Assembly: GCA_964394425.1 (NCBI GenBank)
Contig: CAYMXP010000003.1
Coordinates: 20,995-84,994 of the forward strand
Length of the DNA stretch: 64,000 nt
Source of the DNA: an uncultured Chryseobacterium sp.
GTDB taxonomy: Bacteria; Bacteroidota; Bacteroidia; Flavobacteriales_F; PHOS-HE28
Direction of reading: 5' to 3'
Below are positions 1 to 64,000 of the stretch, piece after piece (position 1 is the first letter of the stretch; each line of letters starts with the position of its first letter). The position numbers were made by a program, and so were the translations under genes. Below the pieces are notes generated by a model. That model ran no database searches, was not told the DNA's origin, and saw only the letters and a program-made list of their open reading frames with translations.

Positions 1-1
1 T

Positions 2-667
2 CATGCCTTCATCCTGAGCTACGCCCGCAAGCTGAACGTGCCCGGCCTGCGCGTGGGCGGCGATGCCAAGATCATCTACCGACGCGTGGGCGACTTCGCC
101 ACCGCCTGGGGCTTCGGCCTGGATGCCGCCGCGCAGTATGACCTGGACCAATGGCGCTTCGCCGCCGTGGCGCGAGACGTCACCGGCACCTTCAACGCAT
201 GGAGCTACACCCTGGACCAGCACACCATCGAGGTGTTCCAGCAGACGGCCAACGAACTGCCGGAGAACGGCGTGGAGGTGACCCTCCCGCGACTGGTGCT
301 GGGCGCGGCACGCGAGTTCAGGTTCGGTCCCAAGTTCGGCCTGGTCGCCGAGGTGGATCTGGAGAACACCTTCGACAAGGCGCGCAACACGGTGATCAGC
401 ACCGACACCTGGAGCGCCGACCCGCGCGTGGGCATCGAACTGGGCTATGCCGGCGTGGTCTTCGTGCGCATGGGGGTGAACAACATGCAGTACGTGCCGC
501 ACATCGACGGCAGCGAGACCCTGGCCGTGCAGCCCAACCTGGGCCTGGGCCTGAAGATCAAGAACGTGGCGCTGGACTATGCGTTGAGCCGCATCGCGGC
601 CACCGACGACGTGTTCAACAACGTCTTCTCCCTGCGCTTCGACCTGTTCAAGAAAGCCGCTTCATGA
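2..667 (+). CDS. PorV-like outer-membrane beta-barrel protein, C-terminal 221 aa only (5' end lies outside the window)
   Basis: The frame is open from the window edge to TGA 665-667. It shows an alternating beta-strand pattern, and its C-terminus (QPNLGLGLKIKNVALDYALSRI...NNVFSLRFDLF) resembles that of the PorV encoded at 38708-40015. Its stop overlaps the next start (ATGA). Confidence 0.6.
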   Translation, partial: HAFILSYARKLNVPGLRVGGDAKIIYRRVGDFATAWGFGLDAAAQYDLDQWRFAAVARDVTGTFNAWSYTLDQHTIEVFQQTANELPENGVEVTLPRLVLGAAREFRFGPKFGLVAEVDLENTFDKARNTVISTDTWSADPRVGIELGYAGVVFVRMGVNNMQYVPHIDGSETLAVQPNLGLGLKIKNVALDYALSRIAATDDVFNNVFSLRFDLFKKAAS

Positions 668-3600
668 AGCGAACCCTGCCGCCGGTCCTCTTCCTGCTAT
701 GCACCCCCTGGGCCAGCGCCCAGCCCTACGGGAACGAATGGATCAACTTCGGACGGCAGTACTGGCGCTTCGAGATCAGGAACGAGGGCATCTTCCGCAT
801 CGACAGTGCGGCGCTGGCCGCCGCCGGCTTTCCCGTTGGGGCCGTGGATCCCCGCGAGATCCAGCTCTTCAACCGCCAGAAGCAGGTGCCCCTGTACGTG
901 GAAGGCGAGTATGACGGCGCGTTCAATTCCACCGACTTCCTGGAGTTCCATGCGAAGGGCAACGACGCCTGGCTCGACGTGGGAATGTGGGACGATCCGG
1001 CGCACGTGAACAACCCCTACCACAGCCAGATCAACGACAGCATCCGCTTCTTTCTCACCTGGGCCGCCGCGCCGCAGACCCTGCGCGTGAAGCCGTACGC
1101 CAACCCCGATATCGGCAGCTACTTCGCCCGCGACTGGTTCGTGTGCGAAACCCACGGCCAGATCACCACCGCCTACCAGCGCGGCCAGCGCAACGAGGAC
1201 GACGCCACCAACGCGTGGATGGTGGAGGGAGAGGGATGGTTCAACGCATCCAACCTGTGCATCTCCGGCACCTGCTCGCAGACGGTTGATCTGCTCACCT
1301 ACGCGCCCTATCCCTCGATCGCCATGTGCCCCACCACCCTGGTGCTCGCCGGTGCGAACGCATCCGGGGCCGGGATGGTGCAGGACCACCACGTGAGGAT
1401 CCGCGGGGGGGCGGGGATGTTCCTCTATGCGGATACCATGTTCAAGGGCTACCAGTTGATGAAGTTCAATTTCCCCTTCTACCCCTCGGAACTCACGCAG
1501 CCCTATACCACCTTCAGCATGGACATCCTCCATGACATGGACTCCCTGATGGTGGATTATCCCGACCGGCAGGCGTTCTCCTGGCTGCGGTTGCTCTACC
1601 GCCGGCAGCCCAACATGGTGGGGCAGACCGAGTTGCACGTGTACCTGCCCGATGATCCCGGTGAGCCCGACGCGCTGTTCGACTTCTACAACTTCCCGGG
1701 CACGCCCGTGATGTACGTGTTCAACGGCGACACCGTGCGCCGCGTGGTGCCCATCTCCGATGCCGGCCATTGGAAGGGCCTGCTCCCCGCCGATCCGATG
1801 GGCGACACCACGCACGCCTACGTGTACACCCAGGCGAACATCGATACGATCACCGCGATCGAACCGGTGACCGCCTCGGGCTATTTCACCGACTTCGCAA
1901 CGGTGAACGGCGACAGCGCGTTGTTGATCGTGTCCGACGAGCTGTTGATGAACGGCGCGCTGCAATACGCCAGCTACCGCGAGACCAGCCAGGCGAACCC
2001 CATGCCCACGGTGGTGGCCGATGTGGACGAGCTATACGACCAGTATGGCGGGGGCGTCGAACGCCATCCATTGAGCATCAGGCGCTGGTGCGACCAGATG
2101 CAGGACCAGAGCACCGCGGATCCGCGGGGTCTGTTCCTGATCGGCAAGAGCGTGCAGGCGCCACGCGTGGGCACCGTGCCGGGCCATCGCATCCTGGCCG
2201 ATTCGCTCGGGCGCAAGCTGCTGCACGTGCCCACCTTCGGCTACCCGCCCAGCGACGTGTGCTTCACCCTGGGCCTGCAGGGCGACGACCGCATGATGGA
2301 GATCCCCGTCGGGAGGCTGGCCGCGCGCGACGAACAGGATGTGCTGGCCTACCTGGACAAGGTGCAGGTGTACGAGGGCTACCCGTTGCCCGAGAAATGG
2401 ATGAAGAACATCCTGCACTTCCGCGGGGGCTTCGACCCATCGGAGTGGGCGATGTTCGGCGCCGCGCTCAACTCCTTCAAGGTGCTGGCCGAGGATACCA
2501 GCTTCGCGGGGCGGGTGACCACCTTCGTGAAGAACGACGCGGGGATCCTGGACATGGCCTCGGCCGATTCGGTCCGCGCGTTCATCGAGGAAGGCGTGAC
2601 GTTGATGACCTTCTTCGCCCACGCCAGCGGAAGCGGTTTCGACATCAACATCGACGACGTGAACAACTACGAGTGGAACGGTCACTACCCCGCGGTGATC
2701 GGCAACTCGTGCTATGCCGGCAACCTGCACCTCACGGGTGTCCCCACCCCCAGCGAGGATTTCGTGCTCACCCCCGAGAAGGGTGCCATCGCCTTCCTGG
2801 CCAATGTGGATATCGGCTTCGCCACACCGCTGCAGCAGTACACCAGGGAGTATTACCGGAGTTTCAGCCAGGTGAACTACGGCGGCAGCATCGGCTCCCA
2901 CATGAAGCACGCGGTGTTCCAGCAGTTGAACACCAACTCGGACGTGATGAGCCTGAGCAACTGCCAGACTTTCACCCTGCACGGCGATCCCTCGCTGGTG
3001 ATGAACTCCTGGGACAAGGCCGACTTCCTGATCGAGGACCAGGACCTCATCCTGATCCCCGGCAACGTGACCGCCGACATCGACAGCTTCCAGGTGGCGG
3101 CCCACGTGCGCAACATCGGCCGCGGCACCAACCAGCCGGTGGTGGTGAGCCTGACCCGCACCCTGTCGAACGGCACATCGCTTCCCCCGAAGCTCGCCGA
3201 GGCGCAACTGCACTATGAGGACACGGTGACCTTCACCGTGCCGGTGATGGCCACCGAGAACGGCCTCGGTCAGAACCATCTCGAGGTGCGGGTGGACCTG
3301 GACCCCGATGAGATCGTGGAGCACGTGGAGGTGAACAACAACATCGCGGGCAGGAACGTGCAGATCAGCTCGGGCGACATCCTGCCGGTGTGGCCCTACG
3401 AGTTCGCCATCATCCCCGATGCCGCGCCGGTGCTCAAGGCGAGCACGGTGGATCCGCTCGCCCCGCCGCATGCCTTCGTGTTCCAGATCGACACCACCGA
3501 CAGCTTCGACAGCCCGGTGATGCAAGGCACCGTGATCAATGCCCCCGGCGGCGTGGTCAGCTGGTCCCCGCCCGGCATCTTCAGCCTGAACGCCACGCAG

Positions 3601-5763
3601 GACAGCACGGTGTTCTTCTGGCGGTGTTCGCGTGACAGCAGCGGCGGTGCGGGCTATCAATGGAACGAAAGCTCCTTCCAGTACATCGAGGACCGCGAAG
3701 GCTGGGGACAGGCGCACATCTTCCAGCGGAAGAACAACGCCTTCAATTCGTTGGTCTACGACAAGCCCGACCGCCGCACCGAGTTCTACCAGGGCCAGCA
3801 CAACATCCGCGCTTACGTGAAAGGCAACAGCTCGGGCACCGACAACAACCTGAGCGAATGGTACATCGACCTGGACTGGCAGGATGGCAACAACGGGTGC
3901 GGCAGCCCGGCGGCCTTCATGGTGTGCGTGGTCGACCCGGTGACCTTCGATGCGTGGGGCACGCCTTACATCGGCGAGAATCCCACCCACGACTTCGGCC
4001 AGCAGAACGCGCCCTCCTGCAGACCGCGCGTGGAGAACTTCTTCGTCTTCCGGCAGAACGTGGCGGACCAGATGGATTCGATGGCCATCATGTTGCAGAA
4101 CGAGATCCCGGACGGGCACTATGTCATCGTCTACACATGGAAGGATCTGTTCTTCGACGTGCTGGCCACCAGCGATCCGGACAATTCCGCCATCAATGCC
4201 ATGCTCGCCCTGGGCGCTCCGAACCTGACGAGCGCACCGGACAGCGTGCCGTACATCTTCTTCGTGAGGAAGGGTTATCCAGCCACGGCACAGGACACCA
4301 TCGGCGAGAACGTCAACTCGTACATCAACCTGAGCGTTTGGGTGGATTCACAGGGGAACGTGGGTCAGGAAGCCGCACCCTACGCCGGTCCGGCGCTCGA
4401 CTGGTCCGGGCTTTACTGGAACGAGGTTCCGATGAACGCCAACGACAGCACGCGGATCCGCGTGACGGGAAGGAACAATGTGGGCGCGCAGATCCCACTG
4501 ATGGACCTGGAGAGCCCGATGGATTCGCTGCCCACCCTGGGCGTCCTGATCGATCCGGCCGAGTATCCCTGGTTGAAGCTCAGCGGATGGTTTTTCGACT
4601 ACAACGAGCTCGATCCGGTGCCCGCGCAGCTGGAGCGCTGGCAATTGCTCTATGCGCCGGCGCCGGAAGCCGCCCTTGATCCACCGTCCGGTTACCACGA
4701 GCTGCTCGACAGCCTTTATGAAGGCACCCCTGGCCGGCTGGCCATCGCCGTGCGCAACATCAGCCCGGCCGACATGGACAGCATGCTGGTGACCGCCTGG
4801 GTGACCGACCGGAACAACGTGACCAGGCGCATCCATTACCGATACAATGCGCCGCTTCCGGTGGGCGCCGTGCTGATGGACACCATCATCGTGGAGACCG
4901 AGGGTCTGGCCGGTCTGAACCTGATCCGCATCGAAGCCAATCCGATCGATACGCTCACCGGCCTGTACGACCAGCTCGAGCAATACCATTTCAACAACAT
5001 CGCCGAGCTGCGCTTCGATGTGCTCGACGACGACGAGAACCCCGTGCTCGACGTGACCTTCGATGGCATCCACATCCTGGACAACGACGTGGTGAGCGCC
5101 CGGCCGGAGATCCAGATCACCCTGGACGACGACAACGAGGTGCTGCTGCTGGACGAGATCGCCGACACCTCGCGGTTCAGCGTCTACCTCACCGATCCCG
5201 ACGGGCACATCGACCAGATCCGCTTCATCGAGAACGGCCTGGAGAACCTGCAATGGGTGCCCGCCGACGGGCCTGATAACATCTGCAAGATCTTTTTCCG
5301 TCCGGTGCTCGACCGGGATGGCGTGTACGTGCTGCGCGTGCAGGGCAAGGACCTGAGCAACAACGATTCGGGCGACGAGGACTACGAAGTGCGCTTCGAG
5401 GTGGTCAACCGGCCCACCATCACCAACGTGCTGAACTATCCCAACCCCTTCACCACCAGCACGCGCTTCGTGTTCACCCTCACGGGTACGGAGATCCCCA
5501 CGGCGATGAAGATCCAGATCTACACCGTCAGCGGGCGCGTGATCCGAACGATCGACCTCATGGAGCTTGGACCGATCCACGTGGGCCGCAACATCACGAC
5601 CTACGCCTGGGACGGCACCGACGACTTCGGCGACAAGCTGGCCCGCGGGGTCTACCTCTACAAGGTGTACGCCCAGCTGCATGGCCAGGACATCGAGCAC
5701 CGGGAGACCGCGGCCGACGGCCACTTCACCAAGGGCTTCGGGAAGATGTACCTCCTGCGTTGA
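664..5763 (+). CDS. C25/gingipain-like cysteine peptidase family protein, PorU-like T9SS sortase paralog (1699 aa)
   Basis: ATG 664 gives the signal peptide MKRTLPPVLFLLCTPWASAQP. The track start at 151 is an in-frame upstream artefact. Candidate catalytic motifs are FFAHASG (His codon 2620-2622) and IGNSCYAG (Cys codon 2710-2712). The last ~100 aa (VLNYPNPFTTSTRFVF...AWDGTDDFGDKLARGVYLY) are homologous to the C-terminus of PorU at 34734-38645. Confidence 0.7.
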   Translation: MKRTLPPVLFLLCTPWASAQPYGNEWINFGRQYWRFEIRNEGIFRIDSAALAAAGFPVGAVDPREIQLFNRQKQVPLYVEGEYDGAFNSTDFLEFHAKGNDAWLDVGMWDDPAHVNNPYHSQINDSIRFFLTWAAAPQTLRVKPYANPDIGSYFARDWFVCETHGQITTAYQRGQRNEDDATNAWMVEGEGWFNASNLCISGTCSQTVDLLTYAPYPSIAMCPTTLVLAGANASGAGMVQDHHVRIRGGAGMFLYADTMFKGYQLMKFNFPFYPSELTQPYTTFSMDILHDMDSLMVDYPDRQAFSWLRLLYRRQPNMVGQTELHVYLPDDPGEPDALFDFYNFPGTPVMYVFNGDTVRRVVPISDAGHWKGLLPADPMGDTTHAYVYTQANIDTITAIEPVTASGYFTDFATVNGDSALLIVSDELLMNGALQYASYRETSQANPMPTVVADVDELYDQYGGGVERHPLSIRRWCDQMQDQSTADPRGLFLIGKSVQAPRVGTVPGHRILADSLGRKLLHVPTFGYPPSDVCFTLGLQGDDRMMEIPVGRLAARDEQDVLAYLDKVQVYEGYPLPEKWMKNILHFRGGFDPSEWAMFGAALNSFKVLAEDTSFAGRVTTFVKNDAGILDMASADSVRAFIEEGVTLMTFFAHASGSGFDINIDDVNNYEWNGHYPAVIGNSCYAGNLHLTGVPTPSEDFVLTPEKGAIAFLANVDIGFATPLQQYTREYYRSFSQVNYGGSIGSHMKHAVFQQLNTNSDVMSLSNCQTFTLHGDPSLVMNSWDKADFLIEDQDLILIPGNVTADIDSFQVAAHVRNIGRGTNQPVVVSLTRTLSNGTSLPPKLAEAQLHYEDTVTFTVPVMATENGLGQNHLEVRVDLDPDEIVEHVEVNNNIAGRNVQISSGDILPVWPYEFAIIPDAAPVLKASTVDPLAPPHAFVFQIDTTDSFDSPVMQGTVINAPGGVVSWSPPGIFSLNATQDSTVFFWRCSRDSSGGAGYQWNESSFQYIEDREGWGQAHIFQRKNNAFNSLVYDKPDRRTEFYQGQHNIRAYVKGNSSGTDNNLSEWYIDLDWQDGNNGCGSPAAFMVCVVDPVTFDAWGTPYIGENPTHDFGQQNAPSCRPRVENFFVFRQNVADQMDSMAIMLQNEIPDGHYVIVYTWKDLFFDVLATSDPDNSAINAMLALGAPNLTSAPDSVPYIFFVRKGYPATAQDTIGENVNSYINLSVWVDSQGNVGQEAAPYAGPALDWSGLYWNEVPMNANDSTRIRVTGRNNVGAQIPLMDLESPMDSLPTLGVLIDPAEYPWLKLSGWFFDYNELDPVPAQLERWQLLYAPAPEAALDPPSGYHELLDSLYEGTPGRLAIAVRNISPADMDSMLVTAWVTDRNNVTRRIHYRYNAPLPVGAVLMDTIIVETEGLAGLNLIRIEANPIDTLTGLYDQLEQYHFNNIAELRFDVLDDDENPVLDVTFDGIHILDNDVVSARPEIQITLDDDNEVLLLDEIADTSRFSVYLTDPDGHIDQIRFIENGLENLQWVPADGPDNICKIFFRPVLDRDGVYVLRVQGKDLSNNDSGDEDYEVRFEVVNRPTITNVLNYPNPFTTSTRFVFTLTGTEIPTAMKIQIYTVSGRVIRTIDLMELGPIHVGRNITTYAWDGTDDFGDKLARGVYLYKVYAQLHGQDIEHRETAADGHFTKGFGKMYLLR

Positions 5764-5828
5764 AGCCTGGGCGGGATCCGCAGGCCTGGAGGAGCCCGTG
5801 AAATGATCAACTCCGACCTTCGCGGCGC

Positions 5829-7556
5829 ATGATCCGCGCCACGCGCCGCAACGTCCTGCTCCTTTCGCTTTCCAGCGGCATCCTCTGGACGCTGGCCTGG
5901 CCGGCGACCTACACCGGTTTCACCCTGCTGGCTTTCGTGGCCTTCGTTCCCATGCTTTGGGCCGAGCGGTTGCACGATGCACGCACGGCCGCGCGCCCGC
6001 GCGCGTTCGCGCCGTATGCCATGGCGGGCCTGCTGCTCTGGAACGCCGCCACCACCTGGTGGCTGGGTGCCGTGAGCGAGCCCTGGGGCACCCGGATCTT
6101 CACGGGAGCAGGCCCGACCATCGGCAACACGTTGCTCATGGCGCTTCCCTGGGTGTTGAAGCGTTCGGTGTGGCGTCGCCTTGGGGAAGGTGCTTCGCTC
6201 TGGGGTCTGTTGTTCTTCTGGCTGGCGTTCGAGCGGCTGCACATGGATTGGGACCTCACCTGGCCGTGGCTCACGCTGGGCAACGTGTTCGCCGAACATC
6301 CGGCCTGGGTGCAGTGGTATGAGATCACGGGCCAGTTGGGGGGATCGTTGTGGGTCCTCGCGGTGAACATCGCCGTGTTCCGTGTGCTGGTGGCCTGGCA
6401 CAGCGGATCGGCCTTCGTGCAACGGCTCGCGGTCTTGGCGGCCCTGTTCGTCCTGCCCTTGGTCGCCTCGCTGGTGCGATACGCGCGGTATGAGCCGGCC
6501 GGAGAACCCATGGAGGTGGTGATCGTTCAGCCGAACGTCGATCCATATCTGGAGAAGTTCGGCGGCATCGATCCCCTCGAACAGCTCGATGGCATGCTCC
6601 AACTGGCCGGGAGTGCCATGACCCCGTCCACTGAACTGGTGATCCTGCCCGAAACGGCCTTGCAGGAGAACGCCACGGTGGAACGCGCACCGGACGGTCG
6701 GTTGCTCCTTCACGGGCTGTGGGAGAACGATCTTGCCGCCTCACGGAGCGTCCGGCGCATCCTGGACTTCCTTCATGAACATCCGCGGTGCGCGGTGCTC
6801 AGCGGCATGTCCAGCGCGTACCTCTATGGCCCTGGGGAGCAACTCCCGGTGGCCGCACGGCCGCTCGGCAATTCGGATCGATGGTTCGAGGCATACAACG
6901 CCGCCGTGCTGGTGGACGGGCAGGGCACCGTTCAGCCCTACCACAAATCCAAGCTCGTGGCCTTCGTGGAACTGATGCCCTTCGAGCGATGGCTTGGCCC
7001 GCTGCTCGATGGCGCGTCCGTGGACCTTGGCGGCACCACCGGCAGCCTGGGCGCGCAGGAGGAGCGCGAAGTGATGGCCTCGGCCGATGGCCGCGTGAAG
7101 GCCGCGCCCATCATCTGCTACGAATCGGTGTTCGGTGAGCACGTCGCGCGGCATGTGAGGAACGGCGCCACCCTGCTGGCCATCATGACCAACGATGGCT
7201 GGTGGGACGATGCACCGGGCTATCGGCAACACCTGCAGTACGGCCGCCTGCGAGCCGTCGAAACACGCCGCGCCATCGCCCGTGCCACCAATACGGGTAT
7301 CAGCTGTTTCATGGATCAGCGTGGCGACATCCACCAGGCCGCACCCTGGTGGGAACCGGCGGTGATCCGTGGCATCGTGTTGCTGAACGACCGGCTCACC
7401 TTTTTCGTGCGCCACGGCGATCTCATCGGTCGGGCCGCGATCGTTGCGGGAGGCGCGCTATTGTTCTGGAGCTTCTTCGCGGGCTTCCGACGGGTACGGA
7501 CGGCAAAGCATGGAGGACCGGGCAGAACGGTCGCGTCCGGGACCACGACCTCTTAA
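5829..7556 (+). CDS. lnt: apolipoprotein N-acyltransferase
   Basis: ATG at 5829. A multi-TM N-terminal half is followed by a CN-hydrolase domain with Glu/Lys/Cys motifs (ILPETAL, YHKSKLVAFVE, APIICYESVF). Confidence 0.9.
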   Translation: MIRATRRNVLLLSLSSGILWTLAWPATYTGFTLLAFVAFVPMLWAERLHDARTAARPRAFAPYAMAGLLLWNAATTWWLGAVSEPWGTRIFTGAGPTIGNTLLMALPWVLKRSVWRRLGEGASLWGLLFFWLAFERLHMDWDLTWPWLTLGNVFAEHPAWVQWYEITGQLGGSLWVLAVNIAVFRVLVAWHSGSAFVQRLAVLAALFVLPLVASLVRYARYEPAGEPMEVVIVQPNVDPYLEKFGGIDPLEQLDGMLQLAGSAMTPSTELVILPETALQENATVERAPDGRLLLHGLWENDLAASRSVRRILDFLHEHPRCAVLSGMSSAYLYGPGEQLPVAARPLGNSDRWFEAYNAAVLVDGQGTVQPYHKSKLVAFVELMPFERWLGPLLDGASVDLGGTTGSLGAQEEREVMASADGRVKAAPIICYESVFGEHVARHVRNGATLLAIMTNDGWWDDAPGYRQHLQYGRLRAVETRRAIARATNTGISCFMDQRGDIHQAAPWWEPAVIRGIVLLNDRLTFFVRHGDLIGRAAIVAGGALLFWSFFAGFRRVRTAKHGGPGRTVASGTTTS

Positions 7557-7606
7557 AATGGCGAAGGGGCCCGTTCAGGCCCCTCCGGAAGGATCGTTCT
7601 TCTTGT

Positions 7607-8959
7607 TCAATTCAACACGATGCGCCGGCTCATCACCGTTTCGCTGTTGCTGAGCCGCACCACGTACACGCCGGTCGCCAGCAGTTCCTTTTCCACCGGA
7701 AGGTGGGTGATGCCCATGTTGATCGCCTTGTTGGGCTGCATCACGATCACCTTGCCCTGGGCGTCCATCACCGTCAGGTCCATCACGGCCTCGAAGCTGC
7801 TGCTCACCACCACGTTCAGGTCCGAGCCATCGTCCCATGCGTTCACGATCTCGATCCCGCCGCCCGCTTCGCAGCCGGCCGCCACCATGTCGCTCGCGGT
7901 GCTGCCGCCATCAAGATCGGTCTGCACCAGGCGGTAGTAGGCCATGCCGGTGGGCGTGGGATCCACGAAGGCGTAGGTGATCGTCTCGATGCTGGTGCCC
8001 GCGCCATCCACCTCACCGATCGAATACCAATCCACCGCGTTGCCGCTCTTCTCGATGGTGAAGAAATCGTTGTCGTGCTCGGTGGCCGTGGTCCAGGTGA
8101 TGAGCACCTGGTCGTTCTCGCATTGGGCCCGGAAGTCGGTGAGTTCGATAGGCAGGGGATTGTTCTTGTCGGACAGGGTCCATGACCGGAAGAACTGCGC
8201 ACTGGTGATAACGGGTGTTTGAACACTGTTCAATGCTCCGCCATCGGTCCATGTGCTCAGGGGAGTGGGGAACAACACATCACCCCACTTGTTCAATGTG
8301 CTGTTGAACCGTTGGGGGTCCAATGGGGTGTTCCCGCCGATGAAGTTGCCACCGGTCACTTCCACGTCCGGGTAGAGGAAAAGCATAGAGGCATCCGGGT
8401 TCGTAGTGTAATTGTAACCCGCTGCCTTGGTATCAATGATCCAGAAGCGATCCACCACGTGGCCGGATTCATCCGGGGTGGGTACCGGGGTGGGAAGCAT
8501 TCCAGTGACGTAGTTGTTCATGTGCGTCACATCACTGGGGCGATAGTCGAAATTCCTCCATTCGCTCCCTGGTGTGGCTGGCAGCCCGGGCGGTTGTGGG
8601 ATGCCATCATAGCGGTACGTGGAAAAGACGACCGAAGCCGTGGCGCCACCGGCACCGGCGGTGGTCTTGTTGTAAGTCAATGGGATCTTCGTTCCAGCCG
8701 GGGTGGTGAACGGGACGATGTAGCCTGGCGCCACCGTGGTCCCGATCTGCCACCGAACGCGATCGGCTTCCCCTTCGGACAGGATGTTCCCCCCGTTGCC
8801 CATGGTGGTGATGGCGTTGGTGGCCGGGTTCTCCACCACGACCCAGGCGCCGTTATCGATCACCATCCAGATGTTGTTGTTCATCACCAGGCGCGCCTGG
8901 CCGAAGCTCAGGGCGGTGAAGGCGGTGAAGAAAAAGGACGCGAGTAGGGTTTTCTTCAT
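7607..8959 (-). CDS. secreted protein of unknown function with T9SS C-terminal sorting domain (450 aa)
   Basis: The internal ATG at 8959 gives the signal peptide MKKTLLASFFFTAFTALSFGQA; the track start at 9049 is GTG and upstream. The C-terminus (...LATGVYVVRLSNSETVMSRRIVLN) is a type-A-like T9SS CTD. The central part is visibly less GC-rich than its neighbours. Confidence 0.8.
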   Translation of the reverse strand: MKKTLLASFFFTAFTALSFGQARLVMNNNIWMVIDNGAWVVVENPATNAITTMGNGGNILSEGEADRVRWQIGTTVAPGYIVPFTTPAGTKIPLTYNKTTAGAGGATASVVFSTYRYDGIPQPPGLPATPGSEWRNFDYRPSDVTHMNNYVTGMLPTPVPTPDESGHVVDRFWIIDTKAAGYNYTTNPDASMLFLYPDVEVTGGNFIGGNTPLDPQRFNSTLNKWGDVLFPTPLSTWTDGGALNSVQTPVITSAQFFRSWTLSDKNNPLPIELTDFRAQCENDQVLITWTTATEHDNDFFTIEKSGNAVDWYSIGEVDGAGTSIETITYAFVDPTPTGMAYYRLVQTDLDGGSTASDMVAAGCEAGGGIEIVNAWDDGSDLNVVVSSSFEAVMDLTVMDAQGKVIVMQPNKAINMGITHLPVEKELLATGVYVVRLSNSETVMSRRIVLN

Positions 8960-8967
8960 GGCGGGAT

Positions 8968-8975
8968 CAAATTTA
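8968..8975 (-). promoter_or_regulatory. candidate Bacteroidota -7 promoter box TAAATTTG for the cargo gene
   Basis: Exact TAnnTTTG match on the minus strand. It lies 9 nt upstream of ATG 8959, which implies a leaderless or near-leaderless mRNA. Confidence 0.35.
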
Positions 8976-9157
8976 ACCCGGGTGTCAAGGAAAGCAACCC
9001 CCTGGGCCGCAACTTCCCCGGTCGCTGGTGTTCCTATCGGCAGGGCCACGATCGGTGATCTGGATGGATGATCTTGGAGCCTTGATCGAAGCTAAGACGC
9101 CCCCCGGCGTGGGCGGTTGCCGGGCGGGGATAATTTGGCCGTCCTGTTGATAAGTCC

Positions 9158-10468
9158 ATGAGACTCAGGATCGATCTGGCATGCACCGGGGTGTTGGACT
9201 GGCGGGCATTGGGGGAGCATTCCAGCTTCCTTTTCCGCCGGATCGGGGGGGGAGGTCGGGCGGTGCTGGGTGTTGGGGAGCGTGAAGCCGCAACGTTCGC
9301 ACTTCATGCTTCCAGGATCAAGCATCGGGGCACGGATACCGGGGCCGTGGAACCCAGGGGGCATTTCGCGTTGCTCAAGTCCTTCCTGGTGGGGCATAAG
9401 GACTGGGCGTTCGGTCATCTGGCCTATGACCTGAAGAACGAGGTGGAGGATCTGAACAGCCGCCACGAGGATCTCATGGGCTTTCCGCAGGCGCATTGGT
9501 GGGTGCCGCGCTTCGCGATCGAACTGGATGGACCGGAGGCGGTCCTGCACGTGCATGAAGAGGACAGGACCGAAGGAGAGGAATACACACGGCGGTTGCT
9601 GGACGGGTCGAGGCCGCCCGTCCGGCAACGGGCCATCGAATGGCGATCCGCCACACCACGCCGAACCTATCTGGAACGCGCGGCGGAGATCCTGCGCCAC
9701 GTTCAACGCGGCGACATGTACGAGCTGAACTATTGCGTTGAGCGGAGGGCCGTGGTTCCCGGATGGGATCCTTACGCGGCCTTCGCTCACCTGATCGACC
9801 GGTTGGATCCCCCGCACGCGGCGTTCTACCGGATCGGCGATCGCTTCGCCCTTTGCGCCAGTCCCGAGCGATTCCTGCGCATCGAAGGCCGACGGGTGAT
9901 CGCCCAGCCCATGAAAGGCACGCGCCCGAGGGGAGTGGACGAAGCGAGCGACCGGGCCCTGGCCGCCGAGCTGGCCTCCGATGCCAAGGAGCGCAGCGAG
10001 AACATCATGGCCGTGGACGTGATGCGCAACGACCTGTCACGCGTGGCTGCCCGAAGCAGCGTGCGCGTGGATGAGCTTTGCGCGGTGAAGCGCTTTCCGG
10101 CCGTACACCAGATGGTGAGCACCGTGGGCGCCGAGCTGGCTCCAGGCCTCCATGCGGTGGATGCGATCAGGGCGGCATGGCCCATGGCCAGCATGACCGG
10201 TGCGCCCAAGGTGAGCGCCATGCGCTTGATCGATGAGGTGGAGGATCAACGGCGGGGGTTGTTCAGCGGCTCGCTTGGCTATTTCAGCCCCGAAGGCGTC
10301 ATGGACCTGAACGTGGTGATCCGCGCCGTGCTGTTCAATGCCTCGACAGGCCGGTTATCCCTATCCACGGGTGGCGCGCTCACGGCGGCATGCGACCCGG
10401 AGAAGGAATGGGAGGAATGCGAACTGAAAGCCCGATCGGTGATCGATGCGCTCGGAACTGTTGGATAA
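9158..10468 (+). CDS. pabB: chorismate-binding enzyme, aminodeoxychorismate synthase component I-like
   Basis: Motifs ERSENIMAVDVMRNDLSRV and ASMTGAPK are typical of the anthranilate/aminodeoxychorismate synthase component I family. At 436 aa its size fits PabB. Confidence 0.75.
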   Translation: MRLRIDLACTGVLDWRALGEHSSFLFRRIGGGGRAVLGVGEREAATFALHASRIKHRGTDTGAVEPRGHFALLKSFLVGHKDWAFGHLAYDLKNEVEDLNSRHEDLMGFPQAHWWVPRFAIELDGPEAVLHVHEEDRTEGEEYTRRLLDGSRPPVRQRAIEWRSATPRRTYLERAAEILRHVQRGDMYELNYCVERRAVVPGWDPYAAFAHLIDRLDPPHAAFYRIGDRFALCASPERFLRIEGRRVIAQPMKGTRPRGVDEASDRALAAELASDAKERSENIMAVDVMRNDLSRVAARSSVRVDELCAVKRFPAVHQMVSTVGAELAPGLHAVDAIRAAWPMASMTGAPKVSAMRLIDEVEDQRRGLFSGSLGYFSPEGVMDLNVVIRAVLFNASTGRLSLSTGGALTAACDPEKEWEECELKARSVIDALGTVG

Positions 10469-11765
10469 GGTCAGGCGCTTCATTCGCCGCGAACGGCTGT
10501 TCGCCCCCGGCGACCGGGTGCTGGTGGCCGTGAGCGGCGGGGTGGACAGCATGGTGCTGCTCGATGTGCTGCGCGCGCTGGGGCATCACCTGGTCGTGGG
10601 CCACGTGGATCACGGACTGCGTGGCGCTGAAAGCGACGCGGATAGGAAGTTCGTGGTCGATCGGTGCGGGGCGCTCGGTGTCACCTGCATCGTGAGGCGC
10701 ATCGCCGTGTCCGATGCCCACCCCGATCGCTCCGTTCAGATGGTGGCGCGGGAGCTTCGGCTGAAGGCCCTGGAAGAGATGGCCGGAGCGACAGGTGCCC
10801 GATGCATCGCCCTGGCGCACCATGCCGATGACGCGGTCGAAACGCTGCTGATGGACCTGATGCGTGGCACGGGCCTGCGCGGATGGGCCTCCATCCCGGT
10901 GCGTTCGGGCAGGTTCGTCCGTCCCTTGCTTGGCGTGGATCGGGAAATGGTCCTCCGGCATGCGCGGGAGCACGAGATCCCTTTCCGCGAGGACAGCAGC
11001 AACCGCGATCCCAAATACCTGCGCAACCGCGTGCGGCACGAACTGCTCCCGCTGTTCGGAACATTGCGGCCCGGCTCCTCGCGCACCCTGGCGCGGTCAA
11101 CCGCCGTCCTGCGCGAACTGGTGGCTCTCGCGGAGGAACGGCTGGCAGCGGTGGGGTTGGAGGAACTGCGGGACGGTGGATCGATCCCGCTGGAGAGGAT
11201 CCGTTCGTTCCCTTTTCCGGGTCTCCTGCTCTCGCATGTGCTGAGGAAGCGGGCGCTGCACCCCGACGTGATCGAGCGCATGGTGGAGGCGCTGGACGAT
11301 GACGCGGCCGATGCCGGATTCCCCGTGGAAGGAGGGGAGTTGCGGATCTCCGGAGGAGCCTTGCGTTCGATCGTGCATCGCACGGCCGCGGTCCACCGCC
11401 TGGTCATCAGTGAAGCAGGGGCGGCATCGATCCAGCGGCCCGTCCGCATCTCGTGGGAGGTGAAGGGCGGGCAGGTCCCGGGAACGGATCCCAAGGTGGC
11501 CTGGCTGGATGCGGAAGCCCTGCGCTTCCCGCTCGAGCTGCGACCGTGGGACAAGGGCGATCGCATGCGGCCCATCGGCCTCGGTGGCAGCAAGCTGGTG
11601 AGCGACATCCTCACCGACGCCAAGGTGCGGCGCCCGGAGCGCGACCATGTTCACGTGCTGATCTCCACCGGGGAGATCGCCTGGCTCATCGGTCATCGGA
11701 TCGGAGAACGTTTCGCCGCCGGTCCGGGAAATGGACCGGTGGTGCGCGTGGAATGGATGGGCTGA
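10446..11765 (+). CDS. tilS: tRNA(Ile)-lysidine synthetase
   Basis: N-terminal PP-loop VLVAVSGGVDSMVLL and a TilS-like length. It overlaps the pabB 3' end by 23 nt. Confidence 0.9.
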   Translation: MRSELLDKVRRFIRRERLFAPGDRVLVAVSGGVDSMVLLDVLRALGHHLVVGHVDHGLRGAESDADRKFVVDRCGALGVTCIVRRIAVSDAHPDRSVQMVARELRLKALEEMAGATGARCIALAHHADDAVETLLMDLMRGTGLRGWASIPVRSGRFVRPLLGVDREMVLRHAREHEIPFREDSSNRDPKYLRNRVRHELLPLFGTLRPGSSRTLARSTAVLRELVALAEERLAAVGLEELRDGGSIPLERIRSFPFPGLLLSHVLRKRALHPDVIERMVEALDDDAADAGFPVEGGELRISGGALRSIVHRTAAVHRLVISEAGAASIQRPVRISWEVKGGQVPGTDPKVAWLDAEALRFPLELRPWDKGDRMRPIGLGGSKLVSDILTDAKVRRPERDHVHVLISTGEIAWLIGHRIGERFAAGPGNGPVVRVEWMG

Positions 11766-11816
11766 TCGCCCGCCCCTGGCCGGTCCACCCGTTCACCGGT
11801 CGCATCCTTAAATTTC

Positions 11817-12128
11817 ATGGCCCAACCCCATCGTGCCATGATCACCGCCCATGCCGTCGAGATCACCAAGGAAGAACTGGCCGATATCCGCTTCCCACGC
11901 GACCCCGTGCAACTTTCCCCTGAACACCGGTCTTTGCGCGACCGGAAGATCGAACGTGCCATGAAGCTGGGCAACGGCGATCACGTGAAATGCCGCATCC
12001 TTTTCAAGGACGCCGAGGGGCTCAAATGGGTGAACACCACCGTGTGGGATTTCGATCGCGACAACATCGTGCTGAAGTACGGACTGACGATCCCCGTGTC
12101 GCGCGTGCTGGACATCGAGATCCCCTGA
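11817..12128 (+). CDS. small hypothetical protein (103 aa, or 96 aa from ATG 11838)
   Basis: GC3-rich ORF with no motif I recognise. A TAAATTTC box-like sequence abuts ATG 11817, so ATG 11838 (MITAHAVEITKEE...) may be the true start. Confidence 0.5.
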   Translation: MAQPHRAMITAHAVEITKEELADIRFPRDPVQLSPEHRSLRDRKIERAMKLGNGDHVKCRILFKDAEGLKWVNTTVWDFDRDNIVLKYGLTIPVSRVLDIEIP

Positions 12129-12134
12129 GGATCA

Positions 12135-12268
12135 AAAATTTCCACCACAGAGGCACAGAGAGCACAGAGAATACCCTGTTTCCTTGCTGCCCAACATGGC
12201 ATGAGAGCGATCGATCTCCTGTCTGCTCTGTGCTCTCTGTGCCTCTGTGGTGAACCCTGCTGATCTCA
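12135..12268. mobile_element. MITE-like palindromic element, 134 bp, flanked by the 10-bp direct repeat CTGAGGATCA
   Basis: A perfect 27-bp inverted repeat pairs 12143-12169 (CACCACAGAGGCACAGAGAGCACAGAG) with 12226-12252. Direct repeats lie at 12125-12134 and 12269-12278. No ORF. Confidence 0.5.
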
Positions 12269-12287
12269 CTGAGGATCACGTTCACAG

Positions 12288-12587
12288 TGGTGTCCGGGGA
12301 AATTATTGACCAACGGCTGCGACCCCTTCAGGGTCGTGCATCCCACTGATGCCCTCAACTGAACGCTGCGACCCCTCCGGGATCGTTTGCCCAGCATCAG
12401 CGGCACATCCCGACCCCGGAGGGGTCGCAGCATTTTGTTAGGCAGGATCGCATGAGTTCGACCCTGAAGGGGTCGCAGCCGTTGTTGCGAACAAGGACGA
12501 AAAGAGAACCCCTTCAGTCGCTGCTCCATGGCACACCCTGGCCTGGCTCGCATTTCGATCAACAGCCGTTCATTTCCCCGGACACCA
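12288..12587. mobile_element. MITE-like nested-palindrome element, ~300 bp, with 16-bp terminal inverted repeats and a 13-bp flanking direct repeat
   Basis: TIR TGGTGTCCGGGGAAAT at 12288-12303 pairs with its reverse complement at 12572-12587. The direct repeat GATCACGTTCACA lies at 12274-12286 and 12590-12602. Internal inverted repeats are 12311-12336 / 12459-12484 (26/26) and 12365-12385 / 12411-12431 (20/21). Each unit carries the small hairpin CGACCC-N5-GGGTCG. Confidence 0.5.
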
Positions 12588-12681
12588 GTGATCACGTTCA
12601 CACCTTTTCTCACACGCCCGCACCTGCTCAGGATCCCCAGCGTTCAGGCTTCCTATTCCCTGTCGCTCCGGCGGGCGCGGC

Positions 12682-12689
12682 TATTTTTG
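12682..12689 (+). promoter_or_regulatory. candidate -7 promoter box TATTTTTG
   Basis: Exact TAnnTTTG match followed by GGCCCCATT. It lies 18 nt upstream of ATG 12707. Confidence 0.45.
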
Positions 12690-12706
12690 GGCCCCATTCC
12701 GGAGCC

Positions 12707-13162
12707 ATGCTGAACACGATCGTCGTCGCCGCGCTCGCGCTTGCCGCTTCCATGCCCTCGGGCGCACCGGTGAAGTGGAGCTTCGCCGCCGAAGAACTGC
12801 CCAACGGCCAGGTGCGGGTGAACATGACAGCCACCATGGACAAGGGCTGGCACGTGTACGCCACGCAACTGCCCAGCGATCAGGGGCCGCTGCCCACCGT
12901 GATCGCGCTCGCACAGGACAAGCGGTTCGCCCTGGTGGATGGCGTGAAGGAGCCCGAACCCGAAAAGGAGCTTGACCCCAATTTCGGCATGATGCTGCAC
13001 TACCACTCGAACACCGTGGTCTTCAGCCAGGTGATCGCCCGCCGCGGCATCGAAGCCTTCACCGTGAAGGGCGAGGTGGAGTACATGGCCTGCAACGACC
13101 TGAAATGCCTGCCGCCGGTGAAGGTGCCCTTCACCGTGGATGTCCCCGCCCTTTCCAAGTGA
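12707..13162 (+). CDS. stand-alone DsbD N-terminal-domain-like protein (151 aa)
   Basis: ATG 12707 gives the signal peptide MLNTIVVAALALAAS. Motifs GWHVYATQ...GPLPTVIAL and YMACNDLKC match the two N-terminal domains of the downstream DsbD. TGATG overlap with the next gene. Confidence 0.8.
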   Translation: MLNTIVVAALALAASMPSGAPVKWSFAAEELPNGQVRVNMTATMDKGWHVYATQLPSDQGPLPTVIALAQDKRFALVDGVKEPEPEKELDPNFGMMLHYHSNTVVFSQVIARRGIEAFTVKGEVEYMACNDLKCLPPVKVPFTVDVPALSK

Positions 13163-15672
13163 TGCGCGCTTCCCGGTCGTTCCTGCTGGCCGCTGCGCTG
13201 TCGGTGGGGCGGATGCTGCCCGCGCAGATCCCCGGCGCGGTGGCCCCCGCCGATCCCGCGCGCTGGAGCATCAGCGTGCGGGAGGCCGACCCCGGCACCT
13301 GGGACGTGGTTTTCCGCGTGGACATCGAACCGGGGTGGTATGTGTACAGCCAGCAGAGCTTCGGGAACGATGGCCCGATGCCCACGCGCATCGCGTTCGA
13401 TACGCTCACGCACGCCGTCCTGATCGGGGATGCCGCCGAGACCGGGGAGCACGTGGTGCAGGGCCGCGATCCGGTCTTCGACATGGAGGTGAAGAAGTTC
13501 AAGGGATGGGCTCTTTTCACCCAGCGCATCGGCACCGGCGATCCGCAGCGGGCGATCACCGGCAGGCTGGAGTACATGGCTTGCGACGATCAGCGATGCA
13601 TCTTCCCCGAGCCCCAGTATTTCAGGATCGTTCCCGCCGACAATGCCGGCGAACTGGGGCCGCTTCCATTCACGGCCGATGATGCCGCATTGAACGAGGC
13701 TGCTCCCGCGGAACCGGTGACCTGGACGATGGCGGTCGAACAGAAGGGCGATGGGCGTTGGGCCCTGAAGTTCAACGCCACGGTGCAGGATGGCTGGTAC
13801 GTCTACTCACAGGAGAGCTTCGGCGCCGACGGTCCGATCCCAACGAGCATCGCGCTGGACTCAGCGATGACCGGCACGCGCCTCGTGGGTGAGCCGATGG
13901 AGGAAGGTCCTGAAAAGGTGGAGGGCTTCGACGAGATCTTCGCCATGAACGTGCGCAAGTACAAGCACAGCGCGACGTTCACCCGCGAGGTGCAGGTGGA
14001 GGATCCCGCACGGGACATCACCGGCGCGGTGAGCTACATGACCTGCAACGACGAGGCCTGCATCTTCCCCGATCCGATCAGGTTCAAGGTGAACATCGCC
14101 GCCGGCGTGGCCAGGATCGGCGACGAACCCATCGCCCAACTGCCTCCCGGAACACCGAGCTGCAAGTACAAGCTGCCGAACGTGGACCTGGAGGATCCCG
14201 TGATCAGGGCCACCGACGAGGCGCTGAGCGTGGCCCGTGGCGGGAAGTCGCTGGGCACGATCTTCCTGCTGGGCTTCATCGGCGGGTTGCTCGCGCTGCT
14301 CACCCCGTGCGTGTTCCCCATGATCCCGCTCACGGTGAGCTTCTTCACCAAGGGCGGCGACGACAAGACGAAAGGCCTGCGCAACGCGATCACCTACGGC
14401 GGGTTCATCCTCGTGATCTACCTGCTCTTCAGCCTGCCCTTCCACCTGCTGGGCTCGGTGAACCCGGAGATCTTCAACGAGATCAGCACCAACCCCTGGC
14501 TGAACGTGTTCTTCTTCGCGATCTTCATCGTCTTCGCCATCTCCTTCTTCGGCTACTTCGAGATCACGCTTCCGGCAAGCTGGGTGAACAGCATGGACCA
14601 GAAGGCCACGAAGTTCGGAGGCCTGATCGGGATCTTTTTCATGGCGCTCACCCTCGCGCTGGTATCCTTTTCCTGCACCGGCCCGATCCTCGGATCGCTC
14701 CTGGCCGGCGCGTTGACGGCCGACGGCGGCGCGTGGCAGCTCACGATGGGCATGGGCGGCTTCGGCCTGGCGCTGGCGCTGCCCTTCGCGCTCTTTGCCA
14801 TGTTCCCGCGATGGCTCAGTGCGCTGCCCCGCAGCGGATCATGGCTCAACAGCGTGAAGGTGGTGCTGGGCTTCGCCGAGGTGGCCCTCGCGTTCAAATT
14901 CCTGAGCAACGCCGATCTGGTGAAGCACTGGGGCATCCTCCCCTACGAGGTCTTCATGGCCATCTGGGTGCTTTGCGGTCTTGGCATCGTGATCTACCTG
15001 CTGGGCAAGATCAAGTTCCCGCACGACGGCCCGGTGAGGCACTTCAGCCCGTTGAGGCTGGCGTTCACCTCGCTCTTCGGCCTGGCCACCGTGTACATGC
15101 TGATGGGCTTCCGATACAACGACGAGGAGAAGACCTTCACCGTGTTGAAGCTGATGAGCGGCCTGGCGCCCCCGGTGGGCTACAGCTGGATCTTCCCCAA
15201 GGAATGTCCGGCCAACCTGGATTGCCATCACGACCTTGATCTCGCGCTCCAGCAGGCACGCAAGCTCAACAAGCCCGTGCTGGTGGATTTCACCGGATAT
15301 GCCTGCGTGAACTGCAGGAAAATGGAGGAACATGTATGGCCCGAGAAGGGCGTGCATGAGGTGATCGACAGGCAATTCGTGCTGGTCTCGCTCTACGTGG
15401 ACGACAAAGCCGAGCTGCCGGGCGAGGAACAGCACGACTACGTGACCTGCGCCGGCAAGCCCAAGCGCATCGAGACCCGGGGCAACAAATGGAGCACCGT
15501 GCAGACGGAGACCTTCGTGAACAACAGCCAGCCTTTCTATGTGCTGCTGAGCCCCGACGGCCGGCTGCTCACCGATCCGGTGGCCTATACGCCTGACGTG
15601 GACGCGTACGTCGCCTTCCTGCAGCGCGGGCTGGAAGGCATGCGGGTGTTGGATCAACAGGCGGGCAGGTAG
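13162..15672 (+). CDS. dsbD: thiol:disulfide interchange protein DsbD family (836 aa)
   Basis: Two N-terminal domains (GWYVYSQ...YMACDDQRC and GWYVYSQ...YMTCNDEAC) are followed by a multi-TM core ([15 protein letters not shown]) and a C-terminal thioredoxin fold with [10 protein letters not shown]. Confidence 0.9.
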
Positions 15673-15730
15673 CGCGTTCCTTCCAACGGTTTGCCCGGTC
15701 CGGCAGGAAAGCGAACTTCGACGCCTGGCC

Positions 15731-16324
15731 ATGAGCATCGACCGCATCCGCAGTCACTTCACCGAAGCCGCCACGGTGCAGGCGCGGTTCGCCGTGGACG
15801 CGAGGAACATCGAGGCCATCCACCGGGTCGCCGAACTGATGGTGACCGCACTGCGCGGAGGCGGAAAGCTGATCAGCTGCGGGAATGGAGGCTCCATGTG
15901 CGATGCGATGCACTTCGCCGAGGAGCTGACCGGCAGGTTCCGTGACGACCGAGCCCCGATCGCGGCGGTGAGCATCAGCGATCCCTCGCACCTCACCTGC
16001 GTGGGCAACGATCATGGCTTCGAGCAGGTCTTCTCGCGCTATGTGCAGGCGCACGGCCGCAAGGGCGATGTGCTGCTGGCGATCAGCACGAGCGGGAACA
16101 GCCCCAACGTGCTTCGCGCGGCGGAAGCGGCCCGGCATCTGGGCGCAAGAGTGGCCGGCCTTACCGGTGGGAACGGTGGCGCCCTGGCCGCGCTTTGTGA
16201 CGTGGAGGTGCGCGTGCCGCACGAGGGCTACGCCGACCGCGTACAGGAGGTCCACATCCAGGTGATCCACGCCTTGATCGACCACATCGAAACGGCCATC
16301 GCCGGCGGCAAACCCGCCCTCTGA
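15731..16324 (+). CDS. gmhA: SIS-domain D-sedoheptulose-7-phosphate isomerase
   Basis: [16 protein letters not shown] and [10 protein letters not shown] motifs; 197 aa. Confidence 0.8.
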
Positions 16325-16333
16325 GGGCGGATC

Positions 16334-16478
16334 TTCCACCACCAAGACACGGAGAGCACAGAGTGAAATACCGTACATCTGAAGTGGCATTGACGACCGC
16401 AGGGTGGGCGTGGCACAACGAACATCACGCATGAGCATCAATGTATTTCCCCGTGTCCTCCGTGTCCCTGTGGTGAAA
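16334..16478. repeat. degenerate copy of the CCACCAC...CACAGAG palindromic element
   Basis: The left arm 16334-16363 (TTCCACCACCAAGACACGGAGAGCACAGAG) pairs with 16449-16478 at about 22/30. It shares the TTCCACCAC / GTGGTGAA arm ends with the element at 12135-12268. It directly follows the gmhA stop, which sits in a small hairpin CCGCCCTC-T-GAGGGCGG. Confidence 0.5.
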
Positions 16479-16502
16479 TACTGCATCATGCCTCGCTGAT
16501 CC

Positions 16503-18044
16503 ATGCTGGTCAAGGTGTACGGCAGCGCGGTCCACGGCGTCAACGCCATCCTCGTCACCGCCGAGGTGAACGTGTACCAGCGCGGCACCAAGTTCTTCAT
16601 CGTGGGCCTGGCCGACAACGCGGTGAAGGAGAGCTACCACCGCATGGACGCGGCGCTGAAGAACAACGGGCTCTACTTCCCGCGCGGCAAGCGCGTGGTG
16701 GTGAACCTGGCGCCGGCCGACATCCACAAGGAGGGAAGCGCCTACGACCTGCCCATGGCCGTGGGCGTGATCGCCGCCACCGGCCAGGCACCGGCCGACC
16801 TGCTGGCCGACCACATGGTGATGGGCGAGCTGTCGCTCGATGGCGGTGTGCGACCGATCAAGGGTGCGCTGCCCATCGCCATCGAGGCGCGCAACCGCGG
16901 CTTCAAGGGCTTGGTCGTGCCCAGCGCCAACGCGCGTGAAGCGGCGATCGTTGCGGGGCTCCGGGTCTTCGGTGTCGATCACCTGCGGCAGGTGGTCGAT
17001 CTGATGAAGGGCGATGGCGCGCTCAAGCCCACCGAGGTGGACATCGAGCGGGAGTTCGCCGAAAGCAACACGAGCCACGCGGTGGACATCGCCGACGTGA
17101 AAGGGCAGGAGAACATCAAGCGGGCGCTGGAGATCGCCGCGGCGGGCGGGCACAACGTGATCATGATCGGTCCGCCGGGTGCGGGGAAGACCATGCTGGC
17201 GAAACGGCTGCCCACCATCCTTCCTCCGCTCAACATCGACGAGGCGCTTGAAACCACCAAGATCCACAGCGTGGCGGGCAAGCTCCGCAAGGAGACCAGC
17301 CTGCTGAGCGTGCGGCCCTACCGGTCGCCGCACCACACCATCAGCGATGTGGCGCTGGTGGGCGGTGGGTCCTTCCCACAGCCGGGAGAGATCAGCCTGG
17401 CGCACAACGGCGTGCTTTTCCTCGATGAGCTGCCGGAGTTCAAGCGCACCGTGCTCGAGGTGCTGCGCCAGCCGCTGGAGGATCGCGTGGTCACCATCAG
17501 CCGTGCGCGGCTGAGCGTGGAATATCCAGCCAGCTTCATGCTGGTGGCCTCGATGAACCCATGCCCCTGCGGCTACTACAACCACCCGGAGAAGGAATGC
17601 GTGTGCGCGCCCGGAGTGGTGCAGAAGTACCTCAACAAGATCAGCGGCCCGTTGCTCGACCGGATCGACATCCACATCGAGGTCACCCCGGTGCCGTTCA
17701 GTGAACTGAGCGCCGAACGCGATGGAGAAAGGAGCGCCGCCGTGCGGGAACGGGTGATCCGGGCGCGCAAGGTGCAGGAGGCGCGTTATGCGAAGAGCAA
17801 GATCCATTGCAACGCGCAGATGAGCACCCAGCAGCTCAAGGAGATCTGCCGCATCGACGCGGCGGGCCAGGCCTTGTTGCAAAAGGCCATGGAACGCCTG
17901 GGTTTGAGCGCCCGCGCCTACGACCGCATCCTGAAGGTGAGCCGCACCATCGCCGACCTGGCCGGCAGCGCCGGGATCGGCAACGAGCACCTGGCCGAGG
18001 CCATCCAATACCGGAGCCTGGACCGGGAGGGCTGGGCTGGTTGA
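16503..18044 (+). CDS. comM: YifB/ComM family Mg-chelatase-like AAA ATPase
   Basis: N-terminal Lon-protease-like domain, Walker [15 protein letters not shown], and a C-terminal Mg-chelatase subunit ChlI-like region. Confidence 0.9.
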
Positions 18045-18095
18045 GCTCCGTAACCCGTTGAACCCCGGGACCGTATCCACGGGCCACTCCGAGCA

Positions 18096-18800
18096 ATGAC
18101 CGGGAGTGCCCCAATGACCAGCTTGATCACCCTCCTTTTCCCCCTGCTGTTCGGCGCGCTGGCTGCCAACGGCCAGCCCAGCAACGAACGCGTCTATCTG
18201 GACCAGGGCCTTGGTCCATGCACCAGGAAACATGCGACCTTTTTCCTGGAGCCCAACGGCATGGATGGCGCCAGCTACATCGGCCGTATCTACACCATGG
18301 ATGGCGTGCTGAAAGCCGACGGCCGCTTTGCCGATGCTCAGATGCGCATCCAGCACGGATCGTTCACCTTCTACTTCCCCGACGGTGCGGTGGAAAGCAA
18401 AGGGACCTACGACATGGGCCGCAAGACCGGCATCTGGCAACGATATGATGAGTGGGGGCGCGAACTGGCCGAGAAGGTCTACGATCCCGAACCCCTCAAG
18501 GACATCCTGTACACGCGCGCCGAGACCATGCCCCAGTACCCCGGCGGCCAGAAGGAACTGATCTCCTACCTCCGATCAAAAGCCATAGGCGCCGATGGGA
18601 TCAACACCCACGGCACCGTGACCGTTGGGTTCGTGGTGGAGCGCGATGGCAAGATCACCGATCCGAGCGTGATCGAGGGGTTTTCCAAGGATGCGGATGA
18701 GCGTCTGGTGGATGCCCTGAAGGCCTCGCCGCCCTGGACCCCCGGCCAGGAAAGGGGGCTGCCGGTGCGTGTGCAGATGAAACAGACGGTGCCTTACTGA
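18096..18800 (+). CDS. TonB C-terminal-domain protein with MORN/YwqK-like repeats
   Basis: The C-terminal motif ETMPQYPGGQKELISYL...GTVTVGFVVERDGKITD is TonB_C-like. An alternative start is ATG 18114 (MTSLITLLFPLLFGALAANG). Confidence 0.7.
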   Translation: MTGSAPMTSLITLLFPLLFGALAANGQPSNERVYLDQGLGPCTRKHATFFLEPNGMDGASYIGRIYTMDGVLKADGRFADAQMRIQHGSFTFYFPDGAVESKGTYDMGRKTGIWQRYDEWGRELAEKVYDPEPLKDILYTRAETMPQYPGGQKELISYLRSKAIGADGINTHGTVTVGFVVERDGKITDPSVIEGFSKDADERLVDALKASPPWTPGQERGLPVRVQMKQTVPY

Positions 18801-18826
18801 CGAACCACGTTCCATACACCATAAGT

Positions 18827-18856
18827 CCGGAGGCCCTGATGCATCGGGGCCTCCGG
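18827..18856. terminator. bidirectional hairpin between convergent genes
   Basis: 30-nt near-perfect palindrome CCGGAGGCCCTGATG/CATCGGGGCCTCCGG with one mismatch. It is followed by CATTTTC on the plus strand and lies between the stops at 18800 (+) and 18862 (-). Confidence 0.6.
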
Positions 18857-18861
18857 CATTT

Positions 18862-21800
18862 TCAGGCGTCCTTGCCGTGGCACTGCTTGTATTTCTTCCC
18901 GCTTCCACAGGGACAGGGATCGTTGCGGCCCACCTTCTTTTCGGTGCGCACCACCTGTTCCACGCGGCGCGGCGGACCTTGCGGGGGTACGGGGCCGCGC
19001 AGTGGCGCGCCACCCGAGGGACGCGGGGCTGCCGCGGTGGAGCGTGTTCCGGCGTATTGCGGCACCTCGGTGCGGCTGGTCTGCAGGCGCTGTTGAGGGG
19101 CGCGCGGGGCCTGGGCCTGTTGCACGTTCGGCTGCTGGGTGGGCAGGCCGGCGCGGGCCAGGAAGGTGATCACCTGCTCATTGATCCGGTCGATCATGGC
19201 CTTGAACAGGTTGAAGCTCTCCAGCTTGTAGATCAGCAGGGGATCCTTCTGCTCGATGGCCGCGTTCTGGACGCTGCGGCGCAGTTCGTCCATTTCACGC
19301 AAGTGCTCCTTCCATTCGTTGTCGATGATCGCCAGGGTGATGTACTTCTCGACGCTGTTCACCAGTTCGCGGCACTCGCTCTTGTAGCTCTTCTCCAGGT
19401 TGGCCACCACCTGCATGGTCTTCATGCCGTCGGTGATGGGCACCACGATGTTCTCGTATTGCGCGCCCTGGTTGAGGTACACGTCGCTGATCACCGGCAG
19501 GGCCTGGCGCGCGGTCTGGGCCATGCGCCGGTCATACGCCGCCAACGCGGCGTCGAACACCCGGTCGGCGATCTCGTTCGCCTTCATCGCCTTGAACTCC
19601 TCCTCGGCCACGGGCGATTCGATGAAGAGCTTGCGGTACAGGTCGAGCTGGAAACCGGCGAAGTCGCTTTCGTCATGGTAGCCGCCCACGATCGCGGTGC
19701 TCACGTCGTTGAACATGCTCAGGATGTCCAGCTTCAGGCGCTCGCCGAAGAGGGCGTGGTGGCGGCGGGTGTAGATCACGGTCCGCTGGCTGTTCATCAC
19801 GTCGTCGTACTCCAGGAGCCGCTTGCGGATGCCGAAGTTGTTCTCCTCCACCTTCTTCTGCGCGCGCTCGATGCTGCGCGTCACCATGCTGTGCTGGATC
19901 ACCTCGCCCTCCTTGAGGCCCAGGGTATCCATCAGCTTCGCGATGCGGTCGCTGCCGAACATGCGCATGAGGTCGTCCTCCAGGCTGATGTAGAACTGCG
20001 AGGAACCCGGATCGCCCTGGCGGCCCGAACGGCCGCGTAACTGGCGGTCCACCCGGCGGCTCTCGTGCTTTTCGGTGCCCACGATGGCCAGCCCCCCGGC
20101 GTCCTTCACGCCGGGCCCCAGTTTGATGTCGGTTCCCCGGCCGGCCATGTTGGTCGCGATGGTGACGGTGCCGGCCTGGCCGGCGTGCAGCACGATCTCC
20201 GCCTCGCGCTGGTGCTGTTTCGCGTTGAGCACGTTGTGGTCGATGTTCTTGCCGGCGAGCATGCGGCTCATCAGCTCGCTCACCTCCACGCTCGTGGTGC
20301 CCACGAGCACGGGGCGGCCGGCTTCCTTGAGCTTCACGATCTCGTCGATCACCGCGCCGTACTTCTCACGCTTGGTCTTGAACACCATGTCCTCGTGATC
20401 GTTCCTGATCACCGGCCGGTTGGTGGGAATGACCATCACGTCCAGCTTGTAGATGTCCCAGAGCTCCTGTGCCTCGGTCTCCGCCGTGCCGGTCATGCCC
20501 GCCAGCTTGTGGTACATGCGGAAGTAGTTCTGCAGGGTGATGGTGGCGTAGGTCTGCGTGGCGGCCTCCACCTTCACCTTTTCCTTGCTTTCGATGGCCT
20601 GGTGCAGGCCGTCGCTGTAACGACGCCCTTCGAGGATCCGCCCGGTCTGCTCGTCCACGATCTTGACCTTGCCGTCCATCACCACGTATTCCACGTCCTT
20701 GTCGTAGAGCGCGTAGGCGCGGATCAGTTGGTTCACGGTATGCACGCGCTCGCTCTTGATGCCGAAATCGCGCAGCAGTTCATCCTTCTGTCGGGCCTTT
20801 TCCTCCAGCGATCCACCGCTCTTTTCGATCTCGGCGATCGCCGCGCCCACGTCGGGCAGGATGAAGAATCGCGGGTCGTTCACGTCGCCGCTGATCAGGT
20901 CCACGCCTTTTTCGGTCAGTTCGATGCCGTGGTGCTTCTCGTCGATCACGAAGAAGAGTTCCTGGTCCACCTTGGGCATCTCCTTGCCCTGGTCCTGCAG
21001 GTAATGGTTCTCGGTCTTTTGCAGCAGCGCCTTCACGCCGGGTTCGCTGAGGAATTTGATCAGGGCGGTGTTCTTGGGAAGACCGCGATGGGCGCGCAAC
21101 AGGGCCATGCCGCCGCGCTCCACTTCCTCCTTTGACGCGGTGCCCGCGTCCAGGCCTTTCAAAGCGTCCTTCGCCTCGGCCAGCAGCTTGGTGACCAGTT
21201 GACGCTGCGCGCCATAAAGCCGCTCCACGCGCGGCTTGTACTCGTCGAACTGGTGGACCTCGCCCTTGGGCGTGGGGCCGCTGATGATCAGCGGGGTGCG
21301 CGCGTCGTCCACCAGCACGCTGTCCACCTCATCCACGATGGCGAAGTGGTGCTTGCGCTGCACCAGCGCGTTGGGCGCATGGGCCATGTTGTCGCGCAGG
21401 TAATCGAAGCCGAACTCGTTGTTGGTGCCGAAGGTGATGTCGGCCAGGTAGGCGTTGCGCCGTTCGGTGCTGTTGGGCTGGTGCTTGTCGATGCAGTCCA
21501 CGCGCAGACCGTGGAACTCGTAGATCGGCCCCATCCACTCACTGTCGCGCTTGCTCAGGTAGTCGTTCACCGTCACCACATGCACGCCCCGGCCGGCCAG
21601 GGCGTTGAGGTATACGGGGAGGGTGGCCACGAGCGTCTTGCCCTCACCGGTGCCCATCTCGGCGATCTTGCCCTGGTGCAGCGCGATGCCGCCGATCAGC
21701 TGCACGTCGTAATGCACCATGTCCCAGGTCACGGGGTTGCCGGCGGCGATCCAGCTGTTCTTCCACACCGCGTCATCCCCGTCGATCACGATGCTTTCAC

Positions 21801-22230
21801 GTTTCGCCGCCAGTTCACGGTCCAGGTCGGTGGCGCGCACGCGCACTTCGCTGTTTTCCTTGAAGCGCCGGGCCGTTTCCTTCACCACGGCGAACGCCTC
21901 GGGAAGCACCTCCAGCAATTCCTTCTCGATCTCCTTCACCATCTCCGCCTCCAGCGCGTCGATCTTCTGGTATCGCTCTTCACGCGCGTGGATGTCCATT
22001 TTCGGATCGGCATCGATCTCCGACCGCAGGGTCTCCACCTGCGCCTGTTCGTCCTTGATCCGCTCGCGGATGCGGGCCTTGAGGTCCAGGGTGCGCTGGC
22101 GCAATTCGTTGTTGGAGATGCCTTCCAGCTTGAGGAACGCATCTTTCACGTGTTCCACCAGGGGCTGGACTTCTTTCAGGTCTCGCTGGCCCTTGTCGCC
22201 GAAGACCTTCTTGATGATGTTGCCGAGCAT
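18862..22230 (-). CDS. secA: preprotein translocase ATPase SecA
   Basis: 1122 aa with DEAD-like motor motifs ([24 protein letters not shown]) and the C-terminal zinc motif [14 protein letters not shown]. Confidence 0.97.
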
Positions 22231-22299
22231 GCGGAGGCTGGATGTGGGACGGGTCGGGCGATCAGCCGCTCGGGGCGCCCCGTATCATTTTAAGGGCGC

Positions 22300-22307
22300 C
22301 AAAGGTA
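22300..22307 (-). promoter_or_regulatory. candidate -7 promoter box TACCTTTG for secA
   Basis: The minus strand reads GGCTACCTTTGGCGCCCTTAA, nearly identical to the box context upstream of tRNA-Val. It lies ~70 nt upstream of the secA ATG. Confidence 0.5.
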
Positions 22308-22394
22308 GCCGGGTGCGGGGAGCGTGGACCCGGCCGCTGGAGAACCGCTGGCGGCCCGTCAGCCGGCGACGGATGGCACGGAACGTCGCGCCGT

Positions 22395-22616
22395 TCAGTA
22401 TTCGTCCTCGTTGAAGAAGAAATCCTCCTTGGAAGGATAGTCCGGCCAGATGTCCTCGATCGATTCGAAGACCTCCTCGTCGTCTTCGATGGCCTGCAGG
22501 TTCTCCACCACTTCGAGCGGAGCACCGGTGCGCATGGCGAAATCGATCAGCTCATCCTTGGTCGCGGGCCACGGTGCATCCTCCAGATACGAGGCCAGTT
22601 CGAGCGTCCAATACAT
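22395..22616 (-). CDS. DUF2795-like small protein (73 aa)
   Basis: ATG 22616 gives MYWTLELASYLEDAPWPATKDELIDFAMRTGAPLEVVENL, which resembles the DUF2795 pattern. The track start at 22652 is TTG and falls inside the candidate promoter. Confidence 0.65.
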   Translation of the reverse strand: MYWTLELASYLEDAPWPATKDELIDFAMRTGAPLEVVENLQAIEDDEEVFESIEDIWPDYPSKEDFFFNEDEY

Positions 22617-22649
22617 CTGCGCCGGGTGGGGGGTCCGTGAATAAGGGCG

Positions 22650-22657
22650 CAAATATA
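22650..22657 (-). promoter_or_regulatory. candidate -7 promoter box TATATTTG
   Basis: The minus strand reads GTCTATATTTGCGCCCTTATT. It lies 34 nt upstream of ATG 22616. Confidence 0.45.
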
Positions 22658-22740
22658 GACGGGGACCGATCCGTGCAACATCGATCTTTCAACGGGTGTT
22701 GATCGCGCGCGCACTTACGGGCACAAGGCTTTGCGGAGCA

Positions 22741-23286
22741 TCACGCGTTGCGCGGCCACCGCGCCTCCGGGACCTTCATCACGTGATGCAGATGGCGCGC
22801 GATCATGAAGAGCAGGTCGCTCAACCGGTTGAGGTAACGCACGTGGAGCGGATCCACGACCTGTTGGCCGGCGAGGGTCACCACCCGTCGTTCCGCGCGC
22901 CGGCACACGGTACGGCAGATGTGTGCCTGGGAGATGGCCGCATGGCCGCCGGGAAGGATGAAGTGGCGCATGGGTGGCAACGCCGTGTCCATGCCATCCA
23001 TGGCCTGCTCCAGGGCATCCACATCGGATCCCTGCACGGGAGGGATCTTGAAGCGCGAGGGGTCCGCTTCGCCCGCGGCGAGCAACGAACCGATGCTGAA
23101 CAGCCTGTCCTGCACCGTGGCGATGAGATCGGCGTGCCCCGGTGCCAGGTCGCGGAGCATGCCCAGATGCGCGTTCAATTCATCGATGCTGCCATAGGCT
23201 TCGATCCGCGGATCGTCCTTCGGCACGCGAACGCCGCCCAGCAGGCCGGTCTGCCCTTTGTCGCCGGTGCGGGTGTAGATCTTCAT
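22741..23286 (-). CDS. PduO-type ATP:cob(I)alamin adenosyltransferase
   Basis: The N-terminus MKIYTRTGDKGQTGL from ATG 23286 is the family signature; ~181 aa. Confidence 0.85.
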   Translation of the reverse strand: MKIYTRTGDKGQTGLLGGVRVPKDDPRIEAYGSIDELNAHLGMLRDLAPGHADLIATVQDRLFSIGSLLAAGEADPSRFKIPPVQGSDVDALEQAMDGMDTALPPMRHFILPGGHAAISQAHICRTVCRRAERRVVTLAGQQVVDPLHVRYLNRLSDLLFMIARHLHHVMKVPEARWPRNA

Positions 23287-23342
23287 GCGGGGCAAAGGTC
23301 ATCGAGGGAGCGCATTGGACAAGCGGTGGCTTCGCGGCCCGG

Positions 23343-24176
23343 TCAATGGCGGAGCCGGAAGTGCTGCCGTGCCTGTTCGGTCCTAAGGAAAACCAGGCCC
23401 ATGTGGAAGAGGTCGATGGTGATCGTGACACGGGGATGGCCTTTGATGGCGTCCCAGGCCTCTTCCATGCCCCGGCTCCAATGGATGTCGTCGAGGATGA
23501 GAACGGTGCCGTTGTGCGCGCGGGTGAGGCACTGTTCGAAGTAATCCAGCGTGGGTTCCTTCAGATGATGGCCGTCGATGAAGACCATGTCCAGGCTCGG
23601 CGTGCGCTGAAGCACCTCGGGCAGCCGTGACCGGAAACTGCCCAGCAACGGCTCGATGTTGGCACGGCCTGCACGTTCGAAATGGTGCCGTGCGATGCGG
23701 TGGGTCTGGGGACACCCTTCGATGGTGATCACCCGCCCGTTCTCGGCACCAAGCGCCAGGTACAGGGTGGAGATGCCGAACGAGGTGCCCAGTTCAAGCA
23801 CCGTGGCCGGATCGAAATGGCGCGCCAGGCGGAAAAGCATCTGACCCTGCCTGGGTCCTTTGAGCGAGGTGCGGGCCATGTCGCTCACGCGGCGTACCGG
23901 AAGGTCCAGCACGCGGGAACCGGCCCCCAGGTCGTTCACGCGAATGGTCTGGTCACTGTCCAGCAGATCCTCACGCAGGCGCTCGATGGGGGCGAACTCC
24001 TCATGCGGTCCGCTGGCGCGCAGCACACCTTCGATCAGGTCGAAGACGAACGGAGAATGCACCGCGTGCCGTGAGCGGGCACTGACCAGATGGCTCATCC
24101 AGCTTCCGATGCGCGACAGGGTCTCGGCCATGATCCCTCCGTTGGGCGCGGCGAAAATACCGGTGGCATGGGGCAT
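23343..24176 (-). CDS. class I SAM-dependent methyltransferase
   Basis: SAM-binding motif VLELGTSFGISTLYLA and VFIDGHH. An alternative start is ATG 24131. Confidence 0.7.
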   Translation of the reverse strand: MPHATGIFAAPNGGIMAETLSRIGSWMSHLVSARSRHAVHSPFVFDLIEGVLRASGPHEEFAPIERLREDLLDSDQTIRVNDLGAGSRVLDLPVRRVSDMARTSLKGPRQGQMLFRLARHFDPATVLELGTSFGISTLYLALGAENGRVITIEGCPQTHRIARHHFERAGRANIEPLLGSFRSRLPEVLQRTPSLDMVFIDGHHLKEPTLDYFEQCLTRAHNGTVLILDDIHWSRGMEEAWDAIKGHPRVTITIDLFHMGLVFLRTEQARQHFRLRH

Positions 24177-24235
24177 GGAACATCCCTTTCTTGCGGCCTT
24201 TCGACCGGGGATCGTTCGTTATGGACCCGTCGGCC

Positions 24236-24397
24236 TCAGCCGATCACCTTCGCCTTGGGGTAGCGCTCCTTCCAGAAGGCGAACATCTTCATGCTCGCCA
24301 GGGTGATGATGGTGCGATGGTCCAGCTGGACGCGGATCGCCTTGAGGCCTTCCTTGACCGGCTGGGTAAGGATCAGTTGTTTCTTCCTTCTGCTCAT
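24236..24397 (-). CDS. possible small protein, 53 aa (absent from the supplied ORF track, which lists nothing under 60 aa)
   Basis: My own translation gives MSRRKKQLILTQPVKEGLKAIRVQLDHRTIITLASMKMFAFWKERYPKAKVIG* from ATG 24397 to TGA 24236-24238. The third-position G/C bias is strong, like real genes here. The 64-aa track ORF on the same stretch, in another frame, looks non-coding. Confidence 0.35.
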   Translation of the reverse strand: MSRRKKQLILTQPVKEGLKAIRVQLDHRTIITLASMKMFAFWKERYPKAKVIG

Positions 24398-24572
24398 GGT
24401 CTTGCAACTTCAACGGGCATTTGACTTATCAAGTTCCGCGGGGATCCGATCGGCGGTCCATCCGGCGAACGTCAGTTAGACGCGCATAGTTTGCCCCGGG
24501 GCCATCCCGGCCGTTGAACTTCACAACCTTTAACAGCGTGGCAGCGGGCGGCAGGGTGGTTCAACCTCCGGC

Positions 24573-24580
24573 TATCTTTG
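24573..24580 (+). promoter_or_regulatory. candidate -7 promoter box TATCTTTG for tRNA-Val(TAC)
   Basis: GGCTATCTTTGGCGCCCTTTCCCC. The box ends 14 nt before the mature tRNA 5' end. Confidence 0.55.
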
Positions 24581-24593
24581 GCGCCCTTTCCCC

Positions 24594-24668
24594 GGAAGCA
24601 TAGCTCAGCTGGTTCAGAGCATCTGCCTTACAAGCAGAGGGTCACTGGTTCGAATCCAGTTGCTTCCA
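24594..24668 (+). tRNA. tRNA-Val, anticodon TAC
   Basis: Hand-folded cloverleaf: acceptor GGAAGCA/TGCTTCC, D stem GCTC/GAGC, anticodon stem TCTGC/GCAGA with loop CTTACAA, T arm ACTGG-TTCGAAT-CCAGT. 75 nt; CCA not encoded. Confidence 0.92.
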
Positions 24669-24714
24669 CTTCGTCCGTCGGGACCTGGGGCGAAGGCGGG
24701 CATGGTGTTCTTTC

Positions 24715-24722
24715 TACTTTCG
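24715..24722 (+). promoter_or_regulatory. candidate -7 promoter box variant TACTTTCG for tRNA-Val(CAC)
   Basis: TAnnTTCG followed by CGCGCC. The spacing to the tRNA 5' end is 14 nt, identical to the first tRNA promoter. Confidence 0.45.
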
Positions 24723-24735
24723 CGCGCCGTCATCC

Positions 24736-24810
24736 GGGACGCTAGCTCAGCTGGTTCAGAGCGCATGCTTCACACGCATGAGGTCACTGGTTCGACTCCA
24801 GTGCGTCCCA
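24736..24810 (+). tRNA. tRNA-Val, anticodon CAC
   Basis: Hand-folded cloverleaf: acceptor GGGACGC/GCGTCCC, anticodon stem CATGC/GCATG with loop TTCACAC, T arm ACTGG-TTCGACT-CCAGT. 75 nt, followed by an encoded CCA (24811-24813). Confidence 0.92.
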
Positions 24811-24813
24811 CCA

Positions 24814-24832
24814 AGCCCCGCAAGGGGCTTTT
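24814..24832 (+). terminator. intrinsic terminator after the tRNA pair
   Basis: AGCCCC-GCAA-GGGGCT stem-loop followed by a TTTT run. Confidence 0.7.
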
Positions 24833-24837
24833 GCGCG

Positions 24838-26052
24838 CTATAGCACCTCGGCCACCACGAACACGCTGCCGGTGACCAGGACCAGGTCGCGCGGGCCTGC
24901 GCCGGCGATCGCCGCCTCGAAGGCCTCCTTCACGCCGGGGAACGCATATCCCTTCAGCCCGGCCGTCGTGGCACGCTGCAGGAGCTCGCTCGTCTCAAGA
25001 CCCCGGGGGATATCGGCTTTGCAGAAGTAGTACGCCGCTCCAGGGGGCAGTCGCGCGAGCATCCGACCGATCTCCTTGTCGTTCACGGTGCCCAGAACGA
25101 TGTGCAGGCGTTCATGCGGCGTTCGTGCGAGTTGCGATCCCACGGTCCGGAGCCCGTCCTCGTTGTGGGCCACATCGACCACCACCAGTGGGTCGGTCCC
25201 AAGGACTTCCCAGCGCCCGCGCAGGCCGGTGTTGGCCACCACATGAGCCAGGCCACGGGCGATGTGCTGATCGGTGATCCCCCAGGCGGGGCCCAGGTGG
25301 CGGAGCGCCGCGGTCGCCGTGCGTGCATTACGCTTTTGATGCTCCCCGTGCAGGTCGAGGGGGAAGGGGAATTCGGCGGCGTGGTCCACCTGCACGAGCG
25401 GAGCATTCTCCGATGTGGCCCTGGAACGAAATACCTCCGCCACCGCGCCATCGGCCTCCCCGACCACCACCGGCACGCCGGGTTTGATGATCCCCGCCTT
25501 CTCCACCGCGATCTTTTCCAGCGTATCGCCCAGCAGATCGGCATGGTCCCAGCCGATGTTGGTGATCACGCTCACTTCCGGGGTGATCACGTTGGTGCTG
25601 TCCAGCCGTCCGCCAAGGCCGGTCTCGATCACGGCGATGTCCACCTTCTCCGATCGGAACCAGTGAAATGCCAGCGCAACGGTCCATTCAAAAAAGGAAG
25701 GGGCGATCGCTTCAAAGCGCCGGCGGTGTTCCCGCACGAAGCGGGTGACCACCGCCTCCTCGATCATCGACCCGTTGATCTTGATCCGTTCACGGAAGTC
25801 CTTCAGGTGCGGCGAGGTGTACAGGCCGGTCCTGGAACCGGCTTCCTGCAAGACGCTGGCGATCATGTGGCTGGTGCTGCCCTTGCCGTTGGTGCCGGCC
25901 ACATGCACGCAACGCAGGCCCCGTTCAGGGTGGCCGAGCGCATCCATCAGGGCCAGCGTGTTCCTCAGGTCGGCCTTGTAGGCGGCTTTGCCGATGCGAT
26001 GGAACATGGGCAACCGCGCGTAGAGGTACGCGAGCGCCTCTGGATAGGTCAC
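24838..26052 (-). CDS. folC: bifunctional folylpolyglutamate synthase / dihydrofolate synthase
   Basis: Mur-ligase-type P-loop HVAGTNGKGST; 404 aa. Confidence 0.9.
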   Translation of the reverse strand: MTYPEALAYLYARLPMFHRIGKAAYKADLRNTLALMDALGHPERGLRCVHVAGTNGKGSTSHMIASVLQEAGSRTGLYTSPHLKDFRERIKINGSMIEEAVVTRFVREHRRRFEAIAPSFFEWTVALAFHWFRSEKVDIAVIETGLGGRLDSTNVITPEVSVITNIGWDHADLLGDTLEKIAVEKAGIIKPGVPVVVGEADGAVAEVFRSRATSENAPLVQVDHAAEFPFPLDLHGEHQKRNARTATAALRHLGPAWGITDQHIARGLAHVVANTGLRGRWEVLGTDPLVVVDVAHNEDGLRTVGSQLARTPHERLHIVLGTVNDKEIGRMLARLPPGAAYYFCKADIPRGLETSELLQRATTAGLKGYAFPGVKEAFEAAIAGAGPRDLVLVTGSVFVVAEVL

Positions 26053-26054
26053 GG

Positions 26055-26861
26055 CTATTCCAGGATGAAGATGAAGGTCATCTCGCCCTTCTGCTCGGCG
26101 GCGGCCCCGGGCTTCGAGTAGAAGGAGCTCGCCATGGCCGCACGCTTGGCGATGTCAACGAGCCCTTGATCGGTGGTGGTGCTCTTGCCCGAGTTCCAGA
26201 CGGCACGGACCACCTTGCCTTCGGGATCCACGAAAATGTCGAGCACCACCTTGCCGGCTTTGTCCGGCTTGTCGTCGATCACCGGTCGCTTCCTGATGGT
26301 GCGGCCGGCGAGGTTCACGTCCCAGCCGGGGCCATGGAAGGTGCCCGTGCCCGTGCCGGTGCCTGCGCCATCGCCCCCGGGCTGGCCATCGGGCCGCCCC
26401 ACATTGCCGGGTTGATCGGAATTCCCCTGGCCCTCACCACCACCCTTCTGGTCCCACGCCCCCAGGGCCCGTTGCAATTCCTTGCTGATCGTCGGCTCGG
26501 TCACCTTCACGGGCTCGGGCTTTTTCGGCTTGTCGGGTCGGGGCGTTTTCGGATCGGGGGCGCTCACGGCCACTTCGTCGGTCTCTTCGGTCATCACGGC
26601 ATCCTCCTGCACCGTGGGCGGGGCGGCCGCTTGTTCCGTGGGTGCCGGCTCCATGTTGTCCGGGTTATCGCCCATGCCCAGCTCGCTGAAGCCGATGTCC
26701 ACGACCATGCCCATGCCACCGCCTTCGGCGAAGGGGGGAATGGGCGTGAGGATCTTCCAGAGAACGATGAACAGGATGAGCACCGCATGCAGCAGCAGGC
26801 TGATGCCCATGGCCAGCGTCCGGCGTTGGGTGGTGTTCTCCGCGGTCGCTGCGTAGGCCAT
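26055..26861 (-). CDS. tonB: energy transducer TonB family protein
   Basis: N-terminal TM helix, a Pro/Glu/Lys-rich spacer (PKTPRPDKPKKPEPVKV) and a TonB_C-like C-terminus. It follows exbB-exbD. Confidence 0.75.
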   Translation of the reverse strand: MAYAATAENTTQRRTLAMGISLLLHAVLILFIVLWKILTPIPPFAEGGGMGMVVDIGFSELGMGDNPDNMEPAPTEQAAAPPTVQEDAVMTEETDEVAVSAPDPKTPRPDKPKKPEPVKVTEPTISKELQRALGAWDQKGGGEGQGNSDQPGNVGRPDGQPGGDGAGTGTGTGTFHGPGWDVNLAGRTIRKRPVIDDKPDKAGKVVLDIFVDPEGKVVRAVWNSGKSTTTDQGLVDIAKRAAMASSFYSKPGAAAEQKGEMTFIFILE

Positions 26862-26862
26862 T

Positions 26863-27264
26863 TCAGGCGTTGGACGGCTTGGTGGCCAGGATCATCTTCA
26901 CCTTGATCTGGTTGCCGATCGTGAGCACGTCGACCAGATCCTGTACCGTGAGGGACTGCTCGAAGCGCAGCACCACCGTGGGCTGGTCCAGGCCCGCCAC
27001 CGCCTCGGTGATGGCGGCGGGAAGGTCCTCGAAGATCACCGGCGTGGTATTGAGGAAGTACTGGTGGTCGCTGGTCACCGAGAGGGTCACCTGCTGCTTG
27101 TTCACCTGGGCGGTCTGCTTGCTGTTGGGCAGCAGGAGCTTGATCACGTTGGGGTTGGCCAGGGTGGAGACGATCAGGAAGAACAGCAACAGGAAGAACA
27201 TGATGTCGTTGAGCGACTCGGTGCTCACCTCGGCGAGTTCGTTGCGTTTGCGGCGCAGCTGCAT
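26863..27264 (-). CDS. exbD: ExbD/TolR biopolymer transport protein
   Basis: 133 aa. A single TM helix (LNDIMFFLLLFFLIV) precedes a periplasmic domain. Confidence 0.9.
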   Translation of the reverse strand: MQLRRKRNELAEVSTESLNDIMFFLLLFFLIVSTLANPNVIKLLLPNSKQTAQVNKQQVTLSVTSDHQYFLNTTPVIFEDLPAAITEAVAGLDQPTVVLRFEQSLTVQDLVDVLTIGNQIKVKMILATKPSNA

Positions 27265-27266
27265 GG

Positions 27267-27986
27267 CTACTTGGCGGGTTCGTGCAACAGGTCGATGAAG
27301 TCCAGGCTGGCCGTCTCCATCTTGGCCACCGCGCGGTTCACCATGGTGTTCACCACGTAGTAGCAGATGAAGGCGGCGATGCCCACGATCAGTCCCGCGG
27401 CGGAGGTGACCATCTTCTGGTACAGGCCGCCGGAGATCACCCCGATGCTGATGTTGTCGGTGAGGGAGATGTCGTAAAAGATCTTGATCACCCCGATGAT
27501 CGTACCGATGAAGCCGAACATGGGCGCAAGCTTGGCCACCAGGGTGAGGAAGCCCATGCCTTTTTCCAGCTTGAACACCTCCTGCTTGCCCACGCTCTCC
27601 ATGGCCAGTTCGATCTCCTTCACCGGCTTGTCCAGCCGCTGCAGTCCCTTCTCGATGATCCGGCTGATCGCGGTGTTCGACGAGGAGCAGAGCGCGCGCG
27701 CCGAATCGGTCTTGCCCGAGTGCATGTAGTCGCGCAGCTTGTTCATGAAGTCACGGTCCTCGTGCATGGCGCGGCGCAGGGCCAGCAGGCGGTCGATCAG
27801 GATGTACACGGTGATCAGGCTCATGAGGAAGAGCGGCCCCATGATGCCCCAGCCGCCATAGCTGATCAATTTCCAGATGGTGATCGTGTCCTGGGAGGCC
27901 GTCGGTCCGGCACTGCTCACCTGTTCGAGCACCTGGCGGATCGAATCGGTGGTCTGCTGGAACTGGGCGATGAGGTCAATGTGCAT
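27267..27986 (-). CDS. exbB: MotA/TolQ/ExbB proton channel protein
   Basis: Three TM segments and the conserved C-terminal block LAPMFGFIGTIIGVI...GLIVGI. Confidence 0.9.
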   Translation of the reverse strand: MHIDLIAQFQQTTDSIRQVLEQVSSAGPTASQDTITIWKLISYGGWGIMGPLFLMSLITVYILIDRLLALRRAMHEDRDFMNKLRDYMHSGKTDSARALCSSSNTAISRIIEKGLQRLDKPVKEIELAMESVGKQEVFKLEKGMGFLTLVAKLAPMFGFIGTIIGVIKIFYDISLTDNISIGVISGGLYQKMVTSAAGLIVGIAAFICYYVVNTMVNRAVAKMETASLDFIDLLHEPAK

Positions 27987-28023
27987 GGGATGGTCGCGTT
28001 GCTATGTGGAACGGACCGCCTCG

Positions 28024-28039
28024 CGGGAAAATTTTCCCG
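28024..28039. promoter_or_regulatory. perfect 16-nt palindrome CGGGAAAATTTTCCCG in the exbB leader
   Basis: Lies between the candidate -7 box (28068-28075) and the exbB ATG (27986). It could be an operator or an RNA hairpin. Confidence 0.35.
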
Positions 28040-28067
28040 TTGGCCGAGCACGTTCCTTGGTGTGGAT

Positions 28068-28075
28068 CAAAAGTA
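28068..28075 (-). promoter_or_regulatory. candidate -7 promoter box TACTTTTG for the exbB-exbD-tonB-folC operon
   Basis: Exact TAnnTTTG match on the minus strand, 82 nt upstream of the exbB ATG. Confidence 0.4.
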
Positions 28076-28131
28076 CCGGCGGCCGATGCCGTGCTCTTCC
28101 CCGGGGAACGGGGTTTTCCATGCCCCGCCTG

Positions 28132-29193
28132 TTAATTCGGCCGGTGAAGGACGCCGCCGATCGCATCGCGGCTCGCGCCCGTGACGGACCGCAGGCAGTT
28201 CGGAAGGCCGAGCCAGCGCAACAACCCCAGGAAGGCAAAGACCATGGACTCCTTGTGGTCGATCGTGCGCTCATCCGGAAGGTGGATCCCACCGGGCAGC
28301 AGTTCTCGAAGCCGCTCCACCAGGCAGGTGTTGTGCGCCCCACCGCCGGTGACCAGCGTGGCCTGGGCTCCGCTTCGGACGAGCTCCCCGGCGACCTGTC
28401 CGGCGATGTGTTCCACCACCGTGCGCATGCGGTCCGCCAGACCGATGGATCGATCGGCGATCAGGGGAAGCATCTGCTCCTCGAAGTGCTCACGCCCGAA
28501 GGAGCGGGGAGGGGGGGACGCGATCATGGCCATGCGGTCCGATCGGCGGAGCAGGTCCGCGTTCACCGATCCGGAACGGGCGATCATTCCACCCGGGTCG
28601 AACGGCCGGCCTGCTTCTTCCGCCAGCATGTTCAAGGCCTGGTTGCAGATGCATACGTCGTAGCCGACGACCGATCCGCGATGAACGGAGAGGTTGGCGA
28701 TGCCCCCCAGGTTCAGAAAGGCATCGTAGCCGGGAAACAGATCACGTTCCCCAAGCGGGACCAACGGCGCGCCCTGCCCGCCCAGCGCCACGTCCATGCC
28801 GCGGAAGTCGCAGGCCACCGGCACCCCGGTGATCGCGGCGATCACCGCCCCTGATCCGACCTGCGTGGTGAGGTGCTCTTCCGGTTTGTGGAAGATCGTA
28901 TGACCATGTGAAGCGAACACATCCGCCTTGATCCCGCGGTCCTGCATGAACCGGAGCCCGGCCTCGCCGATGAAGCGGCCCAGGTCCCTGTCAAGCCGGG
29001 TCAGTTCCAACGCCGATCCATGCATTGCGCGTTGAAGGCGCTCGCGCAGGTCGGGGGTGAAGGGTACGGCGCGGGTCGCCTGTACGGCGAAGGTCCATCG
29101 GCCTGCATTGCTGCGAAAGCCGCAGGCGGCCAGATCCAGCCCGTCCAGCGAGCTGCCCGACATCGCACCGACCACCGTCCAGGAGCCCTCCAC
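28132..29193 (-). CDS. anmK: anhydro-N-acetylmuramic acid kinase
   Basis: Family N-terminal signature VVGAMSGSSLDGLDLA and C-terminal LVTGGGAHN. The start is either GTG 29193 or ATG 29163. The 596-aa track ORF is an upstream read-through artefact antisense to the neighbouring gene. Confidence 0.85.
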   Translation of the reverse strand: MEGSWTVVGAMSGSSLDGLDLAACGFRSNAGRWTFAVQATRAVPFTPDLRERLQRAMHGSALELTRLDRDLGRFIGEAGLRFMQDRGIKADVFASHGHTIFHKPEEHLTTQVGSGAVIAAITGVPVACDFRGMDVALGGQGAPLVPLGERDLFPGYDAFLNLGGIANLSVHRGSVVGYDVCICNQALNMLAEEAGRPFDPGGMIARSGSVNADLLRRSDRMAMIASPPPRSFGREHFEEQMLPLIADRSIGLADRMRTVVEHIAGQVAGELVRSGAQATLVTGGGAHNTCLVERLRELLPGGIHLPDERTIDHKESMVFAFLGLLRWLGLPNCLRSVTGASRDAIGGVLHRPN

Positions 29194-29232
29194 GTGGGGC
29201 GAAGGTATCCGGTGCCGATGCGCCGGGGCGCA

Positions 29233-29240
29233 TACTTTTG
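29233..29240 (+). promoter_or_regulatory. candidate -7 promoter box TACTTTTG
   Basis: GCATACTTTTGGCGGCCCCAC, 26 nt upstream of ATG 29266. Confidence 0.45.
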
Positions 29241-29265
29241 GCGGCCCCACCAACACCCCGCCGCC

Positions 29266-30435
29266 ATGCAGGGAACGCTGACCCAACAAGGCTTCAACTT
29301 CGAGCTCAGTGAGGAACAGATCGCCGTGCGCGATGCCGCGCGCGATTTCGCGCAGAACGTGCTGAAACCCGGCGTGATCGAACGCGACCGCGAGCAGAAA
29401 TTCCCCAAGGAGGAGATCCGGCAGCTCGGCGAGCTCGGCTTCCTGGGAATGATGGTGAGCCCCGAATACGGCGGCGGTGGCATGGACACCATCAGCTACG
29501 TGCTCGCGATGGAGGAGATCAGCAAGGTCGACGCAAGCACCAGCGTGGTGATGAGCGTGAACAATTCGCTGGTGTGCTGGGGGCTGGAAGCCTTCGGCAC
29601 CGAGGCCCAGAAGCGCAAGTACCTCGTGCCCCTGGCCAAGGGTGAAGTGATCGGCGCCTTCTGCCTCAGTGAGCCCGAAGCCGGCAGCGATGCCACCAGC
29701 CAGCGCACCACGGCCATCGACATGGGCGATCATTACCTGGTGAACGGCACCAAGAACTGGATCACCAACGGCGGCACGGCCAGCACCTACCTGGTCATGG
29801 CCCAGACCGATGCCGCCAAGGGGCACAAGGGCATCAACACGCTCATCGTCGAGCGCGGCATGCCGGGCTTCACCGTGGGCGCGAAGGAGGACAAGCTGGG
29901 CATCCGTGGGAGCGACACGCACACCCTCATGTTCCAGGACGTGAAGGTGCCCAAGGAGAACCGCATCGGGGAAGACGGCTTCGGATTCAAGTTCGCGATG
30001 AAAACGCTGGCCGGCGGGCGCATCGGCATCGCCTCACAGGCCCTGGGCATCGCCAGCGGTGCGTATGAGCTCGCCCTTGCGTACAGCAAGGAGCGCAAGG
30101 CCTTTGGCAAGCCCATCCACCAGCACCAGGCCGTCGCCTTCAAGCTGGCCGACATGGCCACGGAGATCGAGGCGGCGCGCCTGCTCTGCCTGAAAGCCGC
30201 CTGGCTCAAGGACCAGCACCTGGATTATGCCCAGGCCAGTTCCATGGCCAAGCTCTTCGCCTCCGAGGTGGCCATGAGGCATACGGTGGAAGCCGTGCAG
30301 ATCCACGGAGGGTACGGCTACGTGAAGGAGTACCACGTGGAGCGCCTGATGCGCGACGCCAAGATCACGCAGATCTACGAGGGCACCAGCGAGGTGCAGC
30401 GGATCGTGATCAGCCGCGGCGTGCTGGGTGCCTAA
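29266..30435 (+). CDS. acyl-CoA dehydrogenase (short/butyryl-chain type)
   Basis: From ATG 29266: FNFELSEEQIAVRDAARDFAQ... and the C-terminal YEGTSEVQRIVISR. 389 aa. Confidence 0.9.
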   Translation: MQGTLTQQGFNFELSEEQIAVRDAARDFAQNVLKPGVIERDREQKFPKEEIRQLGELGFLGMMVSPEYGGGGMDTISYVLAMEEISKVDASTSVVMSVNNSLVCWGLEAFGTEAQKRKYLVPLAKGEVIGAFCLSEPEAGSDATSQRTTAIDMGDHYLVNGTKNWITNGGTASTYLVMAQTDAAKGHKGINTLIVERGMPGFTVGAKEDKLGIRGSDTHTLMFQDVKVPKENRIGEDGFGFKFAMKTLAGGRIGIASQALGIASGAYELALAYSKERKAFGKPIHQHQAVAFKLADMATEIEAARLLCLKAAWLKDQHLDYAQASSMAKLFASEVAMRHTVEAVQIHGGYGYVKEYHVERLMRDAKITQIYEGTSEVQRIVISRGVLGA

Positions 30436-31724
30436 AGCGCGGGCAGCAATTTCTCCAGCTGCGTGCCCCGCGAGCCTTTCAACAGGACCAATTTTCCACG
30501 GACCGGTCGCTCCCGCAACGCGGCGAACGCGGCATCACTGTCCGCGTGATGGGCAAGGCCGCCGGTGAGCCCGGCGAATTCCGGGCCCACGAACACGGCC
30601 TCCACCTTCAGGCGCCCGGCAAGGGCGATCAATGCGCGGTGCTCGGCGGCGCTATGGGCACCCAGTTCCTTCATGCCGCCTAGCACAACGAGCTTGGGGC
30701 GATCGGTGGCCATCGCGGCGAAATTCTCCAGCGCGGCACGCATGCTGGAGGGATTGGCGTTGTAGGCATCCAGCACCAGCTGGTTCCTGCCCGTGTCCAC
30801 GAATTGCGAGCGGCTGTTGCCGGGATCATAGCCCGCGATGGCGTTCTCGATCATCCGGATGGGCACATGGAACGTGCTGCCGATGCAGGCCGCGGCGAGC
30901 GCGTTGGGCAGGTTGTAGGACCCGATCAGCCGCGTATGGACCGCGGCGGAGGCTGAGCCTTCCCACTGCCATTGCAGGCCGAGGAACATGCCCCGCGCTT
31001 CGAGCCGGCCGTGCAGATCGGATCCGGTGACCGTGCCGTAGGTGATCCGATCCGTGCCTTCACTTTTTTTCATCAGCAACCGATCATCGGCGTTCACGAA
31101 GAGCTTCCCGCCATGCTCGCGGATGTGCCCGTAGAGCTCGGTCTTGGCCTGGATCACGCCCTCGTAGCTGCCGAACCCTTCCAGGTGCGCATGCCCGATG
31201 TTGGTGATGAGACCATGCGTGGGCTCGGCGATGGTGCATAGCGCCGCGATCTCTCCCACGTGGTTGGCGCCCATTTCCACCACCGCGATCCGATGTTCAG
31301 GCTTCAGTTGAAGCAGGGTGAGCGGCACGCCGATGTGGTTGTTCAGGTTCCCGGGGGTGGCCAGCGCGGGGCGGTCCGCGCTGAGCACGGCATGCACCAG
31401 CTCCTTGGTGGTGGTCTTGCCGTTGGTCCCGGTGATCGCGATCACCGGGATGTCGAAGCTCCGGCGGTGGTGACGGGCCAGCTCCTGCAAGGCCCGGAGC
31501 ACGTCGGTGACAAGGATGAAGCGATCGTCCGGCGCGCGGGCGGGATCATCGACCACGGCGTGGCGGCATCCGCTGGCCAGGGCCGCGCCGGCGAAGGCGT
31601 TGGCATCGAAGTTCGGGCCTTTCAGTGCGAAGAACATCCCGCCTGCGACGAGCTGGCGCGTGTCGATGCAGGCCCCCGCGCTCGCGAGGAACCGCTGGTG
31701 AAGATCACCGATGGTCACGGCCAC
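30432..31724 (-). CDS. murF: UDP-N-acetylmuramoyl-tripeptide--D-alanyl-D-alanine ligase
   Basis: Mur ligase P-loop ITGTNGKTTTKE; 430 aa. Its 3' end overlaps the convergent acd stop by 4 nt. Confidence 0.9.
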   Translation of the reverse strand: MAVTIGDLHQRFLASAGACIDTRQLVAGGMFFALKGPNFDANAFAGAALASGCRHAVVDDPARAPDDRFILVTDVLRALQELARHHRRSFDIPVIAITGTNGKTTTKELVHAVLSADRPALATPGNLNNHIGVPLTLLQLKPEHRIAVVEMGANHVGEIAALCTIAEPTHGLITNIGHAHLEGFGSYEGVIQAKTELYGHIREHGGKLFVNADDRLLMKKSEGTDRITYGTVTGSDLHGRLEARGMFLGLQWQWEGSASAAVHTRLIGSYNLPNALAAACIGSTFHVPIRMIENAIAGYDPGNSRSQFVDTGRNQLVLDAYNANPSSMRAALENFAAMATDRPKLVVLGGMKELGAHSAAEHRALIALAGRLKVEAVFVGPEFAGLTGGLAHHADSDAAFAALRERPVRGKLVLLKGSRGTQLEKLLPAL

Positions 31725-31788
31725 AAAGCAACGATCCCCCGGGGAGCCGGGGGATCGTCGGGATCGATCGCTGCTTACGATCCGCTGT

Positions 31789-33549
31789 TCACTGCTTGAG
31801 CTTGCTGCGGCGCTTTTCGTCGCCCAGGCCCACGGGGCTGCCCACGCGGGTCATCGCGCAGCGGAAGCCGATGGTGGCCGTGCTCTGGCGCTCGTCCAGG
31901 AAGCGGCGGGTGCCGGGGTTGGCCCAATAGATCCGGTCGGCCCAGCTGGCGCCCTTGAACACGCGCGCACGGTCGTTCAACAGGGTCGTGGCGAACGCAC
32001 CCGTGGCCTCGTACATCGGGTCGCCCTCCACCTCCACGTCGTAGTAAATGCTGCTCTCCTTGTCCCCGTCAAGGTAGTTGATGTTGTCGGAGATGTCGTA
32101 GTTGCGCCGGTCGATGTTCTCCTCCAGCGTCACGTTGCGGTAGCGGATGTCGCCGGGTTGGTCCGTCTGGTAATCGCTGATGCCCGAGAGCAGCTCGGGG
32201 CAGATCGCCAGGTCCTGGCCCTTGATCATGTCCACCATGTCCTGCACGCGCTGGTAGGCGGCGTCGGTCTTGCGGGTGTTCTTGAACTCGATGGATTGAT
32301 CGATCGCCGTGAGCAGGTCGTCGATCAGCTTGCCTTCCTCTTCGGTGGCGCGTCCCTGCATGCGCGTCTGGAACTCGGAAAGGAAGTACTTGATACCCTC
32401 TACGTCGTACACCACCTGGTCGTACTTGTCCTGGATGGCGCCATCGCTGTTGAGCACCTTGGTCTTGAACACGTTGCCGCGGTAGGGGCGGAAGTCATCC
32501 TTGTCCTCGGGGCTCAAGGGGCGATAGACGTCCATCACCCACTCGCTCACGTTGCCGGCCATGTTGTACAGGCCATAGTCGTTGGGCCAGTAGCTGAACA
32601 CCGGGGTGGTGATGTCGCCGTTGTCGTTCAGGCTGCCGGCAACGCCCATGTAGTCGCCCTTGCCGCGCATGAAGTTGCCGCGGAAATCGCCGAAGAAGGC
32701 TCCGCCCTTCTTGCGGCTGTCGTAGCGCACGTAGTGGCCGTTCCACGGATAGACGCGCCGCTCGATGATGCGTTCGTCCACGCTGTTGCCGATGAGGCCG
32801 TAGGCGGCGTATTCCCATTCGGCTTCCGTTGGCAGGCGATAGCGCGGCAGCAGGATGCCATCCTCCATGCGGATGTTGCGCGTGTCGCGGTTCGGGTTGA
32901 AGTCCTGCACGCCGTCCACCTTCTTGCCGCTCTCGTACTGGTTGGCCAGGTAGGCGTCGGTGGTGAAGTGGTCCTCGTTGATCTGGTTGGGATAGTGTTC
33001 GAAGAGGCCCTCGCGGATCAGGATCAGCTCGTTCACGCGGTCGCTGCGCCATGCGCAATAATCGTTGCACTGCAGCCAGTTCACGCCCACCACGGGGTAG
33101 TCACGGTAGGCCGGGTGGCGCAGGTAGTACTCCACGTAGGGCTCGTTGAAGGCCAGCTTGCCACGCCACACCAGGGTGTCGGGCAGGGCCTTCTTGTAGA
33201 TCTCCGGATAATCCGCGCTGTACACGCGGTCCAGCCAGTAGAGGTATTCGAGCCAGTAGAAGTTGGTCACCTCCACCTCGTCCATGTAGAAGGAGGAGAC
33301 CGTCACCGTGCGGGGGATGTTGTTCCAGTCGTAGGTGAGCTCGTCGGTCACACGGCCCATGGTGAACTGGCCACCCTCGATCAGGATGATGCCGGGGCCG
33401 TTCTCCTGTTCTTCGAAGGCCGCTTTCTCGAAGCCTCCGTTCTTGGAGTCGTTGTAGTTCCAGCCCGTGGCGCCGCTCTTCTCGAAGTTGCACGAGCCGA
33501 AGAGCAGGCCGGCCAGGGTGAGGATCGCGATGTTCCTTGCAGGGTTCAT
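31789..33549 (-). CDS. gldJ: gliding motility lipoprotein GldJ (586 aa)
   Basis: ATG 33549 gives MNPARNIAILTLAGLLFGSC, a lipobox. A sulfatase-modifying-factor (FGE)-like fold is suggested by RVYPWNG, GNVSEWV and GFRC. Synteny with porU/porV and murF matches what I recall for Flavobacterium johnsoniae. The upstream 198 aa of the track ORF are an artefact. Confidence 0.85.
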   Translation of the reverse strand: MNPARNIAILTLAGLLFGSCNFEKSGATGWNYNDSKNGGFEKAAFEEQENGPGIILIEGGQFTMGRVTDELTYDWNNIPRTVTVSSFYMDEVEVTNFYWLEYLYWLDRVYSADYPEIYKKALPDTLVWRGKLAFNEPYVEYYLRHPAYRDYPVVGVNWLQCNDYCAWRSDRVNELILIREGLFEHYPNQINEDHFTTDAYLANQYESGKKVDGVQDFNPNRDTRNIRMEDGILLPRYRLPTEAEWEYAAYGLIGNSVDERIIERRVYPWNGHYVRYDSRKKGGAFFGDFRGNFMRGKGDYMGVAGSLNDNGDITTPVFSYWPNDYGLYNMAGNVSEWVMDVYRPLSPEDKDDFRPYRGNVFKTKVLNSDGAIQDKYDQVVYDVEGIKYFLSEFQTRMQGRATEEEGKLIDDLLTAIDQSIEFKNTRKTDAAYQRVQDMVDMIKGQDLAICPELLSGISDYQTDQPGDIRYRNVTLEENIDRRNYDISDNINYLDGDKESSIYYDVEVEGDPMYEATGAFATTLLNDRARVFKGASWADRIYWANPGTRRFLDERQSTATIGFRCAMTRVGSPVGLGDEKRRSKLKQ

Positions 33550-33569
33550 GGGCGCGATGGTTCGTTGGT

Positions 33570-34556
33570 TCAGAACTGCGGACAGGGAACGGTGCGGAAA
33601 CGCCGGTTCTTGCGTTTGCACTTGAATTGAAGCTGCACGCTCACCTCGTGGGAACCGGCCGTGGCCGTGGTGAGCTTGCTGGTGGTGACGTCGTAGCTGT
33701 AGCCGAACTTGAACTTCTCGGTGTGGAAACCGAACAGGATGATGAACGCATCGCGTGTGCGGTACCACACACCGGCGGTGATGGGTCCGCGATCCACGTA
33801 CAGGCCCAGGTTGAACTGGCGGAAGTCGGCCTGCTGCTGGTAAAGGACGTTCGGGGAGATCCGCGTGCCGGCATCGCCGTATTTCCCACGCATGCCCAGG
33901 GGGATCGCCGCGCCGGCGTGCCCGGTGAGCTTCATCGGCAGCTTGCTGGTGCCCACGATCAGCGATTCGTTGGGCTCGGTGAGGTGATGGGCGGCGAAAC
34001 CGACCACGAAAACGTCCGAATAGCCCAGGATGCCGGCCGAGAAATCGGCATTGCCCACCGTGCCGCCACGGGGGACGTCGTTGGTGTTGTACACGAAGCC
34101 CCGGCGGGGATCGATCATATCCCCGAACGTGAGCTTGTCCCAATCGAGCGATTTCTGGAAATAGGTGGCCTGGAAGCCGGCCTTCAGGGAGAATTTCCGG
34201 GAGAGGGCCTGTTGGTAGGAGTACATCCCGCTCACCGTGGTGGTGTTCAGGGTGCCTTTGCCGGCCTGGTCATGGGTCACCAGGAGCCCAAGGCCACCGG
34301 AGATCCCTTCAACGTGCTGGTCGTAGCTCCCGCTGGTGGTCACGAAGGTGCCGCTGAGGGCCGGCCATTGGTTGCGGTAGTTGAGCACCACCCGTGGGCA
34401 GCGGGCCGTGCCGGCGAAGGCCGGGTTCAGGTAGAGCGGGTTGGCGTAGAACTGGGTGAACTGCGGATCTTGTGCGGTGACCTCCATCACCGCGATCACC
34501 CCCAGCGCCAGCCCGCCGGCCATGCGCCACAGGCCTTTTCCTATCGTGCTTCCCAT
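33570..34556 (-). CDS. PorP/SprF family T9SS membrane protein
   Basis: Signature AQDPQFTQFYANPLYLNPAFAG follows a signal peptide. The start is ATG 34556 or ATG 34523; ~320 aa of beta-barrel-like sequence. Confidence 0.8.
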   Translation of the reverse strand: MGSTIGKGLWRMAGGLALGVIAVMEVTAQDPQFTQFYANPLYLNPAFAGTARCPRVVLNYRNQWPALSGTFVTTSGSYDQHVEGISGGLGLLVTHDQAGKGTLNTTTVSGMYSYQQALSRKFSLKAGFQATYFQKSLDWDKLTFGDMIDPRRGFVYNTNDVPRGGTVGNADFSAGILGYSDVFVVGFAAHHLTEPNESLIVGTSKLPMKLTGHAGAAIPLGMRGKYGDAGTRISPNVLYQQQADFRQFNLGLYVDRGPITAGVWYRTRDAFIILFGFHTEKFKFGYSYDVTTSKLTTATAGSHEVSVQLQFKCKRKNRRFRTVPCPQF

Positions 34557-34733
34557 TGAGCGATGAGATCCCCCTTGATGAAAGGGCCAAGTATACGAAG
34601 CGCCCGGAGCTACGGTTCCTGTCCTGCCGCCTGCAATAATGCCGACCGAAGGTCGTTGGTCGTACGTTCCGAACGCGAGGGTCGAAGGTAGTAGTTTCGA
34701 TCCGACTTGTTGAAAACCTGTTGATCGCTGTTG

Positions 34734-37700
34734 ATGGCAAAGCTGAAGTTCCCCTGCCTGGCGCTGGTGTTGTCCGCCACCGCTTCCTTCAACGCCAGTG
34801 CCCAGCGCGTCATTTCCTTCACCCTCGAACGCACCGACCGGCCCAAGGAGGTCGGCGACCTCAGGCGGGCCGGTGCGGAGGAAGCCTTGTGGTTCAAGGG
34901 GGCGCACGTTGACCTGGACCGTGGGGAGCTTCCTTTCCACCATGCCTCGGTGGAGTTGGGACCTTCGGCGACCTCCTTCACGGCCGAGCTGACCGAGGCA
35001 CGCTATGGCGCGTTGACCCCGGCCGAGGTTGACGCCCTGCCTGCGCTGGCCAAGGTCGATGGCGACCCGGAGATCACCACCCGCCTCTCGTGGTACCGCA
35101 AGAAGCCCGTTGCCCTGATCGACCTGTATCCCTACCGGCTGAACCCGGCCACCCGCCAGGTCGAACTGCTGCTGTCGGCCAGGATCCTTGTTCATGAGAA
35201 GAAGGGGGACCGTGGCGGCCACAAGGCGAACGTTTATCCGGACCATTCCCGTCTTGCCACCGGCGATTGGTATCGGTTCTCCGTGGTGGAAGACGGGGTA
35301 TACAAGCTGGACCATTCCTTCCTCCAGGAGCTGGGCGTGGAGATGAACGCACTTGCTTCAGACCAGATCAACATCTATGGCAACCACACCGGCCAGCTGC
35401 CATACAAGAACACCGGGCAGCCCCCGACGGACCTTGAACTGAACGCCATTGAAGTGGTGGACGGCGGCGATGGGCAGTTCGGGCCCAACGACCACCTGCT
35501 TTTCTATGCCACGGGCGCCCAACGCTGGGTGCTGGACGACGATGAGCCGCTGTTCCGGCACGTGAAGAACGTGTACACCGATTCGGCCGTGTACTTCATC
35601 GGCATCGGCACCGATCCGCCCATGCGCATCGCCGATGCGGCGCTTTCCTCCGATCCAGCCACGCACCAGGTGACGGCGTTCAACGACCGGGGCTTCATCG
35701 AACACGATGCGGTGAACCTGATCAAGAGCGGGAGGGAGTTCTTCGGCGAGGTCTTCGACATGGTGGATGTGTACAACTACAACTTCAGCTTTCCCTACCT
35801 GCGGAGCGACGAACCGGTGACGGCCATCCTCGCCGGGGCGGCCCGGACCGTGGGAAGCGCGACCAGTTCCTTCAGCTGGACGATCGGATCCTCTCCCCCC
35901 GGCAGCGCCACGATCCCGGGGATCGGCTACGGCTATACGGCGGCCTATGCGCTCCCCTTCGATGACACGATCTCTTTCTACAGTTCCTCGTCCACCCTGC
36001 CCATCACCGTCACCTTCCAGCCCTACGACCCCATCACCTCCATCGGCTGGGCGAACTACCTGGAGGTGAACGTGCGACGCGACCTGAAATTCACCGGCGA
36101 TCAGATGGCCTTCCGCGACCTGCCTTCGGTGGGTGTGGGGAACGTGGCCGAGTTCACCCTGGACCTGGCCTCCAACGTGCATCGCATCTGGGAGATCACC
36201 GATCCGACCCGGGTGCGCAACGTGCCGTTCACCGACGCGGGTTCGACCAAGAGCTTCCGCGTGGCCAGCGACAGCCTGCGGCAGTTCATCGCCTTCCGCG
36301 ATGCGGATCACCTGGAGCCCACCGCGATCGGCCGGGTGCCCAACCAGGACCTGCATGGGATCCAGAACCCGGTGGACCTGGTGATCGTCAGCCATCCGGA
36401 CTTCCTCTCCGATGCACAACGGCTTGCCACCCGGCGGGAAGGCGAAGGCATGAGCGTGCATCTGCTCACCCCCCAGCAGGTGTTCAATGAATTCTCCGGT
36501 GGCGCGCGCGATGCCACGGCCATCAAGCGACTGATGAAGATGTTCTACGACCGGGCCGGCGCGGACAGCACCCTGTTCCCGCGGTACCTGCTCCTCTTCG
36601 GCGATGGCTCATACAACAACCTTTCGCTCTCCAGCCACAACCAGAACATGGTGCCCACCTACCAGACGGCCGACTCATGGAACCTGTCCAAATCCTACAC
36701 CTCCGACGACTACTTCGGCCTGCTCGATGATGCGGAGGGGGAGGCCGCGGGCGACCTGCTGGACATTGGCGTGGGGCGCCTGGTGGCCAGCAGCAGGGAA
36801 CAGGCGGGCGAACTCGTGGACAAGATCCTGGGCTACGACCGGCTGGCCCTGTTGAGCACGCCGGAAGCTTCATGCAACACCGGAGGGGATGGCGGAGCGA
36901 GCGACTGGCGCACCTGGGTGGTGTTCTGCTCCGATGACCAGGAAGGCGATGGCTTCGAGGGCACCATTCACATGTCGCAGAGCGATCAGCTGGCCACCAC
37001 CCTTCCGATCAGCGTGGAGAACGACCACCCGGAACTCAACGTCGTGAAGATCTACCTCGATGCCTACCAGCAGTTCAGCACACCCGGTGGGGAGCGGTAT
37101 CCCGATGCGGAGGCCGAGCTGCGCGACCGGGTGCAGAAGGGCGTGCTGGTGGTGAACTACATCGGGCACGGTGGCGAGGTGGGCTGGGCACATGAGCGGC
37201 TGCTGGACAACAGCACCATCCTGGGCTGGACCAACTTCGAGCGGCTGCCCCTGTTCATGACCGCCACCTGCGAGTTCACCCGGTGGGACGACCCGGCGCG
37301 CACCTCGGCGGGCGAATACGTGGTGCTGAACCCGAACGGCGGTGGCGTGGCCCTGATGAGCACCACGCGCCTGGCCTATTCCAACGCCAACTTCGCCCTC
37401 TCGCAGGATTTCTACACGCACGTTTTCAGCAAGACCGATGAACTGGGCCGCACCCAGTGCCTGGGCGATGTGTACCGGCAGACCAAACGCGACGCCACCA
37501 CCGCCAGCCAGACCAACCACCGCGTGTTCATGCTCCTGGGCGATCCGAGCATGCGCCTGGCACAGACCCGCATGCGGGTGATCACCACGGCGGTGACCGA
37601 CACGCTGGGCAATGCCATGGACACCCTCGGGGCGCTGGCCACCGTGCGCGTGAACGGCATCGTGGCCGATGAAGGCGGCGGCCAGCTGACGGACTTCAAC

Positions 37701-38645
37701 GGCATCGTGATCCCCACCGTCTTCGACAAGCGCAGCAACCAGAGCACGCTGGCCAACGATGGCGGCAATCCCTTCAACTTCACCGTGCGCAAGAACATCC
37801 TCTATCGCGGCAAGGCCACGGTGAGCGGCGGCGCCTTCCATTTCACCTTCGTGGTGCCCAAGGACATCGCCTACCAGGTGGGCCCGGGACGCATCAGCTA
37901 CTACGCCGAAAGCAACGCCACCAACGCCGGCGGCTACACGCACGACCCGCTGGTGGGCGGCACGGCCGATGGCGTGGCCGATGACGTGACCGGCCCGACG
38001 ATCGGCCTGTTCATGAACGACGACCGCTTCGTGCCCGGCGGCATCACCAACGAGGATCCGCTGCTGTTCGCCAAGCTCTTCGATCAGAACGGCATCAACA
38101 CCACGGGCAACAGCATCGGGCACGATCTCGTGGCCGTCCTGGATGCCGAAACCGAGAACGAGGTCGTGTTGAACGACCACTACGAGGCCGATCTGGACAC
38201 CTACCAGAGCGGGAAGGTGCGCTACCGCTACAGCGACCTGGCCGAGGGCAGCCACACGCTCACCTTGAAGGCATGGGACGTGTACAACAATTCCTCCATC
38301 CGGACCACCGAATTCGTGGTGGCCTCCAGCGAGGAACTCGCCTTGGAGCACGTGCTGAACTATCCCAACCCCTTCACCACCCACACCGAGTTCTTCTTCG
38401 AGCACAACCGACCCTGCTCCACGCTCGACGTGCAGGTGCAGGTGTTCACCGTGGCCGGCCGCCTGGTGAAGACCATCGACCGCATGCTCACCTGCGAAGG
38501 GTTCCGCGCCGAGCCGCTGGCTTGGGACGGCCTGGACGATGCCGGCGACAAGCTGGGCCGCGGGGTGTACGTCTACCGGTTGAAAGTGGCGACGCCCGAG
38601 GGCGACAAAGCCGAGAAATTCGAGAAGCTTGTGATCCTGCGCTGA
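34734..38645 (+). CDS. porU: T9SS sortase PorU (C25-like cysteine peptidase, 1303 aa)
   Basis: ATG 34734 (34731 is TTG). Signal peptide, then His motif NYIGHGG (codon 37167-37169) and Cys motif TATCEF (codon 37269-37271). It has a PorU-type C-terminal domain and is immediately followed by porV. Confidence 0.85.
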   Translation: MAKLKFPCLALVLSATASFNASAQRVISFTLERTDRPKEVGDLRRAGAEEALWFKGAHVDLDRGELPFHHASVELGPSATSFTAELTEARYGALTPAEVDALPALAKVDGDPEITTRLSWYRKKPVALIDLYPYRLNPATRQVELLLSARILVHEKKGDRGGHKANVYPDHSRLATGDWYRFSVVEDGVYKLDHSFLQELGVEMNALASDQINIYGNHTGQLPYKNTGQPPTDLELNAIEVVDGGDGQFGPNDHLLFYATGAQRWVLDDDEPLFRHVKNVYTDSAVYFIGIGTDPPMRIADAALSSDPATHQVTAFNDRGFIEHDAVNLIKSGREFFGEVFDMVDVYNYNFSFPYLRSDEPVTAILAGAARTVGSATSSFSWTIGSSPPGSATIPGIGYGYTAAYALPFDDTISFYSSSSTLPITVTFQPYDPITSIGWANYLEVNVRRDLKFTGDQMAFRDLPSVGVGNVAEFTLDLASNVHRIWEITDPTRVRNVPFTDAGSTKSFRVASDSLRQFIAFRDADHLEPTAIGRVPNQDLHGIQNPVDLVIVSHPDFLSDAQRLATRREGEGMSVHLLTPQQVFNEFSGGARDATAIKRLMKMFYDRAGADSTLFPRYLLLFGDGSYNNLSLSSHNQNMVPTYQTADSWNLSKSYTSDDYFGLLDDAEGEAAGDLLDIGVGRLVASSREQAGELVDKILGYDRLALLSTPEASCNTGGDGGASDWRTWVVFCSDDQEGDGFEGTIHMSQSDQLATTLPISVENDHPELNVVKIYLDAYQQFSTPGGERYPDAEAELRDRVQKGVLVVNYIGHGGEVGWAHERLLDNSTILGWTNFERLPLFMTATCEFTRWDDPARTSAGEYVVLNPNGGGVALMSTTRLAYSNANFALSQDFYTHVFSKTDELGRTQCLGDVYRQTKRDATTASQTNHRVFMLLGDPSMRLAQTRMRVITTAVTDTLGNAMDTLGALATVRVNGIVADEGGGQLTDFNGIVIPTVFDKRSNQSTLANDGGNPFNFTVRKNILYRGKATVSGGAFHFTFVVPKDIAYQVGPGRISYYAESNATNAGGYTHDPLVGGTADGVADDVTGPTIGLFMNDDRFVPGGITNEDPLLFAKLFDQNGINTTGNSIGHDLVAVLDAETENEVVLNDHYEADLDTYQSGKVRYRYSDLAEGSHTLTLKAWDVYNNSSIRTTEFVVASSEELALEHVLNYPNPFTTHTEFFFEHNRPCSTLDVQVQVFTVAGRLVKTIDRMLTCEGFRAEPLAWDGLDDAGDKLGRGVYVYRLKVATPEGDKAEKFEKLVILR

Positions 38646-38707
38646 TGACCCATCCCCCCGAGCATGCCCGGCTATATTTGCCGCCCGTTTTTCGCTACGC
38701 CTTGTTG

Positions 38708-40015
38708 ATGCGGCTCCCTTCCCTTGCAGCCACCGCTGCGGCCCTGTTCCTGTGTTGCGCCGCTGGATCCTCGGTCCATGCCCAGTTGAACCAGGATTGC
38801 CTGGAGGCCATCGGCGGGCAGGAGTGCGGCGACCAGCTCAACACCATCACCACCGCGGTGCCCTTCCTGATGATCGGGCCGGACTCCCGCGCCGGCGGCA
38901 TGGGCGACGCGGGCGTGGCCATCTCGCCCGATGTGAACGCCATCCATTGGAACCCCTCCAAGCTGGCCTTCGCCGAGACCGACGGGGAGCTGAGCATCTC
39001 CTATTCCCCCTGGTTGCGCAACCTGGTGCCCGATATGAGCCTCGCTTACCTGGCGGGCTTCAAGAAGCTGGAGAACAAGCGCAGCGCCATCGGCGGTTCG
39101 CTGCGCTATTTCAACCTGGGCAACATCACCTTCACGGACTTCAATGGCGCGGTGATCCGCGACTTCCAACCGACGGAATTCGCCGTGGACCTGACCTTCT
39201 CCCAGAAGTTCAGCGACCTGGTGGGCGGCGGCATCTCGATCCGGTACATCAACAGCAACCTCACCGGGGGGATCAGCGTGCAGGGCGCCAGCAGCAAGCC
39301 GGGTCAGAGCATCGCCGCCGACGTGTCCTTTTTCTACCGCAAGGAGCAGATCCCCCTGGGCGACAAGGACGCCACCTTCGCCTTCGGCACCAACATCTCG
39401 AACATCGGCGCCAAGATGAGCTACACGGAGACGGCGGAAAAGGATTTCATCCCCATCAACCTGCGGCTGGGCCCGTCCTTCACCATCGATCTTGACGAAT
39501 ACAACCAGATCGGCTTCAACCTGGACATCAACAAGCTGCTGGTGCCCACCCCGCCGGTGTACCTGCTGGACACCGATGGCGTGGTGGTGTTCGACACCAT
39601 CGCCAACGAATTCGCCATCGCCAGCGGCATGGATCCCGACGTGGCCGTGGCGCAGGGCATGATCCAATCGTTCTACGACGCCCCCGGCAACGTGTATTAC
39701 GACGAGGCCGGCAACGTGCATGTGGAGGACGGAAGCAGGATGCGCGAGGAATTCCGTGAGATCAACCTGGCCGGTGGCTTCGAGTACTGGTACGCGCAAC
39801 AGTTCGCCTTCCGCACCGGCTACTTCTGGGAGCACGCCACCAAGGGCAACCGCAAGTACTTCACCATGGGCCTGGGGGTGCGCTTCAACATCTTCCAGAT
39901 CGACCTCAGCTACCTGATCGCCAATACCAACCAGAGCCCGCTGGCCAACACGTTGCGCTTCAGCCTGGGCTTCAAGTTCGACGACAAGGCCCGCAAGAAA
40001 GAGACGGTGGAATGA
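38708..40015 (+). CDS. porV: T9SS outer-membrane shuttle protein PorV
   Basis: ATG 38708 gives the signal peptide MRLPSLAATAAALFLCCAAGSSVHAQ. Conserved block AVPFLMIGPDSRAGGMGDAGVA. An alternative in-frame ATG at 38645 overlaps the porU stop. Confidence 0.85.
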   Translation: MRLPSLAATAAALFLCCAAGSSVHAQLNQDCLEAIGGQECGDQLNTITTAVPFLMIGPDSRAGGMGDAGVAISPDVNAIHWNPSKLAFAETDGELSISYSPWLRNLVPDMSLAYLAGFKKLENKRSAIGGSLRYFNLGNITFTDFNGAVIRDFQPTEFAVDLTFSQKFSDLVGGGISIRYINSNLTGGISVQGASSKPGQSIAADVSFFYRKEQIPLGDKDATFAFGTNISNIGAKMSYTETAEKDFIPINLRLGPSFTIDLDEYNQIGFNLDINKLLVPTPPVYLLDTDGVVVFDTIANEFAIASGMDPDVAVAQGMIQSFYDAPGNVYYDEAGNVHVEDGSRMREEFREINLAGGFEYWYAQQFAFRTGYFWEHATKGNRKYFTMGLGVRFNIFQIDLSYLIANTNQSPLANTLRFSLGFKFDDKARKKETVE

Positions 40016-40491
40016 CCCACCGCATCGGGTACGGTTTCGACGTGCATCGGCTGGGCCCGGGCCGCGAGCTTTGGCTGGGCGGGGTGAAGATCCCCTCCGG
40101 CACCGGCGCGATCGGACATTCCGACGCGGACGTCCTGCTCCATGCGGTGTGCGATGCGCTGCTCGGCGCGGCCGCCCTGGGCGACATCGGCCGCCACTTT
40201 CCCGACAGGGATCCGCGGTGGAAGAACGCCGACAGCAAGAAGTTGCTCAAGAAGGTCGTGGACCTGCTGCGCACCGCCGGCTGGTCGGTGGGCAACGTGG
40301 ACTGCACCCTGGTGCTGGAAAAACCCAGGATCGCCCCGCACGTGGGCAAGATGCGAAAGGCCATGGCCCCGATCCTGGGGGTGGGCATCGACGCGGTTTC
40401 CATCAAGGCCACCACCAACGAAGGCATGGGCTTCATCGGCCGGGGCGAGGGGGTGTGCGCCCACGCCGTCGCGCTGATCGGGAAGATCTAA
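40012..40491 (+). CDS. ispF: 2-C-methyl-D-erythritol 2,4-cyclodiphosphate synthase
   Basis: IGYGFDVHRL...GHSDADVLLHAVCDALLGA...DIGRHFPD. The start overlaps the porV stop (ATGA). Confidence 0.95.
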   Translation: MTHRIGYGFDVHRLGPGRELWLGGVKIPSGTGAIGHSDADVLLHAVCDALLGAAALGDIGRHFPDRDPRWKNADSKKLLKKVVDLLRTAGWSVGNVDCTLVLEKPRIAPHVGKMRKAMAPILGVGIDAVSIKATTNEGMGFIGRGEGVCAHAVALIGKI

Positions 40492-41144
40492 TCGTCGCCG
40501 TCGTCCGACGGGCCCTGGGTGAAGGTCCCGTGGGCCTGCTCGTCCTCGAAGTAGAACACGCGCAACTGGGCCGTGTCGCGCAACAGGTCGATGCGGCCCA
40601 GTTCCACGCGGCTCACCTTGACGCCCAGCCGCGCGCCCAGGTCCTGCCAGAGCTTTTCCTTGTTCTCCGGCTTGATCAGCTCGATCTTCTCGTAGATCAC
40701 CTCCTTCATGGCCTCGTGGCGCGTGAGCCAGATGTGCTCCAGCACGTAGGTGGTCGTCAGGATCATGCCGTTGGTGAACACCAGTTCGGCGATGCTCACC
40801 TTCTTGCTCACCAGCGCGTTGATCACCGCCAGGGTGATGACCGCGAAGAGGTAGGTCATGTCCTTGATGCTGATCTGCTCGGTGCGGTAGCGCAGGATCG
40901 AGAAGATGGCGAACAGCCCGAAGGCGAAGCCCATGCTGAGCTTCACGTTGTTCATCAGGATGCAGAGGAAGAAGATGATGATGTTGAAGATGAAATAGGT
41001 GAAGAGGTTCTCCTTCTTGCGGTGGATCGGGTAGTAGATGCGCCGGATCAGGACGTAGAGCACCACCAGGTCCACCAGGAACTTGAAGAGCATCTCCCAC
41101 ATGTCATCGTGGAAGAGCCTCATGCCGAACACGCGTGGATCCAT
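40488..41144 (-). CDS. DUF4956-like integral membrane protein
   Basis: Hydrophobic N-terminal two-thirds (FIFNIIIFFLCILMN, FAFGLFAIFSILRYRTE) and an acidic C-terminus. It is paired with a VTC-domain gene, as is typical for this family (from memory). Confidence 0.7.
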   Translation of the reverse strand: MDPRVFGMRLFHDDMWEMLFKFLVDLVVLYVLIRRIYYPIHRKKENLFTYFIFNIIIFFLCILMNNVKLSMGFAFGLFAIFSILRYRTEQISIKDMTYLFAVITLAVINALVSKKVSIAELVFTNGMILTTTYVLEHIWLTRHEAMKEVIYEKIELIKPENKEKLWQDLGARLGVKVSRVELGRIDLLRDTAQLRVFYFEDEQAHGTFTQGPSDDGDD

Positions 41145-41156
41145 GCGAGGTGGTGG

Positions 41157-41909
41157 TCAGGCGGCTGCGCGCAGCCGGTCCAGTTTCAGGAACAGCCCCT
41201 TGAAGGTGTTGGTCTTCAGGCGGGGCTCGAGCAGCCATAGTCCCGCGCAATACTTGCTCATGCCCGTGGGCCTATGGCCCATGGCCCGCATCACCGCCAG
41301 GAACGGCGAGGTGCGCCCGCCTTTCTCCTCCTTCAGTTCCGCGATGCAGATGCCGTCCAGCACCGCATCCTTCCCCTGGCGGGCGAAGGTCAGGTCGCGG
41401 TCGATGGTGAGCCGCTCGGGCAGGGTGCGATGCACCAGCGTGTAACGCGTGAAGGCGTTCCAAAGCTGGGGAAGCAGCGGCTGGTCCATGCCGTTGGCCT
41501 TGCGCACGAAGTCCAGGTGCCGGGCCGGCATGGCTTCGGGGATGCCTTCCACGCGCAGCCGCGCCTTGCTCGTGCCGCCGCGGCCGGTCTTGCGCTTCAC
41601 CTCCAGGAAGCACAGGTCGCTGCCCACGTACTCGCGGTAGCGCACCTTGCTGCGGAAGGTGCGGCCGTTGTGGTGGTCGTGGAAATGGCGCAGGTCGGCC
41701 GTGTCGTAGTACAGGGTGCGGTAGTCAGCGCCCCGGCGGCCGTTGATCACCAGCAGGCGATAGTCCCTGAGCAGCTGCTCCAGCACGTGTTCCAGGTCCC
41801 GCGAGCCGAACACGAACTTGGTGTCGGTGCGGTCCTGCAGCTTCACGCGGTCCATCTCCTCCAGGGTGATGGGATCGAAACGCGCGAGCAGGTGACCGAT
41901 GGGATCCAC
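41157..41909 (-). CDS. VTC-domain (polyphosphate polymerase-like) protein
   Basis: FDPITLEEMDRVKLQDRTDTKFVF...YRTLYYDT...KVRYREY...LEVK is a pattern of the VTC/CYTH-like tunnel fold. I prefer GTG 41909 because the track start (TTG 41927) lies inside the candidate -7 box. Confidence 0.7.
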   Translation of the reverse strand: MDPIGHLLARFDPITLEEMDRVKLQDRTDTKFVFGSRDLEHVLEQLLRDYRLLVINGRRGADYRTLYYDTADLRHFHDHHNGRTFRSKVRYREYVGSDLCFLEVKRKTGRGGTSKARLRVEGIPEAMPARHLDFVRKANGMDQPLLPQLWNAFTRYTLVHRTLPERLTIDRDLTFARQGKDAVLDGICIAELKEEKGGRTSPFLAVMRAMGHRPTGMSKYCAGLWLLEPRLKTNTFKGLFLKLDRLRAAA

Positions 41910-41924
41910 GGAGCGTGAGGGGGC

Positions 41925-41932
41925 CAAATCTA
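41925..41932 (-). promoter_or_regulatory. candidate -7 promoter box TAGATTTG
   Basis: The minus strand reads CAATAGATTTGGCCCCCTCAC. The box ends 16 nt upstream of GTG 41909. Confidence 0.4.
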
Positions 41933-41960
41933 TTGATCCACGCCGTGGGCGCCGGCACGC

Positions 41961-41968
41961 TATTTTCG
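41961..41968 (+). promoter_or_regulatory. candidate -7 promoter box variant TATTTTCG for cdd
   Basis: CGCTATTTTCGGCGCCCTTCACGC then ATG. The box ends 14 nt before ATG 41982, the same spacing as box-to-tRNA. Confidence 0.4.
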
Positions 41969-41981
41969 GCGCCCTTCACGC

Positions 41982-42479
41982 ATGGCCCGCCAGCGCACCA
42001 TCCGCATCCTGTATCTGGAACATCTTACCTGGAAGACCCTTCCGAAGGAGGATCGTGAACTGTTGAAGGCCGCCGCCGCCGCATCGCGCCTGGCGTACGC
42101 CCCTTATTCGCGCTTCAAGGTGGGTGCGGCCCTCCGGCTGGACAACGGCGTGGTGGTCACCGGTAGCAACCAGGAGAACGCCAGCTTTCCGGCGGGTTGC
42201 TGCGCGGAACGCACCGCCTTGCACGCGGCCATGTCCCTGCATCCCAAGGGTTACGTGGATGCCCTGGCCGTGGTGGTGCCTCGTGCGCGTCGACGGCAAC
42301 CCGTGTCGCCCTGCGGCATCTGCCGCCAGGCCATGGTGGAGCAGGAGAACCGGCAGGGCGGCCCCATGCGCGTGCTGCTGGGCGCGGTGAACGGCCCGGC
42401 CCACGAAATGGTGAGCGCCGCCAGCCTGCTGCCGCTTTCCTTCGATGGCACCGTGCTGCTCCGGCGCGGCCGCTCCTGA
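41982..42479 (+). CDS. cdd: cytidine deaminase
   Basis: Zinc-binding motifs CAERTAL and PCGICRQ; 165 aa. Confidence 0.9.
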   Translation: MARQRTIRILYLEHLTWKTLPKEDRELLKAAAAASRLAYAPYSRFKVGAALRLDNGVVVTGSNQENASFPAGCCAERTALHAAMSLHPKGYVDALAVVVPRARRRQPVSPCGICRQAMVEQENRQGGPMRVLLGAVNGPAHEMVSAASLLPLSFDGTVLLRRGRS

Positions 42480-42516
42480 GCGACGGCCCCCCTCGGATAT
42501 CTTTGGCCTTCTTCGC

Positions 42517-43557
42517 ATGACCATCCGCATCGCCCCAACGGCAAAGACCGGGACAGGCCGCAAGGCCGGATCCCCGTTCGGCAAGGACATCCACCTGCGC
42601 TGGTACAAGGACATGTTGCTCATGCGCCGTTTCGAGGAGCGGACCGGCCAGCTTTACACCATGCAGAAGTTCGGCGGCTTCTGTCACCTCTACATCGGGC
42701 AGGAGGCGATCCTGGCGGGCATGATCACCGCGATCCGGAAGGATGACCGCATCATCACCGGCTACCGCGATCACGCGCATCCGCTCGTGCTGGGGACCGA
42801 CCCGAAGGTGGTGATGGCCGAACTGTTCGGCCGCACCACCGGCACCAGCAAGGGCAAGGGCGGCAGCATGCATTTCTTCGACCGGGAGCGCAACCTCTTT
42901 GGGGGCCACGGCATCGTGGGCGGGCAGATCGCCCTGGGCGCCGGCATTGCCTTCGCCGACAAGTACCGCGGCGGCGACCAGGTGACCCTCTGCATGATGG
43001 GCGACGGCGCGGTGCGGCAGGGGATCCTGCACGAGACCTTCAACATGGCCATGACCTGGAAGCTCCCGGTGGTCTTCATCATCGAGAACAACCAGTACGC
43101 CATGGGCACCAGCGTGGAGCGCACCAGCAACGTGCATGACCTTTACACGCTGGGCGAAGGCTACGACATGCCCGGCATTCCGGTGAACGGCATGCGCTGC
43201 GAGGACGTGCATGAAGCGATCGAGAAAGCCTGTGCCCATGTGCGCGGCGGAGCGGGTCCCTATCTGCTCGAGATCAAGACCTATCGCTACCGCGGCCACT
43301 CCATGAGCGATCCGCAGAAATACCGCAGCAAGGAGGAGGTGGAGGAGTACAAGCAGAAGGATCCGCTGGAGGATGTGCGCAAGAAGCTGCTCGCCAACGG
43401 CTGGGCGACCGAGCCGGAGCTGGAAGGGATGGACGAAGCGGTGAAGAAGCAGGTGGAGGAAGCCGTGAAGTTCGCCGAGGAAAGCCCCTATCCACCGGCC
43501 GAAGATCTCTGGAAGGATGTGTACAAGCAGGAGGATTACCCCTTCACCAAGGACTGA
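42517..43557 (+). CDS. pdhA: pyruvate dehydrogenase E1 component alpha subunit
   Basis: ATG 42517. ThDP-binding region GDGAVRQG...IIENNQYAMGT, plus YRYRGHSMSDP. Confidence 0.9.
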   Translation: MTIRIAPTAKTGTGRKAGSPFGKDIHLRWYKDMLLMRRFEERTGQLYTMQKFGGFCHLYIGQEAILAGMITAIRKDDRIITGYRDHAHPLVLGTDPKVVMAELFGRTTGTSKGKGGSMHFFDRERNLFGGHGIVGGQIALGAGIAFADKYRGGDQVTLCMMGDGAVRQGILHETFNMAMTWKLPVVFIIENNQYAMGTSVERTSNVHDLYTLGEGYDMPGIPVNGMRCEDVHEAIEKACAHVRGGAGPYLLEIKTYRYRGHSMSDPQKYRSKEEVEEYKQKDPLEDVRKKLLANGWATEPELEGMDEAVKKQVEEAVKFAEESPYPPAEDLWKDVYKQEDYPFTKD

Positions 43558-43560
43558 AGC

Positions 43561-44832
43561 ATGGCCGAAGTCATCCGCATGCCCAAGCTCAGCGACACCA
43601 TGACCGAGGGCGTGGTGGCGAACTGGCTCAAGAAGATCGGTGACAAGGTGAAGAGCGGCGACCTCCTCGCCGAGATCGAGACCGACAAGGCCACGATGGA
43701 GTTCGAGAGCTACGCCGATGGCGTGCTGCTCCACATCGGCGTGCAAAAGGGACAGGCCGCACCTGTGGATTCATTGCTGGCGATCATCGGGAAGGAAGGA
43801 GAGGACGTGAGCGGATTGCTGGCGGATACCGCGGCCACCGCGCCCAAGAAGGAAACAGCCAAGGAGACTCCCAAAGTGAAGGAACTGGTCCAGGAGGAGA
43901 AACCCGCACCCGCTTCAGCACCCGCACCGGCCCCCGCTCCCGTGAGGACGGCAGCGGTCGCCCCAGTTCCCGCAAAGACCAACGGACGGCTGAAAGCCAG
44001 CCCGCTCGCCAAACGGCTGGCACGGGAGAAGAACCTGGACCTGTCACGCCTTCGCGGCACCGGCGATGAAGGCCGCATCGTGAAACGGGATGTGGAGACC
44101 TTCCGTGGCGGCACGGCGCCGGGCTACGCAGGCACCGAGCAATTCAGCGAGGTGGCCGTGAGCCAGATGCGCAAGACGATCGCGAAGCGCCTGGCTGAAA
44201 GCAAGTTCAGCGCACCGCATTTCTATCTGACCCTGGAGATCGACATGGAGCGCGCGATCGAAGTGCGCGAGGCGATCAATGCGCGGATCGAGCCGGACAA
44301 GATCAGCTTCAACGATCTGGTGATCAAGACCGTGGCGCAGGCGCTGCGCCAGCACCCCAGGGTGAACAGCAGCTGGCTCGGCGACCGCATCCGCTACAAC
44401 GAGCACATCCACATCGGCGTGGCCGTGGCGGTGGAGGAGGGCCTGCTGGTGCCGGTGGTGCGCTTCGCCGATGGCAAGGCCCTGCGGCAGATCGGCATGG
44501 AAGTGCGCGACTACGCGAAGCGCGCGAAGGAGAAGAAGCTCCAGCCGCAGGATTGGGAGGGCAACACCTTCACGATCTCGAACCTCGGCATGTTCGGCAT
44601 CGAGGAGTTCACCGCGATCATCAATCCGCCGGACGCGTGCATCCTTGCCATCGGTGGCATCATGGAGAAGCCCGTGGTGAAGAGCGGCCGGGTCGTGCCG
44701 GGCGCAACGATGAAGGTGACGATGAGCTGCGATCACCGCGTGGTGGACGGTGCCACGGGGGCGGCTTTCCTGAACACGTTCAAGCTGTTGCTGGAGGAGC
44801 CCGCGCTGCTGCTGGGGGCCGGCGCGATCTGA
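43561..44832 (+). CDS. pdhC: dihydrolipoamide acetyltransferase (E2) of the pyruvate dehydrogenase complex
   Basis: Lipoyl domain with EIETDKATMEFES, an Ala/Pro linker, an E3-binding segment (SPLAKRLAREKNLDLS) and the catalytic motif DHRVVDG. Confidence 0.9.
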   Translation: MAEVIRMPKLSDTMTEGVVANWLKKIGDKVKSGDLLAEIETDKATMEFESYADGVLLHIGVQKGQAAPVDSLLAIIGKEGEDVSGLLADTAATAPKKETAKETPKVKELVQEEKPAPASAPAPAPAPVRTAAVAPVPAKTNGRLKASPLAKRLAREKNLDLSRLRGTGDEGRIVKRDVETFRGGTAPGYAGTEQFSEVAVSQMRKTIAKRLAESKFSAPHFYLTLEIDMERAIEVREAINARIEPDKISFNDLVIKTVAQALRQHPRVNSSWLGDRIRYNEHIHIGVAVAVEEGLLVPVVRFADGKALRQIGMEVRDYAKRAKEKKLQPQDWEGNTFTISNLGMFGIEEFTAIINPPDACILAIGGIMEKPVVKSGRVVPGATMKVTMSCDHRVVDGATGAAFLNTFKLLLEEPALLLGAGAI

Positions 44833-44928
44833 GCGGTCGTCTTTGCATCTGCGGCCGGCCCGGTTTTCATCCGCCTGGCGGGAAGATGTCCTGGCAGCAC
44901 GCAACCACCGCGGATCTACATTGGTCGC

Positions 44929-47028
44929 ATGCCCTCGTTCGAGAACACACCGATCGAGTATCTCAAGGGCGTCGGCCCGCAGCGCGGCGAGCTGCTGCGC
45001 ACCGAGTTGGGCATCTCCACCTTCGGCGATCTGCTGCTGCACTTTCCCTTCCGGCACGTGGATCGAAGCCGGTTCCAGACGGTGCATGAAGCGGAGGAGA
45101 ACGGCACGGTGCAGCTGCGCGGCATGCTCGCCGGCATGAAGACCGTCGGTGACAAGCAGGCCAGGCGGCTGGTCGCCCGCCTCGCCGATGCCTCCGGCTC
45201 GATCGAGCTGGTCTGGTTCAAGGGCATCCGCTGGCTGCAGCCGATCCTCAAGGAAGGGCAGGAGTACATCGTCTTCGGAAAGGTCACGCGGTTCCGTGAG
45301 CACCTCAACATCGCTCACCCGGAGATCGAGAGCGCGGCCACCTGGGATGCCGGGCTCGATGCCACGCTTCAGCCGGTTTACAGCACCACGGAGAAAGCCG
45401 CTGCGAAAGGGCTCAACAGCCGGGGGATCGGCAAGCTGACCGAGGCCCTGATCCAGCGCCCGGACTTCCATCTGCCCGAAACGTTGCCGGCGCGACTGGC
45501 GGCCCAGCTCGGTGGCCTTTCACGCGAAGAGGCGATCCGCCACATGCATGCACCGCGCGACCAGGGCACGCTCGAGAGGGCGTCGCGCCGCTTGAAGTTC
45601 GAGGAGCTCTTCTTCATCCAGCTCCAGTTGCTCAGGCAGAAGCAACTGCGGCGGGAGAAGGTCCGCGGACGGCGTTTCGAGCACGTGGGCGCCTTGCTGA
45701 ACACCTTCTACAACGAGCACCTGCCCTTCGCGCTGACCGAAGCCCAGAAGCGCGCGGTGAAGGAGATCCGCAAGGACATGGGCGATGACCGTCAGATGAA
45801 CCGGTTGCTGCAGGGCGATGTGGGCAGCGGCAAGACGGTGGTGGCCCTGCTGAGCATGCTGATCGCCCTGGACAATGGCTTCCAGGCGGCCCTGATGGCG
45901 CCCACCGAGATCCTCGCCCAGCAGCACTACGGCACGCTTTCCCGCTTCCTCGAGAATATGCCGTTACGGGTGCGCCTGTTGACCGGCAGCACGAAGAGCG
46001 CCGAGCGCCGGAGCATCATCCAGGCACTGAACGCCGGGGAGATCCACATTCTGGTCGGCACGCACGCCCTGCTCGAGGATCCCGTGCGCTTCGACCGCCT
46101 GGGCCTGGTGGTGATCGACGAGCAGCACCGCTTCGGTGTGGCGCAGCGCGCGCAGTTGTGGAAGAAAAGCGATCCGCCGCCGCACGTACTGGTGATGACC
46201 GCCACGCCCATCCCGCGTACACTGGCCATGACCCTGTACGGCGACCTTGACGTGAGCGTGATCGATGAACTGCCACCGGGTCGCAAGCCGGTGAAGACCG
46301 TCCACCGCACCGACGCGGCGCGCAATGCCATGTTCGGCTTCCTGGAACAGGAGATCGCGAAAGGCCGTCAGGTCTACGTGGTGTATCCGCTGATCGAGGA
46401 GAGCAAGAAGCTCGATCTCAAGCACCTGATAGACGGCCATGAAAGCATCACCCGCCGCTTTCCGCCGCCGCGCTACGCCGTGAGCATCGTGCATGGCCAG
46501 ATGCCGCCGGAAGCCAAGGACTTTGAGATGGAACGCTTCAAAATGGGAGGGACGAACATCATGGTGAGCACCACGGTGATCGAGGTGGGGGTGGACGTGC
46601 CCAATGCCAGCGTCATGGTGATCGAGAACGCCGAGCGCTTCGGCCTCAGCCAGCTGCACCAGTTGCGCGGCCGCGTGGGGCGTGGGGCGGACCAGAGCTT
46701 CTGCATCCTGATGACCGCCGACAAGCTGGGACCTGACGCCCGTACGCGCATGGAGACGATGGTCTCCACCACCGACGGGTTCAAGATCAGCGAGGTCGAC
46801 CTGCGGCTGCGCGGCCCCGGCGACATCCTGGGCACCCAGCAGAGCGGCCTGCCGCAGCTGCACATCGCCGACCTGGTGCGGGACGTGGAATTGCTTCAAC
46901 AGGCCCGGCAAAGCGTGCAGCAGCTTCTGGCCGCCGATCCCATGCTGGCCGTTCCGGAGAACGCCCCGATCGCGGCGGCCCTGCACGCACTGGCGGGGGA
47001 GAAACCGGTCTGGGGACGGATCGGCTGA
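44929..47028 (+). CDS. recG: ATP-dependent DNA helicase RecG
   Basis: Wedge domain followed by helicase motifs GDVGSGKT, DEQHRFG and QLHQLRGRVGRG; 699 aa. Confidence 0.95.
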   Translation: MPSFENTPIEYLKGVGPQRGELLRTELGISTFGDLLLHFPFRHVDRSRFQTVHEAEENGTVQLRGMLAGMKTVGDKQARRLVARLADASGSIELVWFKGIRWLQPILKEGQEYIVFGKVTRFREHLNIAHPEIESAATWDAGLDATLQPVYSTTEKAAAKGLNSRGIGKLTEALIQRPDFHLPETLPARLAAQLGGLSREEAIRHMHAPRDQGTLERASRRLKFEELFFIQLQLLRQKQLRREKVRGRRFEHVGALLNTFYNEHLPFALTEAQKRAVKEIRKDMGDDRQMNRLLQGDVGSGKTVVALLSMLIALDNGFQAALMAPTEILAQQHYGTLSRFLENMPLRVRLLTGSTKSAERRSIIQALNAGEIHILVGTHALLEDPVRFDRLGLVVIDEQHRFGVAQRAQLWKKSDPPPHVLVMTATPIPRTLAMTLYGDLDVSVIDELPPGRKPVKTVHRTDAARNAMFGFLEQEIAKGRQVYVVYPLIEESKKLDLKHLIDGHESITRRFPPPRYAVSIVHGQMPPEAKDFEMERFKMGGTNIMVSTTVIEVGVDVPNASVMVIENAERFGLSQLHQLRGRVGRGADQSFCILMTADKLGPDARTRMETMVSTTDGFKISEVDLRLRGPGDILGTQQSGLPQLHIADLVRDVELLQQARQSVQQLLAADPMLAVPENAPIAAALHALAGEKPVWGRIG

Positions 47029-47061
47029 ATCAGGAACGCCCCGCCCGCGCCCGCGCCCGGG

Positions 47062-47796
47062 TCACTGATCCACCTGGAACTTGAAGCCCACGCCATGCAC
47101 GTTCATGATCTGCACGCGGGGGTCGGCGCGCAGGTATTTTCGAAGACGCGAGATGAACACGTCGAGGCTGCGGCCCAGGAAGTAGGTGTCGTCGCCCCAC
47201 ACCATGTTGAGCACCAGTTCGCGCGGCAGCACCTGATCGCGGTGCATGCACAGCAGGCGCAGCACGTCGGATTCCTTGCGCGTGAGCTTGCGCGTGGCCT
47301 CGGCTTCCCCGGGTGGCGTGGCCAGTTTCTTCACGTCCAGCGCCAGGGTCAGTTCGCGATGGTCGAACGTGTAAGCTCCGATCTCGAAGACCTCCCGTTT
47401 GCGCCGGCCGCCGTCGCGCCCCTGGGTGCGGCGGAGGATGGCCTCGATGCGCAGCAGCAGTTCCTCGTGGCTGAAGGGCTTGGTCAGGTAATCGTCGCCG
47501 CCGGCCTTGAAACCGGCGATCTTGTCCTCGGTCTGGCTCTTTGCGGTGAGGAAGACGATGGGGATCTGCTCATCGGTGAGCCGGATGTCCTCCGCCAGGC
47601 TGAAGCCGTCCTTCTGCGGCAGCATCACGTCCAGGATGCAGAGGTCGTAGGCGTGCTCGTTGAAATACTTCAGGCCCTCCTTGCCGTCGCGGCACAGATG
47701 GACGTTGTACCCGCGGCGCTTCAGCGCGTCCTGGATCACGAAGCCCAGGTTGGTGTCGTCTTCCACCAGCAGGATGGTCGCTTTCTGATCGATCAT
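47062..47796 (-). CDS. OmpR/PhoB-family response regulator
   Basis: Receiver domain (ILLVEDD...LDVMLP...K) plus a winged-helix output domain (LTRKESDVLRLL...VHGVGFKF). ATG 47796 is preferred; GTG 47829 would overlap the kinase stop (GTGA). Confidence 0.9.
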   Translation of the reverse strand: MIDQKATILLVEDDTNLGFVIQDALKRRGYNVHLCRDGKEGLKYFNEHAYDLCILDVMLPQKDGFSLAEDIRLTDEQIPIVFLTAKSQTEDKIAGFKAGGDDYLTKPFSHEELLLRIEAILRRTQGRDGGRRKREVFEIGAYTFDHRELTLALDVKKLATPPGEAEATRKLTRKESDVLRLLCMHRDQVLPRELVLNMVWGDDTYFLGRSLDVFISRLRKYLRADPRVQIMNVHGVGFKFQVDQ

Positions 47797-47825
47797 GGGG
47801 GTGGGGATCTCTTTCGAGGGTCGGT

Positions 47826-49148
47826 TCACGCCGCCGGCAGGCGCATGGCAAAGGTCGATCCATGGCCCGGTTCGCTGCGCACCCCGATGGTGCCGCCGTG
47901 GGCCTGCACGATCTGCCGGACGTAGTGCAGCCCCAGCCCGAAGCCTTTCACGTCATGCACGTTGCCGGTGGGTGCCCGGTAAAACCGCTCGAAGATGTGA
48001 CGCACCACATCACGCCGCATGCCCATGCCCCGGTCGGCCACCTCCAGCCGCAGCCACCGGCCTTCATCGCTCGTGCGCACGGCGATGTCCGGTGCTCGCG
48101 GACTGTATTTGATGGCGTTGTCCAGCAGGTTGGCCACCACGTTGCCCAGATGCACGGGATCGCCGATCACCCGGCTGCGTGCCGCCCGCAGGTCGATGCC
48201 GAGCGTGCCGCCACGCTCCTGGAGCGGCAGGCGGAAAGCCTCCACCGCGTCGCGGATGCGCGCATGCATGTCCACCGGCTCGCGCTTCAGGGCCAGGCGG
48301 TCGCGGTCCAGGGTGGCCAGTTGCAACACGCGTTCCACCTGGGTGCGCAACCGCTGGTTCTCCGTATGGATGATGCGCGCGTATTCGCGCAGCCGGTCGG
48401 GTTCGCTCGCGATGGCCGGGTCGCCCAGCACCTCGCTGCTCAGGGCGATGGTGCTGATGGGGGTCTTCAGTTCGTGGGTCATGTTGCCGATGAAGTCGTT
48501 CTTCATCTCGCTGAGGCGTTTCTGCCGGACGATCACCCACACACTGTACACGAAGAAGGAGAAGACGATGAGCACCACCACGGCCGGGTAGATCCACGTG
48601 GCGGCACTGGCCCTGGGCGGTGTCCACAGCGTGCTCGCGCGCCGCGGAAAATACACGCCGAAGTAATGCCCGTCCTTGTCCAGGGTGAGCAGCTGGCTGT
48701 GTTCCGGCGGCTCGCTGGCGGCGCTGTCCATGCCCACGTAGGCGCCGTACACGATGCTGTCGGTGAAGCAGTCGTAAATGCCGTACTCGAAATCCTCGCT
48801 GATGTTGCGGCGCCTGAACTCCTTCTTCAACAGCGATTCCAGCAGGTAGGGATGCACCGTGTCGTTGATGTCCACGGCGAAGTAGTTGGGCCGCTCCTGC
48901 TTCACCGCGTCGAACAGGTCGCTGGGATCCTTGTTGATCGAGAGCAGCTGCTCGGTGACGTTGGTGAGCGCGATGGTCACCCGGTCGTTGAACTGCTTGT
49001 CCAGCTGCGTGCGCTGCTGCTTCTGCAGCTCCACCTGCTCGCGCTGGAAGCGGAAGGCGCGGTCCATCCACAGGATCTGCGTGAGCACCACGCCGGTCAC
49101 GCTCAGCACGGCGAGCAGGACCAGGGTGCCCAGGGTGCGGCGGCGCAT
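47826..49148 (-). CDS. sensor histidine kinase
   Basis: ATG 49148 gives MRRRTLGTLVLLAVLSV (TM). H-box HELKTPISTI and ATPase G-boxes DRGMGM and GFGLGLHYV. Confidence 0.85.
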   Translation of the reverse strand: MRRRTLGTLVLLAVLSVTGVVLTQILWMDRAFRFQREQVELQKQQRTQLDKQFNDRVTIALTNVTEQLLSINKDPSDLFDAVKQERPNYFAVDINDTVHPYLLESLLKKEFRRRNISEDFEYGIYDCFTDSIVYGAYVGMDSAASEPPEHSQLLTLDKDGHYFGVYFPRRASTLWTPPRASAATWIYPAVVVLIVFSFFVYSVWVIVRQKRLSEMKNDFIGNMTHELKTPISTIALSSEVLGDPAIASEPDRLREYARIIHTENQRLRTQVERVLQLATLDRDRLALKREPVDMHARIRDAVEAFRLPLQERGGTLGIDLRAARSRVIGDPVHLGNVVANLLDNAIKYSPRAPDIAVRTSDEGRWLRLEVADRGMGMRRDVVRHIFERFYRAPTGNVHDVKGFGLGLHYVRQIVQAHGGTIGVRSEPGHGSTFAMRLPAA

Positions 49149-49215
49149 GGTGCGCAATGTTACCATGCACCCCGGCGCGAGGCGGGCAGTTAACAGTCCT
49201 TTTACTTTGACCGCG

Positions 49216-50808
49216 ATGCACCGATGGCGCTGGATGATGGCCGGCGCGGCGATCCTCGTGATCACCGCCCTGGGGGCCGCCTTGGACGTGATGGAGACCG
49301 ATGCGGCCCAGTACGCCGCCATGAGCCGCGACCTGCTGTCCGGCGGCGACCCGCTGCGGATCACCATGCGCGGGGAGGATCACCTGGACAAGCCGCCGCT
49401 GCTGTTCTGGACCGCGGCGCTGTCGTTCAAGCTGTTCGGGGTGCATACCTGGAGCTACAAGCTGCCCTCGATCCTGTTCGCCTTCGGCGGGGTGTACGCC
49501 ACCTACCGGCTGGCGCGCCTGCATCACCCCGTGGAGGTCGCGCGCATCGCCGCCCTCTGCTTCGCCTCCACCGCCGCGTTCCTGGTGATGACCAACGACG
49601 TGCGCTGCGACACGCTGCTCACCGGCTCGGTGATCATGGCCACCTGGCAGGGCGCCGAGTACATCGAGCGGCGCAGCTGGAGGCACTTGCTGGGTTGCGC
49701 TGCCGCCATCGGATCGGGCATGCTGGCCAAGGGGCCGATCGGGGCGATGGCCCCCCTGCTTGCCTTGGGCCCGCCCCTGTTGATCCAACGGCGGCGGGCG
49801 GTGCTGCGTGATCCCCGCCTGTTGCTCGTGCCGCTGATCGTGGCGGCCATGCTCCTGCCCATGTGCATCGGCCTGTGGCGGCAGCATGGGATGGAGGGCC
49901 TGCGGTTCTATTTCTGGGGCCAGAGTTTCGGTCGCATCACCGGGGAGAATCCCTGGCGCGACGATTCATCGATCCTGTATTTCACCCACGAGATCCTCTG
50001 GTTGATGATCCCATGGACGCTCTTCGCCCTGATCGGCCTGTGGCGGGACCTGCGCACCTGGGTGACCCGTGGTTCCCGCGCCCTGCCCGAGCTGATCACC
50101 CTGTGCGGCTCGCTCATCGTGTTCATCGTGCTGTCGTTCTCGCACTACAAGCTGCCCCATTACCTCTATCCCATCCTGCCCCTGATCTGCATCATCGCGG
50201 CGCGCGCGATCGCTTCCACCGCGGGGTCCGCACCGGCCCTGGTGCAATTGGGGTTGATGACGGTCCTGGCCGGTCTGGCGGCGGTGCTTTCAGCCTGGAG
50301 CTTTCCCGAGGGCGGCCTTCCATGGCTGGTGGTGATCGCGGCAGGCGTGGCGGGCGCGATGATCGTGTTCGTTCGATCGCGCGGGCATGAGCGCGTCGTC
50401 TGGCCGACGCTGACGATCATGTGCGCCGCGGGTCTTGCGATCAACGGCCACGTGTATCCGGCCATCCTTCGCTACCAGGCCAACGCGGTGGCGGGAAAAC
50501 TGATCGCGGCGGAAGGCATCGCGGGCGGGCGGTTCTTCGGCTTCAACACCGGCGGCCACGCACTTGACTTTTACGCGGGCCATGCTGTTCCGTGGTACAA
50601 CACGATGGAGCGGGTGAAGCCGCTGATCGGCCCGGGCACGGTGGTGTACGTGGATGCCGAACACCGGAGGCAGTTGCTCGACTGGGGGTTGGCGCCGGGC
50701 CGGGAACTCTCGATCGACCACTATCCGGTGCAGCTGCTCAGCCGCGCGTTCCTCGACCCGCGTCGCCGCGAGGCGGTCCTGTCGAAGCGGTACCTGCTGT
50801 TCTACTGA
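49216..50808 (+). CDS. GT39/ArnT-like (PMT_2) integral-membrane glycosyltransferase
   Basis: Multi-TM protein with the DKPPLLFW motif near the N-terminus. The start is ATG 49216, or the ATG pair at 49234/49237. Confidence 0.8.
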   Translation: MHRWRWMMAGAAILVITALGAALDVMETDAAQYAAMSRDLLSGGDPLRITMRGEDHLDKPPLLFWTAALSFKLFGVHTWSYKLPSILFAFGGVYATYRLARLHHPVEVARIAALCFASTAAFLVMTNDVRCDTLLTGSVIMATWQGAEYIERRSWRHLLGCAAAIGSGMLAKGPIGAMAPLLALGPPLLIQRRRAVLRDPRLLLVPLIVAAMLLPMCIGLWRQHGMEGLRFYFWGQSFGRITGENPWRDDSSILYFTHEILWLMIPWTLFALIGLWRDLRTWVTRGSRALPELITLCGSLIVFIVLSFSHYKLPHYLYPILPLICIIAARAIASTAGSAPALVQLGLMTVLAGLAAVLSAWSFPEGGLPWLVVIAAGVAGAMIVFVRSRGHERVVWPTLTIMCAAGLAINGHVYPAILRYQANAVAGKLIAAEGIAGGRFFGFNTGGHALDFYAGHAVPWYNTMERVKPLIGPGTVVYVDAEHRRQLLDWGLAPGRELSIDHYPVQLLSRAFLDPRRREAVLSKRYLLFY

Positions 50809-50815
50809 GGCGGCA

Positions 50816-53305
50816 TCAGAAGCCCTCGCCCTCCCCGCCGTCCTGGCCGGGTTCGCGCCGCTGCTGGCCTTTGCGCCGGAAAAGGGATGTGTTCTGCTCG
50901 CCGAATTTCCACGTGAGGGTGAGGCGGGCGTAGCGCTGCTCGCGCCGGCGATAGCTCTCCTGGTAGAACTGGTCGGTGTCGTACACGCTTCCCCAGCGCC
51001 GGGTGTTGAACACGTCGTTCAGGCTGGCCACCAGGTTGAACCGCTTGTTCAGGTCGGCGCCCACCGAAATGTCCACGCCGTAGTTGGCCAGGGAATGGCC
51101 CTGTGGAACGGGCTTCGGTCCTTCGTATTCCCCGTTCACCTGCAGCACCCAGTCCTTGGCGATGCGCTGGCTGGCGTTCATCTTTCCGGTGAACATCCAG
51201 CCGCTGTTGCGGAGCGGTTCGGCATCCGATGTCAGTCCGACCTCCACATATTGCACCACGGCACCCACGGTGATCTGCAGGCCCGTCCGGGGTTCGAGCT
51301 TCACGGTGTTGTCCCATCCGTAGGTCCAGCTGTCGTCGCCGTTCACGAAGGTGCTCACCAGGATCTCCGGCTCATCGGGCTTCGGGTAGGTGTAGCTGGT
51401 GATCACATCCGCCGTGTAGCGCACGAAGGCCGAGGTGAGCCAGTTGCTCCGGCCGCCCGTGCCGAAGGGCAGCAGGTGGTTCACCTCGCCGATGCCCGTG
51501 AGCTCGGGCGCCAGCGCGGGGTTGCCAATCCGGTAGCTGCGGCTGTCGCTGAACATCACGAACGGCATCACCTGCCAGAACCGGGGCCGGTTGATCTTGC
51601 GGCTGAAGTTGACCTGGAACTCCCGGGCATCGGCCCACCTGCGGGAGAAGTAGAGGGAGGGGAAGATGGCCTTGTCCAGGTCCTTGGTTCCATCGGGGTA
51701 GCGGTAGCTGAAGGTCTCGTCCGCATCGGGCAGTTCCGCCTCGAAGAAGGTGGGCTCCAGGCGCAGTCCGGCCAGCAGGCTCCAATGGTCGGTGAGCTTG
51801 TGCGCCCAATTGATGTATGCCGCGGCGGTGACATCGGTGATCCGATACTCGCTGGACAGCACGCTGTCGGTCACGAACGCGGCGCCGCTGTCGGAGACCT
51901 GTACGTCGAGCACGTTGTGTTCGAGCTTGTAGGCGCCCTTTCCACCCCAGTCGACCTTGTGGCGTTCGTTCAGCGGATCGGCGGCGTCGAACTGGAAGGT
52001 CCATTGCCGCTCATCGGTGGCGCCGGCGCTCTGTTGCACGCGCGGGCTGCCTTCCGCATCGCTGCCATCGGGCGAGTAGGTGGTGGTGGTGTAGGTGGAT
52101 CCGTTCGACCGGTCGCCCCGGTTGTAGGTGAGGTCGGCGGTCCATTCCTTGTTCGGCTTTGGCGAGGTGTGGCGCCAGGCCACCTGGCTGGTGAGGTCGC
52201 GGCCGTCATGTTCCTGCGTGTTCACCTGTTCGCCATAGGAGGTGATCGTTCCCGTCGGATCGCTGTTCACGAAATCCTGCCGGTCGTCGCTTTGATGGCC
52301 GCGCGAACGAACGCTCTGTGAAACGCTGAGCGTGTTGCGGTTGGTCAGGTCCAGGTCCACGCCCAGGCGGCCTCCATGCATGAGGCGTTCCGATGAGCTC
52401 TCGCCGTCCTGCGTGAAGCTGCCGATCTCCGTGCCGTTGTCGCGGTCGATGCGGTCGGTCTCCGAATCGGTGAGGTTGTCGCTGAGGTTGCCGTTGTAGG
52501 AAAGGGTGATGGCGATCGGATCCTCCTTCATGTTCAGGTTGCCCGAGCCCTGCAGGCGCCCGTTCGTGCCCGCCCCCCCCTGAAGCTGGCCGCTGTACCC
52601 GGGCCGGGTGCTTTTCTTGAGCACCACGTTCACGATGCCGCCGGTGGTGCCCGCATCAAAGGCCGCGCCCGGGGTGGTGATCACTTCAACGCGTTCGATC
52701 TCCTCGCTGGGGATCTGTTCCAGCGACATGGTGGTGGGACGCCCGTCGATCAGCAGTTGCGGCGAGGCGTTGCGCAGGGTGATGCCCCCGTCCACGTCCA
52801 CGCTCAAGCCCGGCACGTTCTTCATCACGTCCAGGGCGGTGGCGCCCCGGCTGCTCAGGTCCTTGTCCACGTTGTACACGCGCCGGTCCACCTGCAGGCT
52901 CACCTGGCTGCGCTCGGCGGTCACCTCGGCCGTTTCGAGGGATACGGCCGATGCGTTCAGCCGCAGATCGCCAAGGTCCTGGGCGGGTTGCCGCGGATCG
53001 ACGGTCACCTCAAGCAGCAGGGTCTCGAAGCCCACCGAACTGACGCGCAGGCGATGGGTCCCGGCGGGTACCGCTTCGAGCACGAAATCGCCGTTGCCCT
53101 TGGCCAGCGTACCGGTGATCACGCTGTCGGAGCGTTGGGCCAGCAGGGCGATGGTGGCGTACTCCACGGGTTCCGAGCTGGTGGCCTGGAGCACCCGGCC
53201 CTGGACCTTCCCCTGGGGCGTGCCGGGTCGCTGCGCCATGCCCGCCCCGGCGTTGAGGATCAGGAAGCCGAACGGGACCAGGCGGGACCTCGGGAAGCAA
53301 CGCAC
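50816..53305 (-). CDS. outer-membrane beta-barrel / TonB-dependent-receptor-like protein with carboxypeptidase-regulatory-like N-domain
   Basis: GKVQGRVLQATSSEPVEYATIALL (CarbopepD_reg-like), a plug-like ITLRNASPQLLIDGRPT, and a long beta-barrel ending ...YARLTLTWKF. The start is uncertain (GTG 53305 or ATG 53239). The track start at 53506 would overlap the upstream RRM gene. Confidence 0.7.
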   Translation of the reverse strand: MRCFPRSRLVPFGFLILNAGAGMAQRPGTPQGKVQGRVLQATSSEPVEYATIALLAQRSDSVITGTLAKGNGDFVLEAVPAGTHRLRVSSVGFETLLLEVTVDPRQPAQDLGDLRLNASAVSLETAEVTAERSQVSLQVDRRVYNVDKDLSSRGATALDVMKNVPGLSVDVDGGITLRNASPQLLIDGRPTTMSLEQIPSEEIERVEVITTPGAAFDAGTTGGIVNVVLKKSTRPGYSGQLQGGAGTNGRLQGSGNLNMKEDPIAITLSYNGNLSDNLTDSETDRIDRDNGTEIGSFTQDGESSSERLMHGGRLGVDLDLTNRNTLSVSQSVRSRGHQSDDRQDFVNSDPTGTITSYGEQVNTQEHDGRDLTSQVAWRHTSPKPNKEWTADLTYNRGDRSNGSTYTTTTYSPDGSDAEGSPRVQQSAGATDERQWTFQFDAADPLNERHKVDWGGKGAYKLEHNVLDVQVSDSGAAFVTDSVLSSEYRITDVTAAAYINWAHKLTDHWSLLAGLRLEPTFFEAELPDADETFSYRYPDGTKDLDKAIFPSLYFSRRWADAREFQVNFSRKINRPRFWQVMPFVMFSDSRSYRIGNPALAPELTGIGEVNHLLPFGTGGRSNWLTSAFVRYTADVITSYTYPKPDEPEILVSTFVNGDDSWTYGWDNTVKLEPRTGLQITVGAVVQYVEVGLTSDAEPLRNSGWMFTGKMNASQRIAKDWVLQVNGEYEGPKPVPQGHSLANYGVDISVGADLNKRFNLVASLNDVFNTRRWGSVYDTDQFYQESYRRREQRYARLTLTWKFGEQNTSLFRRKGQQRREPGQDGGEGEGF

Positions 53306-53408
53306 GATGACTTGGTATGACCCCGTTGAGGAACGCAAAAGTAGCCCGGCCCGAAAGCAGGGACCCCCGGCGCGGGCCGGGGGTCCTGAAGGTCGAAGGT
53401 TCGGGAGA

Positions 53409-53759
53409 TCAGAACTCCTCGCGACGGTACTCGCGGTCGCCACGCTCGCGGTCGCGGAAGCCGCGGTCGCGGAAGCCGCCGCGGTCGTTGTTGCGGAAGC
53501 CGCCACGGTCGCCTTCCGGGCGCGGGCGTGCTTCGTTCACCACCAGGTCGCGGCCCTGGAAGGGCTTGCCGTTGATGGCTTCGATGGCCGCCTTGCCGGC
53601 GGAATCGTCGGACATTTCCACGAAGCCGAAGCCGCGGCTCCGGTTGGTGGCCTTGTCCATGATGATCTTGGCCGAGGTCACTTCACCGTGGGCTTCGAAG
53701 AGCTCGCGGAGGTCCTGGTCCTTTGCGCTGTACGCAATGTTGGCAACGTAGATGTTCAT
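53409..53759 (-). CDS. RRM-type RNA-binding protein with Arg/Gly-rich tail
   Basis: RNP-2 NIYVANI and RNP-1 RGFGFVEM, then a C-terminal RGGFR/DRGFRDR tail. Confidence 0.9.
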   Translation of the reverse strand: MNIYVANIAYSAKDQDLRELFEAHGEVTSAKIIMDKATNRSRGFGFVEMSDDSAGKAAIEAINGKPFQGRDLVVNEARPRPEGDRGGFRNNDRGGFRDRGFRDRERGDREYRREEF

Positions 53760-53825
53760 GAGTTCCTACTGACTGGTTGACTTCGCGCGTTAGGTTTTTT
53801 TTGGCGAAGCGGCGACCAAAGTAGG

Positions 53826-53855
53826 GAAAAACACGATCCGCAAGGTCTTCGCGGC
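53826..53855 (-). terminator. possible intrinsic terminator
   Basis: The minus strand reads CCGCGAAGACCTTGCGG (6-bp stem including one G-U pair) followed by ATCGTGTTTTTCC. Lies just after the stop at 53878. Confidence 0.35.
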
Positions 53856-53877
53856 GCCGGGAGGGTCGCCTTCCTCC

Positions 53878-54987
53878 TCAGTGGGGGTGCCCGGTGGGGT
53901 CGGCGGCCATGCGCCGTTGGAGCAGGCGCACGCTGTGGTGCTCGGCCAGCAGGCGGATGCCGGTGATCCGGGGATCTTCCGTGATCCGGCGCACCACCGC
54001 CGCCGGGGACAGGTGACCGCGATAATACCGCAGCACCGCCTCCTTCATCCGTGCCACGGCGGCCGCCTCCATGGCCAGGGCGCGCGATATGCCCGATGCC
54101 AGGCCGTCGGGGTCGGTGAAAGCGATGCACTCCCGGCCATCGAGCAGGGGCGGATCGAACAGGTGCGGGTATTGGATGATGGGCACCACGCCGAGGGACA
54201 TCGCTTCGATCACGCCATGCGTCCACGGCATCACCACGCCGGGAAAGGCGATGGTGAAGTCGGATCGGCCCAGGATCCAGCGCAGTTCGCGCGGGGGCAC
54301 GTTGAAGTCGTCGTGCCGGTCAATGATGCATAAGGGGCGATCCACTTCCGCCAGGTCTTCCAAGCGTTCGGGGGCGAAGAGCAGTGCGGGGAAGCGGGCC
54401 CGGATCACCTCGCGCATCGCGGGCCGGTCCAGCATGCCGAAGACCGTGCGGACTTCGGCCTGCGCGTAGGCCGCACCGCCGAAGTCGCCGGCGAAGAAGA
54501 GCTTGATCGGATGCATGCGCTCCAGGGGATGCCCGGCCGGCAGTTCAGCCATGGCTTCCAGGTCCTGCACGTACACGGTGTTCACCATGGGCATGGGCAC
54601 GCGGTAGATCGCCGGATCGGGCGGCGCGAAGTAGTCGGGGCTGAGGGAAAGCACGCGGGTGCCGGTGGTGGCGGCCGGAACAGGCCGGTCGGTGATGATG
54701 AGCTGCGCGGATGCGTCATCGCGCCACCGCATGCGCACGCGCGGCACGTAGCGCAGGAGCAGGTGCGTGTTCCAGGTGCCGAAGGAGCGCGCGCGCAGGT
54801 ACACCTCCCGATCCATGCGATCGAAGAAGTGGGCCAGCAGCAACAGGTAGCGTTCGTACACGTTGTCGCGCACGTCGAACAGCACCGTGCCGGCCGTTCT
54901 CCTTCCCGCCCGGCGATGATGCCGGTTGCGCCAATGGACCAGCAGGTTCACCAGGGTCCAACGAACGCGGGACAGCAGGGTGCGCAT
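53878..54987 (-). CDS. hypothetical protein, possibly a GT-B-fold glycosyltransferase
   Basis: ATG 54987 (the track start at 55020 is TTG and overlaps ppa). The C-terminal part (GVIEAMSLGVVPI...DGRECIAFTD) resembles the nucleotide-sugar-binding half of GT1-like enzymes. This is weak evidence. Confidence 0.45.
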   Translation of the reverse strand: MRTLLSRVRWTLVNLLVHWRNRHHRRAGRRTAGTVLFDVRDNVYERYLLLLAHFFDRMDREVYLRARSFGTWNTHLLLRYVPRVRMRWRDDASAQLIITDRPVPAATTGTRVLSLSPDYFAPPDPAIYRVPMPMVNTVYVQDLEAMAELPAGHPLERMHPIKLFFAGDFGGAAYAQAEVRTVFGMLDRPAMREVIRARFPALLFAPERLEDLAEVDRPLCIIDRHDDFNVPPRELRWILGRSDFTIAFPGVVMPWTHGVIEAMSLGVVPIIQYPHLFDPPLLDGRECIAFTDPDGLASGISRALAMEAAAVARMKEAVLRYYRGHLSPAAVVRRITEDPRITGIRLLAEHHSVRLLQRRMAADPTGHPH

Positions 54988-55001
54988 CACCGTGGCCGGG
55001 T

Positions 55002-55544
55002 TCAATGGACCGTGGCCCAATGGTGGACCGAGGCCAGGGCGGCATCGCGCCCTTTCACCCCCAGCACGCGGGCGCCATCCTCGGGATCGTAGTGCTCCAG
55101 CCAGGTGGTCAGGATGGTCACCACGCCTTCGGGCAGTTCGGCGAGGTCGTCCACATCAACGGTCAGCAGCGACCGATCCACCGGCAGGGCCACCAGCTTG
55201 TCGTCACGCTCCCCGGCGTCCAGCAGTTCGATGATGCCGATCGGCTCGATCTCCATCACCGTTCCGACCGGTATCGCGGCGCAAAGCACGAACACATCCA
55301 GCGCATCGCCATCGCCGCCGCGCGCCTCCTCCATGAGGGTGCCGGGGATGAAGCCATAGTTGGCGGGGTAGGGCAGGAACCGGATGCGGCGCGGCCGGCC
55401 GTCGCGCTCATCGATCGGGAAGGAACCCGTGGCCGGATCATGCTCGCGCTTGTCGCTGGTGCCGGCCGGGATCTCGATCACGGCGCGAACGTGCCCCCCC
55501 GCCGTGAAGGCGGGAAGACGATGGACGGCGGAGGTGGAACGCAT
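55002..55544 (-). CDS. ppa: inorganic pyrophosphatase (family I)
   Basis: VIEIPAGTSDK.E....G, YPANYGFIPGT and DGDALDVFVL motifs. Confidence 0.9.
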   Translation of the reverse strand: MRSTSAVHRLPAFTAGGHVRAVIEIPAGTSDKREHDPATGSFPIDERDGRPRRIRFLPYPANYGFIPGTLMEEARGGDGDALDVFVLCAAIPVGTVMEIEPIGIIELLDAGERDDKLVALPVDRSLLTVDVDDLAELPEGVVTILTTWLEHYDPEDGARVLGVKGRDAALASVHHWATVH

Positions 55545-55589
55545 TGCCGGCCGCGAAGGTCCGCAATGCGCCGTTCTTCGCCATGCCGC

Positions 55590-57260
55590 CTATTCGATCC
55601 GGTAGCCCACGCCGAGCATCAGGCCCATGGCGTTGGAGCGCCGTGAGAGATCCCCGTCTTCATGGGTGTCGAACAGCTGGCCGCGCAAGCAGGGTTCGAG
55701 GCCGAAGGACCAACCCTTGGAGGTCATGTAACGCAGATAGGGCCGCGCGACATAGCCGATGGTCACGCTGGTCAGGGGTTGGTCTTCCAGGGCCACCAGC
55801 GATCCACCCGGGCCGACCGGCAAGGCACCCTGGCGCGAGGTCATGATCCCGATGGTGGGTCCGGCCCGCAGACCCAGACGCCATCGCGCACCGGCGGTAT
55901 GCACATCGCCCAGGAGGGGGATCTCCAGATAGCTCACGCGGTTGGTGCGCTCCAGGGCTTCACGCGTCACGATGGTCGTGGTGGTGGAATCCACCTGCGT
56001 GTCCATCACATAGATGGTGGTGTTCACGCCCTGGGTCACGTAGTAGGTGGTGCTGTCGACCACCACCGTGTCGATCACGATAAGCACCGTGGTATCGACC
56101 GGGTTGAACGTGTGCGTGTAGAACAGCTCCGTGTGCGGGCTGGTCTGCTCGTCCAGGCTCAGCTTTTCAGCATAGCGGATCGCGTGCAGGCCGATGCCAT
56201 AGCCCCAGTTCTCGCGTAGGTGCATCCATTCCAGCCCCAGCGAAGGCGAGGTGCTCTCGGTGATGGATCCATCAAACGCGCCGGCGGCTGAACCGCCATA
56301 GGTGGTGTTGGTCCACATCACGCCGCCCAGTGCGCTCAACTCCACCCAGCGGGCGGGAGGGACGAACGCGCTGGTCGTGGGCGCGGGGGCCGTGCTGTCC
56401 GACGGGATCGGAGGTTGGTCCGCGGTGATGGTCGTTGAGGTCCGTGGCCCGGCCGTGGAAGGCACGGCATCAGGCGCGGCTGTCGCGGTGGACGGTCCCG
56501 CTTGCGTTGATGTGCTTTGATCGACGGCTGCCGGTCGAACGTCCAGCGTGGGTTCCGCGGCGCCGGTCGCCTCCGTTCTGGATGGGGGCGCGGTCCCCAT
56601 CTCGGAGATGGTCACCGTCCCATCGCCCTGCCCGATGGTCGTGGGCCGCTGGTCGTCCCGTGCCGCCGCGATCCGTTGTTCATCGGGACCGGAGCCGCCC
56701 GTTCGTTCGACGGATGTCTCGACCGGTGCGTCATCAGCGGAACCTTCGCGGACGAGGACCGCCAACGAAGCCGGGGTGGGCATGCGCTCCCTGGTCATGG
56801 CCGTGCGCGCGTCGGGCTCCGGTCGGGGGCTGTTCCGCGCCGCGTCCACGGTCGATGCCGTTCCGGGCACCGCGGGCACCACCGGTACGGAAGGACCGGT
56901 GACGTTCTGGTCGGCGTTCGGCGCGGGACCATCAGCAGGGACGGATCCTCCTTCGGGCCCGGCCGGCCGAACCATCGCCGGGCCGACCACGCCGGGCTTT
57001 TCCGGTCCGATCGTCGTGGCCTCGATCGCCCTGCTTTCGGCCAGTGGCGCCGGTCGCCGATCAATGAGCAGCCAGGCCGCGATCCCTGCCAGCAACAGGA
57101 TGAGCGCCGCGGTGAAGCGGCGCACGGAGGCCCCGCGACGGTGCCGCTTTTCGGAACGCAACAACCGCTGCATGGCGTTCCAGTTCGCCTCGTCGTAGGG
57201 GAAGCTGCGCTCCTCCAGCTTGCGCCGGGCGCTCTCGTCGAATGCTTCGTTGCGGTTCAT
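55590..57260 (-). CDS. membrane-anchored protein (putative anti-sigma factor) with Pro/Thr/Ala-rich linker and C-terminal beta-barrel-like domain
   Basis: Its ATG overlaps the sigma-factor stop (ATGA). A ~45-aa N-terminal segment is followed by one TM helix (FTAALILLLAGIAAWLLI), ~250 aa of low complexity and ~230 aa with an alternating beta-strand pattern. Confidence 0.65.
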   Translation of the reverse strand: MNRNEAFDESARRKLEERSFPYDEANWNAMQRLLRSEKRHRRGASVRRFTAALILLLAGIAAWLLIDRRPAPLAESRAIEATTIGPEKPGVVGPAMVRPAGPEGGSVPADGPAPNADQNVTGPSVPVVPAVPGTASTVDAARNSPRPEPDARTAMTRERMPTPASLAVLVREGSADDAPVETSVERTGGSGPDEQRIAAARDDQRPTTIGQGDGTVTISEMGTAPPSRTEATGAAEPTLDVRPAAVDQSTSTQAGPSTATAAPDAVPSTAGPRTSTTITADQPPIPSDSTAPAPTTSAFVPPARWVELSALGGVMWTNTTYGGSAAGAFDGSITESTSPSLGLEWMHLRENWGYGIGLHAIRYAEKLSLDEQTSPHTELFYTHTFNPVDTTVLIVIDTVVVDSTTYYVTQGVNTTIYVMDTQVDSTTTTIVTREALERTNRVSYLEIPLLGDVHTAGARWRLGLRAGPTIGIMTSRQGALPVGPGGSLVALEDQPLTSVTIGYVARPYLRYMTSKGWSFGLEPCLRGQLFDTHEDGDLSRRSNAMGLMLGVGYRIE

Positions 57261-57826
57261 CGCGTCGCGTTGATCGTTCTGGTCCTGGTCCGTTCTTCAT
57301 GCATGGCCAGCGCGCGGCGCAGGATGGTACGCGCATGGTTCACGTGCCACTTGGATGTGCCTTCGCTGATGCCCAGCAGGTCGCGTACCTCGGCATGCGA
57401 GCATCCGTCGATGGCGAAGAGGTTGAACACCTGCCGCGTGACGGGCGGCAGCCGCCGCAGCAGCTCGGCGAAGGCTTCGGCTTCCATCTCCCGCAGGTAA
57501 TCGTTGGTGCTGGCCCCCGCATGATCGTCCACCTGGTCCGTTAGCGTTTCGTTCTCGCGGCGCGGCCTGCTCCTGCGGAAGGCATCGATCACCGTGTTGA
57601 TCACGATGCGTCGGGCCCAGGGCTCGAAGGGCACCGAGGGCCGCCGGTCGGCGAGCCCACGCAGGATGCGCAGGAAACCCTGGTTCATCAGGGCCACCGC
57701 GTCCTGCCGGTTGCGTTCGTAGCGCGTGCAGATGGAGAGCATCGAGGCATGCATCGACCGGTACAGCTCGTGCTGCGCCTTCGCGTCCCCCTTGACGCAG
57801 CGTTCGATCAGTGCCTGGGTGACCAT
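57257..57826 (-). CDS. ECF-subfamily RNA polymerase sigma-70 factor
   Basis: Region 2 (FEPWARRIVINTVIDAFR) and region 4 (LPPVTRQVFNLFAIDGCSHAEVRDLLGISEGTSKWHVNHAR); 189 aa. Confidence 0.9.
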   Translation of the reverse strand: MVTQALIERCVKGDAKAQHELYRSMHASMLSICTRYERNRQDAVALMNQGFLRILRGLADRRPSVPFEPWARRIVINTVIDAFRRSRPRRENETLTDQVDDHAGASTNDYLREMEAEAFAELLRRLPPVTRQVFNLFAIDGCSHAEVRDLLGISEGTSKWHVNHARTILRRALAMHEERTRTRTINATR

Positions 57827-57841
57827 GGTCCCTGTCGTGCG

Positions 57842-57874
57842 GAAGGGCGCCCCGAACGGATCGGGACGCCCTTC
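57842..57874 (-). terminator. strong hairpin between cargo paralog A and the sigma-factor gene
   Basis: GAAGGGCGCCCC-N9-GGGACGCCCTTC (11/12 bp). There is no T-run, so it could be a terminator, attenuator or processing site. Confidence 0.4.
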
Positions 57875-57892
57875 ACGCGCTTCTCACTTCGT

Positions 57893-58296
57893 TCAGTCGC
57901 GTTTCACGAAGCGCCGGCTGATCACCTCGCGTTCGTTGCCGATGCGCAACACGTACATCCCCGCGTTCAGGTCATGCACGCCCATGCGCCATTCGTTCAA
58001 GCCGGGTGCCACGGGCAGCGCCACGCGCCGCACCACTTTCCCATCGAGGGCCGTGATGCTCACGTCCACCGTTCCGCCCCGCTCGCTCACGAAGCTGGTG
58101 GTGAGCAGGTCGCTGGCCGGGTTGGGGAACACGGCGAGGCCATGCAGCGCGCTCTCCTCTTCGATGCCGCCGATGATCACCGGCTGCATCACGTTGATGG
58201 TGAAGCCCGAGCGGTCGTCGTTGTGCTGCGCGAAGCCGTTGTACATCCCCAGCGAATCGATCGAGACCGTGTCGCAATGGGTGCTGGTGCAGCCGA
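57893..58296. repeat. 404-bp segment identical to 59664-60067
   Basis: By-eye base-by-base comparison of the two 3' gene ends. Identity starts at the stop codon. The first mismatch is at 58297 / 60068. Confidence 0.85.
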
Positions 58297-59518
58297 TCGA
58301 GTCGTTGATCGTCAGGCAGAGCAGGTAGGGTCCGTTGCCCCCATATACGTGCGTGGGATAGGGATCCGTGGAGGTGTTGCCATCGCCGAAGTCCCAGGAG
58401 AAGTTGAACACGCCGCTGCCGCCGCTGCTCAGGTTCCACACCCAGAGCGTGTAGGGGATCGGCGTGGCGGTGCCCAGCACGCTGTCGATGGTGTAGGCCT
58501 GCAGCACCCAGAAGTTCGCCTGGCAGGGCGCGCTGGTGCCGCCCACGCAAACACAGTTGATGTCCCACACGTCGTTCGTGGTGAGGGGGTTGCCGTCGTT
58601 GCAAGGAGTACCGGGCAGGTTCGGGCCGAAGGGGATGCCCATGCAGTCGTAAATGGTGTTGAGCGAATCGACGCACACGCAGGTGCTGTCCCAGATGCCC
58701 GTGATGAAGATGCCGCCGATCGAGTCGGTGCAGGCCGTGCCGGGCAGGTTGGGGCCGCCGGGGATGCCGAGGCAATCCAACGGGCCCGTCCCGGTACCGA
58801 AGCATCCGCACAGGGGGGTCCAGGTGTCGTTCACCGTGCTGCTGTCGCCATCGTCGCAAGGTGTGCCGGGCAGGTTGGGCCCGTAGAGGATGCCGAGGCA
58901 ATCGTACCACACCGGCCCGGTGTTGATCCCGCCGAGGCTGTCCACCACCACCGTGTCACACATCAGGCTGGTGCAGCCGCCACCGTCGTTGATGGTGAGG
59001 CACAGGCCGTAGACCCCTGGGCTGCTGAAGGTCCAGGTGGGTTCGAAGGCCATGCTCGTCGAACCGTCGGGCATCCACCAGGTATAGCCGATCGGCGCGG
59101 TGCCCGTGCTCGTGTTGGTGGTGGTCATCTGCCAGGGTCCGCTCTGGCCAACGGTAAAGGAGGCCTGGCACGATCCTCCGCAGTTGATGGTCACGAAGGT
59201 GTAGGAACTGTCATTCAAGAAGTTGAAGGCCGTGCTGTCGTACACCGTGTTGATGATGCCCAGGCACGGGGTGCTCAGTTCGACCGCGGCCGTGAGGCTC
59301 GACAGGTTCAGCACCGTGGTGAAGCCGCAGGTGGGGCTCAGCGACAGGGTCTGGGTGATCGCGGGCGTGGTGCCGGGCAGTGTCTGGAGCGTCACCACCT
59401 GGCCGGGGTAGCATCCGGGGACCACGCCGTTGATGATCCAGGTGTAGGGCAGCTGGGCGGTGGCCTTCATGGTGAAAACCGTGGCTCCGGCCAGGAGCAG
59501 GGTTCGGATCGATCTCAT
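57893..59518 (-). CDS. T9SS cargo paralog A: Cys-rich repeat / PKD-like protein with type-A C-terminal sorting domain (541 aa)
   Basis: ATG 59518 gives the signal peptide MRSIRTLLLAGATVFTMKATAQ. Three copies of a ~37-aa four-Cys repeat, two PKD-like modules (e.g. FNFSWDFGDGNTS...HVY) and the CTD LAVFPNPASD...GMYVLRIGNEREVISRRFVKRD. Confidence 0.85.
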   Translation of the reverse strand: MRSIRTLLLAGATVFTMKATAQLPYTWIINGVVPGCYPGQVVTLQTLPGTTPAITQTLSLSPTCGFTTVLNLSSLTAAVELSTPCLGIINTVYDSTAFNFLNDSSYTFVTINCGGSCQASFTVGQSGPWQMTTTNTSTGTAPIGYTWWMPDGSTSMAFEPTWTFSSPGVYGLCLTINDGGGCTSLMCDTVVVDSLGGINTGPVWYDCLGILYGPNLPGTPCDDGDSSTVNDTWTPLCGCFGTGTGPLDCLGIPGGPNLPGTACTDSIGGIFITGIWDSTCVCVDSLNTIYDCMGIPFGPNLPGTPCNDGNPLTTNDVWDINCVCVGGTSAPCQANFWVLQAYTIDSVLGTATPIPYTLWVWNLSSGGSGVFNFSWDFGDGNTSTDPYPTHVYGGNGPYLLCLTINDSIGCTSTHCDTVSIDSLGMYNGFAQHNDDRSGFTINVMQPVIIGGIEEESALHGLAVFPNPASDLLTTSFVSERGGTVDVSITALDGKVVRRVALPVAPGLNEWRMGVHDLNAGMYVLRIGNEREVISRRFVKRD

Positions 59519-59583
59519 GGGGTTGTAGCGTTGTGTCGTTTCATCTGCATACACGCAGGAAGGAGGGCCGGGGTTGGGTGAGC

Positions 59584-59614
59584 GATCAGAAAATTAGAGG
59601 ATCAGAAGATCAGA
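59584..59614. repeat. cluster of three GATCAGA heptamers 5' of paralog A
   Basis: GATCAGA at 59584, 59600 and 59608. The context GCGATCAGAAAATTAGAGGATCAGAAGATCAGA is homologous to 61484-61515. Confidence 0.7.
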
Positions 59615-59663
59615 AGAGCACCTCCATCGGATCGGGGACGACCTCGTCCGTTCCTCCTGTCGC

Positions 59664-60067
59664 TCAGTCGCGTTTCACGAAGCGCCGGCTGATCACCTCG
59701 CGTTCGTTGCCGATGCGCAACACGTACATCCCCGCGTTCAGGTCATGCACGCCCATGCGCCATTCGTTCAAGCCGGGTGCCACGGGCAGCGCCACGCGCC
59801 GCACCACTTTCCCATCGAGGGCCGTGATGCTCACGTCCACCGTTCCGCCCCGCTCGCTCACGAAGCTGGTGGTGAGCAGGTCGCTGGCCGGGTTGGGGAA
59901 CACGGCGAGGCCATGCAGCGCGCTCTCCTCTTCGATGCCGCCGATGATCACCGGCTGCATCACGTTGATGGTGAAGCCCGAGCGGTCGTCGTTGTGCTGC
60001 GCGAAGCCGTTGTACATCCCCAGCGAATCGATCGAGACCGTGTCGCAATGGGTGCTGGTGCAGCCGA
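59664..60067. repeat. 404-bp segment identical to 57893-58296
   Basis: See the partner repeat. The offset between the copies is 1771 bp. Confidence 0.85.
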
Positions 60068-61415
60068 GCGTGTCGTTGATCGTGAGGCAGAGGATGTAGG
60101 GCCCGTTGCCCGCATACACGTGCGTGGGATAGGGATCCGTGGAGGTGTTGCCATCGCCGAAATCCCAGGAGAAGTTGAACGCGCCGCTGCCGCCGCTGCT
60201 CATGTTCCACACCCAGAGGGTGTAGGGGATCGGGGTGGCGGTGCCCAGCATGCTGTCGATGGCGTGGGCCTGTAGCACCCAGAAATTCGCCTGGCAGGGC
60301 ACGCTTGTGCCACCCACGCAAACACAGGTGATGTCCCACACGTCGTTCGTGGTGAGGGGATTGCCGTCGTTGCAAGGAGTACCGGGCAGGTTGGGGCCGA
60401 AAGGGATGCCCATGCAGTCTACGATGGTGTTCGGCACGCATACGCAGGTGCTGTCCCATACTCCGGAAAAAACAATGCTCCCAACCGTATCCGCGCAAGC
60501 CGTTCCAGGAAGTGCGGTCCCACCGGGGATCCCGAGGCAATCGAGCGGACCGGTGCCGATCCCAACGCAGGCGCACCATGGCGCCCAGGTATCGCTGACC
60601 GTGGTACTGTCCCCATCATCACAGGGAGAACCCGGAATGTTCGGCCCGAAAAGGACACCCAGACAATCGAACCAGTAGGATCCACCACCATAGAGCATGC
60701 CGACGCTGTCCACGATCAACGTATCACACTGCCAGCTACTGCAGCCAAGGCTGTCGGTGATGGTCAGGCAAATGTCATAGTAGCCAGATGAGGTGAACGT
60801 GAAACCGGGTTGGAACGCGTTGCTGATGGAACCGTCAGGCATCCACCATTGATATGTCAGTGGGCCGGTACCTGAACTCAGATTGGTGGTGGCAATGTTC
60901 CATGCAGCGGTTTGCTGCACTGTGAAGGATGCATTGCATCCATAGTTGCCCACACAATCGCAACTGCTGTCCCAGGTATCGCCCGAGGTCAACGGGTTGC
61001 CATCGTCACAAGGTGTGCCGGGCAGGTCCGGACCTCCCATGATCCCGAGACAATCGATCGTGGATGATCCGCAGTTGAGCGTGACCATCGTATACGAAGT
61101 GTCCAGAAGGAACCCGAATTGAACACTGTCATACATCGTCACCATCGTCCCTCCGCACATGGTGGAAAAGGTCGCTTCAGCGAGGCTGCTGCTCAGGTTC
61201 AGGTAAATGGAGAACGTGCATGTGTTGGAGTCCACAGGCAGCGTCAGGCTATAGGCCGGCATGGTGCCGGGTAAGGTCTCCAGGTTGACGGTCTGGCCGG
61301 GATAGCAATTGGTCACGGTACCAGCGACCAACCAGGTATATGGGCCTTGTGCCAGCGCAGATGCTCCACCCATGGCAAGGCCAGCCACGAGCAGTGAGCA
61401 CGAAAGGGGGTTCAT
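59664..61415 (-). CDS. T9SS cargo paralog B: Cys-rich repeat / PKD-like protein with type-A C-terminal sorting domain (583 aa)
   Basis: ATG 61415 gives the signal peptide MNPLSCSLLVAGLAMGGASALAQ. Four copies of the four-Cys repeat. The C-terminal 134 aa are identical to paralog A. The 5' ~1 kb is visibly less GC-rich. Confidence 0.85.
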   Translation of the reverse strand: MNPLSCSLLVAGLAMGGASALAQGPYTWLVAGTVTNCYPGQTVNLETLPGTMPAYSLTLPVDSNTCTFSIYLNLSSSLAEATFSTMCGGTMVTMYDSVQFGFLLDTSYTMVTLNCGSSTIDCLGIMGGPDLPGTPCDDGNPLTSGDTWDSSCDCVGNYGCNASFTVQQTAAWNIATTNLSSGTGPLTYQWWMPDGSISNAFQPGFTFTSSGYYDICLTITDSLGCSSWQCDTLIVDSVGMLYGGGSYWFDCLGVLFGPNIPGSPCDDGDSTTVSDTWAPWCACVGIGTGPLDCLGIPGGTALPGTACADTVGSIVFSGVWDSTCVCVPNTIVDCMGIPFGPNLPGTPCNDGNPLTTNDVWDITCVCVGGTSVPCQANFWVLQAHAIDSMLGTATPIPYTLWVWNMSSGGSGAFNFSWDFGDGNTSTDPYPTHVYAGNGPYILCLTINDTLGCTSTHCDTVSIDSLGMYNGFAQHNDDRSGFTINVMQPVIIGGIEEESALHGLAVFPNPASDLLTTSFVSERGGTVDVSITALDGKVVRRVALPVAPGLNEWRMGVHDLNAGMYVLRIGNEREVISRRFVKRD

Positions 61416-61484
61416 GATCAGGAGTGGTTCTGGTGAACTTTCAGATCAATACACGCAGGGATGGCCAATGAGGTTGGGTCGGGC

Positions 61485-61561
61485 GATCAGACAATTGGAC
61501 GATCAGAAGATCAGACGCTCCCTTCGGAGCTGGCGTTGCTTTCAATTGTCTGATCTTCTCA

Positions 61562-61579
<18 letters not shown>
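61485..61579. repeat. GATCAGA / TCTGATC heptamer cluster (three direct plus three inverted copies) with CAATTG cores
   Basis: GATCAGA at 61485, 61501 and 61509; TCTGATC at 61549, 61565 and 61573. The 13-bp inverted repeat GATCAGACAATTG (61485-61497) pairs with CAATTGTCTGATC (61543-61555). There is an inner hairpin GCTCC-CTTC-GGAGC at 61517-61530. The last two units lie inside the final hutU codons. Confidence 0.7.
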
Positions 61580-63607
<2,028 letters not shown>

Positions 63608-63632
63608 GGACCGCGAAGATCGGGTGAAGCGG

Positions 63633-64000
63633 CTAGCGGGCGATGATGAAGCGCCGGGGTCGTGAACCGTCCAATCTGAGAACGTACATACCTATGTTGA
63701 GGCCACCTACGTCTATCTTCTCATTCGCCGAGGTAAGCCGTGTTCTTCGCAACAACCGCCCTTCAAGATCATGGATCATGACCAGTGCCCCTGCTTTCGC
63801 CCCAGTCACAGTGATCGCATCAATAGCTGGATTGGGAAAAGCACCGAACCATGGTTCACTCTCTTCCTGCACAGCTACATCCCAATCGATGATCGGCGGC
63901 TGAATGATGGTATCACCATCAATGATCGCTCCAACGAGGTCCACTATCAATGCACCATTCATTCCCCGGTCGAACTGGACTTGGCGCAGTCCTAAGCCTT
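63633..64000 (-). CDS. C-terminal fragment of a T9SS cargo protein (5' end outside window)
   Basis: The minus-strand frame stays open upstream of Met 63962 to the window edge. The type-A CTD pattern is FPNPAIDAITVTG...DLEGRLL...IDVGGLNIGMYVLRL...RRFIIAR. The stretch is visibly lower in GC. The stop lies 25 nt before the hutU start. Confidence 0.7.
   Translation of the reverse strand, partial: GLGLRQVQFDRGMNGALIVDLVGAIIDGDTIIQPPIIDWDVAVQEESEPWFGAFPNPAIDAITVTGAKAGALVMIHDLEGRLLRRTRLTSANEKIDVGGLNIGMYVLRLDGSRPRRFIIAR

Follow-up and report, generated by a model that had tools for sequence, protein, structure and literature searches.

[quoted passage not shown] The initial annotation had read there the end of a PorV-like barrel gene, overlapping by ATGA (664-667) with the start of a 1699-aa signal-peptide protein, and the coordinates, the overlap of the porV2 stop with the porU2 start and the protein itself were all confirmed; the two genes are translationally coupled. 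The features of the locus and the canonical genes of the same window are as follows.

2-667, + strand: porV2, 3′ part; 221 C-terminal codons and stop of a PorV/PorQ-family outer-membrane beta-barrel
664-5763, + strand: porU2; putatively secreted 1699-aa C25-family cysteine peptidase, paralogue of the T9SS sortase PorU
664-720, + strand: PorU2 signal peptide, aa 1-19, read from the sequence MKRTLPPVLFLLCTPWASA followed by QPYGNEW
721-1923, + strand: PorU2 N-terminal beta-sandwich region, aa 20-420, homologous to PorU aa ~179-550 (BLASTP against the PorU of the window)
1924-3000, + strand: PorU2 C25 catalytic domain, aa 421-779 (PF01364)
2620-2622, + strand: PorU2 catalytic His653 codon (TFFAHASGS), aligned with His of IGHGG in the PorU of the window and His655 of 6ZA2_A
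2710-2712, + strand: PorU2 catalytic Cys683 codon (IGNSCYAGN), aligned with Cys of TATCEF in the PorU of the window and Cys688 of 6ZA2_A
3004-5418, + strand: PorU2-specific array, aa 781-1585, a beta-sandwich chain with one mixed alpha/beta domain (~aa 1080-1200)
5419-5763, + strand: PorU2 CTD, aa ~1586-1699, T9SS type-A-like, homologous to the PorU CTD
5829-7556, + strand: lnt (apolipoprotein N-acyltransferase), 65 bp downstream of porU2; TIGR00546 238 bits (cutoff 132.9)
34734-38645, + strand: canonical porU; NF033707 1228.7 bits (cutoff 420), phmmer against 6ZA2 E 1.4e-128
38708-40015, + strand: canonical porV; NF033710 449.6 bits (cutoff 250), Pfam PF19572 E 5e-62

Since canonical PorU and PorV are encoded in the same window, PorU2 and PorV2 are additional to them and not their replacement. 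PorU2 was rejected as the canonical PorU orthologue, with 161.3 bits in three stretches on NF033707 against the cutoff of 420, and by its profile scores it is a paralogue of PorU. On the NCBIfam model NF052324 ('putative type IX secretion system sortase PorU2') it reached 631.7 bits (cutoff 450), with residues 9-892 covering model positions 8-879 of 879; the model NF052325 is named 'putative type IX sorting system protein PorV2'. The PorU2/PorV2 label, given in the initial annotation, is present in NCBIfam, and RefSeq entries of Taibaiella koreensis and T. helva carry the PorU2 name. In line with the initial annotation, in which no experimental characterisation was known, no paper using these names, describing a PorU paralogue or giving experiments on the family was found in the searchable literature. 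The window pair is a new member of this curated but unstudied family, and the nearest database relative, the window's own sequence aside, was 56% identical.

The clan-CD/C25-like core that had been suggested for PorU2 was supported by profile and by fold. Pfam Peptidase_C25 (PF01364) matched aa 421-779 with an E-value of 2.4e-51 and 175.6 bits (cutoff 23), on model positions 2-373 of 374, and a profile of 20 PorU2 members had PorU (6ZA2, E 1.6e-18) as its sole match in the PDB. The AF2 model covering the N-terminal region (pLDDT 85.7, pTM 0.86) was all-beta at aa 20-420, and in Foldseek searches with the predicted N-terminal 900 aa the best match was the PorU crystal structure 6ZA2, over ~1000 columns, with E-values of 1e-31 for PorU, 5e-21 for RgpB (TMt 0.64) and 3e-17 for Kgp. 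PorU2 is closer to PorU than to the gingipains, by sequence as well as by fold. When PorU2 aa 33-780 were compared with aa 179-942 of the window's PorU (BLASTP E 3e-11, 21% identity), His fell on His and Cys on Cys, which placed the candidate residues of the initial annotation, 30 residues apart, on the PorU/C25 dyad, spaced by 34 residues in the canonical protein (His 37167-37169, Cys 37269-37271). Cys688 of 6ZA2_A would correspond to native PorU Cys690, with a numbering offset of +2, and C690A is the porU catalytic mutant in P. gingivalis (PMC5562754). His653 and Cys683 were invariant in 66/66 diverse homologues of 26-56% identity, as was the G-D-P motif flanking the dyad, also down to 26% identity. 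The predicted mature N-terminus of PorU2 is Gln20, conserved in at least 98% of the 66 homologues.

The array that follows the catalytic domain was modelled with a pLDDT of 86.1, and its Foldseek matches were generic multi-beta-sandwich proteins only (TM 0.10-0.17); its first domain was weakly CARDB-like (Pfam CARDB, E 0.002, below cutoff). A search with PorU2 aa 901-1550 returned 759 representative clusters at E≤1e-30, and, of the best 150, the full-length proteins had the region in a fixed place (~aa 830-1590), most of them being ~1600-1750 aa long. With 1699 aa, PorU2 fits the family architecture (~1650-1740 aa, middle region at a fixed position, PorU-type CTD). The C-terminal homology of PorU2 and PorU, also seen earlier, was clear over the C-terminal 158 aa (aa 1542-1699 of PorU2; BLASTP E 3e-18, 33% identity). 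Within the CTD, the type-A sorting domain TIGR04183 passed marginally (24.8 bits, cutoff 23, residues 1592-1669), and FlgD_ig matched with an E-value of 4.8e-7. The CTD is the best-conserved part of the PorU2 family (mean column conservation 0.64-0.70), and its PorU homology together with this conservation is what a docking domain, rather than a discarded signal, would be expected to show.

The porV2 frame (2-667, + strand) runs open from the edge of the window to a TGA stop; about 140 N-terminal residues and the promoter fall outside the window. Of the PorV-like character attributed to this barrel, family membership held by profiles, but the pairwise C-terminal likeness did not, the segment giving a non-significant E-value of 1.7 in BLASTP against the window's own PorV; the assignment is due to profile models and not to pairwise resemblance. 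The fragment matched NF052325 (PorV2/PorVQ2) with an E-value of 3.6e-81 on model positions 139-353 of 354, and its 272.8 bits, against a cutoff of 325, are those of the C-terminal 221 residues only. Full-length PorV2 orthologues scored above that cutoff (436-488 bits), and on the PorV/PorQ subfamily model NF033709 they obtained about 98-108 bits (97.6-107.6; cutoff 90), compared with 26.8 bits (E 3.6e-6) for the truncated fragment. The orthologue L001, to which the fragment is 74% identical, had 488 and 107.6 bits on the two models, respectively. A profile from 45 PorV2 orthologues matched F. johnsoniae PorV (PDB 6H3I_F) with an E-value of 8e-7. Three more specific identities were rejected: the PorV equivalog (NF033710; orthologues 29-44 bits, cutoff 250), the PorQ equivalog (NF033711; 52-80 bits, cutoff 220) and BamG, the Bacteroidota BAM-associated FadL-like barrel (NF053685), of which one orthologue only had a trace of 15.5 bits (cutoff 250). 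On these scores PorV2 classes as a member of the PorV/PorQ family, yet as neither PorV nor PorQ, and it appears somewhat nearer PorQ; as it scores higher on the PorQ than on the PorV model, it may serve, as PorQ does, as a static anchor and not as a shuttle.

The adjacency of the two genes extends across two orders of Bacteroidota: porV2 was directly upstream of porU2 in 54 of the 68 informative loci (Flavobacteriales and Chitinophagales), with an overlap of 4 or 1 nt in 28 of these 54. In 12/68 loci, mostly of Saprospiraceae, porV2 was absent within ±8 kb of porU2, and some genomes had tandem PorU2 copies behind one PorV2, so a 1:1 pairing is not universal. No third gene conserved across the whole distribution of the pair was found in the neighbourhoods of the 68 loci. 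The gene lnt lay within a few kb downstream of porU2, mostly directly downstream, in 22 loci; it was absent from the Chitinophagales porU2 loci, being a conserved neighbour in the Flavobacteriales clade only, and is genomic context rather than a demonstrated part of the PorU2/PorV2 system. A divergent CDP-alcohol phosphatidyltransferase gene was also observed near the pair in the Flavobacteriales clade. In the window, type-A CTD cargo genes were located at 7607-9046 and 59664-61412, both on the - strand.

Canonical PorU cleaves cargo CTDs, joins the C-terminus so created to anionic LPS, keeps the CTD that it carries itself and binds PorV, and for attachment in P. gingivalis it requires PorZ and PorQ. 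CTD retention is described for both PorU and PorZ, with PorV and PorQ as their anchors (PMC5562754). The best explanation of the locus, to which we give about an even chance, is that porV2 and porU2 make up a two-gene module, complete in itself and paralogous to porU/porV (and porQ), in which a surface-tethered PorU2:PorV2 complex would have a CTD peptidase/transpeptidase role on separate cargo; PorU2 is probably a CTD peptidase or transpeptidase, tethered to the surface by PorV2. PorU2 would be exported by Sec via its signal peptide and would cross the outer membrane via the T9SS using its PorU-type CTD, which would be retained and not cleaved, as in PorU and PorZ, and would dock the protein on its cognate 14-strand-type barrel PorV2. 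The intact His653/Cys683 dyad would then act on the part of the T9SS cargo that canonical PorU does not cover, as a CTD signal peptidase and possibly as a transpeptidase, and the ~800-aa array could give reach or substrate/acceptor recognition. As the initial annotation proposed from sequence, PorU2/PorV2 may thereby form a parallel cargo-processing route. Against a sortase, no PorZ-like partner linked to porV2-porU2 was found in the neighbourhoods examined, though P. gingivalis PorU needs PorZ/PorQ, and no distinct cargo class or CTD subtype for PorU2 was identified; the loci without PorV2 and the tandem PorU2 copies count in the same direction.

These two missing elements would suit a clearly less probable but still considerable alternative, in which PorU2 is the end product itself, a surface protease or adhesin that is secreted by the T9SS and has a barrel of its own, acting on environmental substrates or its own cell surface and not on cargo CTDs. 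The C25 family also includes digestive proteases (the gingipains), the long beta-sandwich stalk is typical of surface-displayed enzymes and adhesins, and the coupled two-gene cognate layout resembles the cargo/anchor pairs reported for type-B CTD proteins (PMC9143113). However, the PorU homology reaches past the catalytic domain to take in the CTD and the N-terminal domains, searches by sequence and by fold both put PorU first, above the gingipains, and PorV2 is placed in the PorV/PorQ family and not in PorP/SprF.

It is unlikely that the pair is a redundant or condition-specific back-up of PorU/PorV, working on the same type-A cargo and acceptor: PorU2 and PorU share the dyad and the type of CTD, and genes for type-A CTD cargo lie nearby, but the strong divergence (21% core identity, 161 bits on the PorU model against 420), the fixed family-specific insert of ~800 aa and the persistence of the family across two orders speak for a separate function under selection. 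A second attachment machine that works autonomously, with PorV2 as a PorQ-like anchor, the array of PorU2 replacing PorZ as the acceptor-presenting element and dedicated cargo ligated to a non-A-LPS surface acceptor, is similarly improbable; a lipid acceptor is suggested, very weakly, by two genes of the Flavobacteriales clade, the operonic lnt and that of the divergent CDP-alcohol phosphatidyltransferase. That PorU2 is a structural paralogue without catalytic activity, serving as a pseudo-peptidase scaffold, is highly improbable, as nothing specific favours this reading, considered because the adjacent accession NF052323 is an 'inactivated' T9SS-dependent metalloprotease family, and the dyad with its G-D-P motif is invariant.

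As a second sortase module or otherwise, the PorU2/PorV2 family is widespread in environmental Bacteroidota: a second pair with an invariant dyad occurs in hundreds of environmental Flavobacteriales/Chitinophagales lineages, in at least 759 clusters at 50% identity. Such a conserved second pair therefore points to cargo processing or surface display beyond what is modelled in P. gingivalis and F. johnsoniae. Curated annotation models already covered the family, to which the window adds a member and not a discovery; the window serves as confirmation, with both pairs side by side in one genome. Cultured hosts in the survey that allow genetic tests of function are Taibaiella koreensis and T. lutea.

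Compared with the RefSeq-named Taibaiella proteins, the window pair is the same in length, architecture and gene order, with no architectural difference. With PorV (the T9SS shuttle; F. johnsoniae 6H3I chain F) and PorQ (the PorZ anchor), the PorV2 orthologues have the common subfamily model NF033709 as a shared feature, whereas both equivalog models separate them. Type-B CTD cargo with PorP/SprF-like barrels (SprB/SprF) likewise has a large secreted protein gene beside its own barrel gene, which may be taken as an organisational analogy only, as the barrel family differs and the CTD of PorU2 is type-A/PorU-like and not TIGR04131. RgpB and Kgp, gingipains of the Peptidase C25 family, have the same fold in the catalytic domain (TM 0.59-0.66 when normalised to the gingipain), but they gave no significant match in the PDB search with the PorU2 profile; the domains on either side are different, and PorU2 ends in a PorU-type CTD. 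With PorU (PG0026, the P. gingivalis T9SS C-terminal signal peptidase/sortase, 6ZA2, and the PorU of the window) PorU2 has in common the order of N-terminal beta-sandwich, C25 His/Cys dyad and CTD, and the CTD motifs NYPNPF...GVY.Y. PorU2 is without the first ~170 aa of PorU. Its catalytic domain and CTD are separated by ~800 aa of additional beta-sandwich domains, against ~220 aa at this place in PorU, and in all PorU2 is 396 aa longer than the window's PorU, close to the ~400 aa first estimated. The gene order is, as had been noted, inverted, porU2 lying downstream of its own barrel partner, in contrast to the canonical order of U then V.

The window has a G+C content of 64% and opens on two overlapping genes, which the initial annotation had taken for a second PorV-like/PorU-like pair:

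2-667, + strand: 3′ part of porV2, frame open from the window edge, 221 translated residues ending ...NNVFSLRFDLFKKAAS before the stop codon
664-5763, + strand: porU2, 1699 aa, typical N-terminal signal peptide MKRTLPPVLFLLCTPWASA followed by QPYGNEW

The stop of porV2 and the start of porU2 overlap in the tetranucleotide ATGA (664-667). The mature N-terminus of PorU2 is predicted at Gln20 (after ASA; codon 721-723), which was essentially invariant among 66 homologues, and the PorV2 consensus also had AQ at its predicted cleavage site. A glutamine at this place would agree with the "Q-rule" for proteins secreted by Bacteroidota (N-terminal pyroglutamate).

PorU2 passed the NCBIfam model NF052324 "putative type IX secretion system sortase PorU2" with 631.7 bits (cutoff 450, residues 9-892) and Pfam Peptidase_C25 (E 2.4e-51, residues 421-779), and failed the canonical PorU model NF033707 (161 bits vs. 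a cutoff of 420). [quoted passage not shown] For the 221-aa fragment the match was to positions 139-353 of the 354 in NF052325, "putative type IX sorting system protein PorV2" (E 3.6e-81); with its N-terminal ca. 140 residues outside the window, it stayed under the 325-bit cutoff. Full-length PorV2 orthologues, the nearest of which (locus L001 of another genome) is 74% identical to the window fragment, scored 436-488 bits on NF052325 and 98-108 bits on NF033709, the subfamily model for PorV/PorQ (cutoff 90), and so passed both. They failed the PorV and PorQ equivalogs, scoring higher for PorQ (52-80 bits) than for PorV (29-44 bits), and on the model scores of these orthologues identity with BamG was rejected. 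The likeness of the PorV2 and PorV C-termini, originally noted by eye, was not significant on its own (BLASTP E 1.7 for the quoted segment), and pairwise BLASTP of the fragment against the PorV of the window gave a non-significant best E-value of 0.11; profile models were therefore used for family assignment. A profile of 45 PorV2 sequences retrieved Flavobacterium johnsoniae PorV (6H3I_F) with an E-value of 8e-7.

The canonical pair is carried by the same window:

31789-34143, - strand: gldJ (TIGR03524, 460.8 bits), divergent and directly upstream of the canonical porU-porV
34734-38645, + strand: canonical porU (NF033707, 1228.7 bits)
38708-40015, + strand: canonical porV (NF033710, 449.6 bits)

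The candidate catalytic residues proposed for both proteins were found at the codons assigned to them, i.e. His653 (2620-2622, in TFFAHASGS) and Cys683 (2710-2712, in IGNSCYAGN) in PorU2, and His (37167-37169) and Cys (37269-37271) in canonical PorU. BLASTP aligned the two proteins in two blocks, the last 158 aa (33% identity, E 3e-18) and residues 33-780 of PorU2 on 179-942 of PorU (21% identity, E 3e-11); the latter placed FFAH on YIGH and NSC on ATC. The single PorU2 sequence had no phmmer match in the PDB. A 20-sequence profile had one, Porphyromonas gingivalis PorU (6ZA2, E 1.6e-18), in which His653 aligned with chain His655 and Cys683 with chain Cys688, so that the proposed pair coincides with the C25 dyad in both comparisons. 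Assuming a numbering offset of +2, we infer that chain Cys688 is native Cys690, the residue altered in a porU catalytic mutant already described, C690A (PMC5562754). An alignment of 66 different PorU2 proteins of full length, which share 26-56% identity with that of the window, showed no variation at His653, Cys683 or the motif G774-D775-P776.

The AlphaFold2 model of PorU2 residues 1-900 (pLDDT 85.7, pTM 0.86) had its best structural match in PorU 6ZA2 (E 1e-31, ca. 1000 aligned columns, TM 0.45), followed by RgpB (E 5e-21, TM 0.64-0.66 on target) and Kgp. Judged from profile and model, PorU2 is nearer to PorU than to the gingipains, since 6ZA2 was both the sole PDB profile match and the top structural match. 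PorU2 is paralogous to PorU, its dyad is intact and invariant, and its C-terminal domain (CTD) is of the PorU type; its cognate is a translationally coupled barrel of the PorV/PorQ family.

For PorU2 residues ca. 781-1585, PorU has no counterpart of comparable size. Residues 781-1699 were modelled (pLDDT 86.1) as a string of beta-sandwich domains with one mixed alpha/beta domain. Foldseek with these C-terminal 919 aa returned only generic tandem beta-sandwich matches (TM 0.10-0.17) and no functional clue; complement C3/C5, alpha-2-macroglobulin and CD109 were among them, and PorU stood at rank 38. Pfam gave only a sub-threshold CARDB match in the PorU2-specific region. Against 1.84 billion representatives, residues 901-1550 matched 1371 proteins at an E-value of 1e-10 or lower, 759 of them at 1e-30 or lower. 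Where a protein among the best 150 was full-length, it carried the match at the same position, and most such proteins were ca. 1600-1750 aa long (shorter entries look like fragments); the insert is thus specific to this family, a large one, and constant within it.

All homologues at 46-56% identity to PorU2 of the window were from uncultured Flavobacteriales. When one genome of each GTDB species was scanned, full-length PorU2 occurred in Flavobacteriales (Vicingaceae and Cryomorphaceae MAGs, as labelled, among them) and in Chitinophagales, including Saprospiraceae and Chitinophagaceae; cultured strains with it were Taibaiella koreensis and T. lutea. The profile search for PorV2 relatives retrieved close Flavobacteriales only, among the 120 matches listed. 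The linkage count covered 68 non-redundant loci, each with 1.3 kb or more of sequence upstream. PorV2 was directly upstream on the same strand in 54, with a 4- or 1-nt overlap in 28 of these, which bears out the expected co-occurrence in the direction from PorU2 to PorV2. In two further loci a second copy of PorU2 separates the genes, which leaves PorV2 ca. 4.9 kb upstream. The remaining 12, mostly from Saprospiraceae, had no PorV2 within ±8 kb and may be dispersed second copies of the kind that other genomes carry in tandem.

Tandem full-length PorU2 paralogues behind a single PorV2 were present in some Chitinophagales/Saprospiraceae genomes, e.g. an Edaphocola MAG with PorV2, PorU2a (1620 aa) and PorU2b (1678 aa) in this order. 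Tandem loci, by locus handle, were:

L052, 1772-12914
L068, 1858-12911
L072, 7968-17941

In three MAG loci (L031, L045, L058) PorU2 was split across two ORFs, which may reflect assembly-error frameshifts or true pseudogenisation.

Upstream context beyond the left edge of the window was read from orthologous loci. Clustering of all ORFs of 84 loci revealed no third gene conserved over the whole distribution. Other features of the window were:

5829-7556, + strand: lnt, apolipoprotein N-acyltransferase (TIGR00546, 238 bits), starting 65 bp past porU2
7607-9049, - strand: type-A CTD protein (TIGR04183, 27.8 bits), right after lnt
18862-22230, - strand: a long SecA of 1121 aa (NF009536, 1815 bits), whose C-terminus carries a SEC-C/SWIM metal-binding motif
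24594-24669 and 24736-24813, + strand: two adjacent tRNA-Val genes, anticodons TAC and CAC
59664-61415, - strand: type-A CTD protein (TIGR04183, 34.8 bits)

The lnt gene was downstream of PorU2 in 22 loci, directly in most, including two distant ones (L017 and L032, 35% and 32% PorU2 identity), and a divergent CDP-alcohol phosphatidyltransferase gene (PF01066, E 2e-16) was upstream of porV2 in 31, including L001 (8070-8810, - strand). Both neighbours were mainly confined to the Flavobacteriales side, and Chitinophagales loci were without lnt. The adjacency of lnt may be a functional link or plain synteny; the phosphatidyltransferase gene probably lies just beyond the left edge of the window. 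The two type-A CTD proteins are candidate local cargo. Loci L001-L004 had a minus-strand gene (424-460 aa, no Pfam match) at the place of 7607-9049, alike in position and size. NF052323 (M6-like inactivated metalloprotease, adjacent accession number) was rejected as linked cargo, being adjacent in no locus examined, and the 1121-aa ORF considered as its member is SecA.

PorU and PorZ keep their CTDs and are held at the surface by PorV and PorQ (PMC5562754). By analogy, PorU2 would be exported by the T9SS, retain its own CTD and be tethered by PorV2. The C-terminal ca. 250 aa, including the CTD, were the most conserved part of the entire protein in the 66-sequence alignment, a pattern more in keeping with a docking domain that stays on the protein than with a signal that is discarded. 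Surface-held PorU2 could then serve as CTD peptidase or transpeptidase for a subset of cargo, its extra beta-sandwich array possibly adding reach or specificity. We are highly confident that the pair is genuine and functional, and give an even chance to its acting specifically as a second sortase. In the main rival reading, somewhat doubtful, PorU2 would itself be the displayed product, a protease or adhesin on the cell surface with its own dedicated anchor, like type-B CTD/PorP pairs. Redundancy with PorU is improbable given the divergence and the fixed insert, and a dead scaffold is scarcely credible with an invariant dyad.

In 8.3 million full texts no paper describing PorU2/PorV2 was found, text matches to these names, PorU paralogue or PorU-like/PorV-like being false (superscript reference numbers) or unrelated uses. 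Family size, invariant dyad and cultured hosts make its function a tractable question. The second pair was correctly identified at the outset, and the PorU2/PorV2 label suggested then matches NF052324/NF052325 as well as the name under which RefSeq lists the protein in T. koreensis and T. helva, "putative type IX secretion system sortase PorU2". Since curated equivalog models and RefSeq names exist, the pair is of a kind already known, whose existence would be no surprise to a T9SS specialist; the copy in the window is a new member, 56% identical to its closest relative elsewhere.

Follow-up and report, generated by a model that had tools for sequence, protein, structure and literature searches.

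Cassette-type antigenic variation, as in Neisseria pilE/pilS and Borrelia vlsE, uses silent, promoterless cassettes as donors for changing the variable region in a single expressed gene. Among T9SS cargo, the Porphyromonas gingivalis genes rgpA, kgp and hagA have identical shared 3' adhesin and CTD-proximal sequences and are subject to allelic exchange and gene conversion (PMC5266723). A survey has covered how gene conversion makes duplicated genes of bacteria evolve in concert (PMC6053082), and for Flavobacterium psychrophilum a CGT box at -10 in motif SM6 has been taken as an ECF promoter signature (PMC9723704).

The locus described here, with its tandem genes A and B, resembles rgpA/kgp/hagA in having T9SS type A cargo genes with identical repeat sequence in their C-terminal parts, modular domains rearranged by homologous recombination, and repeats that break short-read assemblies (PMC5266723). 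The P. gingivalis genes are dispersed in a host-associated pathogen and share protease adhesin (CAD/DUF2436) domains (PMC5266723), whereas A and B are adjacent, encode non-enzymatic PKD/Cys-repeat proteins, belong to an environmental member of the Flavobacteriales and carry a putative ECF promoter. As in concerted evolution (PMC6053082), the paralogs within the genome are closer than orthologs through non-reciprocal recombination; unlike in whole-gene concerted evolution, only the 3' 23-44% is homogenised here and the rest is another allele lineage, giving a chimeric paralog.

Results

Two tandem T9SS cargo genes beside an ECF sigma gene

The host is an activated-sludge Flavobacteriales bacterium. 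Within the window, by which we mean the whole 64,000-nt stretch of DNA analysed, the locus comprises the following features.

55590..57260 (-): membrane partner, 556 aa, from the ORF translation
57257..57826 (-): ECF sigma factor, 189 aa; TIGR02937, Sigma70_r2, r4_2
57827..57892 (-): A-sigma spacer with a GC-rich hairpin
57893..59518 (-): gene A, 541 aa, ATG at 59518, from the ORF list; its protein is P0001
59550..59578 (-): promoter-like motif of ECF type, CCCAAC-N17-CGTGTA, preceding gene A
59664..61415 (-): gene B, 583 aa, from the ORF list and Pfam/NCBIfam matches; a mosaic
61450..61478 (-): promoter-like motif of ECF type, CCCAAC-N17-CGTGTA, preceding gene B
61484..61580 (no strand): inverted repeat of the heptamer GATCAGA/TCTGATC; overlaps the stop codon of hutU

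Gene A encodes, in order, a putative signal peptide, an N-terminal beta-sandwich, a first PKD module (PKD1), three Cys-rich repeats, a second PKD module (PKD2), a linker and a type A CTD, and gene B has the same architecture except for an additional, fourth Cys-rich repeat that follows the N-terminal domain and precedes PKD1. Pfam and NCBIfam place two PKD stretches and Por_Secre_tail/TIGR04183 in both proteins, in agreement with the shared domain order proposed in an earlier note on this DNA. Both proteins end in the ~75-aa C-terminal domain of T9SS type A cargo, above the curated cut-offs (TIGR04183, 35.5 bits for A and 34.8 for B, cut-off 23; PF18962, Por_Secre_tail, 33.0-33.1 bits for the two, cut-off 27). 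The candidate Sec signal peptide of each protein is a hydrophobic helix at the N-terminus (residues 3-16 in the model), after which comes A-x-A-Q. The AlphaFold model of B is a chain of beta-sandwich domains (mean pLDDT 75.8), and its top Foldseek matches are adhesin-like Ig strings. The same genome encodes the PorU sortase and other T9SS machinery, found inside the window at 31789-40015 (PorU, 1228.7 bits; PorV, 447.9; PorP/SprF family, 240.9; GldJ, 460.8). Metatranscriptome contigs match the unique parts of both A and B. A GTG at 59554 was rejected as an alternative start of gene A, as the gene would then run into the promoter motif.

As the earlier note had stated, the genes for an ECF sigma factor and its membrane partner lie downstream of A and B on the same strand. 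The 189-aa protein contains ECF-type sigma-70 regions 2 and 4 (TIGR02937, 77.9 bits, cut-off 42.9; PF04542, PF08281 and PF07638 also match). In its neighbour, a short N-terminus leads into a single TM helix, then a linker rich in Pro, Thr and Ala, and finally a C-terminal part resembling an outer-membrane beta-barrel; searches of Pfam and NCBIfam returned faint matches to OMP_b-brl_2 and TDE1717 only, and no anti-sigma family. Its position, the overlap of stop and start codons, and its conservation beside the sigma gene in all relatives suggest its role as a partner.

The motif CCCAAC-N17-CGTGTA matches twice in the 64 kb, against 0.04 matches expected, and with a spacer of N16/17 it is kept before every cargo paralog in the window and 13 related loci; it is absent from the A-to-sigma spacer. 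These sites have the makings of a putative ECF-type promoter (AAC ... CGT) ahead of the operon, with AAC at -35, CGT at -10 and a spacing of 16-17 nt, as in autoregulated ECF operons. As in ECF sigma/anti-sigma operons, the motif precedes the first gene(s), and the last genes of the operon are those of the sigma factor and a membrane partner. Unlike in those operons, the partner is without a recognisable anti-sigma domain and ends in an outer-membrane beta-barrel-like part, and the putative promoter motif precedes T9SS cargo genes and was duplicated with them. Genes A and B would each be served by a separate ECF-type promoter and would open the operon that also carries the ECF sigma and partner genes.

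Similarity between A and B falls into strata

The following segments were distinguished by comparing the two genes.

57893..58296 (-): the 404-bp identical tract as it occurs in A, encoding A residues 408-541 (end of PKD2, linker, CTD)
59664..60067 (-): the 404-bp identical tract as it occurs in B, encoding B residues 450-583
58297..58660 (-): the older homogenised stratum of gene A, spanning its Cys repeat 3 and most of PKD2
60068..60431 (-): the older stratum of gene B, A-type in sequence
60432..61415 (-): the 5' part of gene B, B-type in sequence, 58-70% identical to A, GC3 0.668
59612..59663 (-): B 3' flank, a ~70-73% diverged copy of the A-to-sigma spacer, joining the right arm of the GATCAGA hairpin

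In the window, the two tracts form an exact run of 404 nt (offset 1771) that begins at the last base of the stop codon. The next 364 nt hold 29 differences (92% identity, dS 0.20), close to the ~340 bp at about 90 percent that had been estimated by eye, and further toward the 5' ends the identity falls to 70% and then 58%, the sharp drop seen earlier. All 31 differences in the 3' 771 nt fall outside the terminal 404 nt (P = 5e-11; 0/200,000 permutations), with six A-specific changes clustered at 58297-58341 and eight mismatches at 58297-58346. The dS values of 0, 0.20 and above 1.5 point to at least two nested strata, rather than the single step in identity that had been described. Outside the genes, the 3' flanks are 70-73% alike and the 5' flanks about 70-75%, with a 5' homology that spans about 100 nt where ~90 bp had been reported. 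The B 3' flank marks the 3' end of the duplicated unit, and of the heptamer repeat the right arm alone is duplicated upstream of A (59584-59614).

Inside the tract, gene A and its ortholog from the sister species (L008) show 36 differences in 401 nt (91.0% identity), mostly synonymous (dS 0.273, dN 0.048). Since the A ortholog is 9% different there (dS 0.27), constraint cannot account for the identity of A and B. The comparison yields the marks of gene conversion: a near-identical tract with older divergence on both sides, an identity beyond what constraint maintains, and a phylogeny of the tract that is incongruent with that of the rest of the gene (see below). The tract is A-type, so the direction was from A to B. 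These results fit a recent conversion from A to B (or homogenisation) of the 3' end that encodes the CTD, superimposed on an earlier one, and on this point the proposal of recent conversion homogenising the secretion-signal end holds.

Both copies are real, and their identity is probably slightly overstated

We examined contigs from 17 public sludge/wastewater runs that hold the strain. The A-specific and B-specific pieces have equal depth in the 17 runs, a contig across the junction from A upstream to B 3' (58592-59693) was found in the public runs, and L014, an independent JGI contig of the same strain (4 mismatches in 8,027 nt versus the window), also runs from the B 3' end into A. These observations rule out that assembly turned one gene into two, and both genes are real, tandem and full length.

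In the public runs the repeat assembles into a single contig, with a depth of about 1.2-2.5x (median about 1.75x). Five sites vary, all within the repeat (58022, 58150, 58160, 58161 and 58184), and the repeat contig, in which sites cannot be phased between copies, shows four haplotypes across runs, none of them that of the window; 19.8 kb of flank has zero differences. Copy A of L014 has 58022A, 58150T/58160G/58161A and C at the fifth site; in its partial copy B the base equivalent to 58022 is C, and the contig stops 2 nt short of the next variable site. The window haplotype was matched only in part, at 58080-58296 (0 differences), in run X25, which carries other strains. From the difference between the L014 copies and the run haplotypes, the true copies may agree at 399/404 sites, in which case the exact match in the window may be a bubble-collapsed consensus. 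The 'perfectly' identical 3' ends of the earlier note therefore stand as a 404-nt exact run in the window, but are doubtful beyond it, where the L014 copies differ at 58022 and five sites vary. Probably, the assembly slightly overstates the identity: either the real copies differ at up to 5/404 sites or conversion is ongoing.

We give just under an even chance to the reading in which the 404-bp identity is an assembly product, with copies that differ at ~5 sites (98.8%), collapsed de Bruijn bubbles and a consensus edge used twice. The differing copies of L014 and its break beside a variable site agree with this, as do the four haplotype combinations among otherwise clonal runs and the occurrence of the window haplotype in 0/17 runs with this strain. 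In run X18, the A version of a 110-nt bubble is missing, suggesting occasional bubble popping, but bubbles of 63-112 nt were kept in many runs, and runs from the same study agree (X9/X10; X3/X7). Moreover, the window haplotype is the outgroup state at 5/5 sites, and its partial presence in X25 also speaks against an artefact. Even if the copies do differ, a difference of 1.2% versus 8% requires recent conversion, so this reading changes a detail and not the mechanism.

More tentatively, conversion may be ongoing and frequent, such that populations of one clone differ in homogenised or re-assorted haplotypes (H1/H1, H3/H3, recombinants). The repeat alone varies, and each run gives one 404-nt contig at about 2x, but variants are dropped from contigs, phasing is impossible, and the depth ratios are ambiguous, with a median of about 1.75 that equals that of a 44-nt two-copy piece. 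Haplotypes differ between studies and are consistent within P3 and P7, yet X11 and X18 disagree within study P8. A 498-nt contig of X18 (1.98x depth) has the B version of 58297-58346, whereas the apparent converted patch in X30 may be a chimeric path via one shared 31-mer.

Gene B is a mosaic of two lineages

The N-terminal 328 aa of B score 70.8% to P0002, the single-copy gene of relative L007, versus 51.7% to A, while its C-terminal 255 aa score 95.3% to A versus 61.8% to P0002. At the nucleotide level, the B 5' part is 70-73% identical to the L007 gene, and the A ortholog P0003 (L008/L009) is 91% identical to gene A. The lower GC content that had been pointed out for the B 5' part is borne out by our measurements (GC 0.576 and GC3 0.668, versus 0.65 and 0.90 in A); this part is the lowest 1-kb GC stretch of the 64-kb window (mean GC3 of 28 window ORFs 0.843, SD 0.049). 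In the N-part tree, A groups with L008 (100/100) and B with L011_g1, L007 and L012 (93-94), while in the C-part tree A, B and L008 cluster (100/100). AU tests reject congruent N-part and C-part trees (p = 0.0047, 1.3e-4 and 5.6e-71, for clades chosen after the trees had been inspected). The B 5' kilobase belongs to an allele lineage that is older and separate, and its codon composition looks foreign; the B-type lineage has the four-Cys-repeat architecture common to most relatives. The N-terminal parts had been thought to be diversifying, a view that has to be revised: the B 5' part comes from the older lineage, and dN/dS is 0.13-0.25, meaning purifying, not diversifying, selection.

Among relatives, the locus has 1 to 3 copies, and in the sister species (L008/L009) A stands alone between hutU and the sigma gene. 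A second, older mosaic was found in the related genome L011. Its gene L011_g1 joins the B-type genes in the N part but pairs with the adjacent gene in the C part (100/99; AU p = 4.6e-4), and the two are about 83% identical over the last ~400 nt of L011_g1 versus about 55% upstream.

The single copy in the sister species, the foreign-looking GC3 of the B 5' part, the A-type spacer copy in the B 3' flank, and the closeness of the dS of the 92% stratum (0.20) to that of A orthologs (0.27-0.32) would also agree with a scheme in which the entire A unit, from its promoter to ~52 nt beyond the stop, was recently duplicated in tandem and a horizontally acquired B-type allele then replaced the 5' kilobase of the upstream copy, with conversion unnecessary. 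We consider this improbable as a full account. One duplicated part would contain three ages (flank ~70%, 404 bp 99-100%, next 364 bp 92%), so the terminal 404 bp must in any case have been homogenised afterwards, and the scheme covers the older stratum only. That stratum could be a residue of such a duplication and foreign 5' replacement instead of conversion.

Programmed variation and constraint

Like pilE/pilS and vlsE, the locus shows non-reciprocal sequence transfer between paralogous surface-protein loci; unlike them, it is the constant end that was converted between two complete genes. Programmed surface variation, in which conversion would combine changing N-terminal modules with one constant secretion end and so alter the cell surface, is very improbable in our estimate. 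The varying copy number and the two independent mosaics are what it has in its favour, but silent cassettes are absent, and both copies have a promoter motif, a putative signal peptide and a full ORF. In addition, conversion affects the constant end, the dN/dS values are low, and the 5' parts (58-70%) are too diverged for mutual recombination. No recombinase or invertible element was seen in the ORF list for 55-64 kb. Accordingly, the surface-protein variation mechanism of the earlier note finds no footing in two complete, promoter-bearing genes whose converted part is the constant secretion/anchor end.

Purifying selection on the CTD alone has a negligible chance of explaining the identical ends: the domain is constrained (dN well below dS between orthologs), but the ortholog comparison, with its mostly synonymous differences, refutes constraint as the sole cause, and the tandem paralogs of relatives L003 and L005 have fully diverged CTDs.

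Discussion

We hypothesize, with a probability of roughly 0.8 for the whole, that A and B are both functional genes, arranged in tandem and each with a separate ECF-type promoter, whose products are adhesin-like surface proteins secreted by the T9SS, and that B is a recombinant made by nested A-to-B conversions. The promoter region and first ~984 nt of B stem from a distinct B-type allele lineage and its last ~770 nt from the resident A-type gene. The A-type part would have been put in place by two or more nested events, each anchored at the stop codon, an older one reaching about 58660/60431 (dS about 0.2, near the split from the single-copy sister species) and a recent one comprising the last 404 bp (0 to 5 differences). 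The likely route is RecA-type homologous recombination between misaligned direct repeats, within a chromosome or between sister chromosomes, resolved as non-reciprocal A-to-B conversion. The tracts would end where similarity collapses, namely at the stop codon with its ~70% flank, at the 8 mismatches of 58297-58346, and at the 58-70% 5' part. The data establish the mosaic, the strata, the A-to-B direction and the reality of both copies, whereas the enzymology, the control by the ECF sigma factor and whether homogenisation of the CTD was selected or only tolerated are inferred.

As an instance of gene conversion between tandem paralogs, a known kind of event, the locus is clear but ordinary, and it does not overturn current understanding. 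It provides a clean, well-bounded partial conversion that yields a chimeric T9SS cargo gene, in which the block of CTD, linker and PKD2 is swappable as a unit beneath a different N-terminal module. It also calls for caution in annotation and in MAG-based population genetics, where perfect repeats in short-read or consensus assemblies may mask a few real differences. The conserved ECF-type motif before all cargo paralogs defines a testable regulon for the uncharacterised sigma/partner pair.

A broader view, which we regard as speculative and rather unlikely, is that the cargo array, ECF sigma and barrel-ended partner form a conserved module of sludge Flavobacteriales, in which N-terminal adhesin modules from different allele lineages are gained, lost and grafted onto a resident 3' block of PKD2 and CTD, with conversion of this block frequent enough to show re-assorting repeat haplotypes among otherwise clonal populations of many wastewater plants. 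If true, the locus would be a natural system for measuring rates of bacterial gene conversion in situ.

Architecture of the tandem cargo genes

Genes A and B are tandem T9SS cargo genes on the minus strand, each preceded by the same bipartite motif.

57893-59518, minus strand: gene A, 541 aa from ATG
59664-61415, minus strand: gene B, 583 aa
59550-59578, minus strand: CCCAAC-N16/17-CGTGTA motif of A, strictly conserved
61450-61478, minus strand: CCCAAC-N16/17-CGTGTA motif of B, strictly conserved

A GTG start that would extend A to 553 aa was rejected, as it overlaps the conserved putative promoter; P0001, the database protein equal to A, begins at the ATG. Both products contain a type A T9SS sorting domain (CTD) above curated cut-offs and two PKD stretches, together with four-Cys repeats of ~40 residues each (three in A and four in B). 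The N-terminal ~90-residue domain and the Cys-rich repeats matched no Pfam family, even at E = 10. In the AlphaFold model of B (mean pLDDT 75.8), beta-sandwich domains are predicted to form a string. The top Foldseek matches of this model were extender regions of adhesins and further Ig strings, and none of them was an enzyme fold. Sequence and fold searches of the PDB returned nothing beyond PKD, CTD and generic Ig-string adhesins. T9SS core genes are found in the same window at 31.8-40.0 kb (PorU, PorV, a PorP/SprF-family protein and GldJ).

Two observations concern related genes. In many runs, long contigs with the depth of the organism itself match a 35-nt stretch of PKD2 (58363-58397) with two differences; the stretch is therefore shared by at least one further PKD gene elsewhere in the genome. 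A further T9SS CTD protein is encoded upstream of hutU at 63633-63998, as it is in distant relatives (L002, L003 and L005; ~490 aa there). The sister-species contig L008 has DUF2490 and SCO1-SenC genes in its place, and synteny with the closest relative thus breaks at hutU.

The 3' ends of A and B share an ancestry that their 5' parts do not

The identical 3' ends that the earlier note had described were confirmed with a script. From the final base of the stop codon inward, 404 nt are identical (57893-58296 = 59664-60067), the next 364 nt contain 29 differences (92% identity), and identity further upstream drops to 70% and then to 58%. The 3' 771 nt contain 31 differences, none of which falls within the terminal 404 nt (P = 5e-11; 0/200,000 permutations). 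At the edge of the identical tract, six A-specific substitutions are clustered within 45 nt (58297-58341), where B agrees with the L008 ortholog; run X18 shows the B version alone, at 2x depth. This cluster may be a short patch from some donor, or a barrier that halts conversion tracts.

In related contigs the order is hutU, cargo gene(s), ECF sigma gene, partner and pyrophosphatase, and the gene upstream of the array (1 to 3 cargo genes) is hutU or its replacement. One cargo gene is present in L004, L007, L008/L009, L012 and L013, and also in L001, whose contig begins just upstream of the gene; there are two in L002, L003 and L005, and three in L011. Over A, the sigma gene and the partner, identity between the window and the sister species L008/L009 is ~91%, and this species has the A ortholog alone between hutU and the sigma gene. 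Over the 404-nt tract, in which A equals B, each differs from this ortholog by 9.0% (dS 0.27). In the next stratum dS is 0.20 for A-B, 0.32 for A-ortholog and 0.40 for B-ortholog, while in the 5' part it exceeds 1.5 for A-B and is 0.28 for A-ortholog.

The two parts of B also have different closest relatives. Over its N-terminal 328 aa, B shares 70.8% identity with the single-copy gene of L007 (584 aa) versus 51.7% with A; over its C-terminal 255 aa it shares 95.3% with A versus 61.8% with the L007 gene. Maximum-likelihood trees of the N part join A with L008 (100/100) and place B with L007, L012 and the first of the three L011 paralogs, L011_g1 (93-94), while trees of the C part recover a clade of A, B and L008 (100/100). 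AU tests, for which the clades were chosen once the trees had been inspected, rejected the congruent alternatives (p = 0.0047, 1.3e-4 and 5.6e-71).

A homogeneous core between diverged flanks is the classical signature of gene conversion. The proposal that A and B underwent conversion is thus supported by the tract with its diverged flanks, by its divergence from the ortholog and by the incongruent trees. Since the core is A-type, the transfer ran from A to B.

A comparable mosaic is found in L011 (cargo genes at 2088-6966 of L011). The N part of L011_g1 groups with B-type genes, while its C part joins the adjacent L011 paralog and the L002 ortholog of the latter (100/99; AU p = 4.6e-4). Identity to this neighbour is ~83% over the last ~400 nt of L011_g1 versus ~55% upstream. 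Homogenisation of the 3' end, or grafting of the 5' end, of the same kind therefore arose independently. The tandem paralogs of L003 and L005 diverge uniformly, CTDs included.

Origin of the 5' part of B

The 5' part of B is the lowest-GC 1-kb stretch of the window (GC 0.576), and its GC3 of 0.668 compares with 0.90 for A, 0.87 for hutU and a mean of 0.843 (SD 0.049) for 28 long ORFs of the window. The low GC3 points to a 5' part that is foreign or arrived recently, and no closer donor for it was found among 5.8 billion database proteins. Four Cys repeats (the B-type architecture) are the usual arrangement in the family, and A-type is a derived form without the first repeat.

Two origins can be considered. 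The A unit could have been duplicated and its 5' kilobase then swapped for a foreign allele. Alternatively, an old B-A pair could have existed from which B was lost in the sister species, where A would remain after a deletion between the flank repeats. Under either origin, the last 404 bp need later homogenisation.

The 3' flank of B (59612-59663) is a diverged copy (70-73%) of the A-to-sigma spacer, and the 5' flanks of A and B are homologous over ~100 nt. The duplicated unit thus begins, on the hutU side, at the right arm of a GATCAGA hairpin and reaches ~52 nt beyond the stop codon. This hairpin is a GATCAGA/TCTGATC heptamer inverted repeat at 61484-61580, over the last codons and stop of hutU, and the duplication junction lies between its two arms. 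The hutU end of L008 has a longer heptamer run inside the gene.

Both copies are real, but their exact identity is doubtful

The organism, a member of the Flavobacteriales, derives from activated sludge. Pieces specific to A and pieces specific to B have equal depth in 17 public runs, which come from many studies. In these runs a 1,102-nt contig leads from the 5' part of A into the initial 30 nt at the 3' end of B, and the repeat forms a single 404-nt contig at ~1.2-2.5x flank depth (median ~1.75). L014, an independent 288-kb JGI contig of the same strain, extends from inside B's 3' end via the spacer into A and beyond, with 4 mismatches to the window in 8,027 nt. Taken together, these data show that both copies and their tandem order are real. 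They exclude a collapse of one gene in assembly, a possibility that the earlier note had raised; the evidence is from contigs, in which the variable sites are not phased.

The perfect 404-bp identity is exact in the window, yet the two copies in L014 differ at 58022. L014 copy A has 58022A and 58150T/58160G/58161A, while its partial copy B has C at the site equivalent to 58022 and stops 2 nt from the next variable site. Across runs, the repeat contig shows four haplotypes at five sites (58022; 58150/58160/58161; 58184), none of them that of the window, while the adjacent 19.8 kb has 0 differences in four runs with four different haplotypes. In the linker that immediately precedes the CTD, the changes at 58150/58160/58161 replace Glu453 by Val and Ala457 by Thr.

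The perfect identity of the tract is probably an assembly nicety. The true copies may differ at up to five sites, with the bubbles collapsed by assemblers; the L014 copies unlike each other at 58022, the occurrence of all four haplotype combinations, and run X18, which lacks the A version of a 110-nt bubble, point this way. It is also possible that conversion is ongoing and that populations carry different homogenised haplotypes. In favour of such real differences, bubbles of 63-112 nt were kept elsewhere, same-study runs are concordant (X9/X10; X3/X7), and the window haplotype has the outgroup state at 5/5 sites. The depth ratio of the 404-nt contig does not discriminate identical copies from copies different at five sites, and a 44-nt two-copy piece falls equally short.

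No donor for the 58150/58160/58161 cluster was found within the window. The five variants are not adenine-specific and so give no hint of a diversity-generating retroelement. The 'RNA' contig of X30 (60255-61689), with A-type alleles at 60285-60328, was rejected as evidence for a polymorphic tract because, at a depth of 3-5x, one common 31-mer (60329-60359) could have bridged the paths of the two genes. A lookup of contigs encoding the B protein found B on no further contigs, and L015, the carrier of P0123 (the 56-aa representative of B's cluster), had no match to the window. A metagenome contig scan added one distant locus and no more.

A conserved ECF-like motif precedes every cargo gene

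Downstream on the same strand lie an ECF sigma gene (TIGR02937, 77.9 bits) and a gene for a 556-aa partner (55590-57260) with one TM helix, a ~250-aa Pro/Thr/Ala-rich linker, a faint outer-membrane beta-barrel-like C-terminus and no recognisable anti-sigma domain. The partner adjoins the sigma gene in all relatives. Each cargo paralog, in the window as in 13 related loci, has the CCCAAC-N16/17-CGTGTA motif 20-40 nt ahead of its ATG, and the strict conservation extends over family-level relatives (L001-L005, L007-L013). In the 64 kb the motif has two matches, those ahead of A and B, against 0.04 expected, and none directly ahead of the sigma gene. Scans of 57-62 kb for sigma-70 promoters and terminators found nothing. 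An AAC/CGT pair at N16/17 spacing is the usual ECF signature. In Flavobacterium psychrophilum, a CGT box at -10 was taken as an ECF signature (PMC9723704). Metatranscriptome contigs match the 5' sequence unique to A and that unique to B, as well as B's 3' end with its flank, which weakly hints that both genes are expressed.

Discussion

In Porphyromonas gingivalis, rgpA, kgp and hagA share identical C-terminal repeat sequence in T9SS cargo, and recombination and allelic exchange reshape these genes (PMC5266723). They are the nearest described case. For bacterial paralogs in general, concerted evolution is a familiar process (PMC6053082). The A/B case belongs with these; it is tandem, partial and 3'-anchored, and occurs in an environmental Flavobacteriales.

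The earlier note had further proposed that the N-terminal parts diversify while the secretion-signal end is homogenised. We found dN/dS of 0.13-0.25 throughout, which indicates purifying selection on A and B and no signal of diversifying selection, and the N part of B is nearer to the L007 gene than to A. Neither the reading of diversifying N-termini nor that of a surface-variation mechanism is supported.

Since the motif is ECF-like, precedes every cargo paralog and is absent before the sigma gene, it suggests that the downstream ECF sigma factor may have the cargo genes as its main regulon. From the motif positions, cargo, sigma and partner genes would likely form an autoregulated operon in which each duplicated cargo gene carried its promoter along.
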